DNA from: Nitrosopumilus sp.
Lineage (GTDB): Archaea; Thermoproteota; Nitrososphaeria; Nitrososphaerales; Nitrosopumilaceae
Assembly (NCBI GenBank): GCA_965205215.1
Contig: OZ242041.1
Span: forward strand, 32,001-96,000
Length of the DNA stretch: 64,000 nt
Reading direction: 5' to 3'
The notes beneath the pieces were generated by a model. The model was not told where the DNA came from. It saw only the letters and a list, made by a program, of their open reading frames with translations, and made no database searches. Both the position numbers and the translations under genes were made by a program. Positions 1-64,000 of this stretch are shown piece after piece (positions within the stretch are counted from its first letter, which is position 1; every line of letters starts with the position of its first letter).

Positions 1-2010
1 AAAGGAGTCGACGAACGTGGCCGTGGAGACGTCGAACGTGCCGACGATTTCGTTCCCTTCGACATCTTGCACCGCCCCGGGCTCTATGGTCAGCTCCGGT
101 ACGGTCATTGCCGCGACCGTCCCGCGGTGCGATGGAGTGAGGGTGAACGATACGGTTGCAGAGTCGGCAGAGGTGCCGAGCTCGGATGCAGTCAGCGTTA
201 CGCCGCCCGTGTAGTTGCCCGACTCCCTCACGTGTATCTTGGCGGCATCCACGTTTGCCGCGGGCGTGACGTCTATAACCTCTGAAAAGGTGATCGTCAG
301 CACCCCCGTGGAACTGGCAAGCCCGGCGAAGAGGAACTCCGGGGGCGGATCCACGTTGTTTACGGTGACGGTTACGGTATCGGGGGGCGAGTCGACGGTC
401 CCGTCGCTTACCACGAGCGTGAACGTGATGTCGGTGGACGACGTGACAAACGGCGCCGCAAACACCGGGCTCTGGCCCGTCAGGGTGATCCGCGGGGTGC
501 TGTCGCTCGTCCACGAGTACGTCAGGGTGTCGCCGGAATCGGGATCGGAGGAGCCCGAGCCGTCCAGGGTGACCGTGGAGCCCTCGTTTACCGTCCGGTC
601 GAGGCCGGCGTCCGCAGTCGGCGGGTGGTTGTCCACCACAATCGGGTAGACGGAGCGCAGGTCGTACTCGTTTACGTTGTCTTCGGCAGTGCCCACCACG
701 AACATCTTGGCGCCGCCGCCGGAGAATGCCACGCCTGACGGAAGGATCTCCTGCGCCGAGACGTCAAAGGCGGTGACGTGGGTCGCCGTGGAGACGTCAA
801 ATGCGGTGGACAGGGCGTACTCGTTTACGTCCTCTCCGTCACCACCCGTCACGAACATCTTGGCGCCGTCGCCGGAGAATGCCATGCCCCATGGACGGAT
901 CTCCTGCGCCGAGACGCCAAAGGCGTCTACGAACGTCGCCGTGGAGACGTCAAATGCGGTGGACAGGGCGTACTCGTTTACGTCGTTTCCGTCATCACCC
1001 ACCACGAACATCTTGGCGCCGTCGCCGGAGAATGCCACGTCGTGTGGAAAGGTATCCTGCCCCCCGACGGAAAAGGCGTCGACGAATGTAGCCGTGGAGG
1101 CGTCAAATGCGGTGGACAGGGTGTACTCGTTTACGTCGTCCCCGGCAGTGCCCACCACGAACATCTTGGCGCCGTCGCCGGAGAATGCCACGCCTGACGG
1201 ACTGGACTCCTGCGCCGAGACGTCAAAGGCGTCTACGAACGTCGCCGTGGAGGCGTCAAATGCGGTGGACAGTGTATACTCGTTTACGTCGGCCCCGTCA
1301 AAACCCACCACGAACATCTTGGCGCCGTCGCCGGAGAACGCCACGCCTGACGGATTGGTCTCCTGTGCCGAGACGTCGAATGCGTCGACGAATGTAGCCG
1401 TGGAGACGTCAAACGTGCCGGCGATTGCGTTCCCGTCAGTGTCTTGCACCGCCCCGGGCTCTATGGTCAGTTCCGGCGCGGCCATCCCCGCGACCGTTGT
1501 ACGGTGCGGCGTGGTGAGGGTGAAAGATATGGTGGCAGAGTCGGCAGTCGTGCCAAGCTCTGATGCAGCCAGCGTTATGCCGCCCGTGTAGCTGCCCGAC
1601 TCCCTCACGTGTATCTTGGCAGATACGACGTTTGCCGCGGGCGTGACGTCTATATCCTCTGAAAAGGTGATCGTCAGCACCCCAGTGGACGGGTCAAGCG
1701 TGGAGGATACGAACGCCGGGGGCCCCGTCTGGGCCCACGCGTAACCCGGCATGAATCCGTGTCCCGCCGGATGCGGCGCCATGTGAGGCCCAAGATCCTG
1801 CTGCATCAGCAGGTGGCCCGCAGACGCGGCTGCCAGCAGCAGCAGCACCGCCGCCAGCACGGCCGTCACCCGGAGCCCGGACGCGCCGCGGCGCCGGGCC
1901 CGCGGCGCCCTCCCCCGGGCCGCGCGCGCAGGGCCGCCTGCCGGCGCCGCGGACGCAGGGATCGCCGCGCTGGTCTGGCCGGTCCCCGGCCCGCGTCTCG
2001 CGGGCGTCAT
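1..2010 (-). CDS. Giant surface protein A (5' part; runs off the left edge): leader peptide, Ig-like domain with 5-blade beta-propeller, PKD-like domain, next Ig/propeller unit
   Basis: CAT at 2008-2010 opens a frame nearly identical to the N-terminus of the 3896-aa ORF (MTPARRGPGTGQTSAAIP...AVLAAVLLLLAAASAGH...PGYAWAQTGPPAFVSSTLD). It is absent from the ORF track, consistent with no stop inside the window. 51-aa repeats xxPxGVAFSGDGAKMFVVG..VNEY. Confidence 0.85.
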   Translation of the reverse strand, partial: MTPARRGPGTGQTSAAIPASAAPAGGPARAARGRAPRARRRGASGLRVTAVLAAVLLLLAAASAGHLLMQQDLGPHMAPHPAGHGFMPGYAWAQTGPPAFVSSTLDPSTGVLTITFSEDIDVTPAANVVSAKIHVRESGSYTGGITLAASELGTTADSATISFTLTTPHRTTVAGMAAPELTIEPGAVQDTDGNAIAGTFDVSTATFVDAFDVSAQETNPSGVAFSGDGAKMFVVGFDGADVNEYTLSTAFDASTATFVDAFDVSAQESSPSGVAFSGDGAKMFVVGTAGDDVNEYTLSTAFDASTATFVDAFSVGGQDTFPHDVAFSGDGAKMFVVGDDGNDVNEYALSTAFDVSTATFVDAFGVSAQEIRPWGMAFSGDGAKMFVTGGDGEDVNEYALSTAFDVSTATHVTAFDVSAQEILPSGVAFSGGGAKMFVVGTAEDNVNEYDLRSVYPIVVDNHPPTADAGLDRTVNEGSTVTLDGSGSSDPDSGDTLTYSWTSDSTPRITLTGQSPVFAAPFVTSSTDITFTLVVSDGTVDSPPDTVTVTVNNVDPPPEFLFAGLASSTGVLTITFSEVIDVTPAANVDAAKIHVRESGNYTGGVTLTASELGTSADSATVSFTLTPSHRGTVAAMTVPELTIEPGAVQDVEGNEIVGTFDVSTATFVDSF

Positions 2011-2224
2011 CCCGACCACGCCCCCGCGACCCTGATGGTCGCCTCGACGCCCCAGTCTCCCGGACCGCCGCCGCCGCCGCCGCCGCCGCCGTCATACCGG
2101 GCGCGAATCTTCACCTTGTATTCCTCGTCCTCCTCCAGGCCGGTGATGGTCCGGGAGGGTTCGGCCGGGAAGGCGTTGCCGGTCAGGTCCGTCCAGGTCA
2201 GGTAGGGATCGCCGGCCTTGGCCC
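1660..2224. repeat. Direct repeat copy 1 of the gene junction (FN3 3' end + ATGA + leader of the next gene)
   Basis: Near-identical to ~13802-14351; differs in (CCG)n length and scattered substitutions. Ends approximate. Confidence 0.85.
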
Positions 2225-2465
2225 GGGATACCCGGTAGTCGACCGGTGCCTCGCTGGGAATGTCCCACGTTATGGTTGTGGCGCCGGGTGCGGTGCTGTT
2301 CAGGGTTATGCCGGATATTTCGCGGGGCCCCACTTGCTGCTGCTGGGATACGGGCGGGTCGTCGTCGTCGTCGTCGTCGCTGCCGCCGTCCCGTCGCCGC
2401 AGTAATAGCCGCCGCCACTGCTGTTGCTGTCGTCGGCGGGGCCGCGACGGCCGAGTGCGGATCAT
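2007..2465 (-). CDS. FN3-like domain ORF; probably the detached C-terminal domain of protein B
   Basis: Encodes GPREISGITLNS...DYRVSRAKAGDPYLTWTDLTGNAFPAEPS...YKVKIRARY...EATIRVAG, the module that ends proteins C, D and E. The N-terminal ~25 aa look off-frame. ATGA overlaps with both neighbours. Confidence 0.55.
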   Translation of the reverse strand: MIRTRPSRPRRRQQQQWRRLLLRRRDGGSDDDDDDDPPVSQQQQVGPREISGITLNSTAPGATTITWDIPSEAPVDYRVSRAKAGDPYLTWTDLTGNAFPAEPSRTITGLEEDEEYKVKIRARYDGGGGGGGGGPGDWGVEATIRVAGAWSG

Positions 2466-5400
2466 CGGCAGACCCTCGGGGCGACCGGCTGTGGCGGCGT
2501 GACGGGCGGATCCGGCATGCCGCCGGGGCCGTCGTCGTCGTCGTCGCCGGCGGCAAGGGTGGTGATTATAACGGGGATCGAGTGTTCCGACGTGCCGCCG
2601 GGGCCGAGCGCCGCGACCGCGAACTCGTACGTGGTGCCGGGCGCCAACCCCCGCACCACATACGAGGTGTCAGCGGAGCCGGTGTCTGGCACCAACACGA
2701 TAAGCTCGGGCTGGACTGCCGGGATCCTGTACAGTATCACATACCCGGTTACTGGAGTGTCGCCTGTGGGGGCGTCCCAGGACAGCACCGCGGTGGAGGC
2801 GGTGACGGTGGCGTTTGCAAGGTTTGCCGGCGGGGGCGGCGTGTCCGCCTGGCGGTCGGGCAGCTGCACCCCGCGCGGGGAGCCGGGGTCGGCGGCGGGG
2901 GTGAAAGTGGCCGACACCAGTGCCCTGCTGTCCCCGGCAAAGAACGCGACTCCCACGGGCGAGTCGCTCGCGGCCGGGACTGGTATGGACGCGGCCGGGG
3001 CCGTGCCCGGGGGCGGGAGGTCAAACGGCGCGGACAGGGCGTACGAGAGCACGGTGCCGCTGCCGGCGCGGGCAGAGGCCGTCACGAGCAGGACCGTGCC
3101 GTCCGCGGATATGGCCACGTCTGATATGGAGCCGTACGAGGGCGGTATCGTGAGGGAGTCCGCGGGGGCGCCGGACGACGGGTCAAACGGGGTCTCCAGG
3201 GCGTACGAGAGTATGAAGCCGCCGCCCCTGGGCGCGGGGACGGCGGCGTACATTATGGTGCCGTTGTGGGAAAACGCCGCGCCGGCGGGGGCGGAGAACT
3301 GGCTGGAGGAGAGTACGGCGGGGTCGGAGAGGAAGGCAGTCGAGATGTCAAAGGGGGTGGAGAGCGAGTACTCGAGTATGTACGCGTGGGCGACGTCGTG
3401 GGAGGACGCCGGATGCAGTGGTACGGCGGCGGCCCGGGGGGAGGGGGAGGAGGAGGGCGGCAGGAACGCAGGCGCGATGCCGGCGGGGCCGCCATATCCG
3501 AAGAGGGCCGGGACGGGCGGCTGCATCGCGGAGGCAGAGGCGCCTGCAGACGCGCCCGTGGTGACGAACATCTTCATGCCGTCCAGCGACACCGTAATGC
3601 TGGTGGGCTGCCCGTACTCTGCCGGGATATCCACGGTGTCGTTGCGGAAGACGGCGGACGCCGGGTCGTGGGGTACGGTCAGGTCGTACGAGAGTATGGT
3701 GCCGTTGGCGGCGCCGGTGGTGGGGGCGGCAGTTATGATCAGTATGGAGCCGTTGTACGACATGGCCGCGTCCGTTATGGTGGCGTTGGGTAAGGTGACC
3801 ATGGTGACGTTCTCGGGGGCCAGTCCCGCGCCCATGGGCGTCGACGGCACGTCCCGTACCGTGATTGTGACGGTGTCAGTGGCAGTCAGCGCGCCGTCAA
3901 ATACCGCAAGGGTGAATACAATGTCCGTGCCAGACGTGACGCTGGGCGCCGTGAATACCGGGGTCGGGCCCGTCAGGGTGATCCGGGGGGTGCCGTCGCT
4001 CGTCCACAGGTATGACAAATCGTCGGAGTCCGGATCCTCGGAACCGGTGCCGTCGAGCGTGACCGTTACACCCTCGCTTACGGTCTGGTCGTCGCCGGCA
4101 TCGGCTACAGGCGGCCGGTTGGGTGGGATGTCGTTGACTGTAATGACAACCGTGTCCGTGGCAGTCAGCGCGCCGTCAGATACGGTGAGGGCGAATACAA
4201 TGTCCGTGCCAGACGTGACGCTGGGCGCCACAAACGTCGGACTTGCCGCCGTGGCGCTTGAGAGCGTCACCGCGGGGGTGCCTGCCGTCTGGGTCCACGA
4301 GTACGTCAGGGGGTCTGAGTCCGGGTCGGTGGAGCCCGAGCCGTCCAGCGTGACCGTGTCGCCCTCGTATGCGGTCTGGTCCGCGCCCGCGTCCGCAACC
4401 GGGGGCAGGTTGCCCCCCGTCACGTTTTGGACGGTGATTGTGACGGTGTCCGTGGCAGTCAGCGCGCCGTCAGATACGGTGAGGGCGAATACAATGTCCG
4501 TGTCAGACGTGACGCTGGGCGCCACAAACGTCGGGCTTGCCGCCGTGGCGCTTGAGAGCGTCACCGTGGGTGTGCCCGACGTCTGCGCCCACGAGTACGT
4601 TATAGTGTCGCCGGGGTTCGGATCACTGGAACGGGAGCCGTCCAGCGTGACCGTCACACCCTCGTTTACGGTCTGGTCCGTACCCGCGTTAGCAACCGGG
4701 GGCTGGTTGGTGGGTGGCGGCGGTGGCGGCGGTGGCGGCGGTGGCGGCGGTGGCGGCGGTGGCGGCGGTGGTGTTGGCTGCTGCTGCGCGTCCAGGACCG
4801 TGATGACGACTGTGTCCGTGTCAGTCAGTGTGCCGTCAGACACCGTAAGGGTGAACACTATGCGTTGCTGCGAGTCGACTGCCGGCGCCGTAAACGTCGG
4901 GCTTGCCGCCGTGGCGCTTGAGAGCGTCACCGTGGGTGTGCCCGACGTCTGCGCCCACGAGTACGTCAGGGTGTCGCCGGGGTTCGGATCACTGGAACGG
5001 GAGCCGTCCAGTCTGACCGTGGCGCCCTCGCTTACCGTCCGGTCCGCACCCGCGTCCGCGGTCGGGGGCAGGTTGGGGAGCGGTACGCCCCGGTCTGCCA
5101 CCGCGATCGGGTAGACGGATCTCAGGTCGTACTCGTTTACGTCGTTTCCGTTATTACCCAGCACGAACATCTTGGCGCCGTCGCCGGAGAACGCCACGTC
5201 CTCTGGATAGTCCTCCTGCGCCGAGACGTCAAAGTCGCGGACGAACGTCGCCGTGGAGACGTCGAATGCGGCGGTCAGGTTGTACTCGTTTACGGCGTCT
5301 CCGTCAAAACCCACCACGAACATCTTGGAGCCGTCGCCTGAGAACGCCACGCCTGATGGAAGGGTCTCCTGCGCCCTGACGGAAAAGGAGTCGACGAATG

Positions 5401-8400
5401 CCGCCGTGGAGACGTCAAACGGGACGGTCAGGTCGTACTCGCTTACTTCGTCCCAGGTGGTACCCACCACGAACATCTTGGAGCCGTCGCCGGAGAACGC
5501 CATGCCCCGCGGAGCGGTCTCCTGCGCCCTGATGGAAAAGGAGTCGACGAATGCCGCCGTGGAGACGTCAAATACAGTGGACAGGACGTACTCGTTTACG
5601 TCGTCCCCGAAGCCACCCAGCACGAACATCCTGGTCCCGTCGCCGGAGAACGCCACGCTTTGCGGAGATCTCTCCTGCCCTCCGATGCCAAAGTCGCGGA
5701 CGAATGTGGCCGTGGAGACGTCGAATGCGGCGGACAGGGAGTACTCGTTTACGTCGTCCCCGGAACCGTCCACCACGAACATCCTGGTCCCGTCGCCGGA
5801 GAACGCCATGCCCCGCGGGGTGGTATCCTGCGCCCTGACGGAAAAGGAGTCGACGAACCTCGCCGTGGAGACGTCAAACGTGCCGACGATCGCGTTCCCT
5901 TCAGCATCCCGCACCGCCCCGGGCTCTATGGTCAGCTCCGGTACGGTCATTGCCGCGACCGTCCCGCGGTGCGATGGAGTGAGGGTGAACGATATGGCGG
6001 CAGAGTCCGTAGTGGTGTCAAGCTCGGCGGCAGTCAGCGTTATGCCGCCCGTGTAGTTGCCCGACTCCCTCACGTGTATCTTGGCAGATACGACGTTTGC
6101 CGCGGGCGTTACATCTACATCCTCCGAAAAGGTGATCGTCAGCACCCCCGTGGAACTGGCAAGCCCGGCGAAGAGGAACGCCGGGGGCGGGTCGGCCGGC
6201 TCTATCACCGTGATCGGGTAGACGGAGGCCAGGGAGTACTCGTTTACGTCGTTTCCGGTATCGCCCACCACGAACATCTTGGCGCCGTCGCCGGAGAACG
6301 CCACGCCTGATGGACGGGTCTCCTGCGCCCTGACGGAAAAGGCGTCGACGAACGTCGCCGTGGAGGCGTCGAATGCGGCGGACAGGGAGTACTCGTTTAC
6401 GTCGTCCCCGGCACCACCCAGCACGAACATCTTGGCGCCGTTGCCTGAGAACGCCACGTCCTCTGGGGCGGTATCCTGCCCCGAGACGTCGAATGCGTCG
6501 ACAAACGTCGCCGTGGAGGCGTCGAATGCAACGGACAGGGTATACTCGTTTACGTCCTCTCCGGCATGGCCCACCACGAACATCCTGGTCCCGTCGCCGG
6601 AGAACGCCATGCCCCGCGGAAGGGTCTCCTGCCCCGAGACGTCGAATGCGTCGACGAATGCAGCCGTGGAGGCGTCAAATGCGGTGGTCAGTCCGTACTC
6701 GTTTACGTCGTCCCCGTCAGAACCCAACACGAACATCCTGGCGCCGTCGCCGGAGAACGCCACGTCTTCTGGATAGGCATCCTGCCCCCCGACGCCAAAG
6801 GCGTCGACGAACCTCGCCGTGGAGGCGTCAAATGCGGCGGACAGTGTATACTCGTTTACGTCGTCCCCGGCAGTGCCCACCACGAACATCCTGGCGCCGT
6901 CGCCTGAGAACGCCACGCCTGACGGACTGGCCTCCTGCGCCGAGACGTCAAATGCGTCGACGAACCTCGCCGTGGAGACGTCAAACGTGCCGACTATCGT
7001 ATTGCCGTCAGTGTCTTGCACCGCCCCGGGCTCTATGGTCAGCTCCGGTACGGTCATTGCCGCGACCGCCTCACGGTGCGGTGTGGTGAGGGCGAACGAT
7101 ACGGTGGCAGAGTCGGCATCCGTAACAAGCTCGGCCGCAGTCAGCGTTATGCCGCCCGCGTAGCTGCCCGACTCCCTCACGTGTATCTTGGCAGATACGA
7201 CGTTTGTTTCGGGCGTGGCGTCTATGGTTTCTGAAAAGGTGATCGCCAGCACCCCCGTGGACGTGTCAAGTGAGGATAAGACGAACTCCGGGGGCGGGCT
7301 GGCGGGGGGAGTCGCGCCCCGCACCGTTACGGTGACGGCGTCCGTGTCAGTCTGCGAGGCCGCATTGGTTACGGTAAGGGCGAATACCAGGGTGGCCGCA
7401 CTGCCGGGGGCGGCGAACGTGGGCGAGGCCGTGTTGCCGCCTGCAAGCGTTACGGTGGCGCCCGAGGTCTGGCTCCACGAGTATCCGGTGGCGCCAGTCG
7501 AGCCCGAGCCGTCAAGCGTTACGGTGGAGCCGGCAGGTACAGTCTGGTCGGGGCCGGCGTCGGCATCCAGGGGCGGGGCCTGCGAGACGTCCCGTATGGC
7601 AAGCGCCATGGAATCAGTCGCCTGCAGGGCGCCGTCGCTCACGGTCAGGCTCAGCGTAACCGCGGCGTCCGAGTCCACCTGCGGAAGCGTGACTGCGGGG
7701 TTGAGCGCGGACGTGTCCGAGAACGTTACGACAGGCGACGCCGGGGACTGGCTCCAGGAATACGTCAGGGCGTCGCCGTCGGGGTCCGACGCGGCGGCGC
7801 CGGGCGAAAACGTCTCCCCCTCGTCAAGGGCGCGGTCTGCGCCGGCGTCCGCAACCGGGGCCTGGTTGGCAGGGTCTGCCACCGTGATCGGGTAGACGGA
7901 GGCCAGGGCGTACTCGTTTACGTCGTCTTCGGCACTGCCCGTCACGAACATCCTGGAGCCGTCGCCGGAGAATGTGACGCCTGTCGGGTTGTTGTCCTGC
8001 CCCGAGACGTCGAATGCGCCGGCGTGGGTCGCCGTGGAGACGTCGAATGCGGCGGACAGGCGGTACTCGTGTACGTCGCCACTGCCGGTGCCCGTCACGA
8101 ACATCCTGGAGCCGTCGGCTGAGAACGCCACGCCCGTCGGAAAGGTGTCCTGCCCCCCGACGAAAAAGGAGTCGACGAACGTCGCCGTGGAGGCGTCAAA
8201 CGGGAAGGACAGGGTGTACTCGTTTACGTCGTCCCCGTTAGTACCCAGCACGAACATCTTGGTGCCGTCGGCTGAGAACGCCACGTCCTGCGGGACGGTC
8301 TCCTGCGCCCTGACGTCGAACGCGTCGACGAATGTCCTCGTGGAGGCGTCAAATGCGGTGGACAGGTCGTACTCGTTTACGCCGCTCCGTTGGGTGCCCA

Positions 8401-11400
8401 CCACGAACATCTTGGAGCCGTCGCCGGAGAACGCCATGCCCGTTGGGGTGGTCTCCTGCGCCGAGACGGAGGTGTCGTCGACGAATGTAGCCGTGGAGGC
8501 GTCGAATGCGGTGGACAGGTCGTACTCGTTTATGTCCTCTCCGAGAAAGCCCACCACGAACATCTTGGAGCCGTCGCCGGAGAACGCGACGTCCGCTGGA
8601 ACGCCGTCCTGCCCCGAGACGTCGAATGCGTCGACGAACGTCGCCGTGGTGACGTCAAACGTGCCGACTATCGTATTGCCGGCGGTGTCTTGCACCGCCC
8701 CGGGCTCTATGGTAAGCTCCGGTTCGGTCATTGCCGCGACCGTCTCGTTGTGCGGTGTAGTGAGGGTGAACGATACGGTTGCAGAGTCCGTAGTGGTGTC
8801 AAGCTCGGAGGCAGTCAGCGTTATGCCGCCCGTATGGTTGCCTGACTCCCTCACGTGTATCTTGGAGGTGTCGACGTTTGCCGCGGGCGTGACGTCCACA
8901 TCCTCCGAAAAGGTGATCGTCAGCGCCCCCGTGGACGGGTCAAGCACGGAGGAGACGAACGCCGGGGGCGGATCCACGTTGTTTACGGTGACGGTTACGG
9001 TATCGGGGGGCGAGTCGGCGGTCCCGTCGTTCACCACGAGCGTGAACGTGATGCCGGTGGACGACGTGACATCCGGCGCGGTAAACGTCGGGCTCTCGCC
9101 CGTCAGGGTGATCCGCGGGGTGCTGTCGCTCGTCCACGAGTACTCCAGGGTGTCGCCGGAATCGGGATCGGAGGAGCCCGAGCCGTCCAGGGTGACCGTG
9201 GAGCCCTCGTTTACCGTCCGGTCGAGGCCGGCGTCCGCAGTCGGCGGGCGGTTGGCCAGCGTGATCGGGTAGACGGAGGCCAGGTCGTACTCGTTTATGT
9301 CCTCTCCGAGAAAGCCCACCACGAACATCTTGGAGCCGTCGCCGGAGAACGCGACGTCCGCTGGAACGCCGTCCTGCCCCGAGACGTCGAATGCGTCGAC
9401 GAATGCAGCCGTGGAGGCGTCGAATGCGGAGGACAGGGCATACTCGTTTACGTCGTCTTCGGCACTGTCCACCACGAACATCCTGGAGCCGTCGCTTGAG
9501 AACGCCACGCCCGTGGGATTGGACGCCTGCGCCGAGACGTCGAATGCGCCGGCGTGGGTCGCCGTGGAGACGTCGAACGCGGCGGTCAGGGAGTACTCGT
9601 GTACGTCGCCACTGCCGGTGCCAGTCACGAACATCCTGGAGCCGTCGGCTGAGAACGCCACGCCCGTCGGAAAGGTGTCCTGCCCCCCGACGAAAAAGGA
9701 GTCGACGAACGTCGCCGTGGAGGCGTCAAACGGGGGGGACAGTCCGTACTCGTTTACGTCGTCCCCGTTAGCACCCAGCACGAACATCTTGGTGCCGTCG
9801 GCTGAGAACGCCACGTCCTGCGGACTGGTCTCCTGCTCCCTGACGTCGAACGCGTCGACGAATGTCCTCGTGGAGGCGTCAAATGCGGTGGACAGGGTGT
9901 ACTCGTTTACGTCGCTCCCTTGGGTGCCCGTCACGAACATCTTGGAGCCGTCGCCGGAGAACGCCATGCCCGTTGGGGTGGTCTCCTGCGCCGAGACGGA
10001 GGTGTCGTCGACAAAGTCCGCCGTGGAGACGTCAAACGTGCCGACTATCGTATTGCCGGCGGCGTCCTTGACGGCCCCGGGCTCCATGGTCAGCTCCGGT
10101 ACGGTCATTGCCGCGACCGCTTCGCGGTGCGATGTGGTAAGGGTGAACGATACGGTTGCAGAGTCCGTAGTGGTGCCGAGCTCGGAGGCAGCCAGCGTTA
10201 TGCCGCCCGTGTAGCTGCCCGACTCCCTCACGTGTATCTTGGAGGTGTCGACGTTTGCCGCGGGCGTGACGTCCACATCCTCCGAAAAGGTGATCGCCAG
10301 CGCCCCCGTGGACGTGTCAAGTGTGGAGGAGACGAACTTCGGGGGCGGGTCATGTACCACGTTGTCTACGGTTATGGTTACGGTGTCGGGTGGCGAGTCG
10401 GCGGTCCCGTCGCTTACCACGAGCGTGAACGTGATGTCGGTGGACGACGTGACAAACGGCGCCGTAAACGTCGGGCGCTCGCCCGCCAGGGTGATCTGCG
10501 GGGTGCTGTCGCTCGTCCACGAGTACTCCAAGGTGGCGCCAAAGTCGGGATCGGAGGAGCCCGAGCCGTCAAGCGTCACGGTGGCTCCCTCGTTTACCGT
10601 CTGGCCGGGGCCGGCGTCCGCAGTCGGCGGGTGGTTGTCCACTACAATCGGGTAGACGGAGGCCAGGTCGTACTCGTTTACGGCGTCTTCGGCACTGCCC
10701 ACCACGAACATCTTGGTGCCGTCGCTTGAGAATGCCATGCCTGTTGGAGTGGCCTCCTGCGCCTCGACACTAAAGGCGTCGACGAACGTCGCCGTGGAGA
10801 TGTCGAATGCGGTGGACAGGGTGTACTCGTTTACGTCGTTTCCGTCATTGCCCAGCACGAACATCTTGGAGCCGTCGCCGGATAACGCCACGTCTTGTGG
10901 ACTGGAATCCTGCGCCGAGACGGAGGTGTCGTCGACGAACGTCGCCGTGGAGATGTCGAATGCGGTGGACAGGGTGTACTCGTTTACGGCGTCTAGGCCA
11001 GTACCCACCACGAACATCTTGGAGCCGTTGCCTGAGAACGCCACGCCTCCCAAAAGGAGATGCCCCGGGAGGTCAAAGGTGTGGACGTATTCCGCCGTGG
11101 AGGCGTCGAATGCGGTGGACAGGGAGTACTCGTGTACGTCGCCACTGGAAACACCCACCACGAACATCTTGGAGCCGTCGCCTGAGAACGCCACGCCTTC
11201 TGGATCGGTCTCATTCCCCGAGACGTCAAAGGCGTCGACGAACGTCGCCGTGGAGACGTTGAATGCAGTGGACAGGGTGTACTCGTTTACGTCGTCCCCG
11301 GCACCACCCAGCACGAACATCTTGGAGCCGTCGCCGGATAACGCCACGCCTGTTGGACGGGTCTCCTGCCCCGAGACGTCAAATGCGTCGACGAATGTAG

Positions 11401-14152
11401 CCGCGGAGACGTCAAACGTGCTGACGATCGCGTTCCCGTCAGTGTCTTGCACCGCCCCGGGATCTATGGTCAGTTCCGGCGTGGTCATCCCCGCGACCGT
11501 TGTACGGTGCGGCGTGGTGAGGGTGAACGATATGGTGGCAGAGTCGGCAGTCGTGCCAAGCTCGGAGGCAGTCAGCGTTATGCCGCCAGTATAGTTGCCC
11601 GACTCCCTCACGTGTATCTTGGCAGCATCCACGCTTGCCGCGGGCGTTACATCTACAACCTCTGAAAAGGTGATCGTCAGCACCCCGGTGGACGGGTCAA
11701 ACCCGGCGGAGACGAACTTCGGGGGCGTGTCGGCCAGGTCGGTGGCAGGCGGGGCCCCGGAGACCTCCACCTCGACAGTCCGCCAGTTGCTGCCGCTCTC
11801 GAAGACCAAGAAGCCCGTGGCCGTCACGTTGGCCGTGTACCGGCGGTTCTCGTCTGGGGCGGCCTTGAAGGCGAGCGTGTCGCCTTTGAACTCGAAGAGG
11901 TTCGAGTCGCCGCCGTCCACAATGGTATAGGCGGGGCCGTGCTGGTTCAGGGGATTGTTCTGGGCCATGATCCCGGTGACGTTCAGCGAGGAGCCGGAGG
12001 CGTCAAACTCGGCGGTGCCCGGCGTGATGTACCAGTTCCCCAGGTTCTGGTCAAAGTCGGCGGCGTTAAAGAACATGCTGGACATGGTGGTGACGCCAGA
12101 GACGTCCCAGGTCGATATGTTGCCGTTGAAGGAGGAGGCGCCGAAAAACATGCCGGACATGTCGGTGACGTCAGAGACGTCCCATCCGTCGAGGGGCTGG
12201 TTGAAGTCGGCGGCGTTAAAGAACATGCTGGACATGTCGGTGACCGAGGAGACGTCCCATCCGTCGAGGGGCTGGTTGAAGTCGGCGGCGCCGGAGAACA
12301 TGCTGTGCATGGTGGTGACGCCAGAGACGTCCCAGGAGCCGATTGCGCCGTTGAAGGAGGAGGCGCCGAGGAACATCTCCCACATGCTACTCACGCCCTC
12401 CAGGTTGGGCTTGTCTGTCGCGTTGTAGGCCATGCTGCTTGCATCCTCAAAGGCGCTGTCCATGCTGGCCCACGAGCTGTTGCCCCACTGCTGGATGTAG
12501 GCCAGCCTCGCGGCGTTCGCCGGCGGGGTGGATCCAAGGTCTATCCGGGTCAGCCCGCCGGTCACCGAGACGGTGTAGGTGCCGGCCTCCTCGTAGGTAT
12601 GGGACTGGCGGCTGGAGACGCCGGTGGTGTCGGCGGTGCCGTCGCCCCACGATATGGTGATGCCGGACCCGCTGACGGGCAGCGTTATCTGCTGGTTGGC
12701 CGAGGTAGTGGTCCAGGTGGTGACAAAGGCGTGGGCGGGCGGGTCGTCCGGGTCGGCGGGCGGGCCGCCGTCCGACAACGTGATGTTGTAGACGGAGGCT
12801 AGGTCGTACTCGTTTATGTCGTTTCCGTCATTACCCGCCACGAACATCTTGGCGCCGTCGCCGGAGAACGCCACGTCTTGTGGAGAGTCATCCTGCCCAC
12901 TGACGGAAAAGGAGTCGACGAATGTCGCCGTGGAGACGTCGAATGCGGTGGACAGGTCGTACTCGTTTATGTCGTCTCCGTCATTACCCGCCACGAACAT
13001 CTTGGCGCCGTTGCCTGAGAACGCCACGCCTGTTGGAACGGTATCCTGCTCCCCGACGAAAAAGGAGTCGACGAACGTCGCCGTGGAGGCGTCAAATGCG
13101 GCGGTCAGGGAGTACTCGTTTATGTCGTCTCCGTCACCACCCACCACGAACATCTTGGCGCCGTTGCCTGAGAACGCCACGCCTGTTGGAAAGGTGTCCT
13201 GCCCCCTGACGGAAATGGCGCTGCCGGCTGTAGCCGTGGAGACGTTGAATGCGGTGGACAGCAAGTACTCGGTTACTTTGGTGTTGCTGTTACCCACCAT
13301 GAACATCTTGGCGCCGTCGCCGGAGAACGCCACGCCTGCTGGATATTCATCCTGCGCCCCGATGTTAAAGTCGCGGACGAAGGTCGCCGTGGAGACGTCG
13401 AATGCGGTGGACAGGGAGTACTCGTTTACGTAGGCACGGGTCTCGCCCACCATGAACATCTTGGTCCCGTCGCCGGAGAACGCCACGCCTGTTGGAAAGG
13501 TGTCCTGCCCCCCGACGGAAAAGGAGTCGACGAATGTAGCCGTGGAGACGTCAAACGTGCCGGCGATTGGATTGCCGTCAGTGTCCTTGACGGCCCCGGG
13601 GTCTATGGTCAGCTCCGGTACAGTCATTGCCGTGACCGCTTCACGGTGCGGTGTAGTGAGGGTGAACGATACGGTGTCAGAGTCGGCAGTCGTGCCGAGC
13701 TCGGAGGCAGCCAGCGTTATGCCGCCCGTGTAGCTGCCCGACTCCCTCACGTGTATCTTGGAGGCGTCCACGTTTGATGCGGGCGTTACGTCTATAATTT
13801 CAGAAAAGGTGATCGTCAGCACCCTCGTGGACGGGTCAAGTGTGGAGGATACGAACGCCGGGGGCCCCGTCTGGGCCCACGCGTAACCCGGCATGAATCC
13901 GTGTCCCGCCGGATGCGGCGCCATGTACGGCTCAAGATCCTGCTGCATCAGCAGGTGGCCTGCAGACGCGGCTGCCAGCAGCAGCAGCACCGCCGCCAGC
14001 ACGGCCGTCGCCCGGAGCCCGGACGCGCCGCGGCGCCGGGCCCGCGGCGCCCTCCCCCGGGCCGCGCGCGCAGGGCCGCCCGCCGACGCCGCGGACGCGG
14101 GGATCGCCGCGCTGGTCTGGCCGGTCCCCGGCCCGCGCCTCGCGGGCGTCAT
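2462..14152 (-). CDS. Giant surface protein B, 3896 aa: six Ig-like/5-blade propeller units, one DUF285/BspA-like module, multiple PKD-like domains, poly-Pro hinge, divergent C-terminal propeller, FN3
   Basis: Long ORF with N-terminal hydrophobic segment. Contains 153-nt propeller repeats, WDVSxVTxMxxMFxxAxxF repeats and PxADAGxDQTV.EG.TVTLDGS PKD-like repeats. Confidence 0.9.
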   Translation of the reverse strand: MTPARRGPGTGQTSAAIPASAASAGGPARAARGRAPRARRRGASGLRATAVLAAVLLLLAAASAGHLLMQQDLEPYMAPHPAGHGFMPGYAWAQTGPPAFVSSTLDPSTRVLTITFSEIIDVTPASNVDASKIHVRESGSYTGGITLAASELGTTADSDTVSFTLTTPHREAVTAMTVPELTIDPGAVKDTDGNPIAGTFDVSTATFVDSFSVGGQDTFPTGVAFSGDGTKMFMVGETRAYVNEYSLSTAFDVSTATFVRDFNIGAQDEYPAGVAFSGDGAKMFMVGNSNTKVTEYLLSTAFNVSTATAGSAISVRGQDTFPTGVAFSGNGAKMFVVGGDGDDINEYSLTAAFDASTATFVDSFFVGEQDTVPTGVAFSGNGAKMFVAGNDGDDINEYDLSTAFDVSTATFVDSFSVSGQDDSPQDVAFSGDGAKMFVAGNDGNDINEYDLASVYNITLSDGGPPADPDDPPAHAFVTTWTTTSANQQITLPVSGSGITISWGDGTADTTGVSSRQSHTYEEAGTYTVSVTGGLTRIDLGSTPPANAARLAYIQQWGNSSWASMDSAFEDASSMAYNATDKPNLEGVSSMWEMFLGASSFNGAIGSWDVSGVTTMHSMFSGAADFNQPLDGWDVSSVTDMSSMFFNAADFNQPLDGWDVSDVTDMSGMFFGASSFNGNISTWDVSGVTTMSSMFFNAADFDQNLGNWYITPGTAEFDASGSSLNVTGIMAQNNPLNQHGPAYTIVDGGDSNLFEFKGDTLAFKAAPDENRRYTANVTATGFLVFESGSNWRTVEVEVSGAPPATDLADTPPKFVSAGFDPSTGVLTITFSEVVDVTPAASVDAAKIHVRESGNYTGGITLTASELGTTADSATISFTLTTPHRTTVAGMTTPELTIDPGAVQDTDGNAIVSTFDVSAATFVDAFDVSGQETRPTGVALSGDGSKMFVLGGAGDDVNEYTLSTAFNVSTATFVDAFDVSGNETDPEGVAFSGDGSKMFVVGVSSGDVHEYSLSTAFDASTAEYVHTFDLPGHLLLGGVAFSGNGSKMFVVGTGLDAVNEYTLSTAFDISTATFVDDTSVSAQDSSPQDVALSGDGSKMFVLGNDGNDVNEYTLSTAFDISTATFVDAFSVEAQEATPTGMAFSSDGTKMFVVGSAEDAVNEYDLASVYPIVVDNHPPTADAGPGQTVNEGATVTLDGSGSSDPDFGATLEYSWTSDSTPQITLAGERPTFTAPFVTSSTDITFTLVVSDGTADSPPDTVTITVDNVVHDPPPKFVSSTLDTSTGALAITFSEDVDVTPAANVDTSKIHVRESGSYTGGITLAASELGTTTDSATVSFTLTTSHREAVAAMTVPELTMEPGAVKDAAGNTIVGTFDVSTADFVDDTSVSAQETTPTGMAFSGDGSKMFVTGTQGSDVNEYTLSTAFDASTRTFVDAFDVREQETSPQDVAFSADGTKMFVLGANGDDVNEYGLSPPFDASTATFVDSFFVGGQDTFPTGVAFSADGSRMFVTGTGSGDVHEYSLTAAFDVSTATHAGAFDVSAQASNPTGVAFSSDGSRMFVVDSAEDDVNEYALSSAFDASTAAFVDAFDVSGQDGVPADVAFSGDGSKMFVVGFLGEDINEYDLASVYPITLANRPPTADAGLDRTVNEGSTVTLDGSGSSDPDSGDTLEYSWTSDSTPRITLTGESPTFTAPDVTSSTGITFTLVVNDGTADSPPDTVTVTVNNVDPPPAFVSSVLDPSTGALTITFSEDVDVTPAANVDTSKIHVRESGNHTGGITLTASELDTTTDSATVSFTLTTPHNETVAAMTEPELTIEPGAVQDTAGNTIVGTFDVTTATFVDAFDVSGQDGVPADVAFSGDGSKMFVVGFLGEDINEYDLSTAFDASTATFVDDTSVSAQETTPTGMAFSGDGSKMFVVGTQRSGVNEYDLSTAFDASTRTFVDAFDVRAQETVPQDVAFSADGTKMFVLGTNGDDVNEYTLSFPFDASTATFVDSFFVGGQDTFPTGVAFSADGSRMFVTGTGSGDVHEYRLSAAFDVSTATHAGAFDVSGQDNNPTGVTFSGDGSRMFVTGSAEDDVNEYALASVYPITVADPANQAPVADAGADRALDEGETFSPGAAASDPDGDALTYSWSQSPASPVVTFSDTSALNPAVTLPQVDSDAAVTLSLTVSDGALQATDSMALAIRDVSQAPPLDADAGPDQTVPAGSTVTLDGSGSTGATGYSWSQTSGATVTLAGGNTASPTFAAPGSAATLVFALTVTNAASQTDTDAVTVTVRGATPPASPPPEFVLSSLDTSTGVLAITFSETIDATPETNVVSAKIHVRESGSYAGGITLTAAELVTDADSATVSFALTTPHREAVAAMTVPELTIEPGAVQDTDGNTIVGTFDVSTARFVDAFDVSAQEASPSGVAFSGDGARMFVVGTAGDDVNEYTLSAAFDASTARFVDAFGVGGQDAYPEDVAFSGDGARMFVLGSDGDDVNEYGLTTAFDASTAAFVDAFDVSGQETLPRGMAFSGDGTRMFVVGHAGEDVNEYTLSVAFDASTATFVDAFDVSGQDTAPEDVAFSGNGAKMFVLGGAGDDVNEYSLSAAFDASTATFVDAFSVRAQETRPSGVAFSGDGAKMFVVGDTGNDVNEYSLASVYPITVIEPADPPPAFLFAGLASSTGVLTITFSEDVDVTPAANVVSAKIHVRESGNYTGGITLTAAELDTTTDSAAISFTLTPSHRGTVAAMTVPELTIEPGAVRDAEGNAIVGTFDVSTARFVDSFSVRAQDTTPRGMAFSGDGTRMFVVDGSGDDVNEYSLSAAFDVSTATFVRDFGIGGQERSPQSVAFSGDGTRMFVLGGFGDDVNEYVLSTVFDVSTAAFVDSFSIRAQETAPRGMAFSGDGSKMFVVGTTWDEVSEYDLTVPFDVSTAAFVDSFSVRAQETLPSGVAFSGDGSKMFVVGFDGDAVNEYNLTAAFDVSTATFVRDFDVSAQEDYPEDVAFSGDGAKMFVLGNNGNDVNEYDLRSVYPIAVADRGVPLPNLPPTADAGADRTVSEGATVRLDGSRSSDPNPGDTLTYSWAQTSGTPTVTLSSATAASPTFTAPAVDSQQRIVFTLTVSDGTLTDTDTVVITVLDAQQQPTPPPPPPPPPPPPPPPPPPPPTNQPPVANAGTDQTVNEGVTVTLDGSRSSDPNPGDTITYSWAQTSGTPTVTLSSATAASPTFVAPSVTSDTDIVFALTVSDGALTATDTVTITVQNVTGGNLPPVADAGADQTAYEGDTVTLDGSGSTDPDSDPLTYSWTQTAGTPAVTLSSATAASPTFVAPSVTSGTDIVFALTVSDGALTATDTVVITVNDIPPNRPPVADAGDDQTVSEGVTVTLDGTGSEDPDSDDLSYLWTSDGTPRITLTGPTPVFTAPSVTSGTDIVFTLAVFDGALTATDTVTITVRDVPSTPMGAGLAPENVTMVTLPNATITDAAMSYNGSILIITAAPTTGAANGTILSYDLTVPHDPASAVFRNDTVDIPAEYGQPTSITVSLDGMKMFVTTGASAGASASAMQPPVPALFGYGGPAGIAPAFLPPSSSPSPRAAAVPLHPASSHDVAHAYILEYSLSTPFDISTAFLSDPAVLSSSQFSAPAGAAFSHNGTIMYAAVPAPRGGGFILSYALETPFDPSSGAPADSLTIPPSYGSISDVAISADGTVLLVTASARAGSGTVLSYALSAPFDLPPPGTAPAASIPVPAASDSPVGVAFFAGDSRALVSATFTPAADPGSPRGVQLPDRQADTPPPPANLANATVTASTAVLSWDAPTGDTPVTGYVILYRIPAVQPELIVLVPDTGSADTSYVVRGLAPGTTYEFAVAALGPGGTSEHSIPVIITTLAAGDDDDDGPGGMPDPPVTPPQPVAPRVCR
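4714..4771. repeat. (GGTGGCGGC)n microsatellite encoding a poly-proline hinge in B
   Basis: Directly visible 9-bp tandem; translation TPPPP...PPT. Confidence 0.9.
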
Positions 14153-14351
14153 CCCTGCCCCGACCCCGCGACCCTGATGGTCGCCTCGACGCTCCAGTCT
14201 CCCGGACCGCCGCCGCCGTCATACCGGGCGCGAACCTTCACCTTGTACTCCTCGTCCTCCTCCAGGCCGGTGATGGTCCAGGAGGGTTCGGTCGGGAAGG
14301 CGTTGCCGGTCAGGTCCGTCCAGGTCAGGTAGGGATCGCCGGCCTTGGCCC
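13802..14351. repeat. Direct repeat copy 2 of the gene junction
   Basis: Matches ~1660-2224. The two start codons are 12142 bp apart. Confidence 0.85.
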
Positions 14352-17300
14352 AGGACACCCGGTAGTCGCGGGGCGCCTCGGCGGGCGCGTCCCAGCTGGC
14401 CAAGATGGTCCCGGGCTGGGTGCTGCTAAGGGTGATCCCGCCGACATGGCGCGGGTCGCGCGGGGTGGCGGCGGCCTCCGGTGAGGGCTCGCCGCTGCCC
14501 ACGGCGTTGATCGCGATGACCCGCACCGCATAGGGCGTGCCGTCGGCCAGCCCGGTGATGCTGTGGGCGGTTCCGGTGACGGTCGCCTGGCCGATGTCGG
14601 CGGGCGCGTCCCAGCTGCCCGCCCCCTCCTTCCACTGGACCGTATAGCCGGTGATCCGCTCGCCGCCGTCAGAGGGCGGCGGCTGCCAGGAGACGTCCAG
14701 GGTCCCGCTGGCGGCCGGCGAGACGCTCAGGCCGCGCGGGGATCCCGGGACGGAGCTGGGGGGAATGTCGGTGATGGTGATGATAACCGTGGCGGTGGCG
14801 GTGGCGTTGCGGGTGTCGGTGACGCTCAGGGTGAAGGTGACGGGCGTGTCGGCGTCGACGAGCGGGGCGACGAACGAGGGGGCCAGCGTGTCGGAGCCGG
14901 TGATGGGGATGCCGAGGGCCGAGTCGTGGGTCCAAGTATAGGCGAGGGTGTCCCCGGGGTCGGCGTCATAGGCGGTTCCGGCCAGCGCGACGGCATTGCC
15001 CTCGGCGACGGCCCTGTCTGATCCTGCCCCGGCCGTCGGCGGGCTGTTGGCGCCGTCGGCGATGGTGATGATAACCGAGTCGGTGGCGGTGGCGTTGCGG
15101 GGGTCGGTGACGCTCAGGGTGAAGGTGACGGCCGTGTCCGAGTCGACGTTGGGTGCGGTAAACGACGGGGTCAGCGTGTCGGAGCCGGTGATGGGGATGC
15201 CGAGGGCCGAGTCGTGGGACCAGGAGTAGGTCGCCGGCCGGTCGCCGGCGTGGATGGCGATGCCGGAGAGCGTCACCGCGGACCCCTCGGCGACGGTCAG
15301 GTCGGGGCCGGCGTCGGCCGTCGGCGGCAGGCTGACCGCGGGGACGTCTGAGACTGTGACGGTGGCCGTGTCGGTGGAGGCGGCCGTCCCGTCGGTGACC
15401 GTCAGGGTGAACTCGACTGGGACGTCAGAATCGACGGGCGGGGCGGTGAACGAGGGGGTCAGCGTGTCGGAGCCGGCCACCTGGATGGCCAGCGTGCCGT
15501 TGTGGGTCCACGAGTAAACCAGGACGTCCCCCGGGTCGGCGTCGGCGGCGGTCCCGGCCAGCGTGACGGTATCGCCCTCGGCGACGGCCAGGTCGGGGCC
15601 GGCGTCGGCCGTCGGCTGGCGGTTGGCCGGCGGCCCCGGTACGGTGACCTCGAGCGTGCGCGAGTTGCCCGCGCCAAAGTCCCCGGTGGAGGTTATGGTG
15701 ACGGTGTAGGACGACTTGGCGTGGCCGTCCGGGGCGGGCTTGAGCCTGAGTGTGGAGTTCTCGATCTCAAAGGATGACGAGTCAGCGTCCGGGCCCAGTC
15801 CGTACGTCGGGCCCTGCCCGTCGAGGAAGGCGTTCTGGGCCGAGATGTGCCCGACCGTCAGGGCCTCATCGCCGTCCCGGGCGGCCGCGCCGTCCAGCAC
15901 GATGTACCAGCTGCCCAGGTTCTGGTCAAAGGAGGAGGCGCCCGTGAACATGTGGGACATGTCGGCCGCGGCCGAGACGTCCCAGGCGGACAGATCCTGG
16001 TTGAAGGAGGAGGCGCGGCCGAACATGCCAAACAGGTCGGCCGCGGCCGAGACGTCCCATGCGTTGAGCGGCTGGTCGAAGGAGGAGGCGCCGGCGAACA
16101 TGCGCATCATGGTGGTCGCGGCCGAGACGTCCCAGTCGGAGATGTCCCCGTTGAAGGAGGCGGCGCCCCGGAACATGTCCGACATGTCGGCCGCGGCCGA
16201 GACGTCCCAGTCGGAGATGTCCCCGTTGAAGGAGGCGGCGCTGTCGAACATTCCGGCCGTGCTGGCGACGCCGGAGACGTCCCAGGAGGAGATGTCCCCG
16301 TTGAAGGAGGTGGCTCCGGCGAACATGGCGGACATGTCGGTGACCGAGGAGACGTCCCAGGCGTTGAGCGGCTGGTCGAAGGAGTCGGCGTGTAAGAACA
16401 TGCCCGACATGGTGGTCGCGGCCGAGACGTCCCAGGCGTTGAGCGGCTGGTCGAAGGAGTCGGCTATGTCGAACATGTGCGACATGTCGGTGACCGAGGA
16501 GACGTCCCAGGAGGAGATGTCCTGGTCGAAGGAGGAGGCATGGAACATGCGCGACATGTCGGTGACCGAGGAGACGTCCCAGGCGTTGAGCGGCTGGTCG
16601 AAGGAGCGGGCGCTGACGAACATGGCGGACATGTCGGTGACCGAGGAGACGTCCCAGGCGTTGAGCGGCTGGTCGAAGGAGCGGGCGCCGGCGAACATGT
16701 CGGACATGTCGGTGACCGAGGAGACGTCCCAGGCGTTGAGCGGCTGGTCGAAGGAGGAGGCGGAGCGGAACATGGCGGACATGGTGGTCGCGGCCGAGAC
16801 GTCCCAGTCGGAGATGTCCCCGTTGAAGGAGGCGGCGCGGTGGAACATCCGGTCCATGTCGGTAACGCGCGAGAGGTTGGGGACATCGGTTGCACGGTAG
16901 ACCATGTTTGCCGCCCAGGCAAATGCAGAGTCCATTGACTCCCACCGCGCACTGCCCCACTGCTCTATGGATACCAGTTTCTTCGCGTCTGGGTGGCCGT
17001 CGAGCACTATTCTGGTGATACCGTCGGATATGCTCACCGTGTAGGTTCCGGGAACGTCGTAGGAGTGGGTCCGGGTTCCCGAAACGCCGGTGTCAACCTG
17101 GCCGTCGCCCCAGCTGATTGTGTACTGGCCGCTGGCCGGGATCGTTATCGATTCACCCGGTTGGGTTGTCCTCCAGGTGGTGACAAAGCTGGAGCCGTCC
17201 GGTGCGCCGCGCGCCTGCGCCGGGTCGGTGTTGGCGCTGTCCGATATGGTAACCGTCATGGTGTCAGATGTGGTGGAGGTGCCGTCTGTGACCGTCAGGG

Positions 17301-20300
17301 TGAACACGACCGGCGTGTCGGAGACGACGTTGGGGGCCGTGAACGAGGGGGACAGCGTGTCGCCACCATCAAGCGTTATGGCCAGCGTGCCGTTGTGGGT
17401 CCACGCGTATGCCAGGACGTCCTCGGGGTCGGCGTCAGTAGCCGTTCCCGTCAGGGTCACCTCGGATCCTTCCGCGACGGACTGGTCCGACCCGGCGTCT
17501 GCGGCCGGCGGGCTGTTGGCGCTGTCCGATATGGTAACCGTCATGGTGTCAGATGTGGTGGAGGTGCCGTCTGTGACCGTCAGGGTGAACTCGACCGGCG
17601 TGGCGGAGACGACGTTGGGGGCCGTGAACGAGGGGGACAGCGTGTCGCCACCATCAAGCGTTATGGCCAGCGTGCCGTTGTGGGTCCACGCGTATGCCAG
17701 GACGTCCTCGGGGTCGGCGTCAGTAGCCGTTCCCGTCAGGGTCACCTCGGATCCTTCCGCGACGGACTGGTCCGACCCGGCGTCTGCGGCCGGCGGGCTG
17801 TTGGCGCTGTCCGATATGGTAACCGTCATGGTGTCAGATATGGTGGAGGTGCCGTCTGTGACCGTCAGGGTGAACACGACCGGCGTGTCGGAGACGACGT
17901 TGGGGGCCGTGAACGAGGGGGACAGCGTGTCGCCACCATCAAGCGTTATGGCCAGCGTGCCGTTGTGGGTCCACGCGTATGCCAGGACGTCCTCGGGGTC
18001 GGCGTCAGTAGCCGTTCCCGTCAGGGTCACCTCGGATCCTTCCGCGACGGACTGGTCCGACCCGGCGTCTGCGGCCGGCGGGCTGTTGGCGCTGTCCGAT
18101 ATGGTAACCGTCATGGTGTCAGATGTGGTGGAGGTGCCGTCTGTGACCGTCAGGGTGAACTCGACCGGCGTGGCGGAGACGACGTTGGGGGCCGTGAACG
18201 AGGGGGACAGCGTGTCGCCACCATCAAGCGTTATGGCCAGCGTGCCGTTGTGGGTCCACGCGTATGCCAGGACGTCCTCGGGGTCGGCGTCAGTAGCCGT
18301 TCCCGTCAGGGTCACCTCGGATCCTTCCGCGACGGACTGGTCCGACCCGGCGTCTGCGGCCGGCGGGCTGTTGGCGCTGTCCGATATGGTAACCGTCATG
18401 GTGTCAGATGTGGTGGAGGTGCCGTCTGTGACCGTCAGGGTGAACACGACCGGCGTGTCGGAGACGACGTTGGGGGCCGTGAACGAGGGGGACAGCGTGT
18501 CGCCACCATCAAGCGTTATGGCCAGCGTGCCGTTGTGGGTCCACGCGTATGCCAGGACGTCCTCGGGGTCGGCGTCAGTAGCCGTTCCCGTCAGGGTCAC
18601 CTCGGATCCTTCCGCGACGGACTGGTCCGACCCGGCGTCTGCGGCCGGCGGGCTGTTGGCGCTGTCCGATATGGTAACCGTCATGGTGTCAGATGTGGTG
18701 GAGGTGCCGTCTGTGACCGTCAGGGTGAACTCGACCGGCGTGGCGGAGACGACGTTGGGGGCCGTGAACGAGGGGGTCGGCGTGTCGCCGCCATCAAGCG
18801 TTATGGTCGAGGATCCGTTGTGGGTCCACGCGTATGCCAGGACGTCCTCGGGGTCGGCGTCAGTAGCCGTTCCCGTCAGGGTCACCTCGGATCCTTCCGC
18901 GACGGACTGGTCCGACCCGGCGTCTGCGGCCGGCGGGCTGTTGGCGCTGTCCGATATGGTAACCGTCATGGTGTCAGATGTGGTGGAGGTGCCGTCTGTG
19001 ACCGTCAGGGTGAACTCGACCGGCGTGTCGGAGACGACGTTGGGTGCCGTGAACGAGGGGGTCGGCGTGTCGCCGCCATCAAGCGTTATGGTCGAGGATC
19101 CGTTGTGGGTCCACGAGTATGCCAGGGTGTCCTCGGGGTCGGCGTCAGTAGCCGTTCCGGCCAACGTGACTGTATCGCCCTCGGCCACTGACTGGTCCGG
19201 CCCTGCCTCGACTGCCGGCGGGCTGTTGGCGCTGTCCGATATGGTAACCGTCATGGTGTCAGATATGGTGGAGGTGCCGTCTGTGACCGTCAGGGTGAAC
19301 TCGACCGGCGTGTCGGAGACGACGTTGGGTGCCGTGAACGAGGGGGACAGAGCGGCCGCGTCGTCCAGTGTGATGGCCAGCGTGCCGTTGTGGGTCCACG
19401 CGTAGTCCAGGGTGTCCTCGGGGTCGGCGTCAGTAGCCGTTCCCGTCAGGGTCACCTCGGATCCTTCCGCGACGGACTGGTCGGCGCCCGCGTCGACTGC
19501 CGGCGGGCTGTTGGCGCTGTCCGATATGGTAACCGTCATGGTGTCAGATGTGGTGGAGGTGCCGTCTGTGACCGTCAGGGTGAACTCGACTGGGACGTCA
19601 GAGACGACGTTGGGTGCCGTGAACGAGGGGGACAGAGCGGCCGCGTCGTCCAGTGTGATGGCCAGCGTGCCGTTGTGGGTCCACGCGTAGTCCAGGGTGT
19701 CCTCGGGGTCGGCGTCAGTAGCCGTTCCCGTCAGGGTCACCTCGGATCCTTCCGCGACGGACTGGTCGGCGCCCGCGTCGACTGCCGGCGGGCTGTTGGC
19801 GCTGTCCGATATGGTAACCGTCATGGTGTCAGATGTGGTGGAGGTGCCGTCTGTGACCGTCAGGGTGAACTCGACTGGGACGTCAGAGACGACGTTGGGT
19901 GCCGTGAACGAGGGGGACAGAGCGGCCGCGTCGTCCAGTGTGATGGCCAGCGTGCCGTTGTGGGTCCACGCGTAGTCCAGGGTGTCCTCGGGGTCGGCGT
20001 CAGTAGCCGTTCCCGTCAGGGTCACCTCGGATCCTTCCGCGACGGACTGGTCGGCGCCCGCGTCGACTGCCGGCGGGCTGTTGGCGCTGTCCGATATGGT
20101 AACCGTCATGGTGTCAGATGTGGTGGAGGTGCCGTCTGTGACCGTCAGGGTGAACTCGACTGGGACGTCAGAGACGACGTTGGGTGCCGTGAACGAGGGG
20201 GACAGAGCGGCCGCGTCGTCCAGTGTGATGGCCAGCGTGCCGTTGTGGGTCCACGTGTATGCCAGGGTGTCCTCGGGGTCGGCGTCAGTAGCCGTTCCGG

Positions 20301-23300
20301 CCAGCGTGACTGTATCGCCCTCGGCCACTGACTGGTCCGGCCCTGCCTCGACTGCCGGCGGGCTGTTGGCGCTGTCCTCGATGGTAACTGTCATGGTGTC
20401 AGATGTGGTGGAGGTGCCGTCTGTGACCGTCAGGGTGAACTCTACCGGCGTGGCGGAGACGACGTTGGGTGCCGTGAACGAGGGGGACAGCGTGTCGCCG
20501 CCATCAAGCGTTATGGTCGAGGATCCGTTGTGGGTCCACGCGTAGTCCAGGGTGTCCTCGGGGTCGGCGTCAGTAGCCGTTCCCGTCAGGGTCACCTCGG
20601 ATCCTTCCGCGACGGACTGGTCCGACCCGGCGTCTGCGGCCGGCGGGCTGTTGGCGCTGTCCGATATGGTAACCGTCATGGTGTCAGATGTGGTGGAGGT
20701 GCCGTCTGTGACCGTCAGGGTGAACTCTACCGGCGTGGCGGAGACGACGTTGGGTGCCGTGAACGAGGTGGACAGTGCAGCCGCGTCGTCCAGTGTGATG
20801 GCCAGCGTGCCGTTGTGGGTCCACGTGTATACCAGGGTGTCCTCGGGGTCGGCGTCACTCGAGGTTCCCGTCAGGGTCACCTCGGATCCTTCCGCTACGG
20901 ACTGGTCGGCGCCCGCGTCGACTGCCGGCGGGCTGTTGGCGCTGTCCGATATGGTAACCGTCATGGTGTCAGATGTGGTGGAGGTGCCGTCTGTGACCGT
21001 CAGGGTGAACTCTACCGGCGTGGCGGAGACGACGTTGGGTGCCGTGAACGAGGGGGACAGAGCGGCCGCGTCGTCCAGTGTGATGGCCAGCGTGCCGTTG
21101 TGGGTCCACGTGTATGCCAGGGTGTCCTCGGGGTCGGCGTCAGTAGCCGTTCCGGCCAGCGTGACTGTATCGCCCTCGGCCACTGACTGGTCCGGCCCTG
21201 CCTCGACTGCCGGCGGGCTGTTGGCGCTGTCCTCGATGGTAACTGTCATGGTGTCAGATGTGGTGGAGGTGCCGTCTGTGACCGTCAGGGTGAACTCTAC
21301 CGGCGTGGCGGAGACGACGTTGGGTGCCGTGAACGAGGTGGACAGTGCAGCCGCGTCGTCCAGTGTGATGGCCAGCGTGCCGTTGTGGGTCCACGTGTAT
21401 ACCAGGGTGTCCTCGGGGTCGGCGTCAGTAGCCGTTCCGGCCAGCGTGACTGTATCGCCCTCGGCCACTGACTGGTCCGACCCGGCGTCTGCGGCCGGCG
21501 GGCTGTTGGCGCTGTCCGATATGGTAACCGTCATGGTGTCAGATGTGGTGGAGGTGCCGTCTGTGACCGTCAGGGTGAACTCGACCGGCGTGGCGGAGAC
21601 GACGTTGGGTGCCGTGAACGAGGTGGACAGAGCGGCCGCGTCGTCCAGTGTGATGGCCAGCGTGCCGTTGTGGGTCCACGTGTATACCAGGGTGTCCTCG
21701 GGGTCGGCGTCAGTAGCCGTTCCCGTCAGGGTCACCTCGGATCCTTCCGCGACGGACTGATCCGACCCGGCGTCTGCGGCCGGCGGGCTGTTGGCGCTGT
21801 CCGATATGGTAACCGTCATGGTGTCAGATGTGGTGGAGGTGCCGTCTGTGACCGTCAGGGTGAACTCGACCGGCGTGGCGGAGACGACGTTGGGTGCCGT
21901 GAACGAGGGGGACAGCGTGTCGCCGCCATCAAGCGTTATGGTCGAGGATCCGTTGTGGGTCCACGAGTATGCCAGGGTGTCCTCGGGGTCGGCGTCAGTG
22001 GCGGTTCCGGCCAGCGTGACTGTATCGCCCTCGGCCACTGACTGGTCCGACCCGGCGTCTGCGGCCGGCGGGCTGTTGGCGCTGTCCGATATGGTAACCG
22101 TCATGGTGTCAGATGTGGTGGAGGTGCCGTCTGTGACCGTCAGGGTGAACTCGACTGGGACATCAGAGACGACGTTGGGTGCCGTGAACGAGGGGGACAG
22201 CGTGTCGCCGCCATCAAGCGTTATGGTCGAGGATCCGTTGTGGGTCCACGCGTAGTCCAGGGTGTCCTCGGGGTCGGCGTCAGTAGCCGTTCCCGTCAGG
22301 GTCACCTCGGATCCTTCCGCGACGGACTGGTCCGACCCGGCGTCTGCGGCCGGCGGGCTGTTGGCGCTGTCCGATATGGTAACCGTCATGGTGTCAGATG
22401 TGGTGGAGGTGCCGTCTGTGACCGTCAGGGTGAACTCGACCGGCGTGGCGGAGACGACGTTGGGTGCCGTGAACGAGGTGGACAGTGCAGCCGCGTCGTC
22501 CAGTGTGATGGCCAGCGTGCCGTTGTGGGTCCACGCGTATGCCAGGACGTCCTCGGGGTCGGCGTCACTCGAGGTTCCCGTCAGGGTCACCTCGGATCCT
22601 TCCGCTACGGACTGGTCGGCGCCCGCGTCGACTGCCGGCGGGCTGTTGGCGCTGTCCGATATGGTAACCGTCATGGTGTCAGATGTGGTGGAGGTGCCGT
22701 CTGTGACCGTCAGGGTGAACTCTACCGGCGTGGCGGAGACGACGTTGGGTGCCGTGAACGAGGTGGACAGTGCAGCCGCGTCGTCCAGTGTGATGGCCAG
22801 CGTGCCGTTGTGGGTCCACGTGTATGCCAGGGTGTCCTCGGGGTCGGCGTCACTCGAGGTTCCCGTCAGGGTCACCTCGGATCCTTCCGCGACGGACTGG
22901 TCCGACCCGGCGTCTGCGGCCGGCGGGCTGTTGGCGCTGTCCGATATGGTAACCGTCATGGTGTCAGATGTGGTGGAGAGCCCGTCTGTGACCGTCAGGG
23001 TGAACTCGACTGGGACGTCAGAATCGACGTTGGGTGCCGTGAACGAGGGGGTCGGCGTGTCGCCTCCATCAAGCGTTATGGCCAGCGTGCCGTTGCGGGT
23101 CCACGCGTATGCCAGGACGTCCTCGGGGTCGGCGTCAGTAGCCGTTCCGGCCAGCGCGACGGTCTCGCCCTCTGTCACGGACTGGTCCGGCCCTGCCTCG
23201 ACGGCCGGCGGATTATTCGGCAGGATGCCGGCGGTGGCCACTGTGACAGTCCCGGTGGCGGGGTCGGCGCCAAAGTCCGCCCCGTCGGCCCTGATCCTCA

Positions 23301-26300
23301 CCTGGTGCTCGCCCGCCTCCAGTCCGAGGCCCGGCCTGAGCCGCAGGACGCCGTCGGCGTCCACCTCGAACTTGTCGGAGTTGGGGCCGGCAGGATCCAC
23401 CGTGTAGGCCGGGTTGTGGCCGGCCAGGTACCCGTTCTGGGGCAGGATGGTGCCCGCGGCCCCGTCGCTGGCGGCGATGGTATGGCCGTCCAGGGTGACA
23501 TACCAGGGGCCCAGGTCCTGGTCGAAGAGGGTGGCGCCATCGAACATCGAGCTCATGTCGGCGGCGGCCGAGACGTTCCAGGGCGAGATATCCTGGTCAA
23601 AGGAGGAGGCGCCCGAGAACATGTAGGACGTGTCGGTGACTGCCGAGACGTCCCATCCCGATACGTCCCGGTCAAAGGAGGAGGCGCCATCGAACATGCC
23701 GGACATGGAGGTGACTGCCGAGACGTCCCATCCCGATACGTCGCCGTCAAAGGAGGAGGCGCCGTAGAACATGATGTTCATGTTGGTGACTGCCGAGACG
23801 TCCCATCCCGATACGTTGCCGTCAAAGGAGGAGGCGCCCGAGAACATGGCGTTCATGTTGGTGACTGCCGAGACGTCCCATCCCGATACGTCCCGGTCAA
23901 AGGAGGAGGCGCCCGAGAACATGGCCGGCATGGAGGTGACTGCCGAGACGTCCCATCCCGATACGTTGCCGTCAAAGGAGGAGGCGCCCGAGAACATGCC
24001 GGACATGTCGGTGACTGCCGAGACGTCCCATCCCGATACGTCGCCGTCAAAGGAGGAGGCGCCGTAGAACATGTAGGACATGTCTGCGATGCCCGAGACG
24101 TCCCATCCCGATACGTCGCCGTCAAAGGAGGAGGCGCCCGAGAACATCGAGGCCGTGCTGCCCGCCCCGGACAGGTCGGGGGCGTCCGCGGCCCTGTAGG
24201 CCATGTTGGACGCGCCCATAAAGGCCCTGTCCATGGTGGTCCAGGGGATGTCGCCCCACTGGTCTATCGAGGCCAGCCTGGCGGCGTTGGCAGGGTCGCC
24301 GGCCAGGGAGATCCTCTCAAAGCCGCCGGTGATCGAGATGGTGTGGTTGCCGGGCTGCCCGTAGGCGTGCGTCCGGTCGCCGGAGACGCCGGTCTGGACG
24401 GTGCCGTCGCCCCAGTCGATGTCATAGGCGGCCGTCGAGCCCCCGACGGGGATGCTCACCTGCTCGCCGGGGGCGGTGGTCCTCCAGGTGGTGACAAAGC
24501 TGTGGCCGTCCAGCACGTCGCGCGCGGCCGGCGGGACGTCGGCGATGGTGATTGTGACGGTGTCAGATATGGTGGAGGTGCCGTCGGTGACCGTCAGGGT
24601 GAACTCGATGGTAACGTCTGCGTCGACCTCCGGGGCGACAAACGACGGCGACAGCGTGCCGGCTCCGCTCATCTGGATGGCGGCGGTGCCGTTGTGGGTC
24701 CACGTGTAGTCCAGGACGTCCCCCGGGTCGGCGTCAGAAGCGGTCCCGGCCAGCGTGACGGTATCGCCCTCGGCCACGGACTGGTCCGGCCCTGCGTCTG
24801 CGGCCGGCGGGCGGTTGGCCGGGGCGGACCCCGTGACGGTGACGGTCGCGTCCCCGCTCCAGTCGCCGGAGGGGGCGCCGTCGTAGCGGGCCAGCAGCCT
24901 CACCTTGTAGGGCTGGTCCTCCTCCAGGCCTGTGATGGTGTGGCGCGGCTCGGCCGGGAAGGCGTTGCCCGACAGGTCCTCAAAGCCCTTGTAGGGCTCG
25001 CCCGCCCTGGCCCAGGATATCCTGTAGTCGGCGGGGCCCTCGGAGGGGGGCTCCCAGGAGGCCTCCAGCACGCCGGGGACCGAGCTGACCAGGGTAATCC
25101 TGCCTATGTCGCGGGGCCCGGGCGGCCCGGACGGCTCCAGCACGGCGGTGTTTACGGGCGGGTCGTTGGCCGGATCGTTCAGGATCGTGACGACCGCGGC
25201 GTCCGAGGCGGCGCCGCCGTAGCTGTCGGTGACGCTCAGGGTAAATGTGACGGTGGCGTTGCCGGCGTAGAGCCGGGGGGCGGCAAACGAGGCCGACGGG
25301 GCCGCCGGGTCGTCCAGGGTGATGCCCAGGTCCGGCCTGTCGTGCGTCCACGAGTAGGCCAGGGCGTACTCGGAGCCGGAGGCCGAGCCCTCCAGGGTCA
25401 CCTCGGAGCCCTCCACGACTGCCAGGTCGGCCCCGGCGTCGGCGGCCAGGCCGGCGTTGGCGCCGTCCGGGATGGTGATTGTGACGGTGTCAGATGCGGT
25501 GTCCGTCCCGTCGGTGACCGTCAGGGTGAACTCGACGGCGGTGGCCCCCAGGACGTCGGGCGCGGCAAACGAGGGGGACGGGGCCGACGGGTCGTCCAGC
25601 GTGATGCCCAGGTCCGGCCTGTCGTGGGTCCACGAATATGCCAGGACGTCCCCCGGGTCGGCGTCAGTGGCGGTCCCGGCCAGCGTGACGGTATCGCCCT
25701 CGGCCACGGTCCGGTCGGCGCCCGCGTCGACTGCCGGCGGGCTGTTGGCCGATCCCGTGACGGTGATGATCGCGTCCCCGCTCCAGGCGCCGGAGGTGCC
25801 GCTGTAGGTGGCGCGCACCTGCACCTTGTAGGGCTGGCCCGCCTCCAGACCGGTGATGGTATGGTCCGGCTCGGTCGGGTAGGCGTTGCCGTCCGGATCC
25901 CTGAAGGACGGGTAGGACTCGCCCACCTTGGCCCAGGTGACCCGGTAGCCGGCGGGGCCCTCGGTGGGAGGCTCCCAGGAGGCCTCCAGCACTCCGGGGA
26001 CCGAGCTGACCAGGGTGATCCTGCCGATGTCGCGGGAATCGCGCGGGCTGGGCGGCTCCAGCACGGCGGTGTTTACGGGCGGGTCGTTGGCAGGATCGTT
26101 CAGGATCGTGACGACCGCGGCGTCCGAGGCGGTCGCGCCGTACTGGTCGGTGACGCTCAGGGTAAAGGTGACGGTGGTGCTGCTGGCGTAGACCACCGGG
26201 GCGGCAAACGAGGGGGACAGTGCAGACGGGTCGTCCAGCGTGATGCCCAGGTCCGGCCTGTCGTGCGTCCACGAGTAGGCCAGGGCGTACTCGGAGCCGG

Positions 26301-29300
26301 AGGCCGAGCCCGCCAGGGTCACCTCGGAGCCCTCCCCGACTGCCAGGTCGGCTCCGGCGTCGGCGGCCAGGTCGGCGTTGGCGCCGTCCGGGATGGTGAT
26401 TGTGACGGTGTCAGATACGGTGGCCCTCCCGTCGGTGACCGTCAGGGTGAACTCGACGGCGGTGGCCCCCAGGACGTCGGGCGCGGCAAACGAGGGGGAC
26501 AGTGCAGACGGGTCGTCCAGCGTGACGTTCAGGTCCGGCCTGTCGTGGGTCCACGAATATGCCAGGACGTCCCCCGGGTCGGCGTCAGTGGCGGTCCCGG
26601 CCAGCGTGACGGTCTCGCCCTCGGCCACGGTCCGGTCGGCGCCCGCGTCGACTGCCGGCGGGCTGTTGACCTGCCCCACGACGGTGATGATCGCGTCCCC
26701 GCTCCAGGCGCCGGAGGGGCCTGCGTCGTAGCGGGCCAGCAGCCTCACCTTGTAGGGCTGGTCCTCCTCCAGGCCGGTGATGGTGTGGCGCGGCTCGGCC
26801 GGGAAGGCGTTGCCCGACAGGTCCTCAAAGCCCCTGTAGGGCTCGCCCACCTTGGCCCAGGATATCCGGTAGTCGGCGGGGCCGTCGGTGGGAGGCTCCC
26901 AGGAGGCCTCCAGCGCCCCGGGGGCCGAGCTGGACAGGGTGATCCTGCCTATGTCGCGGGGCCCTGGCGGCCCGGACGGCTCCAGCACGGCGGTGTTTAC
27001 GGGCGGGTCGTTGGCCGGATCGTTCAGGATTGTGACGACCGCGGCGTCCGAACCGGTCGCGTTGTACTGGTCGGTGGCGCTCAGGGTAAAGGTGACGGTG
27101 GCGTTGCCGGCGTAGAGCCGGGGGGCGGCAAACGAGGTGGACAGTGCAGCCGCGTCGTCCAGTGCGATGCCCAGATCCGGCCGGTCGTGCGTCCACGAGT
27201 AGGCCAGGACGTCCCCGGGGTAGGCGCCGGAGGCCGTTCCGGCCAGGAACACCTCGGATCCCTCTGCCACAGTCTGGTCGGCGCCGGCGCCGACAGTCGG
27301 ATGGCCCCTGGCGGATCCCGCGACGGTGATGATCGCGTCCCCGCTCCAGGCGCCGGAGGCGCCGTTGTAGACGGCGCGCATCTTCACCTTGTAGGGCTGG
27401 CCCTCCTCCAGGCCGGTGATGGTGTGGCGCGGCTCGGTCGGGTAGGCGTTGCCCGACAGGTCCTCAAATCCCCTGTAGGACTCGCCCGCCCTGGCCCAGG
27501 ATATCCGGTAGTTGGCGGGGCTGTCGGAGGGCTCCTCCCAGGAGGCCTCCAGCGCCCCGGGTACCGAGCTGGACAGGGTGATCCTGCCTATGTCGCGGGG
27601 CCCTGGCGGCCCGGGCGGCTCCAGCACGACGGTGTCTGACGGGTCGTTGGCAGGATCGTTCAGTATTGTGACGAGCGCGGTGTCCGAGGCGGCGGCCCCG
27701 AGGCTGTCGGTGACGGTCAGCGTAAAGGAGACGGGCGTGTCGGCGGTGACGTTGGGGGCGGTGAACGACGGGGAGAGCGTGTCGGCGCCCGAGACGGCGA
27801 TGCCCAGGTCCGGCCGGTCGTGGGTCCACCGGTAGGCGGGGGCATAGTAGTCCGAGCCGGTGGCGGCGCCCTCCAGGGTCACCCCGGAGCCCTCGGCCGC
27901 TGTCAGGTCGGCCCCGGCGTCGGCCGTCGGGGCGGCCGTATGGAGCACATCTATGGGCCGGTCGGCGGTGCCGGCTATCCCGCGGCCGGACAGGCCAAAG
28001 ACTGCGTCCTCGTCGACGTCCAGCTGGGGAGCGGACATGGCCGCCACCTCCGAGCGCTGCGCGTCGGCCAGCACGAAGGTGAGGGTGGCGCCGGAGGCCG
28101 GCCCCGCCTGGGCGCCGTCCAGCCGGACGCCGCCGGCGTCCCGGCCCTGCTCGCGGACGTGCAGGCGATCATGGTTGGCCGTCCCGTTGAGCGGCTCGCT
28201 GAAGGTGATGGTGAGCCTGCCGTCGCCTGTCGCGTAGGCGGCCGAGGCAAGCTCGGGTTCGGTGGAGGTGACCGTGACGGTCCTGGTGGCGGGGTCGGCG
28301 CCAAAGTACACCCCGGCGGCCAGGATTCTCACCTGGTGCTCGCCCGCCTCCAGTCCGAGGCCCGGCCTGAGCCGCAGGACGCCGTCGGCGTCCACCTCGA
28401 ACTTGTCGGAGTTGGGGCCGGCAGGGTCCACCGCGTAGGCCGGGCGGTGGCCGGCCAGGTACTCGTTCTGCGGCGAGATTGTGCCGACTGCCCCCCCGGC
28501 GGCGAGGGCATGGCCGTCCAGTGTGACATACCAGGGGCCCAGGTCCTGGTCAAAGAGGGTGGCGCCGCTGAACATGTTGTCCATGTAGAGTACAGAGGAG
28601 ACGTCCCATCCGGAGACGTCCTGGTTGAAGGAGGAGGCCCTGTTGAACATGTACTCCATGTAGAGTACAGAGGAGACGTCCCATCCGGAGACGTCCTGGT
28701 CAAAGGAGGAGGCGCCGTCGAACATGGCGAACGTTTCGGTGACGGCGCCGACGTCCCATCCGGAGATGTCCTGGTCAAAGGAGGAGGCGCCCGCGAACAT
28801 GATGGCCATGCTGGTCACCTGCGAGACGTCCCATCCGGAGACGTCCTGGTCAAAGGAGGAGGCGCCGCTGAACATGTTGCCCATGTCGGTGACGCCGGAC
28901 ACGTCCCAGGCGGACAGGTCGCCGTCAAAGGAGGAGGCGCCCGCGAACATGGATCGCATGTCGGTCACGCCCGAGACGTCCCAGGATGACAGGTTGCCGT
29001 CAAAGGAGGAGGCGCCGTTGAACATCGAGACCGTGCTGTCCACCCCGGTCAGGTCGGGCGCGTCGGCCGCCCGGTAGACCATGTTGGCGGCCCCGGCAAA
29101 CGCCCCGTCCATGTCAGTCCAGGAGATGGCGCCCCACTGGTCTATCGAGGCCAGACTGGCGGCGTTGGCCCTGTCGCCGGCCAGGGAGATCCTCTCAAAG
29201 CCGCCGGTGATCGAGACGGTGTGGTTGCCGGGCTGCCCGTAGGTGTGCGTCTGGTCGCCGGAGACGCCGGTCTGGACGGTGCCGTCGCCCCAGTCGATGT

Positions 29301-29685
29301 TATAGGAGGCCGTCGAGCCCCCGACGGGGATGGTTATCGTCTGGTCGGCGGCGGTGGTCCTCCAGGTGGTGACAAACGGGCCGGTCCCGGACTCGGCAAA
29401 CGCGTAGCCGGGCAGCAGTCCGTCCCCGGCCAAATCCAGCGCGGGCATCAGCATGGATCCGTGCCCCGCCGGATGCGGCGCCGTGTGCGGCCCAAGATCC
29501 TGCTGCGTCAGCAGGTAACCCGCAGACGCGGCTGCCAGCAGCAGCAGCGCCGCCGCCAGCACGGCCATCATCAGGAGTCCCGACGTGCCGCTGCGCCCCT
29601 GTCCCGGCCGCGCGCGCCAGGCCGCCTGCCGGCGCCGCGGACGCGGGATCGCCGCGCGGTTTGATCCAAAATGCGTTATGTTCAT
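14149..29685 (-). CDS. Giant surface protein C (~5180 aa): three DUF285/BspA-like modules, 21 tandem PKD-like repeats plus further PKD-like, Ig-like and FN3-like domains
   Basis: The 5194-aa ORF opens at 29733. The ATG at 29685 (MNITHF) is preferred because the 29733 start lies inside the putative invertible segment, but the start is uncertain. Hydrophobic leader MMAVLAAALLLLAAASAG. The stop overlaps the start of B (ATGA). Confidence 0.88.
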   Translation of the reverse strand: MNITHFGSNRAAIPRPRRRQAAWRARPGQGRSGTSGLLMMAVLAAALLLLAAASAGYLLTQQDLGPHTAPHPAGHGSMLMPALDLAGDGLLPGYAFAESGTGPFVTTWRTTAADQTITIPVGGSTASYNIDWGDGTVQTGVSGDQTHTYGQPGNHTVSITGGFERISLAGDRANAASLASIDQWGAISWTDMDGAFAGAANMVYRAADAPDLTGVDSTVSMFNGASSFDGNLSSWDVSGVTDMRSMFAGASSFDGDLSAWDVSGVTDMGNMFSGASSFDQDVSGWDVSQVTSMAIMFAGASSFDQDISGWDVGAVTETFAMFDGASSFDQDVSGWDVSSVLYMEYMFNRASSFNQDVSGWDVSSVLYMDNMFSGATLFDQDLGPWYVTLDGHALAAGGAVGTISPQNEYLAGHRPAYAVDPAGPNSDKFEVDADGVLRLRPGLGLEAGEHQVRILAAGVYFGADPATRTVTVTSTEPELASAAYATGDGRLTITFSEPLNGTANHDRLHVREQGRDAGGVRLDGAQAGPASGATLTFVLADAQRSEVAAMSAPQLDVDEDAVFGLSGRGIAGTADRPIDVLHTAAPTADAGADLTAAEGSGVTLEGAATGSDYYAPAYRWTHDRPDLGIAVSGADTLSPSFTAPNVTADTPVSFTLTVTDSLGAAASDTALVTILNDPANDPSDTVVLEPPGPPGPRDIGRITLSSSVPGALEASWEEPSDSPANYRISWARAGESYRGFEDLSGNAYPTEPRHTITGLEEGQPYKVKMRAVYNGASGAWSGDAIITVAGSARGHPTVGAGADQTVAEGSEVFLAGTASGAYPGDVLAYSWTHDRPDLGIALDDAAALSTSFAAPRLYAGNATVTFTLSATDQYNATGSDAAVVTILNDPANDPPVNTAVLEPSGPPGPRDIGRITLSSSAPGALEASWEPPTDGPADYRISWAKVGEPYRGFEDLSGNAFPAEPRHTITGLEEDQPYKVRLLARYDAGPSGAWSGDAIITVVGQVNSPPAVDAGADRTVAEGETVTLAGTATDADPGDVLAYSWTHDRPDLNVTLDDPSALSPSFAAPDVLGATAVEFTLTVTDGRATVSDTVTITIPDGANADLAADAGADLAVGEGSEVTLAGSASGSEYALAYSWTHDRPDLGITLDDPSALSPSFAAPVVYASSTTVTFTLSVTDQYGATASDAAVVTILNDPANDPPVNTAVLEPPSPRDSRDIGRITLVSSVPGVLEASWEPPTEGPAGYRVTWAKVGESYPSFRDPDGNAYPTEPDHTITGLEAGQPYKVQVRATYSGTSGAWSGDAIITVTGSANSPPAVDAGADRTVAEGDTVTLAGTATDADPGDVLAYSWTHDRPDLGITLDDPSAPSPSFAAPDVLGATAVEFTLTVTDGTDTASDTVTITIPDGANAGLAADAGADLAVVEGSEVTLEGSASGSEYALAYSWTHDRPDLGITLDDPAAPSASFAAPRLYAGNATVTFTLSVTDSYGGAASDAAVVTILNDPANDPPVNTAVLEPSGPPGPRDIGRITLVSSVPGVLEASWEPPSEGPADYRISWARAGEPYKGFEDLSGNAFPAEPRHTITGLEEDQPYKVRLLARYDGAPSGDWSGDATVTVTGSAPANRPPAADAGPDQSVAEGDTVTLAGTASDADPGDVLDYTWTHNGTAAIQMSGAGTLSPSFVAPEVDADVTIEFTLTVTDGTSTISDTVTITIADVPPAARDVLDGHSFVTTWRTTAPGEQVSIPVGGSTAAYDIDWGDGTVQTGVSGDRTHAYGQPGNHTISITGGFERISLAGDPANAARLASIDQWGDIPWTTMDRAFMGASNMAYRAADAPDLSGAGSTASMFSGASSFDGDVSGWDVSGIADMSYMFYGASSFDGDVSGWDVSAVTDMSGMFSGASSFDGNVSGWDVSAVTSMPAMFSGASSFDRDVSGWDVSAVTNMNAMFSGASSFDGNVSGWDVSAVTNMNIMFYGASSFDGDVSGWDVSAVTSMSGMFDGASSFDRDVSGWDVSAVTDTSYMFSGASSFDQDISPWNVSAAADMSSMFDGATLFDQDLGPWYVTLDGHTIAASDGAAGTILPQNGYLAGHNPAYTVDPAGPNSDKFEVDADGVLRLRPGLGLEAGEHQVRIRADGADFGADPATGTVTVATAGILPNNPPAVEAGPDQSVTEGETVALAGTATDADPEDVLAYAWTRNGTLAITLDGGDTPTPSFTAPNVDSDVPVEFTLTVTDGLSTTSDTMTVTISDSANSPPAADAGSDQSVAEGSEVTLTGTSSDADPEDTLAYTWTHNGTLAITLDDAAALSTSFTAPNVVSATPVEFTLTVTDGTSTTSDTMTVTISDSANSPPAVDAGADQSVAEGSEVTLTGTSSDADPEDVLAYAWTHNGTLAITLDDAAALSTSFTAPNVVSATPVEFTLTVTDGTSTTSDTMTVTISDSANSPPAADAGSDQSVAEGSEVTLTGTATDADPEDTLDYAWTHNGSSTITLDGGDTLSPSFTAPNVVSDVPVEFTLTVTDGTSTTSDTMTVTISDSANSPPAADAGSDQSVAEGDTVTLAGTATDADPEDTLAYSWTHNGSSTITLDGGDTLSPSFTAPNVVSATPVEFTLTVTDGTSTTSDTMTVTISDSANSPPAADAGSDQSVAEGSEVTLTGTATDADPEDTLVYTWTHNGTLAITLDDAAALSTSFTAPNVVSATPVEFTLTVTDGTSTTSDTMTVTISDSANSPPAADAGSDQSVAEGDTVTLAGTATDADPEDTLVYTWTHNGTLAITLDDAAALSTSFTAPNVVSATPVEFTLTVTDGTSTTSDTMTVTIEDSANSPPAVEAGPDQSVAEGDTVTLAGTATDADPEDTLAYTWTHNGTLAITLDDAAALSPSFTAPNVVSATPVEFTLTVTDGTSTTSDTMTVTISDSANSPPAVDAGADQSVAEGSEVTLTGTSSDADPEDTLVYTWTHNGTLAITLDDAAALSTSFTAPNVVSATPVEFTLTVTDGTSTTSDTMTVTISDSANSPPAADAGSDQSVAEGSEVTLTGTATDADPEDTLDYAWTHNGSSTITLDGGDTLSPSFTAPNVVSATPVEFTLTVTDGTSTTSDTMTVTIEDSANSPPAVEAGPDQSVAEGDTVTLAGTATDADPEDTLAYTWTHNGTLAITLDDAAALSPSFTAPNVVSDVPVEFTLTVTDGTSTTSDTMTVTISDSANSPPAVDAGADQSVAEGSEVTLTGTATDADPEDTLDYAWTHNGTLAITLDDAAALSPSFTAPNVVSDVPVEFTLTVTDGTSTTSDTMTVTISDSANSPPAVDAGADQSVAEGSEVTLTGTATDADPEDTLDYAWTHNGTLAITLDDAAALSPSFTAPNVVSDVPVEFTLTVTDGTSTTSDTMTVTISDSANSPPAVDAGADQSVAEGSEVTLTGTATDADPEDTLDYAWTHNGTLAITLDDAAALSPSFTAPNVVSDTPVEFTLTVTDGTSTISDTMTVTISDSANSPPAVEAGPDQSVAEGDTVTLAGTATDADPEDTLAYSWTHNGSSTITLDGGDTPTPSFTAPNVVSDTPVEFTLTVTDGTSTTSDTMTVTISDSANSPPAADAGSDQSVAEGSEVTLTGTATDADPEDVLAYAWTHNGSSTITLDGGDTPTPSFTAPNVVSATPVEFTLTVTDGTSTTSDTMTVTISDSANSPPAADAGSDQSVAEGSEVTLTGTATDADPEDVLAYAWTHNGTLAITLDGGDTLSPSFTAPNVVSDTPVVFTLTVTDGTSTTSDTMTVTISDSANSPPAADAGSDQSVAEGSEVTLTGTATDADPEDVLAYAWTHNGTLAITLDGGDTLSPSFTAPNVVSATPVEFTLTVTDGTSTTSDTMTVTISDSANSPPAADAGSDQSVAEGSEVTLTGTATDADPEDVLAYAWTHNGTLAITLDGGDTLSPSFTAPNVVSDTPVVFTLTVTDGTSTISDTMTVTISDSANSPPAADAGSDQSVAEGSEVTLTGTATDADPEDVLAYAWTHNGTLAITLDGGDTLSPSFTAPNVVSATPVEFTLTVTDGTSTTSDTMTVTISDSANSPPAADAGSDQSVAEGSEVTLTGTATDADPEDVLAYAWTHNGTLAITLDGGDTLSPSFTAPNVVSDTPVVFTLTVTDGTSTTSDTMTVTISDSANTDPAQARGAPDGSSFVTTWRTTQPGESITIPASGQYTISWGDGQVDTGVSGTRTHSYDVPGTYTVSISDGITRIVLDGHPDAKKLVSIEQWGSARWESMDSAFAWAANMVYRATDVPNLSRVTDMDRMFHRAASFNGDISDWDVSAATTMSAMFRSASSFDQPLNAWDVSSVTDMSDMFAGARSFDQPLNAWDVSSVTDMSAMFVSARSFDQPLNAWDVSSVTDMSRMFHASSFDQDISSWDVSSVTDMSHMFDIADSFDQPLNAWDVSAATTMSGMFLHADSFDQPLNAWDVSSVTDMSAMFAGATSFNGDISSWDVSGVASTAGMFDSAASFNGDISDWDVSAAADMSDMFRGAASFNGDISDWDVSAATTMMRMFAGASSFDQPLNAWDVSAAADLFGMFGRASSFNQDLSAWDVSAAADMSHMFTGASSFDQNLGSWYIVLDGAAARDGDEALTVGHISAQNAFLDGQGPTYGLGPDADSSSFEIENSTLRLKPAPDGHAKSSYTVTITSTGDFGAGNSRTLEVTVPGPPANRQPTADAGPDLAVAEGDTVTLAGTAADADPGDVLVYSWTHNGTLAIQVAGSDTLTPSFTAPPVDSDVPVEFTLTVTDGTAASTDTATVTVSDVPAVSLPPTADAGPDLTVAEGSAVTLSGIAIHAGDRPATYSWSHDSALGIPITGSDTLTPSFTAPNVDSDTAVTFTLSVTDPRNATATDSVIITIADGANSPPTAGAGSDRAVAEGNAVALAGTAYDADPGDTLAYTWTHDSALGIPITGSDTLAPSFVAPLVDADTPVTFTLSVTDTRNATATATVIITITDIPPSSVPGSPRGLSVSPAASGTLDVSWQPPPSDGGERITGYTVQWKEGAGSWDAPADIGQATVTGTAHSITGLADGTPYAVRVIAINAVGSGEPSPEAAATPRDPRHVGGITLSSTQPGTILASWDAPAEAPRDYRVSWAKAGDPYLTWTDLTGNAFPTEPSWTITGLEEDEEYKVKVRARYDGGGGPGDWSVEATIRVAGSGQG
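17231..23215. repeat. 21 tandem 285-bp repeats (95-aa PKD-like domains) in gene C
   Basis: TTGGCGCTGTCC recurs every 285 bp from 17231 to 22931. Confidence 0.93.
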
Positions 29686-29690
29686 TTTAT

Positions 29691-29718
29691 GGCTTTCATA
29701 ATGCCCATTATGATGCGG
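29691..29718 (+). promoter_or_regulatory. dif-like site L: GGCTTTCATAA-TGCCCA-TTATGATGCGG
   Basis: 11-6-11 layout with a CATAA-N6-TTATG core, as in E. coli dif (GGTGCGCATAA-TGTATA-TTATGTTAAAT). Function is inferred. Confidence 0.6.
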
Positions 29719-29839
29719 GATTTGGAACCACATGCAGGTCCGGCGGGTTCATCACATTCGAAATCCTGCATCATAACGCGCGGGGGCGGGCAGCCCACTT
29801 CGTAATGTTTTTATGTATTTTATGCAAACGTTCAACATC

Positions 29840-29867
29840 GTGTATGATAATGGGCATTATGACGCCA
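29840..29867 (-). promoter_or_regulatory. dif-like site R (inverted): TGGCGTCATAA-TGCCCA-TTATCATACAC on the minus strand
   Basis: 29847-29862 is the exact reverse complement of 29696-29711. Same 6-bp spacer as site L, opposite orientation. Confidence 0.6.
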
Positions 29868-30339
29868 AAATAGAGCTATAGTGCCGGATATATTGCATAA
29901 TTCACGTCCATAACCATGGCCGGGATCAAAAGCCCTCAAGGGACAGACCTGCCAAGCAGAGGCGGACTTTGATCCTTTTTTCTCCCCTTCTCACCTTCTC
30001 CCCTTCTCTCCCCCTCCCCCCCCCCCCACTCCCCGTACCACGCACGGCATGGCAGCGGCCAAGGCGGCCGGACCCGCGGCGCCGGCAGAGGACGGGGCCT
30101 CTCCCATGCACGGCGCCGGGTCCGGGCGCAGGTACCTCCCCCCTGCGCGGAGGGACGGCCGCCCCATGCACGAAAAACCAGAGGGGCGACGGCATGCGGC
30201 GCCGTACCGGCGGCGGCATGCGGCTCCCCGGGGCACGCGGCGCAGGGTTCGGCACGAAGGCACTCATCCGGTATGTCGCAGAAGTGAAGCGGCGGTTCGG
30301 AAATGGGCGCGGTCCCGGACGGGGCGCCCCACTCCCCAC

Positions 30340-30716
30340 CTACGCGCGCGCGAGCTGCAAATGACGCGCCGCATGCGGCGCGTTGCGCAGCCTGCTGCCC
30401 GGATGCGCGCGGGGGCGCTTCCCAGCTGGGCCCGCCAGGCCGCAGCCCGGCAGGGTGGCGGCTTCCCATGATTGAACCGCACAACAGAAATAAACATGAT
30501 GGGCAAGAGTCTGGCATATGATCCGGGCGCAAAGGGCCCCGCTGCCTGGCGGCGCGGGTACAGGGGCGCTGCTGGTGCCCCTGGCGGTGGCAGTCGCGCT
30601 GACGGCAGTGGTTCTGGGGACGGCGCAGCCATACTTGCACAGCCTGTCCGGGGATGTCGACGCGCCATACCCGGACACGCCGGCCGCCGCCCCCGGGTGG
30701 CACGCCTTCGCGCAGT
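30340..30716. repeat. Upstream region + leader repeat of gene D (copy at ~42420-42805 before gene E)
   Basis: Shared GCAAATGACGCG...AGAAATAAACATGATGGGCAA...CACGCCTTCGCGCAGTCC. Ends approximate. Confidence 0.85.
30486..30496 (+). promoter_or_regulatory. Putative TATA-like element of gene D (same motif at ~42575-42585 for gene E)
   Basis: AGAAATAAAC lies ~25-30 nt upstream of the ATG in both paralogs, the spacing expected for leaderless archaeal transcripts. Weak match to consensus. Confidence 0.4.
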
Positions 30717-33700
30717 CCGTCCAGGCCGTGCTGGACCTGAGGCCGGCCGGCCACATCTCCGACGGCGATCCCGGCGCCCCGGAGCTCGACGGCGCGACAG
30801 ACATAGCCACATTCGAGACCGGCGGGCACGTCTACGCGGCCGTCGCGTCGTTTGACGACGACGGCGTCCAGATCCTCAACGTCACCGACCCGGCCAACGT
30901 CTCCGGGGTCGGTAGCATCACCGACGGCGATCCCGGCACCCCGGAGCTTGACACCGCAAGCGGCATCGCCACCTTCGAGGCCGGCGGGCACGTCTACGCG
31001 GCCGTCGCGTCAGACGCCGACGACGGCGTGCAGATCCTCAACCTCACCGACCCGGCCAACATCGCCGGGGTCGGCAGCGTCAACGACGGCGATCCCGGCG
31101 TCCCGGAGCTCGACGGCGCCCGCGGCATCGCCACATTCGAGACCGGCGGGCGCGTCTACGCGGCCGTCGCCGCGTCCGGCGACGACGCGGTCCAGATCCT
31201 CGACCTCACCGACCCGGCCAACGTCTCCGGGGCCGGCAGCATCACCGACGGAGATCCCGGCGCCCCGGCGCTCAACGGCGCAAGCGACATCGACACATTC
31301 GAGACCGGCGGGCACGTCTACGCGGCCGTCGCGTCAGACTACGACGATGCCGTCCAGATCCTCAACCTCACCGACCCGGCCAACATAGCCGGGACCGACA
31401 GCATCGCCGACGGCGATCCGGGCGGCCCGAGCATCGGCGGCGCGCTGGGCATCGCCACATTCGAGACCGGCGGGCACGTCTACGCGGCCGTCGCGTCGTT
31501 TGACGACGACGCAGTCCAGATCCTCAACGTCACCGACCCGGCCAACATCTCCGTGGCCGGCAGCATCGCCGACGGCGATCCCGGCGCCCCGGCGCTCAAC
31601 GGCGCGTTCGGCATCGCCACCTTCGAGATCGGAGAGCGGCACGTCTACGCGGCCGTCGCGTCAATCTACGATGATGCCGTCCAGATCCTCAACCTCACCG
31701 ACCCGGCCAACATCACCGGGGCCGGCCACGTCGCCGACGGCGATCCCGGCGCCCATGAGCTCGACGGCGCAAGCGACGTCACCACCTTTGAGACCGGCGG
31801 CCGCACCTACGCGGCCGTCACGTCATCCCGCGACAACGGAGTCCAGATCGTCCAGCTGGCCGCCGCGCGCGCCCCGCCGGCCGTCGACGCCGGCCCCGAC
31901 CAGGCCGTCCGGGAGGGAACCGAGGTCGCGCTCAACGGAACTGCCTCCGGCCCGGATCCCGGCGACAGCATCTCCTACCTGTGGAGCCACGACCGGCCCG
32001 ACCTGAACGTCACGCTGGCCGACCCGGCGGCCCTGTCGACCACGTTTACGGCCCCGCAGGTGGACACCAGCACCAACACCAGCACCACCATAACCTTTAC
32101 GCTGACGGCCACAGACAGGCACAACGCGACCGCCTCGGACGCCGCCACGGTCACCGTCCTGGACACCCCGCCCAACCGGCCGCCGGCCGCCGACGCCGGC
32201 CCCGACCAGACCGTCCGGGAGGGATCCGAGGTCTCGCTGAACGGCACCGCCACGGACCCCGACGGCGACAGCGTCTCCTACATGTGGAACCAGACCTCGG
32301 GCCCGCCGGTGGAACTGCTGGGGGCCGACACGCCGTCCCCCTCGTTCACGGCGCCCGAGGTCTCCTCCGACGCGGTGCTCGCCTTCGAGATGGCCGCCGG
32401 CGACGGCCTTGACAGCACCACCGACACCGTCCGGGTGACGGTGCGCGACGCGCCGGACGCCTCCCACTTTGTCACCACCTGGAAGACGAAGACCGCCGGC
32501 GAGTCCATAACCATCCCGGCGGGCGGAACCGGCGGCGCCTACACCGTCGACTGGGGCGACGGGACCGTCGACGAGGGCGTCTCGGGGAGCCGGACGCACT
32601 CGTATGACGGGGCCGGCACCCACACGGTCAGCATATCGGGAGACTTTTCAAGGATCAGCCTCGGCGGCAGCCCGGCCAACGCGAAAAAGCTGCAGTCGAT
32701 AGAGCAGTGGGGGGACGTACAGTGGAAGTCTATGAGATCGGCGTTTGCCGGGGCCTCGAACATGGCCTACCGCGCGACCGACGCCCCGGACCTCTCGCGG
32801 GTGGCAGACACGTCCCAGATGTTCGCCTACGCATCCTCCTTTGACGGCGACATATCAGGCTGGGACGTCTCGCGGGTGACAGACATGACTGCCATGTTCC
32901 AGGACGCCTCCTCGTTCGACGGCGACCTGTCATCCTGGAACGTCTCGCGCGTGACAGACATGGGCTACATGTTCTACGGCGCCTCCTCGTTTGACGGCGA
33001 CATATCCGGCTGGGACGTCTCGCGGGTGACAGACATGGACTACATGTTCACCGACGCCACCTCGTTTGACGGCGACATCTCCGGCTGGGACGTCTCGCGC
33101 GTGACCCGCATGAGCTACATGTTCTACGGCGCCACCTCGTTTGACCAGAACCTCGGCGCCTGGTACATCACCCTTGACAGCACCGCCATCGGCCACGGCG
33201 ACATCCCCGGGACGGTCGGCGGCATCGCCGCCCAGAACGCCCCGCTCAGCAGGCAGAACCCCGCCTACGGGATAGGCTCCGGCGGCGACTCGAGCCTCTT
33301 TGAGATCAACGGCACCGGCCTGGTACTGACGGCCGCCCCGGACCGCCCGGCGGATCCCCCCTACACCGTCAACGTGACCGCCACCGGCAGCTTCGGCTCC
33401 AACAACAACCACCGCGTCATCGAGGTGTCCATCGCAAGCCTCCCGCTCACCGCCGGCGCCGGCCCCGACCAGGCGGTTACGGAAGGGCGCCCCGTGCACC
33501 TGAACGGCACGGCCGTCTACGGCGGGCCGGCGGACAGGCCGGCCTACCTGTGGACGCACGACCGGCCCGACCTGAACGTCACGCTGGCCGACCCGGCGGC
33601 CCTGTCGACCACGTTTACGGCCCCGCAGGTCGACTCCAACACCACCATAACATTTACCCTGACGGCCACCGGCCGCCACAACGCGACCGCCACGGACGCC

Positions 33701-36700
33701 GCCACGGTCACCGTCATGGACACCCCGCCGAACCGGCCGCCCACGGCCGACGCAGGGCCGGACCGGTCAGTCGAGGAGGGGGCCGCGGTGACGCTTGCCG
33801 GCGGCGCCACGGACCCCGACGGCGACAGCGTCTCCTACCTGTGGAACCAGACCTCGGGCCCGCCGGTAGTGGAACTGCGGGGGGCCGACACGCCGTCCCC
33901 CTCGTTCACGGCGCCCGAGGTCGCCTCCGACGCGGTGCTCGCCTTTGAGATGACCGCCGGCGACGGCATGCACAACTCCACCGACGCGGTCCGGGTGACG
34001 GTGCGCGACGTGCCGGAGAGCTCCCACTTTGTCACCACCTGGAAGACGAAGACCGCCGGCGGGTCCATAACCATCCCGGCGGGCGGCACCTACACAGTCG
34101 ACTGGGGCGACGGGACCGTCGACCGGCGCGTCTCGGGGAGCCGGACGCACGCGTACGACGAGGCCGGCACCCACACGGTCCGCATATGGGGGGGGCTCTC
34201 AAGCATCAACCTCGGCGGCAACCCGGCCAACGCGCAAAAGCTGCAGTCTATAGAGCAGTGGGGGGACATACGGTGGAGGTCGATGGGATCGGCGTTCCAG
34301 GGCGCCTCGAACATGGTCTACCGCGCGACCGACGCCCCGGACCTCTCGCGCGTCACCGACACGTCCTTCATGTTCCGCGACGCGGCCTCCTTCAGCGGCA
34401 ACCTGTCATCCTGGGACGTCTCCTCCGTGACCAACATGGACGCGATGTTCTACCACGCCCACTCCTTCAACAGCGACCTCTCCAGTTGGAACGTCTCGCG
34501 GGTGTACGACATGAACGCAATGTTTTCCCAGGCGTACCCCTTCAACAGCGACCTCTCCGCCTGGGACGTCTCGAATGTGCTCTATATGGGCACGATGTTC
34601 TCAAGAACCTCCTTTGACGGCGACATATCAGGCTGGAACGTCTCGCGGGTGATAGACATGCACTGGATGTTCGAGGGCGCCTCCTCCTTCAACAGCGACC
34701 TCTCCGGGTGGGACGTCTCGTCTGCATACGACATGTCCAAGATGTTCTACGGCGCCTCCTCCTTCAACAGCGACCTCTCTGCCTGGAACGTATCGCGGGT
34801 GGACTCCATGTACAGGATGTTCGAGGGCGCCTCCTCCTTCAACAGCGACCTCTCTGCCTGGAACGTATCGCGGGTGTTCGACATGACAGGGATGTTCTCA
34901 GGCGCCTCCTCCTTCAACAGCGACATATCCGGCTGGAACGTATCGCGGGTGGCAGACATGCCCCAGATGTTTGCAAGGGCCTCCTCCTTCAACAGCGACC
35001 TGTCATCCTGGGACGTATCGCAGATGGACGACACGTCAAAGATGTTTGCAGGGGCCTCCTCCTTTGACGGCGACCTGTCATCATGGAACGTCTCGCGGGT
35101 GACAGACATGTCCCAGATGTTTGCAAGGGCCTCCTCCTTTGACGGCGACATATCAGGCTGGGACGTCTCGCAGGTGACAGACATGCACCGGATGTTTGCA
35201 GGGGCCTCCTCCTTTGACGGCGACCTCTCCAGTTGGAACGTCTCGCAGGTGACAGACATGTCCCAGATGTTCGAGGGCGCCGATGCCTTTGACCAGAATC
35301 TGGGCAACTGGTACATCGTGCTGGACGGCCTGCAGGCCAGCGGCGCCGATGACGGGGGGATAGTGGGGGAGATATCGGCGCAGAACGCGTTCCTTGCAGG
35401 CCAGGAACCGGCATACGGGATGGGAACGGGGGGTGACTCTAACCTGTTTGAGATAGTCAACGGCACCATCCTGAAGCTCAGGACGCCCCCGGACGATGCC
35501 CCGGCAGAAGGCCCGTATGCGGTGACCGTAACGTCCACCGGCCGCTTCGGCACCGACAACTCCCGCACGTTTGAGATTGCGCCAGCAGAGAACCCGCGCT
35601 CCCCGCCGGCCGTCGGCGCCGGCCCCGACCAGGCCGTCCGGGAGGGAACCGAGGTCGCGCTCAACGGAACTGCCTCCGACCCGGATCCCGGCGACAGCCT
35701 GGCCTACCTGTGGACGCACGACCGGCCCGGCCTTAACGTCACGCTGGCCGACCCGGCGGCCCTGTCGACCACGTTTACGGCCCCGCAGGTGGACTCCAAC
35801 ACCAACACCACCATAACATTCACGCTGACGGCCACCGACCGGCATGGCATGGCCGCCTCGGACACAGTGGCCGTCACCATACTGGACGTCCCCGCCGACG
35901 ACGACCCGCCGCTCCAGAGCAACACTGCAGTGCTGGAGGCGCAACGCAGCTTCCGCGACATAGGCAGCATCACCCTGGTCAGCTCCACACCCGGGACCAT
36001 CCAGGCGAGCTGGGTCGCCCCGGCCGAGCCGCCGGCCAACTACCGGATAACGTGGGCCAAGGCCGGCGAGGTGTTCCCGAGCTGGACGGACCAGATGGGC
36101 AACGCCTTCCCGACCGAGCCCTCCTGGACCATTACCGGCCTGGAGGGGGGCGAGAGGTACAAGGTGAAGGTGCGCGCCTCCTACTCCGGCACCGCCGGCG
36201 ACTGGAGCGGCGAGCTGGCCATCACCGTTGTGGGGGCCACGCCGGCCAACAGGCCGCCCGCCGTAGATGCCGGCCCCGACCAGGCCGCTCCGGAGGGATC
36301 GGAGGTCGCACTCAGCGGCACCGCCACCGACCCGGATCCCGGCGACAGCCTGGCCTACCTGTGGACCCACGACCAGCCGACCCTGAACGTCACGCTGGCC
36401 GACCCGGCGGCCCTGTCGACCACGTTTACGGCCCCGCAGGTGGACTCCAACACCACCATAACCCTTACGCTGACGGCCACCGACCGGCACGGCATGGCCG
36501 CCTCGGACACAGTGGCCGTCACCATACTGGACGTCCCCGCCGACGACGACGACCCGCCGCCCGCCCCAGTCGATCCTCCAGAAGACACCACCACCACCAC
36601 AGTCCTGGACCCGCCCGACCCCCGCGGCCCCCGCGACATAGGCAGGATCACCCTGGCCAGCCCCGCCCCCGGGACCATCCAGGCGGGCTGGGAGCCCCCC

Positions 36701-39700
36701 GCCGAGGGCCCCGCCGGCTACCGCATATCATGGGCCAAGGCCGGCGAGCCGTTCCTGACCTGGTCGGACCAGACGGGCAACGCCTTCCCGACCGAACCCT
36801 CCCGGACCATCGCCGGCCTGGAGGAGGACGAGGAGTACAAGGTGAGGGTTCTCGCCCGGTACGACGGCGCCCCCTCCGGCGGCTGGAGCGGCGAGCTGTA
36901 CATCACCGTTGCGGGGTCCGCCCCGCCCAACAGGCCGCCCGCCGTCGACGCCGGCCCCGACAGGGCCGTCCGGGAGGGCCATGCCGCCACCCTCACCGGC
37001 ACCGCCACCGACCCGGATCCCGGCGACGGCCTGGCCTACCTGTGGACCCACGATCAGCCGACCCTGAACGTCACGCTGGCCGACCCGGCGGCCCCGGCCA
37101 CCACGTTTACGGCCCCGCAGGTGGACTCCAACACCACCATAACCTTTACGCTGACGGCCACCGACCGGCACAACGCGACCGCCTCGGACGCCGTGGCCGT
37201 CACCATACTGGACGTCCCCGCCGCCGCCGATGACCCGGTGACGGCGACGCTCACCGTGGTGGCGCACGTGCAGGACGACGTTGATGGCTTTCTGGAGCTT
37301 GTCGGCGTGCACGGCGTCACCACCTTCAGGATAGGCGCCAGCACGTACGCCATATTCGCCGCGGCGCTAGACGACGGGGTCCAGCTGGCCGACGTCACAG
37401 ACCCCGCCAACCCCGTGGCCATCGCGCACGTCCGGGACAGCGACACCCGCATGCTGGACGGTGCGCGCGACATCGGCATATTCGGGATAGACGGCAGGAC
37501 GTACGCCATAGTCCTGGCGTCGGATGGGAATGGCGTCCAGATAATCGACGTCAGCGACCCCCACAATCCCGTCGTAGCCGGGTCCATGGAGGACACCGTC
37601 CAGACGCGCCTTCTGGGCCCGCTTGACGTCTCCATCTTCGTGCTGGACGGCGACACCTACGCGGCGATCTCTGCGTCGGTTGACCGTGCCGTCCAGATAG
37701 TCAACGTCACAGACCCCCTCAACCCGGTCCCGGCGGGGCACCTCATAGACAGCAGCCGGCTCGAGCTTGCCACGGCGTTCGGAATCGACACCTTTGAGAT
37801 TGGCGGCGGCGTGTACGCGGTGGTTGTCGGGCACGGCGACGACGGCGTCCAGATAGTCAACGTCACCGACCCGCACGCCCCCACCGCGGCGGGGCGCGTC
37901 ACCGACAGCCACGCCCTGGAGCTCCACAAGGCAACCGACGTCTCCGTGTTTGAGGTGGGCGGCAGCGTGTACGCGGTGGTCGCCGGCTATGAAGACTACG
38001 GCGTCCAGGTGATTGACGTCACAGACCCGTACAGCCCGGTCCCGACGGGACGCATCACCCGCATCGACAACCAGACAGGATACAGCGCCGTGGCCCAGGT
38101 CGACACCTTCACGGCCGGCGGCGGCGTGTACGCGGTCTTCTCATCATATGACGCGGACCGCGTCCACCTGGTGGATCTGTCCGACCCCTACAACCCGACT
38201 GACCTGGTAAACGTCCAGATTCTGGAGATCGGCGGCATGTACGGCGCGGACGTCTTTGAGACGGGGGGGGAACTGTACGCGATCGTCACGGGGCGGCTGT
38301 CCCACGACGCCTACATCTGGCAGATAGGGCTGTCGGTGGACCGGGCGCCCTGGCTCGCCGTCAACCCGCCGGCGTCCGCGTCCGTGCCTGCCGGCTCCGC
38401 CTACGTTGACGCGGGCGCCGTCTGCGCCGACGATACAGACGGCGACCTGACAGACCAGATACGCGCCGTCTCGACCGTCAACACGGCCGTCCCCGGCGGC
38501 TACACCGTCACCTACGCGTGCGCCGACTCGGCCGGCAACGTGGCCGCCGCGGCCCGGACCGTGACCGTAACGGATGCCGCCCCGTTGGCGCCTCCCGTTG
38601 GCGCCCCGGCCGTCGTCGTAGTCGGCGACGACCCCGCCGAGGTGGCCGTCGGGGACGACTACTCCGACGCGGGCGCCACCTGCTCCGACGATGCGGACGG
38701 CGACCTGACCGGCGCCATAAGGACGGCGTCCGACGTCAACGTCAACGCGCGCGGCAACTACACCGTCACCTACGCGTGCTCCGACTCTGACGGCAACGTG
38801 GCCGCCGCGGCCCGGACCGTGTCCGTGACGGACACGGACGCCCCCCGCATCTCCCCCGTCGGCCACTCCACGGTCAGGATCTACGTAGGGGACGCCTACG
38901 CCGACGCGGGCGCCACCTGCACGGACAGGGTGGACGGCGACCTCTCCGACGACGTTGCGGCCACCGACAACATAGACGCCTCAGCCGCCGGGCGGTACAC
39001 GGTAACATACTCCTGCGCCGACTCGGCCGGCAACGGGGCCGCCACAACCCGGACCGTGGTCGTGCTTGATCCCGTCCCCATCATCGCCGACGGGGTGGGA
39101 AACTATACCACGCTGGATGGCGCAAACGGCGTCGATGTCTTCGAGAGGGGCGGCAGCACCTACGCGGTCATCGCCGCGCGGTACGACAGCGGCGTCCAGG
39201 TGGTAGACGTGACCGACCCGAACCGACCCGCGGCGGCGGGGAGCATCAGGGATGATGCCGCCCTGGAGCTTCTCGGCGCAAGGGACGTCGAGGTCTTCGA
39301 GAGGGACGGCGGCACCTACGCGGTCGTCACTGGACGGAGCGACGACGGCGTCCAGGTGATAGACGTGACCGACCCGAACCGACCCGCGGCGGCGGGAAGC
39401 ATCAGGGACAGCGCCGCTCTGGAGCTTGACGGCGCCACCGACGTGGCCGTCTTTGAGAGGGGCAACAGCACCTACGCGGTCGTCGCCGCATATGACGACG
39501 ACGGCGTCCAGGTGATAGACGTGACCGACCCGAACCGACCCGCGGCGGCGGGGAGCATCAGGGACAGCGCCGCTCTGGAGCTTGACGGCGCCGCCGACGT
39601 GGCCGTCTTTGAGAGGGGCAACAGCACCTACGCGGTCGTCGCCGCATATGACGACAACATCGTCCAGGTGGTAGACGTGACCGACCCCGCCAACCCGGCC

Positions 39701-41776
39701 GCTGTGGGGAGCATCTCCGACAACAGCCGCCGCCACCTCGAGGGCCCGACCGACGTGGCCGTCTTCGAGAGGGGCAACAGCACCTACGCGGTCGTCACGG
39801 CAGTCTTAGACGACGGCATCCAGGTGATAGACGTCACAGACCCCGCCAACCCGGCCGCTGTGGGGCGCAAGGGCTACGGCGCCAGCAACCTTGAGGGCCT
39901 GTACGGCATCACCACCTTTGAGGACGGCGACCGAACCCATGCGATCATCATGCAGAGCTTCCGCGACGGCGTCCGGATAGTGGACCTCACCGATCCGTCC
40001 AGGCCGGCCAACCAGAAGGTCATCTACGACAACGAGATTCTCAGGCTCGACGGCGCCTACGACGCGGCCACCTTCCAGGCGGGCGGCAGCACCTACGCGA
40101 TAGTCACGGCCAGTGGTGATAACGGGGCCCAGATAATACCCGTGGCCGTATCGGCCGCCGCGCGCGTACCGCCGGCCATAACGCTCAGCGGGACGTCCCC
40201 CGTCATGATATTTGCGGGCTCCGCCTATGTTGACGCGGGCGCCGCCTGCGCCGACGACATAGACGGCGACCTGACCGACCTGATGCAGGCATTCTCGACG
40301 GTCAACGCAGCCGTCCCGGGCAACTACACCGTCACCTACGAGTGCACCGACTCGGTCGGCCAGACCGCGACCGCAGTCCGGGAGGTCGTGGTGGCGGATG
40401 CCCGGCCGCCGGCCTTCCTCTCGGCCGTCTACGAGGTGGGTTCCGGCACGGTTACGATAACCTTTGACGAGCCGCTCAACTCCACGGCCCATCCGGACCG
40501 CCTGCACGTCCGGGATGCAGGCCAGTCCTCGGGCGGCGCCACGCTGGGCGGCGGCGCCACCTGGTCGGTCTCAGGCCCCGCCCTGGCCGTCACGCTCACC
40601 GCCCCCCAGGCGGCCGCCATCGGAGGCCTGGCTGCCCCCCAGCTTGACATCGACCAAGGGGCCGTCTTTGACCTGGCGGGCGTCGGGGTAGACGCTACGC
40701 CTGACCGGCCCATCACCATCCAGAGGGACAACCGGCCGCCGGCCGCCGACGCCGGCCCCGACCAGGCCGCCCCGGAGGGCTCGGAGGTCTCACTCAACGG
40801 CACCGCCACAGACCCGGATCCCGGAGACCGGCTGGCCCACCTGTGGACGCACGACCGGCCCGCCATGAACGTCACCCTGGCCGACCCGGCGGCCCCGTCG
40901 ACCACGTTTACGGCCCCGCAGGTGGACTCCAACACCACCATAACCTTTACGCTTACGGCCACCGACCAACGCAATATGACCGCCTCGGACACCGTGGCCG
41001 TCACCATACTGGACGTCCCCGCGGACGGCCCGCCGCCCGCCCCGGTCGATATTCCAGAAAACACCACAACCACCACCACAGTCCTGGACCCGCCCGACCC
41101 CCGCGGCCCCCGCGACATAGGCAGTATCACCCTGGCCAGCCCTGCCCCCGGGGCCATCCAGGCCAGCTGGGAGCCCCCCACCGAGGACCCGGCCGACTAC
41201 CGCATATCATGGGCCAAGGCCGGCGACTCCTACCTGACCTGGACGGACCTGACGGGCAACGCCTTCCCGACCGACCCCTCCCTGACCATCACCGGCCTAG
41301 AGGAGGACGGGGAATACAAGGTGAAGATCCGCGCCAGATATGGCGGCACCTCCGGCGACTGGAGCGGCGAGCTGTCCATCACAGTTGCGGGATCCGCCCC
41401 CGCCGACAGGCCGCCCGTCCCAGTCGATCCTCCAGAGAACACCACCACCACCACAGTCCTGGACCCGCCCGACCCCCGCGGCCCCCGCGACATAGGCAGG
41501 ATCACCCTGGCAAGCTCGGCCCCCGGGGCCATCCAGGCCAGCTGGGAGCCTCCCGCCGAGGACCCCGCGGACTACCGGATAACGTGGGCCAAGGCCGGCG
41601 ACTCCTACCTGACCTGGACGGACCTGACGGGCAACGCCTTCCCGACCGACCCCTCTTGGACCATCGCCGGCCTGGAGGAGGACGGGGAATACAAGGTGAA
41701 GATCCGCGCCAGATATGGCGGCACCTCCGGCGACTGGAGCGGCGAGGCGACAATCCGGGTCGCGGGAACCGGGTAG
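30518..41776 (+). CDS. Giant surface protein D, 3752 aa: three 7-blade (LVIVD-like) propellers, two DUF285/BspA-like modules, PKD-like, four Cys-containing Ig-like (DUF5011-like) and FN3-like domains
   Basis: Long ORF with leader LLVPLAVAVALTAVVLG. Repeats ELDGAxxIATFETGGxxYAAVA..DDGVQILNLTDP, DUF285-type repeats, and YVDAGAxCxDDxDGDLT...YTVTYxCxDSxGN units. Confidence 0.9.
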   Translation: MIRAQRAPLPGGAGTGALLVPLAVAVALTAVVLGTAQPYLHSLSGDVDAPYPDTPAAAPGWHAFAQSVQAVLDLRPAGHISDGDPGAPELDGATDIATFETGGHVYAAVASFDDDGVQILNVTDPANVSGVGSITDGDPGTPELDTASGIATFEAGGHVYAAVASDADDGVQILNLTDPANIAGVGSVNDGDPGVPELDGARGIATFETGGRVYAAVAASGDDAVQILDLTDPANVSGAGSITDGDPGAPALNGASDIDTFETGGHVYAAVASDYDDAVQILNLTDPANIAGTDSIADGDPGGPSIGGALGIATFETGGHVYAAVASFDDDAVQILNVTDPANISVAGSIADGDPGAPALNGAFGIATFEIGERHVYAAVASIYDDAVQILNLTDPANITGAGHVADGDPGAHELDGASDVTTFETGGRTYAAVTSSRDNGVQIVQLAAARAPPAVDAGPDQAVREGTEVALNGTASGPDPGDSISYLWSHDRPDLNVTLADPAALSTTFTAPQVDTSTNTSTTITFTLTATDRHNATASDAATVTVLDTPPNRPPAADAGPDQTVREGSEVSLNGTATDPDGDSVSYMWNQTSGPPVELLGADTPSPSFTAPEVSSDAVLAFEMAAGDGLDSTTDTVRVTVRDAPDASHFVTTWKTKTAGESITIPAGGTGGAYTVDWGDGTVDEGVSGSRTHSYDGAGTHTVSISGDFSRISLGGSPANAKKLQSIEQWGDVQWKSMRSAFAGASNMAYRATDAPDLSRVADTSQMFAYASSFDGDISGWDVSRVTDMTAMFQDASSFDGDLSSWNVSRVTDMGYMFYGASSFDGDISGWDVSRVTDMDYMFTDATSFDGDISGWDVSRVTRMSYMFYGATSFDQNLGAWYITLDSTAIGHGDIPGTVGGIAAQNAPLSRQNPAYGIGSGGDSSLFEINGTGLVLTAAPDRPADPPYTVNVTATGSFGSNNNHRVIEVSIASLPLTAGAGPDQAVTEGRPVHLNGTAVYGGPADRPAYLWTHDRPDLNVTLADPAALSTTFTAPQVDSNTTITFTLTATGRHNATATDAATVTVMDTPPNRPPTADAGPDRSVEEGAAVTLAGGATDPDGDSVSYLWNQTSGPPVVELRGADTPSPSFTAPEVASDAVLAFEMTAGDGMHNSTDAVRVTVRDVPESSHFVTTWKTKTAGGSITIPAGGTYTVDWGDGTVDRRVSGSRTHAYDEAGTHTVRIWGGLSSINLGGNPANAQKLQSIEQWGDIRWRSMGSAFQGASNMVYRATDAPDLSRVTDTSFMFRDAASFSGNLSSWDVSSVTNMDAMFYHAHSFNSDLSSWNVSRVYDMNAMFSQAYPFNSDLSAWDVSNVLYMGTMFSRTSFDGDISGWNVSRVIDMHWMFEGASSFNSDLSGWDVSSAYDMSKMFYGASSFNSDLSAWNVSRVDSMYRMFEGASSFNSDLSAWNVSRVFDMTGMFSGASSFNSDISGWNVSRVADMPQMFARASSFNSDLSSWDVSQMDDTSKMFAGASSFDGDLSSWNVSRVTDMSQMFARASSFDGDISGWDVSQVTDMHRMFAGASSFDGDLSSWNVSQVTDMSQMFEGADAFDQNLGNWYIVLDGLQASGADDGGIVGEISAQNAFLAGQEPAYGMGTGGDSNLFEIVNGTILKLRTPPDDAPAEGPYAVTVTSTGRFGTDNSRTFEIAPAENPRSPPAVGAGPDQAVREGTEVALNGTASDPDPGDSLAYLWTHDRPGLNVTLADPAALSTTFTAPQVDSNTNTTITFTLTATDRHGMAASDTVAVTILDVPADDDPPLQSNTAVLEAQRSFRDIGSITLVSSTPGTIQASWVAPAEPPANYRITWAKAGEVFPSWTDQMGNAFPTEPSWTITGLEGGERYKVKVRASYSGTAGDWSGELAITVVGATPANRPPAVDAGPDQAAPEGSEVALSGTATDPDPGDSLAYLWTHDQPTLNVTLADPAALSTTFTAPQVDSNTTITLTLTATDRHGMAASDTVAVTILDVPADDDDPPPAPVDPPEDTTTTTVLDPPDPRGPRDIGRITLASPAPGTIQAGWEPPAEGPAGYRISWAKAGEPFLTWSDQTGNAFPTEPSRTIAGLEEDEEYKVRVLARYDGAPSGGWSGELYITVAGSAPPNRPPAVDAGPDRAVREGHAATLTGTATDPDPGDGLAYLWTHDQPTLNVTLADPAAPATTFTAPQVDSNTTITFTLTATDRHNATASDAVAVTILDVPAAADDPVTATLTVVAHVQDDVDGFLELVGVHGVTTFRIGASTYAIFAAALDDGVQLADVTDPANPVAIAHVRDSDTRMLDGARDIGIFGIDGRTYAIVLASDGNGVQIIDVSDPHNPVVAGSMEDTVQTRLLGPLDVSIFVLDGDTYAAISASVDRAVQIVNVTDPLNPVPAGHLIDSSRLELATAFGIDTFEIGGGVYAVVVGHGDDGVQIVNVTDPHAPTAAGRVTDSHALELHKATDVSVFEVGGSVYAVVAGYEDYGVQVIDVTDPYSPVPTGRITRIDNQTGYSAVAQVDTFTAGGGVYAVFSSYDADRVHLVDLSDPYNPTDLVNVQILEIGGMYGADVFETGGELYAIVTGRLSHDAYIWQIGLSVDRAPWLAVNPPASASVPAGSAYVDAGAVCADDTDGDLTDQIRAVSTVNTAVPGGYTVTYACADSAGNVAAAARTVTVTDAAPLAPPVGAPAVVVVGDDPAEVAVGDDYSDAGATCSDDADGDLTGAIRTASDVNVNARGNYTVTYACSDSDGNVAAAARTVSVTDTDAPRISPVGHSTVRIYVGDAYADAGATCTDRVDGDLSDDVAATDNIDASAAGRYTVTYSCADSAGNGAATTRTVVVLDPVPIIADGVGNYTTLDGANGVDVFERGGSTYAVIAARYDSGVQVVDVTDPNRPAAAGSIRDDAALELLGARDVEVFERDGGTYAVVTGRSDDGVQVIDVTDPNRPAAAGSIRDSAALELDGATDVAVFERGNSTYAVVAAYDDDGVQVIDVTDPNRPAAAGSIRDSAALELDGAADVAVFERGNSTYAVVAAYDDNIVQVVDVTDPANPAAVGSISDNSRRHLEGPTDVAVFERGNSTYAVVTAVLDDGIQVIDVTDPANPAAVGRKGYGASNLEGLYGITTFEDGDRTHAIIMQSFRDGVRIVDLTDPSRPANQKVIYDNEILRLDGAYDAATFQAGGSTYAIVTASGDNGAQIIPVAVSAAARVPPAITLSGTSPVMIFAGSAYVDAGAACADDIDGDLTDLMQAFSTVNAAVPGNYTVTYECTDSVGQTATAVREVVVADARPPAFLSAVYEVGSGTVTITFDEPLNSTAHPDRLHVRDAGQSSGGATLGGGATWSVSGPALAVTLTAPQAAAIGGLAAPQLDIDQGAVFDLAGVGVDATPDRPITIQRDNRPPAADAGPDQAAPEGSEVSLNGTATDPDPGDRLAHLWTHDRPAMNVTLADPAAPSTTFTAPQVDSNTTITFTLTATDQRNMTASDTVAVTILDVPADGPPPAPVDIPENTTTTTTVLDPPDPRGPRDIGSITLASPAPGAIQASWEPPTEDPADYRISWAKAGDSYLTWTDLTGNAFPTDPSLTITGLEEDGEYKVKIRARYGGTSGDWSGELSITVAGSAPADRPPVPVDPPENTTTTTVLDPPDPRGPRDIGRITLASSAPGAIQASWEPPAEDPADYRITWAKAGDSYLTWTDLTGNAFPTDPSWTIAGLEEDGEYKVKIRARYGGTSGDWSGEATIRVAGTG

Positions 41777-41806
41777 TGGGGCCGCCACAAGACCAAGGAT
41801 GGGGGA

Positions 41807-42104
41807 GGCCAGGCCCGCATGGCCGCGGGCTGCTGCCTGTGCGCCGGCCACGCGATCCGGCACTGCCCGTGCATCCCGGCCGGCGGGGATGCCCGGATCC
41901 CCGTGGTCGGGGGGGACAGGTTTCCGCCCCCCCCCCCCAAGTCCTGCGGGAACTATACCTACTGGAAGTGGGACGGCCCGCCCTCACGACCGCCCACCGG
42001 TCTTGGGCAGGGCACTGCTGCTGCGCCACCACCGCAGTCTCAAGGCGCCGTCCGGGGCGCCGGCAAGGTGTGTTGCAGCCGAATGGCGGGCCCGTCGCCG
42101 GCAG
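41807..42104. repeat. Non-coding trailer repeat after gene D (copy at ~50055-50345 after gene E)
   Basis: Shared GGCCAGGCCCGCATGGCCGCGGGCTGCTGCCTGTGCGCC...GTGTGTTGCAGCCGAATGGCGGGCCCGTC.CCGGCAGA. Confidence 0.8.
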
Positions 42105-42419
42105 ATGTGGCGGTAAAAATCCGTCGCCGGCAGATGGGACGTAATGCGGCCGGCCAAAAGGACAAATCTGCATGGGCGGCCGCCGATCTGGGCCGCCGCA
42201 GTGTCCGTCGGTACGTTCATCGCGCCAAAGGCGACCCACCCGTCCCGGATATTGCCGGCCGGCACCGGATATCCTGGAGGAACGGGATCAGCCGGCGCGA
42301 TCTCCCCCTGCCGCGGGCAGCGGCGGCGCAAGGCATGGCGCCACCGCAAGCGGCACGCAGGCGCGCGGCTGCAGCAAGGCATGCCCGCACCTTACATGCC
42401 GATACGTCGATGGCTTTAG

Positions 42420-42805
42420 TGCGCGTGCGCCGCAAATGACGCGGCGCAAATGACGCGGCGCATGCGGCGCGTTGCACAGCTTGCTGCCCGGATGCGCGCG
42501 GGGGCGCTTCCCAGTTGGGCCCGCCAGGCCGCAGCCCGGCAGAGTGGCGGCTTCCTATGACTGAACCACACAATAGAAATAAACATGATGGGCAAAAGTC
42601 CGACATATGACACGGGCGCAAAGGGCCCCGCGGCCTGGCGGCGCGGGTACAGGGGCGCTGCTGGTGCCCCTGGCGGTGGCAGTCGCGCTGACGGCAGTGG
42701 TTCTGGGGACGGCGCAGCCATACTTGCACAGCCTGTCCGGGGATGTCGACGCGCCATACCCGGACACGCCTGCCGCCGCCCCCGGGTGGCACGCCTTCGC
42801 GCAGT
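42420..42805. repeat. Upstream region + leader repeat of gene E
   Basis: Matches ~30340-30716 and adds a 14-bp tandem duplication at 42431-42458. Confidence 0.85.
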
Positions 42806-45800
42806 CCCTTCAGGAATGGCTGGACCTGAGGCCGACCGACCAGATCACCGACGCCGGTCATCTGGAGCTTAACGACGCCCGGGGCATCGCCGTCTTCGAG
42901 ACCGGCGGGCACGTCTACGCGGCCGTCGCAGCCTACCACGACGACGGCGTCCAGATCCTCAACCTCACCGACCCTGCCAACATCAGGGCGACAGACGAGA
43001 TCACCGACACAGGCAGCCTGGAGCTTGACGGCGCAACCAGCATCGCCGTCTTCGAGAGGGACGCTCGCACCTACGCGGCCGTCGCAGCCTACTACGACGA
43101 CGGCGTCCAGGTGCTGGACCTGACCGACCCGGCCAACATCACGGCGGCAGACTGGATCACAGACACACGCAGCCTGGAGCTTCGCGGCCCCCGCGGCATC
43201 GACACCTTCGAGACCGGCGGCCGCACCTACGCGGCCGTCGCAGGACACAAAGACGACGGCGTCCAGATACTCGACCTGACCAACCCGGCCAACATCAGGG
43301 CGACTGCCCAGCTAGCCGACACCTGCGGCCTGGAGATTTACGGCGCCCGCGGCATCACCGCCTTTGAGATGGGCGAGCACACCTACGCGGCAGTCTCAGG
43401 AAACAGGGAAGACGGCATCCAGATACTCAACCTGACCGACCCGGCCAACATCGCAGCGATCGGCCGGATCGTCGACTATGGCACCAGCGAGCTCGGCTCC
43501 CCGGCCGAGATAGCCATCTTCAAGATGGGCGAGCGCACCTACGCGGCAGTAGCCGCCCACTACGACAACGGCGTCCAGGTGCTGGACCTGACCGACCCGG
43601 CCAGACCTGTGCGGTCCGGCCATATCGACGACACCCCGAACCTAGAGCTTGGTGGCGCAATCGGCATCACCACCTTCAAGATGGGCGAGCGCACCTACGC
43701 GGCCGTCGCCTCAAGGGACGACAGCGGCGTCCAGGTGCTGGACCTGACCGACCCTGCCAACATCGCAGCGATCGGCCGGATCACCGACAATGACAATTAC
43801 GAGCTTGCAGGCGCACTGGATGTTGCCCACTTCGAGACGGACGGGCGCACCTACCTGGCCGTCGCTGCGCAGGATGACGACGGCGTCCAGATAATTCATC
43901 TGGCCGGAGAACGGCCGCCGACCACAGATGTCGGATCCAACATGACCTCCCAAGTGGGGTCGGCGGAGACCCCGTCCGGGACGACTGCCCCCGACCTGCG
44001 CAACGGGACCGCCTCGGACACCGCCGGCGACCCGCCGGCCAACGCCGTCGCGCTGGAACCGCCAGAGCAGCACGGCTCCTGCGATGTCGGCAGGCTCACC
44101 CTGGCGAGCTCCCAGCCGGGAACGATTCAGGCGGGCTGGGAGGCACCCATTAGGGTGCCTACCGACTACCGGGTCGCATGGGCCAAGGTGGGCGAGGACA
44201 TCAAGAGATGGACAGACCTGTCGGGCAACGCCTTCCCGGCCGAGCCCTCCAAGACCATCACCGGCCTGGAGGAGGGCGAGACATACAAGGTGAAGGTGCG
44301 CGCCCGATACAGCGATGATGCCGGCGGCTGGAGCGGCGAAGCCATCATCACCGTCGCCGGATCTGCCGCCAACCGCCCCCCGGCCGCCGACGCGGGGGTG
44401 GGCCAGGCCGTCCGGGAGGGCTCGGAGGTCGCACTCAACGGCACCGCCACCGACCCGGACCCCGGAGACCGGCTGGCCCACCTGTGGACGCACGACCGGC
44501 CCGACCTGAACGTCACGCTGGCCGATCCGGCGGCCCTGTCGACCACGTTTACGGCCCCGCAGGTGGACTCCAACACCACCATAACCTTTACGCTGACGGC
44601 CACCGACCGGCACAACGGAACCGCCGCGGACACCACCACGGTCACCGTCCTGGACACCCCGCCCAACCGGCCGCCCACGGCCGACGCAGGGCCGGACCAG
44701 GCCGTCCGGGAGGGGGCCGCGGTGACGCTCGCCGGCACCGCCGCCGACCCCGACGGCGACAGCGTCTCCTACCTGTGGAACCAGACCTCGGGCCCGCCCG
44801 TGGAACTGCGGGGGGCCGACACGCCGTCCCCCTCGTTCACGGCGCCCGAGGTCGCCTCCGACGCGGTGCTCGCCTTTGAGATGGCCGCCGGCGACGGCCT
44901 TGACAGCTCCACTGACACCGTCCGGGTGACGGTGCGCGACGCGCCGGAGGGCTCCCACTTTGTCACCACCTGGAAGACGAAAACCGCCGGCGAGTCCATA
45001 ACCATCCCGGTGGGCAGAACCGGCGGCACCTACACCGTCGACTGGGGCGACGGGACCGTCGACGAGGGCGTCTCTGGGAGCCGGACGCACTCGTATGACG
45101 GGGCCGGCACCTACACGGTCAGCATATCGGGAGACTTTTCAAGCATCAAACTCGAGGACAGCCAGGCCAGCGCGAAAAAGCTGCAGTCGATAGAGCAGTG
45201 GGGGGACGTACAGTGGAAGTCTATGAGATCGGCGTTTGTCGGAGCCTCGAACATGGCCTACCGCGCGACCGACGCCCCGGACCTCTCGCGCGTGACAGAC
45301 ACGTCCCAGATGTTCGCCTACGCATCCTCCTTTGACGGCGACATATCAGGCTGGGACGTCTCGCGCGTGACAGACATGACGGCCATGTTCCAGAGCGCCT
45401 CCTCGTTTGACGGCGACCTGTCATCCTGGAACGTCTCGCGCGTGACAGACATGGACTACATGTTCTACGACGCCTCCTCGTTTGACGGCGACATATCAGG
45501 CTGGGACGTCTCGCGGGTGACAGACATGGACTACATGTTCCAGGGCGCCTCCTCGTTTGACGGCGACATCTCCGGCTGGGACGTCTCGCGCGTGACCCGC
45601 ATGAACTACATGTTCTACGGCGCCACCTCGTTTGGCCAGAACCTCGGCGCCTGGTACATCACCCTTGACAACGCCACCATCGGGCACGGCGGCATACCCG
45701 GGACGGTCGGCGGCATCGCCGCCCAGAACGCCCCGCTCAGCCGGCAGAACCCCGCCTACGGGATAGGCTCCGGCGGCGACTCGAGCCTCTTTGAGATCAA

Positions 45801-48800
45801 CGGCACCGACCTAATACTGACGGCCGCCCCGGACCGCCCGGCGGATCCCCCCTACACCGTCAACGTGACCGCCACCGGCAGCTTCGGCTCCGACAACAAC
45901 CACCGCATCATCGAGGTGTCCATAGCCAGCCTCCCGCTCACCGCCGACGCCGGCCCCGACCAGGCGGTTACGGAAGGGCGCCCCGTGCACCTGAACGGCA
46001 CGGCCGTCTACGGCGGGCCGGCGGACAGGCCGGCCTACCTGTGGACGCACGACCGGCCCGGCCTTAACGTCACGCTGGCCGACCCGGCGGCCCTGTCGAC
46101 CACGTTTACGGCCCCGCAGGTCGACTCCAACACCACCATAACATTTACCCTGACGGCCACCGACCGGCACAACGGAACCGCCTCGGACGCCGCCACGGTC
46201 ACCGTCATGGACACCCCGCCGAACCGGCCGCCCACGGCCGACGCAGGGCCGGACCGGTCAGTCGAGGAGGGATCCGCGGTGACGCTAGCCGGCACCGCCG
46301 CCGACCCCGACGGCGACAGCGTCTCCTACATGTGGAACCAGACCGCGGGCCCGCCGGTGGTGGAACTGCGGGGGGCCGACACGCCGTCCCCCTCGTTCAC
46401 GGCGCCCGAGGTCGCCTCCGACGCGGTGCTCGCCTTTGAGATGACCGCCGGCGACGGCCTTGACAGCTCCACTGACACCGTCCGGGTGACGGTGCGCGAC
46501 GTGCCGGAGAGCTCCCACTTTGTCACCACCTGGAAGACGAAAACCGCCGGCGAGTCCATAACAATCCAAGTGGGCGGAACCGGCGGCACCTACACCGTCG
46601 ACTGGGGCGACGGGACCGTCGACCGGCGCGTATCGGGGAGCCAGACGCACGCGTACGACGGGGCCGGCACCCACACGGTCCGCATATGGGGGGGACTCTC
46701 AAGCCTCAACCTCGGCAGCAACCCGGCCAACGCGCAAAAGCTGCAGTCGATAGAGCAGTGGGGGGACATACGGTGGAAGTCTATGAAAACGGCGTTCCAG
46801 GGCGCCTCGAACATGGTCTACCGCGCGACCGACGCCCCGGACCTCTCGCGCGTCACCGACACGTCCTTCATGTTCCGCGACGCGGCCTCCTTCAGCGGCA
46901 ACCTGTCATCCTGGGACGTCTCCTCCGTGACTGACATGGAGGCGATGTTCTACCACGCCCACTCCTTTGACGGCGACCTCTCCGGCTGGGACGTCTCGCG
47001 GGTGTACGACATGAACGCGATGTTTGCCCAGGCGTACCCCTTCAACGGCGACCTCTCCGGCTGGGACGTCTCGCAGGTGCTCTATATGGGCACCATGTTC
47101 TCAAGAACCTCCTTTGACGGCGACCTCTCCGGCTGGAACGTCTCGCAGGTGAGGGACATGCACTGGATGTTCGAGGGCGCCTCCTCCTTCAACGGCGACA
47201 TATCCACATGGGACGTCTCGTCGGTGACCGCCATGAGCCTGATGTTTGACGGCGCCTCCTCCTTTGACGGCGACCTCTCCGGCTGGAACGTCTCGTCGGC
47301 GGACGACATGTTCAAGATGTTCAGGGGCGCCTCCTCCTTTGACGGCAACATATCCACATGGGACGTCTCGCGGGTGTACGACATGTCAAGGATGTTCCAG
47401 GGCGCCTCCTCCTTTGACGGCGACCTGTCATCCTGGAACGTCTCGTCGGTGGACGACATGTCCCGGATGTTTGCAGGGGCCTCCTCCTTTGACGGCGACA
47501 TATCGGCCTGGGACGTCTCGCAGGTGGCAGACATGTCCCGGATGTTTGCAAGGGCCTCCTCCTTTGACGGCGACATATCGGCCTGGGACGTCTCGCAGGT
47601 GGCAGACATGTCCCAGATGTTCGAGGGCGCCGATGCCTTTGACCAGAACCTGGGCAACTGGTATATCGTGCTGGACGACCTGCAGGCCGGCGGCGGCGGC
47701 GGCGGAGGGATAGTGGGGGAGATATCGGCGCAAAACGCGTTCCTTGCAGGCCAGGAACCGGCATACGGGGTGGGAACGGGCGGGAACTCCAACCTGTTTG
47801 AGATAGTCAACGGCACCGTCCTGAGGCTCAAGGCGCCCCCGGACGGCGCCCCGGCAGAAGGCCCGTATGCGGTGACCGTAACGTCCACCGGTTACTTTGG
47901 CACCGACAACTCCCGCACGTTCGAGATTGCGCCCGCAGAGAACCCGCGCTCCCCGCCGGCCGTCGGCGCCGGCCCCGACCAGGCCGCCCGGGAGGGAACC
48001 GAGGTCTCGCTGAACGGCACCGCCACCGGCCCGGATCCCGGAGACCGGCTGGCCTACCTGTGGACGCACGACCGGCCCGGCCTTAACGTCACGCTGGCCG
48101 ACCCGGCGGCCCTGGCGACCACGTTTACGGCCCCGCAGGTGGACTCCAACACCAACACCAACACCACCATAACCTTTACGCTGACGGCCACCGACCGGCA
48201 CGGCATGGCCGCCTCGGACACAGTGGCCGTCACCATACTGGACGTCCCCGCCGACGACGACCCGCCGCTCCAGAGCAACACTGCAGTGCTGGAGGCGCAG
48301 CGCGGCTTCCGCGACGTGGGCAGCATCACCCTGGTCAGCTCCACACCCGGAACCATCCAGGCGAGCTGGGTCGCCCCGGCCGAGCCGCCGGCCAACTACC
48401 GGATAACGTGGGCCAAGGCCGGCGAGCCGTTCCCGAGCTGGACGGACCAGACGGGCAACGCCTTCCCGACCGAGCCCTCCTGGACCATCACCGGCCTGGA
48501 GGGGGGCGAGAGGTACAAGGTGAAGGTGCGCGCCTCCTACTCCGGCACCGCCGGCGACTGGAGCGGCGAGCTGGCCATCACCGTTGTGGGGGCCACGCCG
48601 GCCAACAGGCCGCCCGCCGTAGATGCCGGCCCCGACAGGGCCGTCCGGGAGGGAACCGAGGTCTCGCTGAACGGCACCGCCACCGACCCGGATCCCGGCG
48701 ACAGCCTGACACACCTGTGGACGCACGACCGGCCCGGCCTTAACGTCACGCTGGCCGACCCGGCGGCCCTGTCGACCACGTTTACGGCCCCGCGGGTGGA

Positions 48801-50022
48801 CTCCAACACCACCATAACATTTACGCTGACGGCCACCGACCAACGCAATATGACCGCCTCGGACACCGTGGCCGTCACCATACTGGACGTCCCCGCGGGC
48901 GACCCGCCGCCCGCCCCAGTCGACACTCCAGAAAACACCACCACCACTACGGTCCTGGACCCGCCCGACCCCCGCGGCCCCCGCGACATAGGCAGGATCA
49001 CCCTGGCAAGCTCGGCCCCCGGGACCATCCAGGCGAGCTGGGAGCCCCCCACCGAGAACCCCGCCGACTACCGCATATCATGGGCCAAGGCCGGCGATCC
49101 CTACCTGACCTGGACGGATCTGACGGGCAACGCCTTCCCGACCGAGCCCTCCCGGACCATCGCCGGCCTGGAGGAGGACGAGGAATACAAGGTGAAGATT
49201 CGCGCCCGGTACGGCGGCACCTCCGGCGACTGGAGCGGCGAGCTGTCCATCACCGTTGCGGGGTCCGTCCCCGCCGACAGGCCGCCCGCCCCGGTCGACA
49301 TACCAGAAAACACCACCACCACTACGGTCCTGGACCCGCCCGACCCCCGCGGCCCCCGCGACATAGGCAGTATCACCCTGGCCAGCCCTGCCCCCGGGAC
49401 CATCCAGGCGAGCTGGGAGCCCCCCACCGAGAACCCCGCCGACTACCGCATATCATGGGCCAAGGCCGGCGAGCCGTTCCTGACCTGGACGGACCTGACG
49501 GGCAACGCCTTCCCGACCGAGCCCTCCCGGACCATCGCCGGCCTGGAGGGGGGCGAGGAATACAAGGTGAGGGTTCTCGCCCGGTACGGCGGCACCTCCG
49601 GCGACTGGAGCGGCGAGCTGTCCATCACCGTTGCGGGGTCCGTCCCCGCCGACAGGCCGCCCGCCCCGGTCGACATACCAGAAAACACCACCACCACTAC
49701 GGTCCTGGACCCGCCCGACCCCCGCGGCCCCCGCGACATAGGCAGTATCACCCTGGCCAGCCCTGCCCCCGGGACCATCCAGGCGAGCTGGGAGCCCCCC
49801 ACCGAGAACCCCGCCGACTACCGCATATCATGGGCCAAGGCCGGCGAGCCGTTCCTGACCTGGACGGACCTGACGGGCAACGCCTTCCCGACCGAGCCCT
49901 CCCGGACCATCGCCGGCCTGGAGGGGGGCGAGGAATACAAGGTGAGGGTTCTCGCCCGGTACGGCGGCACCTCCGGCGACTGGAGCGGCGAGGCGACAAT
50001 CCGGGTCGCGGGAACCGGGTAG
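42607..50022 (+). CDS. Giant surface protein E, 2471 aa, paralog of D: one 7-blade propeller, two DUF285/BspA-like modules, PKD-like and FN3-like domains
   Basis: Leader nearly identical to D. The central ~5 kb is closely similar to D. Ends WSGEATIRVAGTG like D. Confidence 0.9.
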   Translation: MTRAQRAPRPGGAGTGALLVPLAVAVALTAVVLGTAQPYLHSLSGDVDAPYPDTPAAAPGWHAFAQSLQEWLDLRPTDQITDAGHLELNDARGIAVFETGGHVYAAVAAYHDDGVQILNLTDPANIRATDEITDTGSLELDGATSIAVFERDARTYAAVAAYYDDGVQVLDLTDPANITAADWITDTRSLELRGPRGIDTFETGGRTYAAVAGHKDDGVQILDLTNPANIRATAQLADTCGLEIYGARGITAFEMGEHTYAAVSGNREDGIQILNLTDPANIAAIGRIVDYGTSELGSPAEIAIFKMGERTYAAVAAHYDNGVQVLDLTDPARPVRSGHIDDTPNLELGGAIGITTFKMGERTYAAVASRDDSGVQVLDLTDPANIAAIGRITDNDNYELAGALDVAHFETDGRTYLAVAAQDDDGVQIIHLAGERPPTTDVGSNMTSQVGSAETPSGTTAPDLRNGTASDTAGDPPANAVALEPPEQHGSCDVGRLTLASSQPGTIQAGWEAPIRVPTDYRVAWAKVGEDIKRWTDLSGNAFPAEPSKTITGLEEGETYKVKVRARYSDDAGGWSGEAIITVAGSAANRPPAADAGVGQAVREGSEVALNGTATDPDPGDRLAHLWTHDRPDLNVTLADPAALSTTFTAPQVDSNTTITFTLTATDRHNGTAADTTTVTVLDTPPNRPPTADAGPDQAVREGAAVTLAGTAADPDGDSVSYLWNQTSGPPVELRGADTPSPSFTAPEVASDAVLAFEMAAGDGLDSSTDTVRVTVRDAPEGSHFVTTWKTKTAGESITIPVGRTGGTYTVDWGDGTVDEGVSGSRTHSYDGAGTYTVSISGDFSSIKLEDSQASAKKLQSIEQWGDVQWKSMRSAFVGASNMAYRATDAPDLSRVTDTSQMFAYASSFDGDISGWDVSRVTDMTAMFQSASSFDGDLSSWNVSRVTDMDYMFYDASSFDGDISGWDVSRVTDMDYMFQGASSFDGDISGWDVSRVTRMNYMFYGATSFGQNLGAWYITLDNATIGHGGIPGTVGGIAAQNAPLSRQNPAYGIGSGGDSSLFEINGTDLILTAAPDRPADPPYTVNVTATGSFGSDNNHRIIEVSIASLPLTADAGPDQAVTEGRPVHLNGTAVYGGPADRPAYLWTHDRPGLNVTLADPAALSTTFTAPQVDSNTTITFTLTATDRHNGTASDAATVTVMDTPPNRPPTADAGPDRSVEEGSAVTLAGTAADPDGDSVSYMWNQTAGPPVVELRGADTPSPSFTAPEVASDAVLAFEMTAGDGLDSSTDTVRVTVRDVPESSHFVTTWKTKTAGESITIQVGGTGGTYTVDWGDGTVDRRVSGSQTHAYDGAGTHTVRIWGGLSSLNLGSNPANAQKLQSIEQWGDIRWKSMKTAFQGASNMVYRATDAPDLSRVTDTSFMFRDAASFSGNLSSWDVSSVTDMEAMFYHAHSFDGDLSGWDVSRVYDMNAMFAQAYPFNGDLSGWDVSQVLYMGTMFSRTSFDGDLSGWNVSQVRDMHWMFEGASSFNGDISTWDVSSVTAMSLMFDGASSFDGDLSGWNVSSADDMFKMFRGASSFDGNISTWDVSRVYDMSRMFQGASSFDGDLSSWNVSSVDDMSRMFAGASSFDGDISAWDVSQVADMSRMFARASSFDGDISAWDVSQVADMSQMFEGADAFDQNLGNWYIVLDDLQAGGGGGGGIVGEISAQNAFLAGQEPAYGVGTGGNSNLFEIVNGTVLRLKAPPDGAPAEGPYAVTVTSTGYFGTDNSRTFEIAPAENPRSPPAVGAGPDQAAREGTEVSLNGTATGPDPGDRLAYLWTHDRPGLNVTLADPAALATTFTAPQVDSNTNTNTTITFTLTATDRHGMAASDTVAVTILDVPADDDPPLQSNTAVLEAQRGFRDVGSITLVSSTPGTIQASWVAPAEPPANYRITWAKAGEPFPSWTDQTGNAFPTEPSWTITGLEGGERYKVKVRASYSGTAGDWSGELAITVVGATPANRPPAVDAGPDRAVREGTEVSLNGTATDPDPGDSLTHLWTHDRPGLNVTLADPAALSTTFTAPRVDSNTTITFTLTATDQRNMTASDTVAVTILDVPAGDPPPAPVDTPENTTTTTVLDPPDPRGPRDIGRITLASSAPGTIQASWEPPTENPADYRISWAKAGDPYLTWTDLTGNAFPTEPSRTIAGLEEDEEYKVKIRARYGGTSGDWSGELSITVAGSVPADRPPAPVDIPENTTTTTVLDPPDPRGPRDIGSITLASPAPGTIQASWEPPTENPADYRISWAKAGEPFLTWTDLTGNAFPTEPSRTIAGLEGGEEYKVRVLARYGGTSGDWSGELSITVAGSVPADRPPAPVDIPENTTTTTVLDPPDPRGPRDIGSITLASPAPGTIQASWEPPTENPADYRISWAKAGEPFLTWTDLTGNAFPTEPSRTIAGLEGGEEYKVRVLARYGGTSGDWSGEATIRVAGTG
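49208..49995. repeat. 375-bp tandem duplication of the terminal FN3-like unit in gene E
   Basis: GGTACGGCGGCACCTCCGGCGACTGGAGCGGCGAG recurs at 49208, 49583 and 49958 with apparently identical intervening sequence. Confidence 0.85.
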
Positions 50023-50641
50023 TGATGCAGCCCATAAAACCAAGAACGTGGACGGCCAGGCCCGCATGGCCGCGGGCTGCTGCCTGTGCGCCGGCCACGC
50101 GATCCGGCACTGCCCGTGCATTCCGGCCGGCGGGGATGCCCGGATCCCCATTGTAAATGGGGGCCGGCTTCCGCCCCCCAAGTCCTGCGGAAACGACGCC
50201 TCTGGAAGCGGGACGGCCCGCTCCCATGACCGCCCGCCGGTCCCGGGCAGGGCCCGACTGCGCCACCACCGCACGGCTGCAAGGCGCCGTCCGGGGCGCC
50301 GGCCAGGTGTGTTGCAGCCGAATGGCGGGCCCGTCACCGGCAGACGGAGCGGTTTTGGCCAAGGGGGGGGGGCGCACCCGGCGTGCGGCACCTCCGTCCT
50401 CCGGACAGGCGGGCTGTAGCGTGGGTCCACGCGCGGGTCCGGTCGCCTGACGCCTTGATGGCGGATCCGCGCTCCATTGGCCGTCGCGCTCCCCAGACTC
50501 GCCACCTCTTCCTCTGCGGCAAAGTTAAACCCAACATGCTGCGACATGATACGGGATCCTTTCTTACAGATACACGCGAACGCGCATATTCCCTACATGA
50601 ACCGTCTTGATCCCCTCCCCGCGCGCTCTCATACCTAGCTC

Positions 50642-51472
50642 CTATAGTCCGCTCAGTCTCAACAGCTCACCATACATTTCTGCAATGCCCTTTTCGTGCT
50701 TTCCGGTAAGGGCAATATCTGCCTCGCTGATCACCGCGGAGGATGCGTTCCCAACTGCAAGCCCCAGATCTGATGCCTGCAGCATTGGTACGTCCATGTC
50801 CGCATCCCCCACCACCACGACAAAATCGTCGGGGCCGAACCTCATCTCTGTGGTGAGTTTTTCTATGGCAGATCCCTTGTTTATGCCCTTGGCGGACACA
50901 TGATAGGAATTTTTGCTGGGGTGAATGTCTACTTTGGCCTTGGACTTTCTCACGTATCCGTTCATTTGTCTTCTGGAAACCGATTCTTGCAGGTAGATTC
51001 TCTCTGTCTTTCTGAAGCCTTGGTCTATGTCTTCACGAACCGTGCGGCAGTTCCTCAGGATGTACGAATTCAGAACGTCCGGCTGGGTCCTGTCACCCGG
51101 GGTTTCTTCGCTTCCCAGGCCGATTATGACGCCCCCGTTCTCTGCTATTCCATAAGGCTCCGTTTGGAACGATTTCATGTCCTTTTCAAGGCGCGGTATG
51201 GATCTCCCGGATGCAAAATAAATCCTCATCCCGCTAGCTTTCTTCATCCTGCCAAATATCGTGCGAATTTTCCTGTTTATGATGCTGCTTCCACGGGTCA
51301 GGGTCCCATCTATGTCAAAAAAACAGTGCAGGCTTTTGTCTCGTATTCCGCGTGTAGATTCGTCGTGCACTACGGTGACTATCACTTTTTTGACGCCTGC
51401 CATGTTGTATTTTTGATGAAGGTTTTTGATTTTTTGCGCCTGGTTCTGCGCTACAAACGTTTTCAGATGCAC
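50642..51472 (-). CDS. HAD-IIB/Cof-type phosphatase (phosphoglycolate phosphatase-like); N-terminal part probably extends to 51594 across a frameshift
   Basis: Motifs FDIDGTL, ASGR, IAENGG, NKGSAI, VGDADMDVPM. Confidence 0.85.
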   Translation of the reverse strand: MHLKTFVAQNQAQKIKNLHQKYNMAGVKKVIVTVVHDESTRGIRDKSLHCFFDIDGTLTRGSSIINRKIRTIFGRMKKASGMRIYFASGRSIPRLEKDMKSFQTEPYGIAENGGVIIGLGSEETPGDRTQPDVLNSYILRNCRTVREDIDQGFRKTERIYLQESVSRRQMNGYVRKSKAKVDIHPSKNSYHVSAKGINKGSAIEKLTTEMRFGPDDFVVVVGDADMDVPMLQASDLGLAVGNASSAVISEADIALTGKHEKGIAEMYGELLRLSGL

Positions 51473-51594
51473 ACGATGTTCTCGCCTGCATCATATACAC
51501 CAGACACGTCCCTGAACTTGGAGGCCTTATCAATTATCCGGCCCTTGTTTGCACTGCGATCCAAGGCCAGGTATATCTTCATGAAACATCCCAC
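51463..51594 (-). pseudogene. Short ORF forming the first half of an Lrp/AsnC(RAM)/ACT-like domain; out of frame with the HAD gene
   Basis: Manual translation (M)GCFMKIYLALDRSANKGRIIDKASKFRDVSGVYDAGENIVCI*. Removing one GT from ATC-GTGTG-CAT fuses it to VHLKTFV.... Confidence 0.45.
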
Positions 51595-51717
51595 TGGAAC
51601 TGAAACTTATAGATTGCTCGCATCTGTCGTACATAGGCTTCAAAGCCCTGCCGCGGGTGGCCGCAAGCACACGTGCAGTGGCGCAACAACTGGCACATGC
51701 TGCGCTTCAGCTTCCAG

Positions 51718-51999
51718 TCAGGAACTCACAAACATCTTGACCTTGGACACCTTTGCGCCCGCGCTGCGGAGCGCCTTGAGCTTGCGGCCAAATTTGTCAA
51801 TCTCACTATGTCTTACAATGGCAGACGCGGACACGCAATAGTCAGTATCAATTTCCGTTTTTGCCGTATATGCCCGCGTAACCTGCCTAAAGTTCTCAAA
51901 CAATGCATCCCGGAGCACGGCGCAGTCCCCATGCTCGTCTTTTGAGCACCGCAGCAGTACGTCAACGTGGTGAGCCTTGGGTGCGGACATCATTTCCAT
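51718..51999 (-). CDS. Small hypothetical protein (~93 aa), possible ACT/AsnC-like ferredoxin fold
   Basis: C-terminal part of the 237-aa ORF from MEMMSAPK. ATATAAG lies ~25-30 nt upstream of ATG 51999. Beta-alpha-beta-beta-alpha-beta-like hydrophobic pattern. Confidence 0.5.
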   Translation of the reverse strand: MEMMSAPKAHHVDVLLRCSKDEHGDCAVLRDALFENFRQVTRAYTAKTEIDTDYCVSASAIVRHSEIDKFGRKLKALRSAGAKVSKVKMFVSS

Positions 52000-52429
52000 C
52001 CACTCCAGGAGCCGGCGTGAGATCTTATATGCGTAAGTCTCGGTATTGGGGTGCGCACACCTATGATACGGGACGGCGACAAATAAGACTTTAAAACGCG
52101 GCCGACCGGGCTGGCCGTCACCCGTTCTGCCCGCACCGCGCCCGGGCTGCGCCACGTTGACGTACGCGGTGCAGCCCTCGTCGTTCCAGTACGTCTCGTC
52201 AAAGCCCGCGGCGGGCGCGCCGCGATCTCGGCTTTTCGTGACCTTGCGGTGAAAATCGGACGGCGCCGGATTTGGAAACAGAGTTAATAGATCAAAAGCG
52301 CTAATTATCGCATGCTTTTCATTTGCGTTTTCCCGCCGCGCGGCGCAGTCCGCGTCGGGGGGGAGGGGGATTCCGGCGGATCCGCGGCGCCCGTAAGGAG
52401 CATCACATACTAAAAGCAGGTGACAAACC

Positions 52430-54007
52430 ATGGTGTCCTACTACGAGGTGCTGCGCGCCGCAAGCAAAAAGGAACTGGACGAGGCGGGGCGCGACATTGC
52501 GCCGATATTGGAATCGCTGCCGGCGTCCGGATACGTCGAGGCGGGCCGGCTGGCGGCCGGGGCCGGGGACGGCCGGGCGGCGGAGCGCGCCATAAAATGG
52601 GCCTGCTCTCGCGGCATAATGCAAAGGGCAAAGCAGGGCTGCCGCGTGCTGGAGCTGGAAAGCGTCAGGTTCTGGCTGGGCCAGCTGGGCTCGTCCAGGT
52701 TGAAAAACGTCGGCGGAGTAAGGGATGGAGGCACCAGGAGGACGTACGCAAAAGAGATCGAGGCGTTCAGCAGGTGGCTGCCCAAAGCCGAGTTCCCGGC
52801 GGGGCGCGGGTCCGGCGGGGCGTTCTCAGACGTTGAGGATCTGCTGAGGTTCTGCGAGGCAAACGGCGCGCAGGCGGCAAGGCGCGCCCTCAGGCAGCAC
52901 GTGGCGGAGCTGGCCGGATCCGGCTACTCTGCGAACACGACCAGACTCAGGTGCGCCGCCGTAAAGTCGTACTTTGCCGCGCACGACGTGCCAGTCGACG
53001 TGAGGGTCGACAGGAGGCGCCACGGCAGCGGCGGCCGCGGCGGCGCCATAATCGACTCCGGTATGAGCCTCATGGACTTTTACAAGGTGATGACGGCAGG
53101 CGGGATGGGCGTGACGGCGCGCGCCGTGATGATGGCAAAGTTCCAGGCCGGGCTGGACTCGAGCACCATGGCAGACAGGTTCAACTTTGAGGCATACCCC
53201 CAGATGGTAAAGCACTTTGGGACGGAGGACCGCTCCTCGTGGGATTTGGACCGGTGCCCGGTGCCGATCAGGCTGGTCCGCGTCAAGACGGGCATGCCAT
53301 ATACGACGTTCATAGACAGGGACGCCGTAACCCACCTGCGGGACTGCCTGGCGTGGAAGGAGGGCGCGGACGGGAGGAGGCACGGCGCGGACGAGCCGAT
53401 GTTTGTAACGCAGCGCGGCACCCCGATCACTCCCATCTGGGTGTCATCAAAGTTCTCCATGGCGGCCGTCAACGCCGGCATACAGAAGAGGATCGCCCCG
53501 CGCACGTACATGATGCGCTCGCACGAGGTGCGCGACCTGCTGAAGAGCACGCTGCTGGCCTCGGGGTGCGCGCCGTACGCGGCAGACCACGTGCTGGGGC
53601 ACGCCCCGCGCGACTCGTACGAGAAGCAGGCCGTGCTGTACCCGGAGACGCTGCGCGCAGAGTACGCCAAGGCGTCGTGGAGGATCAACGTGTTCAGCGG
53701 CTTTGAAAAATACTTGGACTCGGTTGCGGCCCTCCCCCGGCCCGGGGACGGCGCGGCGGCGTACGGCCGGGACGGGCGCCCGGGCGGCGGTGACGATCAT
53801 TCTGCCTCCCGCGGGGCGCAGGAGGTACAGGACGCGTTCCAGAAGATGGCGGCCGACATGGCAGACATGTTTCGAACCGTCATGGCAAACAACGGCATGG
53901 GCGCGGCGGGCAAGGCGGCGCGCGGGCTGCAGGACATGCGGGGGGACGGCCGGGATGGTGGTGATGGTGATGGTGATGGTGATGGCGGCGGCGCGGCGGC
54001 GTCGTAA
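52430..54007 (+). CDS. Tyrosine recombinase / integrase family protein
   Basis: Core-binding-like region (GTRRTYAKEI..F, SANTTRLRCAAVKSYF), RVKTG, SHEVRDLLKS (HxxR), VLGH and DSYEK (catalytic Tyr). Box I reads AGLDSST rather than GxR. Confidence 0.85.
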   Translation: MVSYYEVLRAASKKELDEAGRDIAPILESLPASGYVEAGRLAAGAGDGRAAERAIKWACSRGIMQRAKQGCRVLELESVRFWLGQLGSSRLKNVGGVRDGGTRRTYAKEIEAFSRWLPKAEFPAGRGSGGAFSDVEDLLRFCEANGAQAARRALRQHVAELAGSGYSANTTRLRCAAVKSYFAAHDVPVDVRVDRRRHGSGGRGGAIIDSGMSLMDFYKVMTAGGMGVTARAVMMAKFQAGLDSSTMADRFNFEAYPQMVKHFGTEDRSSWDLDRCPVPIRLVRVKTGMPYTTFIDRDAVTHLRDCLAWKEGADGRRHGADEPMFVTQRGTPITPIWVSSKFSMAAVNAGIQKRIAPRTYMMRSHEVRDLLKSTLLASGCAPYAADHVLGHAPRDSYEKQAVLYPETLRAEYAKASWRINVFSGFEKYLDSVAALPRPGDGAAAYGRDGRPGGGDDHSASRGAQEVQDAFQKMAADMADMFRTVMANNGMGAAGKAARGLQDMRGDGRDGGDGDGDGDGGGAAAS

Positions 54008-55018
54008 CTACATGTAATGGCGGCGGCGTCGTCGCGACGGGTGCCGCCAGGGCGCGACTGGGATCGCGCGCGTACCGTCAGCTGCAGACAATCCAGCAGC
54101 CGTTGACGGCGACGCGCGCTCCGCCGCCGCCCGGATGCGGTCTTCGCCGTTCTGCCCGTACGCCTGCATGTATGCGAGTCCCCGCCGTCCTTGCTGCGCC
54201 TCTTGCCATCCTTCTCCCCATCTTCTTGGATGCCGTTGGCGTGCCAGATATCATGATTCAACAGGCCTTGCCGCCGGGGCGCGTCGCGATCTTAGCTTTT
54301 CGTGTCTTTGGCGGGGAAAAGCCGGGTGGCGCCAAAGCCCCACACAGGGCATCAAGGCGCGTAACGCGTCGTGTCCTGCCGTACCCTCCACAGACTTGGA
54401 GGCGCGGCCTGCTACCGGTGGATCGCATGTCCACCTGCACCACGGCCCGGAAGCACGGCAGTATTTCCTGCTCGGTTTGCGGGGTAGCAGGGCGGCTCGT
54501 GCCACACCGCAGAGCCGCACCCTTCGAGCGGAGCGGATTGGGGAATTATGCAATACGCTACCAAGATGCGGTGCTGGTGCGGATTCGTGATATGGATGGT
54601 TTGTCGCGTGGATGTCACGAATTCACACCAGCACCTACTCCATTAAACCTTAATACTCCTGACGCCCAGCCTGTGGCATGGGGCGCAGAAAGACTCAGAA
54701 GATAATACGCACGGGCCCAAAGAACGCCACGACGGGGCTGTGCCCGGCCTGCCAGACCATCGGCAAGGTGTTCCTTCTCGGACCTCCCGGAGAGGAGAGG
54801 GGCAAGTGCGAAAAATGCAGGCAAGAGTTTGAGCTGTAACCTGGACTCGAGAGCATACGCCTGCACGCCTTTTATACTGCCTGCCCTGTCGGGGCCGCGG
54901 ATGCGGCAGAGATGCCGTTACAAGCCAAATATATGATCAAAAATTGTCCGCCTGACCGCACTGCACGCCGCACGGCACATAGGATATCTTTTTTTAGATC
55001 CACATCTGACAATGATCG

Positions 55019-55189
55019 ATGAGTACTGAAGCTGAGACCATCTATGACCGCGTGTCTGCACTTGAAGAAGAGGTTGCAGTGCTACGAAGCGAGGTTGATT
55101 TGCTCAAAAGGGCGCTGCGCAACAAGATCGCCCGTCACGAGATATCCATGATCAAGGAAGGCAAGGATGTCGAGAGCATTATTGACTAG
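55019..55189 (+). CDS. Small coiled-coil hypothetical protein (56 aa), not in the ORF track
   Basis: Manual translation MSTEAETIYDRVSALEEEVAVLRSEVDLLKRALRNKIARHEISMIKEGKDVESIID*. Heptad pattern; T-rich TATA-like tract ~25-30 nt upstream. Confidence 0.75.
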   Translation: MSTEAETIYDRVSALEEEVAVLRSEVDLLKRALRNKIARHEISMIKEGKDVESIID

Positions 55190-55350
55190 ACGCGGCGGCG
55201 GGAATAGCGGCGGCAACAACGCGCGCCAAGAGGCGGCGGCAGGACGCCGGGCATACTTTGGTTTGTAGTTGGCGCTCGCCAGTTGCGCTCAGGGTGCGCA
55301 GCGGCCAGTGCACGGCCCGAACGACGGCCCGGCCGCGCGGCCAGCCGGCG

Positions 55351-56550
55351 TCACCTGACGACCCTCTCCATATAACGCGACGGCTCCTTCAGCTCCCTTG
55401 TCGTGGGCGGCTCGCGTATCATGTCTGAGAACGCATCCCTGCCGCGCGCGTCGTATACGGCCCTTGCAAAGTCGCGCCCCATGTTCTTCCTGATCTTGTA
55501 CGTGCTCAGGTCGGTCCCCATGAACGTGCCCAGGTACTTTGCAAAGTCCTCGTCGTCCCCAAGGATGTTCTCAACTGCCAGTGCCGCCATCCCCTCCATT
55601 GTGGTGAATGCCGAATGGTGCCTCTGTATGGGGCCGAGCCACTCCATGTACGTCTCGTGTATGTCAGGAATGGCGCGCTCTATGGTCGGATCTATCTCGA
55701 CGTGCGTGTACGTCATGATGTCAGGGCCGATCTGCTCTATCAGGAAATGATCCGGGTTCAGAAAGAAGAACAGGTTGGCCCTCTTTGCAAACGGAAAGTC
55801 GTCTGGCACCGTCTGCAGCTGGCAGTGCTCTGCAAGCATGTTTACGGTGTCCGTGTCCAGGCCCATTATGGCCTCTGCAAGCCGTTCGTTTATCGTGTTT
55901 ACGTGAGCTGCCGCCTCCGCGTTTGCGCGGTGCAGGTTTCCCTGCGCCGAGTGTATCATCTCCTCAAGCACGGTCATCTTTACGGCCCCGACGTACCCGG
56001 AGTTTACCTCGCCGAACCTAGACTCGTACGGCTCGCCCTGCCTGTACAGTATTATCCCCGGATACCTTGAGAGGACGAACTTGTTGAGGTATATCACAGA
56101 GTCCAGGTAGTCGCCGTACGTCGTGGTTATCTTTGAGATGTACTGTATGGCATAGGTCGAATACACCAGATATTTGGCGGTGTCCCTCTCCATCAGGCCC
56201 GCTATCGCCGCCTGGTCCTCTGACGCGACAGCCTCGAACAGGTCGGTCACGAACGCCCGCGCATCCTCGCTGCCCGCAAAGACCTTTGCGGCCTTTAGCC
56301 TCTTGAGGCCGTCGAGCTCCGGATACTCCAGCCGGAGCCCTTCTTGGCACCTTGCGCCGAGGAACTCCTCGGCCTTTTGCACGTATGCGGGGAATATCCC
56401 CTCGGCGACTTGTTCCAGCTCATCGAACCTGACCCTGTCCCCCAGGCTCTCGGCGGCCTTTGCGCCAAGGCTCTCAATCTCGGCCTCCTCGCTGATCTCG
56501 ACTGAAAGCTGGCCAAACAGGGCCTCGGCAAACTCGTCGAACTCCTTCAA
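55351..56550 (-). CDS. Conserved hypothetical protein, zincin-like metalloprotease fold (DUF2342/Zincin_2-like)
   Basis: VLEEMIHSAQ, AFTTMEGMA and PPTTRELKEP resemble the HExxH / MxxxEG / PTxxEIxxP pattern of that family. TTG start. Confidence 0.65.
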   Translation of the reverse strand: MKEFDEFAEALFGQLSVEISEEAEIESLGAKAAESLGDRVRFDELEQVAEGIFPAYVQKAEEFLGARCQEGLRLEYPELDGLKRLKAAKVFAGSEDARAFVTDLFEAVASEDQAAIAGLMERDTAKYLVYSTYAIQYISKITTTYGDYLDSVIYLNKFVLSRYPGIILYRQGEPYESRFGEVNSGYVGAVKMTVLEEMIHSAQGNLHRANAEAAAHVNTINERLAEAIMGLDTDTVNMLAEHCQLQTVPDDFPFAKRANLFFFLNPDHFLIEQIGPDIMTYTHVEIDPTIERAIPDIHETYMEWLGPIQRHHSAFTTMEGMAALAVENILGDDEDFAKYLGTFMGTDLSTYKIRKNMGRDFARAVYDARGRDAFSDMIREPPTTRELKEPSRYMERVVR

Positions 56551-56690
56551 CGCGCATGCAACGAACGACTACAATTTAACACTAACCTGACTTGTGCGTG
56601 CGCGCGCGGCCGGCCCGTGCACGCCCCCCGCCCCTCTCCACGAATGCCGATTGCAACAACAGTGAAATACAAAAGACGCCACGGTATGGC

Positions 56691-57065
56691 ATGGTGTCAG
56701 CCGTCGTCATCCCGATTATAGTGGTGGCCATAGTGGGACTTGCCGGGTATCTCGTATACCGGTACCTGGTGATGGAGGTGTCAGCCCGGCGGGCCGTCAC
56801 CCGAACGCTGCGGCGATACCGCATAGAGAAGACCCCGTCGCAGATAATACGCGAGTACCACATGATCAGGGGCCAGTCCCTCTCCGAGGGGGAGATCCGC
56901 GGCATGGAAAAAGAGTACATGCGCAACGGGCCGGACAAGTTCCTCGAGATGTACGACGAGATAAGGGACAAACCGGTGCGAAACGGCGCAGGGAGCCAGG
57001 GCGCAGACGGCAGCGGCCCCGGATCTGCAAGCGGCTCCAAAGGCGGCTCGATTGGGGACAAGTAG
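56691..57065 (+). CDS. Small single-pass membrane hypothetical protein
   Basis: MVSAVVIPIIVVAIVGLAGYLVYRYLV transmembrane segment followed by a charged helical domain. Start moved to ATG 56691. Confidence 0.75.
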   Translation: MVSAVVIPIIVVAIVGLAGYLVYRYLVMEVSARRAVTRTLRRYRIEKTPSQIIREYHMIRGQSLSEGEIRGMEKEYMRNGPDKFLEMYDEIRDKPVRNGAGSQGADGSGPGSASGSKGGSIGDK

Positions 57066-57134
57066 TTGCTGTTGTGGCTCATATGCCCGCATGATGCAGT
57101 ATGGCGGTCCTGGCGCATACCGCACCGGCTGTGT

Positions 57135-57992
57135 CTATGGCGACACCGGGATCTGTATGAACGGCGTCCCGCCCTCGCCTACAACAAGTGGCAGCTGGCC
57201 GTCCCATGCCTGGGTCTTTAGCCACTCAAGATAGTTGGGATTCTCTGCAAGAGCCTGGTTGATGATTGAAATGGCCTCTGCCTCGCCCTTTGCCTCCGCG
57301 ATGTTCGCGTTTGCGACTCCGACCGCGTTGGCCTCACGCTGCTTTGCCTCCACCTCTATCCTTCTCAGATCGTTCTCTGCCTTTAGCGCCCTCTGCTCTG
57401 CCTCCACCTTTGCCTCTATGGCCTGGGCAAAGAGCGGCGAGAACTCAAAGTCGGTTATCGATATTACCTCTGTCACCACATTGAACTGCGCAAGCCTCTC
57501 CCTGATGGACGACTCTATGTCCTGCTTTACAAGCGGCCTCTTTGTAATCAGCTCCTCTGCGTTGTAGTTTGCCGTAACCTGCTTTACGGTCTCCTCTATG
57601 GCCGGCTGTATGACCCTGTTCTCATAGTCTAGCCCCAGGTTCTTGTACAGCGTGTGTACGTGCTCCCTGTCGGGGTGATAGTTGACCGTAACCGTGGTCT
57701 CGACTGTCTGGAGGTCCTTTGAGGCGCTCCTCGTCTCCTTATCGTACTTTAGCGTCCTGACCTCTATGTTTACGACGTCGTCTTGGAACGGCACTACAAA
57801 GTGCAGCCCCTCGTCAAGCGGGGGGGCCGCAAGGTCTACTGCATTCCAGTGAAGCAGTACGCCCCTGTGCCCGGCGTCCACTATCTTGACAGACGCAAAG
57901 ACCACGACCCCGATTACAATCAGTATGATGATTCCGATTGCAACGCCCTTTGCCGCGTTGGTGTTAACCTTTGGCGACTGGTATCTTGACAT
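57135..57992 (-). CDS. SPFH/prohibitin (band 7) family membrane protein
   Basis: N-terminal TM; VDAGHRGVL, EGLHFVVPF, SKDLQTV, YNAEELITKR, FAQAIEAKVEAEQ. Confidence 0.92.
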   Translation of the reverse strand: MSRYQSPKVNTNAAKGVAIGIIILIVIGVVVFASVKIVDAGHRGVLLHWNAVDLAAPPLDEGLHFVVPFQDDVVNIEVRTLKYDKETRSASKDLQTVETTVTVNYHPDREHVHTLYKNLGLDYENRVIQPAIEETVKQVTANYNAEELITKRPLVKQDIESSIRERLAQFNVVTEVISITDFEFSPLFAQAIEAKVEAEQRALKAENDLRRIEVEAKQREANAVGVANANIAEAKGEAEAISIINQALAENPNYLEWLKTQAWDGQLPLVVGEGGTPFIQIPVSP

Positions 57993-58289
57993 ACCTTGAG
58001 GCGGGACGCCTGCCTTATTATACTATCCTGAATCCTCCTCCAAGCCCATCCCTGTCGGCCCGCCTAGGTCTCCGTCCTCCGTCTCTCGGGCCATCATGGC
58101 AGGTGCGGGGTGTCGGCATGCGGCGCCAATTCGTGGGGGCGACCGGCCAGTCAGATACTTGACCAGCTGGGTGGGACTCGGGTCCCAGGGGATCGGATCC
58201 TTGATTGGCATCTGGGGAGTGGGGGCGGAGATGGGGGGCGGATCTCTTGCACTCTCAACAGATTTAACGTGCGGGGACGTACATGCGGC

Positions 58290-58835
58290 ATGGTAACCGG
58301 CGAATACTGGTGGCTCATATACCTGCTGTTCCTAGCGATTCCGCTTGCAAGGATAATCCCGCGACTGGCCTCGCGAACTCGGATGTCCGGGCGTGACGAT
58401 GATCGTGCGCGCCATCCCGGCTCGGGTGGCGTGTGGGCCGGCGCCGGTGACCGCAGTCACCGCAACCGTGACGATGTTGGTGCAAACCCTGAACGTGCCG
58501 AGCGGCCGGGGGCGGCATCGGAGGGGCAGGGCGCAGCGGGAGAGGGGCGGCCGGCTTTTGCAGAGCCTCGCGGCCGACGCGACACGCCCCGGGACGGGCC
58601 TGCATCAAAGGCAGAACAGACCGACGAGATGATCGTGCTGGGCGCGATGCACCGGGGCGCCAAGACGTTTGCGTCAATTCAGAAAAAGACCGGCATGGAC
58701 GACGGTTCGCTGAACAAGGCCCTTGAGAACCTCGAGGGGCGCCAGATGATAAAGGTGGTCACAAGAAAGGGACTCATGGGGACAAAGGTCGAGATGTACC
58801 CGACTGACAAGGGGTTTCGCAGTTACTACTCGTGA
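58290..58835 (+). CDS. Membrane-anchored winged-HTH protein
   Basis: N-terminal WWLIYLLFLAIPLARII, low-complexity linker, C-terminal TFASIQKKTGMDDGSLNKALENLEGRQMIKV...YPTDKG (MarR-like wing). Confidence 0.7.
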   Translation: MVTGEYWWLIYLLFLAIPLARIIPRLASRTRMSGRDDDRARHPGSGGVWAGAGDRSHRNRDDVGANPERAERPGAASEGQGAAGEGRPAFAEPRGRRDTPRDGPASKAEQTDEMIVLGAMHRGAKTFASIQKKTGMDDGSLNKALENLEGRQMIKVVTRKGLMGTKVEMYPTDKGFRSYYS

Positions 58836-58915
58836 TTAAACATGATGCACCTGCGGCTGCCGGATCGTCGCCGTTGGCGAGTGGGCGGCGGCGTCACGGT
58901 GATGGGGATGGTGTG

Positions 58916-59032
58916 TGCCGGGGGCGGGTTTCGAACCCGCGACCTCCAGATTATGAGTCTTGCCTTCTTTTTGGAGAACCGCTAGAGCCTGCCAACTGAA
59001 CTGGCACTCTAACCAGGCTGAGCTACCCCGGC
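58916..59032 (-). tRNA. tRNA-Met(CAT), elongator-type, with a 42-nt intron (58959-59000) at a non-canonical position (~30/31)
   Basis: The spliced sequence GCCGGGG TA GCTC AGCCTGGTTA GAGT G CCAGA CTCATAA TCTGG AGGTC GCGGG TTCGAAA CCCGC CCCCGGC A folds as a cloverleaf. No encoded CCA. Confidence 0.9.
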
Positions 59033-59131
59033 ATGACTGTAGCGTCTTTTGGTGGGAAATTAAATGCTACGTCGCAGTAGCCAGTTTCAGATTCCTGTCG
59101 CGGTGGATTCCCATGATGTCGTGTTGGTCGG

Positions 59132-60913
59132 CTACGCCTGCGGCGCCGCACCTGTCTCCGCGGTATCATCCGCAAACTCGTCGTTTCGGCCGTACGTCTC
59201 TGAGATCTCAGACCAGTCAAGTCTCTCGCCGTGTACCCACAGGAACTTTCTCTGCAGGGCAGCCGTGTACAGCTTCTCCCACTCGGTCTTGGTCTCGTCA
59301 GTCCAGGCCTTTACCACGCGCGGATCGATATAGTTCCGCAGGGACGTGCCGAGGTTGTAGTCACGCGTCTTCTTGACCAGTTTTATCTGAAGTTTCATCC
59401 TCTCAAGCCTGTCACTGTGCCTTGCCTTCTGCCTCTTTATCTGCTCGTTGAGCCTTCTGATCCGCTTTCTCTTGTTCTTCTTCTGGGTCTCGGTCTTGGG
59501 CTTTGCATCCTTTGCCTTTTTGAGGTTGGCCTGGGCCTTTTCCCACGGCTTTTTGTTTTTAGCCTCCTCGTACTTTGTCTCCTTCTTCTTCAGTGACTCT
59601 TCAAAATTCTTTGGTATGGTCCTCTTGTGGTTGCACATTATGGCCGCCTCCAGATTGGCGCGCTTTGCACGATAGATCTTTTGGTGCGAGGTCGCGTCCT
59701 TTACATCATCCACATGTTCTGCAAGGTGCTTTTTGACTACCTTTGTGGCGCTGTACGTCCTGAAGACCTTTGCGCTGAGCCCCTTTACAATCCCAGAATA
59801 GTACGCGTTGACGTGGCTTGAGCGTATGCCGTCGAATATCTCATCTTTGGGTTTTTTGCCAGATATTATCTCCTTGAGGTTGGCGCGCAGCCTCTCGTCG
59901 CGCGGATTGGCGCACGGTATGGTTTCCTCCCACCTGACGCTGTCCTTGCCAAGAAAGTCGAACTTTATCGCGGCGTCTGATATCGTGACGTGCTCCTTTC
60001 GCAGCGTGGTGGCGCCTACCGTGTCGGCCTCGTCGGGATCCTTCTCGTCGCCCACCCTCATCGCCGTGCGGTATATCATATAGCACACGGTCGATATCTT
60101 GCGCTTTTTGGAATCGCGGCTTGCCATGTCTTTGGCCATGTGGTCAAGTATCTTGGCTATGCCGGAGGAGAGCGTCTCCGCCTTGAGGTACTTTGCCTTG
60201 TCCATGCTCTGCTTTATCTCGGACGTGTCTGCAAGCCACACGTACTTTGTCTTCTGCGTCAGGTAGTCTGTCCAGCTTGCAAGCCATGTGGCGCCCCTGT
60301 TCTCTATGATGGATTTCCACTGGCCCTCCGGCCTGGGCGCGTCCTTGCTCATGTTGAGTATGACGTCTTCCTTGGTGATGCGCGGCTTCCACTTCCCTCT
60401 CAGCGGGTGGTCTCCCCTGCCGATGAATATCCCGGGAGGCTCTGCCATGTAGTTTCCCACGTCGACCTCCTTGTCGTCCAGAACGGCCTTGCCGTACTCT
60501 GCCTTTAGTTTTTCGCGGATCTCCTTTCTCTTGGTCGCGGCCGCCTTCCTCTCCTCCTTTGTCATGGCGTCCTTGCGGTCCTTTTCCATGTCCACTATCC
60601 TGTACGCGTCTGCAAAGTCCACGTCCTTGTACTCGAGTCCCTTGTACTCGGGGCCCAGGGCCGCGGCAAGGTCACGTGTAAAGTTGGACTGGAACACGGC
60701 ATCCTGCACGTACGGCGTGTCCTTCTTCTTTGCCCACTGGTACGCCATCTCCTCCTGGAGCAGGTTGGGTTTGAACTCCTTGCCCCTTATCCTTATCGAG
60801 AACCCCCTCGACTCGTATTCGGGCGGGAATATGATGCCTTTGTGCCGCAGCGTCTTCCACCGCTTCTCGTTCTTGTTGTTGTTGTTAGTCTTCTTCTTCT
60901 TACTGCCTGCCAT
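59132..60913 (-). CDS. DNA topoisomerase IB (eukaryote-like, thaumarchaeal type)
   Basis: EPPGIFIGRG, RVGDEKD..EADTVGATTLR, FDFLGKDS, AKVFRTY, CNHKR, GTSLRNYIDPR. Confidence 0.96.
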   Translation of the reverse strand: MAGSKKKKTNNNNKNEKRWKTLRHKGIIFPPEYESRGFSIRIRGKEFKPNLLQEEMAYQWAKKKDTPYVQDAVFQSNFTRDLAAALGPEYKGLEYKDVDFADAYRIVDMEKDRKDAMTKEERKAAATKRKEIREKLKAEYGKAVLDDKEVDVGNYMAEPPGIFIGRGDHPLRGKWKPRITKEDVILNMSKDAPRPEGQWKSIIENRGATWLASWTDYLTQKTKYVWLADTSEIKQSMDKAKYLKAETLSSGIAKILDHMAKDMASRDSKKRKISTVCYMIYRTAMRVGDEKDPDEADTVGATTLRKEHVTISDAAIKFDFLGKDSVRWEETIPCANPRDERLRANLKEIISGKKPKDEIFDGIRSSHVNAYYSGIVKGLSAKVFRTYSATKVVKKHLAEHVDDVKDATSHQKIYRAKRANLEAAIMCNHKRTIPKNFEESLKKKETKYEEAKNKKPWEKAQANLKKAKDAKPKTETQKKNKRKRIRRLNEQIKRQKARHSDRLERMKLQIKLVKKTRDYNLGTSLRNYIDPRVVKAWTDETKTEWEKLYTAALQRKFLWVHGERLDWSEISETYGRNDEFADDTAETGAAPQA

Positions 60914-61018
60914 CGTGAAACCTGAATCAGACTGACGAGCGCCAATATGTATATCAATATAACGTGCGTCAGGCGGCAGGCAGACCCTGTCGCCGGCCGC
61001 GGCCGCCGGCCGCCATGC

Positions 61019-61876
61019 TCACTTTGGAAAGAGCTCCTCGCTCATGTACCTCTCAAACTCGATGTCAGACTTTTCCCTCTTTGCCTTCATGAACATCTCG
61101 GCGTCGGCGCCCACCACGTACCTTGGCAGCATCTCCTCGTCGTTGATGGCCCCGATTACCGCGTCTGCCACCTGCGAGGGCGGTGTGCCCATCTCCACCA
61201 TCATCTTGATTCCCGCAAGCATGTGGTCTGTCAACACCCTGTACTTGGGATCCGAGCACGACTCGGGAATCCTCATCGAGTCAAAGAACCCGGTCTTTAC
61301 AACGCCCGGCTCGATCAGCGTGGTCCTGATCCCAAACTGCCCGAGCTCGTACCGGAGGCACTCCGTCAGCCCCTCCAGCGCGAACTTTGAGCTGATGTAC
61401 GCGGGGGAGCCCGGCAGCCCCATCCGCCCCACCACGGAGCTGATGTTTACGATGTCGCCGGATCCCTGCCTGCGCATGATTGGGGCGGCCTCCTGTATTA
61501 TCCGCACGATGCTAAAAAAGTTGGTCTCAAACTGCCTTCTGAACTCTGGCAGCGGCACGTCCTCCGTGCAGCCAAACTGCCCGTACCCGGCGTTGTTTAC
61601 CAGCACGTCAAGCCTCTGGTTGTATGACGCGGCCTCCGATACTGCCGACACAATTGCTTTTTCGCTGTCGACGTCCATTCCAGGTATTATCGTGAGTGGG
61701 AGATCCTCCGCCTCATTTCCGTCCTCGGCCTCCACCCTGAGGGCGGCGGGTACCTTGCTGCCGCTGTCGCTACTCCTGACCCCTGCAAACGTGCGGTACC
61801 CGTTTCTTGCAAGCGCCAGCGCGGTCGCCGCGCCTATTCCCGAAGATGCACCGGTGACAAGCGCGACCCTTTCCAT
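61019..61876 (-). CDS. Short-chain dehydrogenase/reductase (SDR)
   Basis: VTGASSGIG, DVLVNNAG, NISS, YISSK (YxxxK). Start set at MERVAL. Confidence 0.93.
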   Translation of the reverse strand: MERVALVTGASSGIGAATALALARNGYRTFAGVRSSDSGSKVPAALRVEAEDGNEAEDLPLTIIPGMDVDSEKAIVSAVSEAASYNQRLDVLVNNAGYGQFGCTEDVPLPEFRRQFETNFFSIVRIIQEAAPIMRRQGSGDIVNISSVVGRMGLPGSPAYISSKFALEGLTECLRYELGQFGIRTTLIEPGVVKTGFFDSMRIPESCSDPKYRVLTDHMLAGIKMMVEMGTPPSQVADAVIGAINDEEMLPRYVVGADAEMFMKAKREKSDIEFERYMSEELFPK

Positions 61877-62001
61877 GCGCATGATCCGCACGCTCCGTAT
61901 TTATCACCTGCGGACGGATCGGTTAGGCCGCTTCCTCTGCCGTAAGCGGGTCGCGGCAGGTCGCATCGCGCCCGGCGCTCCCCCGTTGCAATGGGGCGCC
62001 C

Positions 62002-62616
62002 CTACTGCGCCTTCCAGATGTACCACGTGGCCACCGTCCTGTAGGGCCGCCACCCCTCCGCGATTTTTCGGACATCGTCCTCAGACGGCATGTCCGGCAG
62101 GCCGTAAAACAGCATCACCCCCTTTCTGAGGCCCAAGTCGCCGGCGGGCAGGACGTCCATGCGCCCCAGCCCGAACATCAGGAATATCTCGGCAGTCCAC
62201 CTGCCGACGCCCTTCACCTGCGTGAGCATCTCGGTTATCTCGTCGTCTGACATCCTGCCGGCCCTGTCAAGCCGTATGTGGCCCGCCTCAATCATCTCGG
62301 ATATCTTCTTTATGCACTCGGCCTTTCTGACGGAGAGCCCGGTCCCCCGCAGTCTCGAGTCCGGCGTGCCAAGCACGTCCGCGGGCCTCGGATAGGGCGC
62401 GTCGTACATGGCCCTGAACCTCTTGGATATGGCCCCCGCAGAATGGCCTGACAGCTGCTGCGTGATTATGGCCTCCACAAGGGAGCGGTACCTGTTCCGG
62501 GACGGCCTGATCTCGACGCCGGCCGGCACCATTTCAATCACTTTTGCAAGGACGGGATCCCTTTGCAGGCGTCGCCGCGCATACGACACGGCGCGGGATC
62601 CACCAGGCACGGCCAT
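62002..62616 (-). CDS. alkA: DNA-3-methyladenine glycosylase II (HhH-GPD, AlkA family)
   Basis: LVEAIITQQLS, LTQVKGVGRWTAEIFLMF, DVLPAGDLGLR, WRPYRTVA. Confidence 0.9.
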   Translation of the reverse strand: MAVPGGSRAVSYARRRLQRDPVLAKVIEMVPAGVEIRPSRNRYRSLVEAIITQQLSGHSAGAISKRFRAMYDAPYPRPADVLGTPDSRLRGTGLSVRKAECIKKISEMIEAGHIRLDRAGRMSDDEITEMLTQVKGVGRWTAEIFLMFGLGRMDVLPAGDLGLRKGVMLFYGLPDMPSEDDVRKIAEGWRPYRTVATWYIWKAQ

Positions 62617-62682
62617 GGCCGCGGTGCGGCACGTCGGTATGTAAACCCCTCTGCCCCGAGAGTGTAATACGTCCGGGACGTG

Positions 62683-64000
62683 CTAGACTATCGGGCTGCA
62701 TCCCTCAAAAGAGTCGAGCAGAGCAGTGGCCTGGCCGCTGTTTATCCGCTCAAATACCTCAAGTGACGCCGTCTTGTGCAGGTACTGGTTGTTGTTGCCG
62801 CACCTGTACGACATCGTGCACCGGGGGCATCCGGACTCTGCAGTGCAGGGGCACTCGCCCACTATGCGCGCCCCGCGCTCAAAGGCCGTCTCAAGCCTGT
62901 CGTATAGCGCCCTGCTTGCGCCGCTGCCGCCTATCACCCCGTCGTGCACGAATATCATCCCGGACGAGCCCATCGATATTCCGCCCAGGTTGCGGGAGGC
63001 CCCGCCCGTTATCATGTTGCTTCCCTCTATTACTACGTGCTCTGTGGCATGGTATCCGCTTGTCATGATGTACTCCTCCCCTTCAGGCCTCCCCGGGATT
63101 ATGGCGCTTTCACGCATGTCTTGTCCATGCATGCCCTGCCCCGTCACGTTCCTGCGCATCTCGTCGGTGGCCCTCTGGATCGTATCGTCCGGGGACGGCG
63201 CGCAGAATACGATTCCCTTTGTTACATACGTATATTCCAGAGGCCTGTCAAGCTCCACCGAGTCCGGCGCCACCACACTGTCCGGGTCGAGCCCCACGCT
63301 GTCCTCGTCGCCGTCCCGGCCGCGGTCCATCCAGTTGATCTTTACGTATCCGGTCACGGTCTTTTTTATGCGCAGCCTGCAGAACGCGGTCTCTATGCCG
63401 TTCACCATCCTCTTCTCCACGACCTCCTCTATACCGGGATACTCGGACGTGAGCGCCCTCGTGTAGTATGGGTGGTTCCGCGACAGCTCCTCTATGGCGG
63501 CATACTGCCTCTTTGGATAGTCAAACTCGGTTACCTCGTACGGTCTTCCCGCAAGAAAGTAGACTGCGCCCTCGTGTAGCTCCTCCAGCGCGATCGGGCA
63601 CACCCTGTCTGCCACCTTTCGGCCCCCGGATATGATGTCTATCGACTCGCCCATGCCCCTGATGCTGTACCTGTCAAGTACTCCTCCCGCCGCCCCGCCG
63701 CCCCTGCCCGGAACTATGGCGCCGCCCGCGCGCCTGAGGCGCCCCTGTGATATGTGCTGCCTGATGACCTCGGCGTGGGGCCCCTCCTCCTCCGGGGTGA
63801 TAGGCATGTCGTGCGCCATTGCCAGTATCTGGCACTCCTCGACGTAGGGGTTCCTTGGGTCGATGTACAGTTTCTCGGTATCCTCGAAATAGTCTCCGGG
63901 GTGGTTCCTGTAATACTGGGATATGGGATCGTTACCAAGCGCCAAAAACGCGTAGCCGCGCCGCCCCTCGCTTCTTGCCGCCCTTCCAATCCTCTGTATC
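62683..64000 (-). CDS. DEAD/DEAH helicase of Hrq1/YprA type with DUF1998 Zn domain (3' part; runs off the right edge)
   Basis: Motif VI QRIGRAAR at the window edge; HEGAVYF, HATEH, DGVIGGSG, CPCTAESGCPRC. Confidence 0.9.
   Translation of the reverse strand, partial: IQRIGRAARSEGRRGYAFLALGNDPISQYYRNHPGDYFEDTEKLYIDPRNPYVEECQILAMAHDMPITPEEEGPHAEVIRQHISQGRLRRAGGAIVPGRGGGAAGGVLDRYSIRGMGESIDIISGGRKVADRVCPIALEELHEGAVYFLAGRPYEVTEFDYPKRQYAAIEELSRNHPYYTRALTSEYPGIEEVVEKRMVNGIETAFCRLRIKKTVTGYVKINWMDRGRDGDEDSVGLDPDSVVAPDSVELDRPLEYTYVTKGIVFCAPSPDDTIQRATDEMRRNVTGQGMHGQDMRESAIIPGRPEGEEYIMTSGYHATEHVVIEGSNMITGGASRNLGGISMGSSGMIFVHDGVIGGSGASRALYDRLETAFERGARIVGECPCTAESGCPRCTMSYRCGNNNQYLHKTASLEVFERINSGQATALLDSFEGCSPIV

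Follow-up and report, generated by a model that had tools for sequence, protein, structure and literature searches.

The inverted site pair W, situated between two divergent giant surface-protein genes in a 64,000-nt stretch of a Nitrosopumilus sp. genome (contig OZ242041.1, positions 32,001 to 96,000; hereafter, the window), probably belongs to a family of promoter switches that are inverted by a recombinase and serve giant surface proteins, a reading to which we assign a probability of about 0.58. According to this model, a tyrosine recombinase of a lineage-specific family of ~500 aa (recW or a paralogue) would bind the arms of the dyads and exchange strands within the identical 6-bp spacers, flipping the ~135-bp segment between the W sites. 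That segment would carry a BRE/TATA promoter ~30 nt from one site, which, in the assembled orientation, would point outwards across site R and leave gene C behind it; once the segment is flipped, transcription would start 36–43 nt upstream of the gene C ATG and the C-B-A surface-protein operon would be on. The genome would have at least five switches of this kind, W included, each ahead of a DUF285/PKD surface-protein gene. The features of the window that bear on this model are the following:

1..2019, minus strand: gene A, cut by the window end; N-terminus paralogous to those of B and C
2462..14152, minus strand: gene B, 3896 aa, downstream of C; N-terminus paralogous to that of C
14149..29685, minus strand: gene C, giant surface protein (first 2500 aa: DUF285 x5, K319L-like PKD x11, fn3); its stop overlaps the gene B start (ATGA 14149-14152)
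29691..29718, plus strand: site L, on the surface-gene side; dyad 29696-29713, spacer TGCCCA 29702-29707; 6 nt from the gene C ATG
29703-29727 / 29757-29781: internal inverted repeat of W, 25 nt, 84%
29798..29825: BRE/TATA-like patch in W; matrix score 14.1 on the plus strand (29798-29815), 12.2 on the minus strand (29808-29825)
29840..29867, minus strand: site R; dyad 29845-29862, spacer 29851-29856; equivalent to the recombinase-side site of sister elements
29921..29981, plus strand: stem GGATCAAAG/CTTTGATCC followed by T6; fold of 150 nt, z -1.5
30477-30494, plus strand: TATA-like box of gene D, score 9.3, 24-41 nt ahead of the gene D ATG
30518..41776, plus strand: gene D, divergent giant surface protein with DUF285, PKD, fn3 and Ig-like domains
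42607..50022, plus strand: gene E, second surface protein, downstream of D
52430..54007, plus strand: recW, 525-aa protein with a tyrosine-recombinase fold

W consists of two 28-mers in inverted orientation, which were found at exactly the coordinates and on the strands given by the first-pass annotation. Their cores are identical at 16 of 16 positions (29696-29711 vs 29847-29862 reverse-complemented), and each site is a near-perfect 8-2-8 dyad of 18 bp, TCATAATG-CC-CATTATGA, with 149 bp between the dyad centres. The spacer TGCCCA is present in both sites, which bears out the earlier claim of a shared, identical and asymmetric 6-bp spacer. Since the sites are near-palindromic, their orientation is set only by the central CC vs GG (spacer TGCCCA vs TGGGCA), and the term ‘inverted orientation’ rests on this 6-bp spacer. 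The pair is built like two inverted core sites of a tyrosine recombinase, as had been proposed. The dyad symmetry covers 6–8 nt per arm (TCATAA(TG)), vs 11 in dif, around a spacer of 6 nt. Further, the internal repeat yields a third half-site, GCATCATAA, at 29770-29778, and a comparable internal inverted copy of the inner arm was recognised by eye in the sister elements V and S1–S3 described below.

When up to three mismatches were allowed, the W 15-mer gave four matches (two places on two strands) vs 0.21 expected, a number attained by none of 100 shuffles. In the genome, a single contig of 2,098,239 bp (60.3% GC, 95% complete), the 14-mer ATAATGNNCATTAT occurs at exactly two places, both in W. 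A chance origin of the site pair is excluded. Four other matches to the pattern YATAA-N6-TTATR in the genome differ from W in sequence.

The inverted repeat itself is longer than the sites, reaching 33 nt at 82% (29696-29728 / 29830-29862) and, with gaps allowed, ~20 nt more outwards on both sides. This continuation past the 28-mers, together with the paralogous and mutually inverted signal-peptide regions of genes C and D, would suit a relic, either of a mobile element or integrase module or of an inverted duplication behind C and D, with no present function at W. However, the cores have stayed identical at 16/16 positions, whereas the flanks have drifted to ~65%, and we regard a relic as improbable.

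The genome was scanned with the relaxed pattern A[TC]AA-N6-TT[AG]T, and pairs within 110–220 bp were collected. Among 68 sites, only five such pairs were found, all of them exact inverted partners 147–149 bp apart:

window 29691-29867: element W, inverted site pair
genome 1973.3 kb: element V
genome 981.7 kb: element S1
genome 1109.7 kb: element S2
genome 1227.7 kb: element S3

Three further elements, one in a genome of the same genus (G002) and two in another genus of the family (G310 and G236), were found by following the recombinase gene into other genomes. In all eight elements the partner spacers are identical and in inverted orientation, and five different spacers occur among the lineages (TGCCCA, GGATCA, TGGCTA, AGAGCA and AGGACA) between conserved arms, A[T/C]AA..TT[A/G]T. 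In V, the two sites have undergone a joint change of arms (ACAA/TTGT), and the V recombinase diverges most among the paralogues. One spacer within each pair and five among lineages are what would be expected of recombination partners, and there is no reason for such a pattern under binding by a transcription factor.

V is a collinear paralogue of W (z = 18.8 for the alignment of their interiors). W aligns to S1–S3 in reverse complement, with 73% vs 68% column identity and a common interior block; accordingly, the counterpart of site R in the S elements is their left site, and that of site L is their right, gene-proximal site. Within S1–S3, the sites are 93–96% invariant vs 40–59% in the flanks, and an extra central palindrome made from the same half-site is 97% invariant. 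Together with the difference between core and flanks in W, these values suggest that the cores are under selection. The homology among S1–S3 runs past the repeat ends into both flanks, which speaks against a relic, as do the same build in eight elements of two genera with phased spacing and the count of only five such pairs in the genome. A miniature transposable element (MITE) was considered and set aside on the same continuation into the flanks and on the presence of only five copies.

The distance between dyad centres is 147–149 or 167–169 bp over the eight elements, i.e., 14.0–14.2 or 15.9–16.1 helical turns, and this phased spacing fits a small protein-held loop. Helical phasing suits looping as well as synapsis, and archaeal regulators bind palindromes of the sort formed by each site. 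The elements may be pictured as a fixed architecture, in which the dyads are operators around a bidirectional promoter and a repression loop of 14 or 16 turns, joining the two sites, governs recombinase and surface genes with no inversion; the binder would be a domesticated regulator of the recombinase family or another transcription factor. The extra, strongly conserved central palindrome of S1–S3 would also be in keeping with this alternative, which, in either version, we consider possible but rather unlikely. A regulator needs no identical inverted spacers, yet all eight pairs have them, in five versions. Moreover, no solo site of the W type was found ahead of other genes in the genome, where the five pairs are the only close ones.

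A single site was encountered elsewhere, at a second recombinase locus of G236 (L150 ~1574-1595), in the form TGACAA-AGGGAA-TTGTCT. It is homologous to the site on the recombinase side in the other element of G236 and has no partner in the ~400 nt inspected downstream, on the side away from the recombinase gene. This may be a solo or a decayed switch; a single, partnerless site would also be compatible with a fixed architecture.

Other repeats were also noted. In G002 (L084 1340-1420), GGGGCAGGTTT is repeated about nine times in tandem in the interval from the element to where the recombinase gene starts. The Nitrosopumilus genome carrying W contains another family of long dyads, a 42-nt palindrome (TACCCGGTAACAATCATAG-N4-reverse complement) that occurs in pairs:

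genome 625634-626195, 963592-963743 and 1127768-1128384: TACCCGGTAACAATCATAG palindrome sets, with one pair 148 nt apart

Immediately past the set at 1.128 Mb there is a distantly integrase-like frame (1128888-1130138, minus strand), which adjoins a tRNA-Leu(CAA) at 1130113; this locus is possibly an integrated element.

The gene context of the eight elements is likewise shared. A large Ig/PKD/DUF285 surface-protein gene, encoding a giant protein with a signal peptide, abuts every one of them, and, on the other side, a recombinase-family gene starts ~75–870 nt away in five (V, S3, G002, G310 and G236). W, S1 and S2 are without an adjacent recombinase gene; for W, the paralogue recW is located 22.6 kb away in the same island, and no recombinase remnant was found beside W on its right side. 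Three marks of an inverton are present, namely inverted sites with identical crossover regions around a short segment (in W, and with matching spacers in 8/8), a recombinase that is adjacent in 5/8, and an abutting gene for a surface structure, the putative target of control, in 8/8. From this sequence pattern we infer that a recombinase may bind at W and invert the segment. In the genome, about five of roughly ten DUF285 gene clusters carry an element; by the A[TC]AA-N6-TT[AG]T scan, the clusters at ~1063.6, 1219-1221.6, 1720-1722, 1940-1941 and 2056-2057.6 kb have no site pair.

The island recombinase had been put forward as a candidate enzyme, and this gained support from the fact that members of its family sit directly beside sister elements elsewhere; recW is 67–82% identical to three paralogues adjoining V and S3. 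It belongs to an uncharacterised family of ~500-aa proteins with at least 378 members at E<=1e-5, among which one homologue is named by NCBI as coming from a Nitrosopumilaceae archaeon. The closest homologues, P0001 and P0003, share one 15-kb contig. The distribution of the family is patchy (8/60 relatives; 6/400 genomes of the taxonomic family at E<=1e-90) and multi-copy where present. Such a pattern resembles that of mobile-element integrases and, like the missing neighbouring recombinase gene at W, would agree with a relic; against this, no relatives of recW were found in viral contigs.

Conventional searches placed recW only loosely: matches to Pfam and NCBIfam models were weak, phmmer against PDB sequences gave none, and the profile search reached XerA only at E 0.38. 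For an AlphaFold2 model (mean pLDDT 71), the matches listed by Foldseek, all of them tyrosine recombinases, comprised archaeal XerA, lambda Int, XerD, Cre and XerH at E 5e-6 to 1e-3, with XerA nearest in fold. On the predicted structure, recW has the two-domain fold of tyrosine recombinases (core-binding and catalytic), plus an extra N-terminal winged-helix-like part.

For the catalytic residues, a recW profile was compared with three XerA genes from the phylum, at an hhalign probability of only 17%. In this weak alignment, K286, H365-x-x-R368 and H391 coincide with XerA catalytic residues, and the Tyr column of XerA falls between two invariant tyrosines, Y397 and Y404. The column of XerA Arg I, in a weakly aligned part, holds an invariant Asp (D243), which was found at the expected position in all 30 aligned family members; R250 is nearly invariant. 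This Asp would be in line with a fixed architecture and a binding protein derived from a recombinase. Conversely, the invariance of K, H-x-x-R, H and two Tyr residues across the family argues for retained chemistry. Farther along the window, at 59132-60913 (minus strand), a eukaryote-type topoisomerase IB is encoded, with three Pfam domains at E values down to 1e-68.

The core of W has the dif-like form CATAA-N6-TTATG, and the first-pass annotation had accordingly called the sites dif-like and named the host XerA as a second possible enzyme. In the accessible part of PMC8371274, archaeal dif sites are described as 28-bp, 11-6-11 sites present in a single copy per chromosome. A Xer/dif pair used by the host XerA, i.e., chromosome-dimer resolution sites co-opted for inversion, would share with W the dyad arms, the 6-bp spacer, the CATAA..TTATG-like core and a recombinase whose fold is closest to XerA. 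However, none of six genome matches to the XerA family (NF040815) exceeded its cut-off, the best reaching 33.3 bits vs 220 and recW itself 27 bits, in a genome that is 95% complete on a single contig. Neither was XerA found in five other sampled genomes of the family, and it was over the cut-off in 3 of 40 genomes of the phylum. The sites occur as five inverted pairs rather than as a single dif, and the recombinase is ~250 aa longer than XerA. With no XerA in the genome, W does not belong to a Xer/dif system, unless such a gene sits in the portion that is missing from the assembly; we find this alternative very hard to credit, and both the dif label and host XerA were dropped.

An AT-rich patch, TTTTTATG/TTTTATG, lies between the sites at 29809-29825, and GC content is 0.628 in 29001-30000 vs 0.68–0.73 alongside, so that the earlier description of a conspicuous AT-rich patch holds. 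A promoter matrix derived from the sequences upstream of this genome's 42 tRNA genes, which recovers BRE and a TTTAAAT-like box 25–42 nt before the mature 5′ ends, scored the patch on both strands. From the plus-strand box, the start is predicted at ~29830-29837, ~10 nt before site R; the gene C strand carries another high-scoring box (14.3) at 29684-29701, which speaks against the switch. By computation, exchange within the spacers would bring the predicted start to 36–43 nt upstream of the gene C ATG, in agreement with the previous suggestion that a flipped promoter would point at gene C from close upstream. That ATG, at 29685, is supported as the gene C start by the N-termini of the paralogues A and B.

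A promoter-like patch is found ~30 nt from one site in each of the eight elements. In five of them (W, V, S2, S3 and G002) it is predicted to face the recombinase side; in G310 and G236, the best box adjoins the surface-side site and faces the surface gene. Both promoter activity and promoter direction in W are predictions from these scores. In W, the S elements and G002 the patch scores on both strands, and consequently a fixed bidirectional promoter is possible, a point in favour of the fixed architecture. Coming back to the inversion switch, a more elaborate ‘flip-and-lock’ circuit can be envisaged, in which a small invertible promoter would alternately drive its own recombinase or a giant adhesin operon, with an enzyme from a new clade of tyrosine recombinases that has a winged-helix-like domain at the N-terminus and no canonical Arg I; the system would be self-contained and would have multiplied to several loci, each with a private spacer. 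We propose this circuit tentatively and consider it doubtful.

A toggle between the two arms of the locus had also been suggested, but this idea is weak. Gene D has its own TATA-like box, 24–41 nt before its ATG, and is separated from W by 650 nt that lack a credible reading frame and contain the stem with T6 at 29921..29981, itself a weak candidate for a possible stop of a rightward transcript.

Several additional observations were made around W. Genes A, B and C resemble one another in DNA where they encode their N-termini (29560-29685 vs 14042-14152 and 1858-2019), with frames shifted over ~20 codons (AAIPRPRRRQAAW vs AAIPASAASAGGP), all of them open. To the right of W (window 29975-30030), a CT-rich tract with three 8-nt TTCTCCCC-like units passes into C11; in sequencing run X2 this poly-C tract draws depths of 5,600–18,500 from other sequences and is a mapping hazard. 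The turn in GC skew at 29–30 kb follows the change of coding strand, and a replication origin, considered for the inverted boxes around the AT patch, was dropped as five copies ahead of surface genes do not fit. An Rfam scan of the window returned only a sub-threshold IRES_Bip match within coding sequence, and no tRNA was found within it; a sigma-70 and terminator scan found nothing, these models being inapplicable to archaea.

The flipped form of W was looked for in the contigs of two runs of one study (X1 and X2), which are blind to minor variants, and only the reference orientation was seen. Contigs spanning W in this orientation measured 1152 nt at depth 29 and 757 nt at depth 100 (X1 and X2, respectively), no other contig lay on 29624-29931, and none of 11 listed joints fell in W. 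A major second orientation is excluded in these samples, contigs dropping minor variants. A further run, X3, held next to none of the sequence words of W, and no related populations for a comparison of orientation between strains were found in metagenome and genome collections. Between elements, the six that can be aligned (W, V, S1–3 and G002) share one interior orientation relative to the recombinase side; the interiors of G310 and G236 align in neither direction and differ only by the predicted promoter position. A single orientation, both in contigs and among the six elements, would also be expected of a fixed architecture.

Searches beyond this genome gave little. The W region had no match in 40 relatives. 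For S2, only 22–37-nt matches (E 2.5e-4 to 9e-3) were obtained in 17 of 150 genomes of the genus, mostly at the 3′ end of the query and none covering the element, and the G236 element had no match in nine other genomes of its genus. When the surroundings (±6–7 kb) of 20 other copies of the recombinase gene, in G002, G018, G007 and G009, were inspected, a dyad-type repeat was present only at the known G002 locus, and YATAA-N6-TTATR was not enriched relative to a control pattern in G002, G007, G009, G018 or G014. In a collection of genome contigs that may lack the genome carrying W, the paired pattern matched 12 bacterial records and no archaeal one; a scan of metagenome contigs for the core and inner arm gave two matches, with GC 0.29 and 0.53 and no blastn match to the genome, which were set aside as unrelated. 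The 14-mer palindrome was matched in 42 of 120 genomes of the genus, and the 30 loci inspected were likewise set aside (GC 0.28–0.38, 14 of them in one coding context). Genus loci with the AT-rich test pattern have 28–38% GC; this value, the topoisomerase IB and the Nitrosopumilaceae homologue of recW were taken together to place the organism among archaea of the Nitrosopumilaceae kind. High GC in this group is reported, in the portion of PMC7848895 available, for sponge symbionts placed in Nitrosopumilus. A 571-nt scaffold of Marinifilum caeruleilacunae (L073) carries two lox-like 34-mers, ATAACTTCGTATA-8 nt-TATACGAAGTTAT, which look like vector carry-over in a public assembly.

Among characterised switches, fimS of Escherichia coli, a 314-bp segment with 9-bp repeats acted on by FimB/FimE, resembles W as a short promoter segment between inverted repeats, with tyrosine-recombinase gene(s) directly alongside (here, in 5/8 elements) and a surface-structure operon on the other side. 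It differs in that the present host is an archaeon with a BRE/TATA promoter, the segment is ~135 bp, the recombinase family has ~500 aa, a winged-helix-like N-terminal part and an Asp at the expected Arg I, and the elements are known from sequence, no flipped form having been seen. RecV-dependent segments in Clostridioides difficile measure ~150–200 bp. According to the accessible text of PMC8890394, RecV serves several invertible segments (flgB and cwpV). The likeness lies in one recombinase type and several short segments of similar size upstream of surface or motility genes; however, RecV is a single unlinked recombinase acting on differing repeats, whereas here paralogous recombinases lie beside their own elements, with strict dyads and a 6-bp spacer.

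The mpl lipoprotein genes of Mycoplasma penetrans undergo promoter inversions by Xer-like tyrosine recombinases. As here, many paralogous surface genes each have a small promoter segment bounded by short inverted repeats, with a role implied for Xer-like enzymes; the mpl genes are bacterial and form another gene family, whereas in the present genome an element is carried by about half of the DUF285 clusters. In Bacteroides, the invertible promoters of capsule loci use a serine invertase. There too, an element family with a common repeat consensus is associated with surface genes in a host-associated microbe, and invertible promoters control surface architecture, as stated in the available part of PMC10403206. 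For archaea, the part of PMC10028968 at hand reports 12 putative invertons in 42 euryarchaeal and crenarchaeal genomes, none of them from this lineage. Our search of the literature on phase variation, inversion or recombinases in ammonia-oxidising archaea or Thaumarchaeota found no such system.

Among the main ways in which host-associated bacteria vary their surfaces is programmed DNA inversion, which, to our knowledge, is almost unexplored in archaea. If the elements flip, operons of up to ~29 kb of adhesin-like genes would be switched on and off in a high-GC archaeon, which would bear on the dealings of such archaea with hosts and viruses and would provide a role for a recombinase family that numbers several hundred members and is so far uncharacterised. 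Pairs of sites and enzymes with private spacers may, in addition, represent possible orthogonal recombination tools. The flip-and-lock circuit, if true, would amount to combinatorial surface variation in a host-associated thaumarchaeon.
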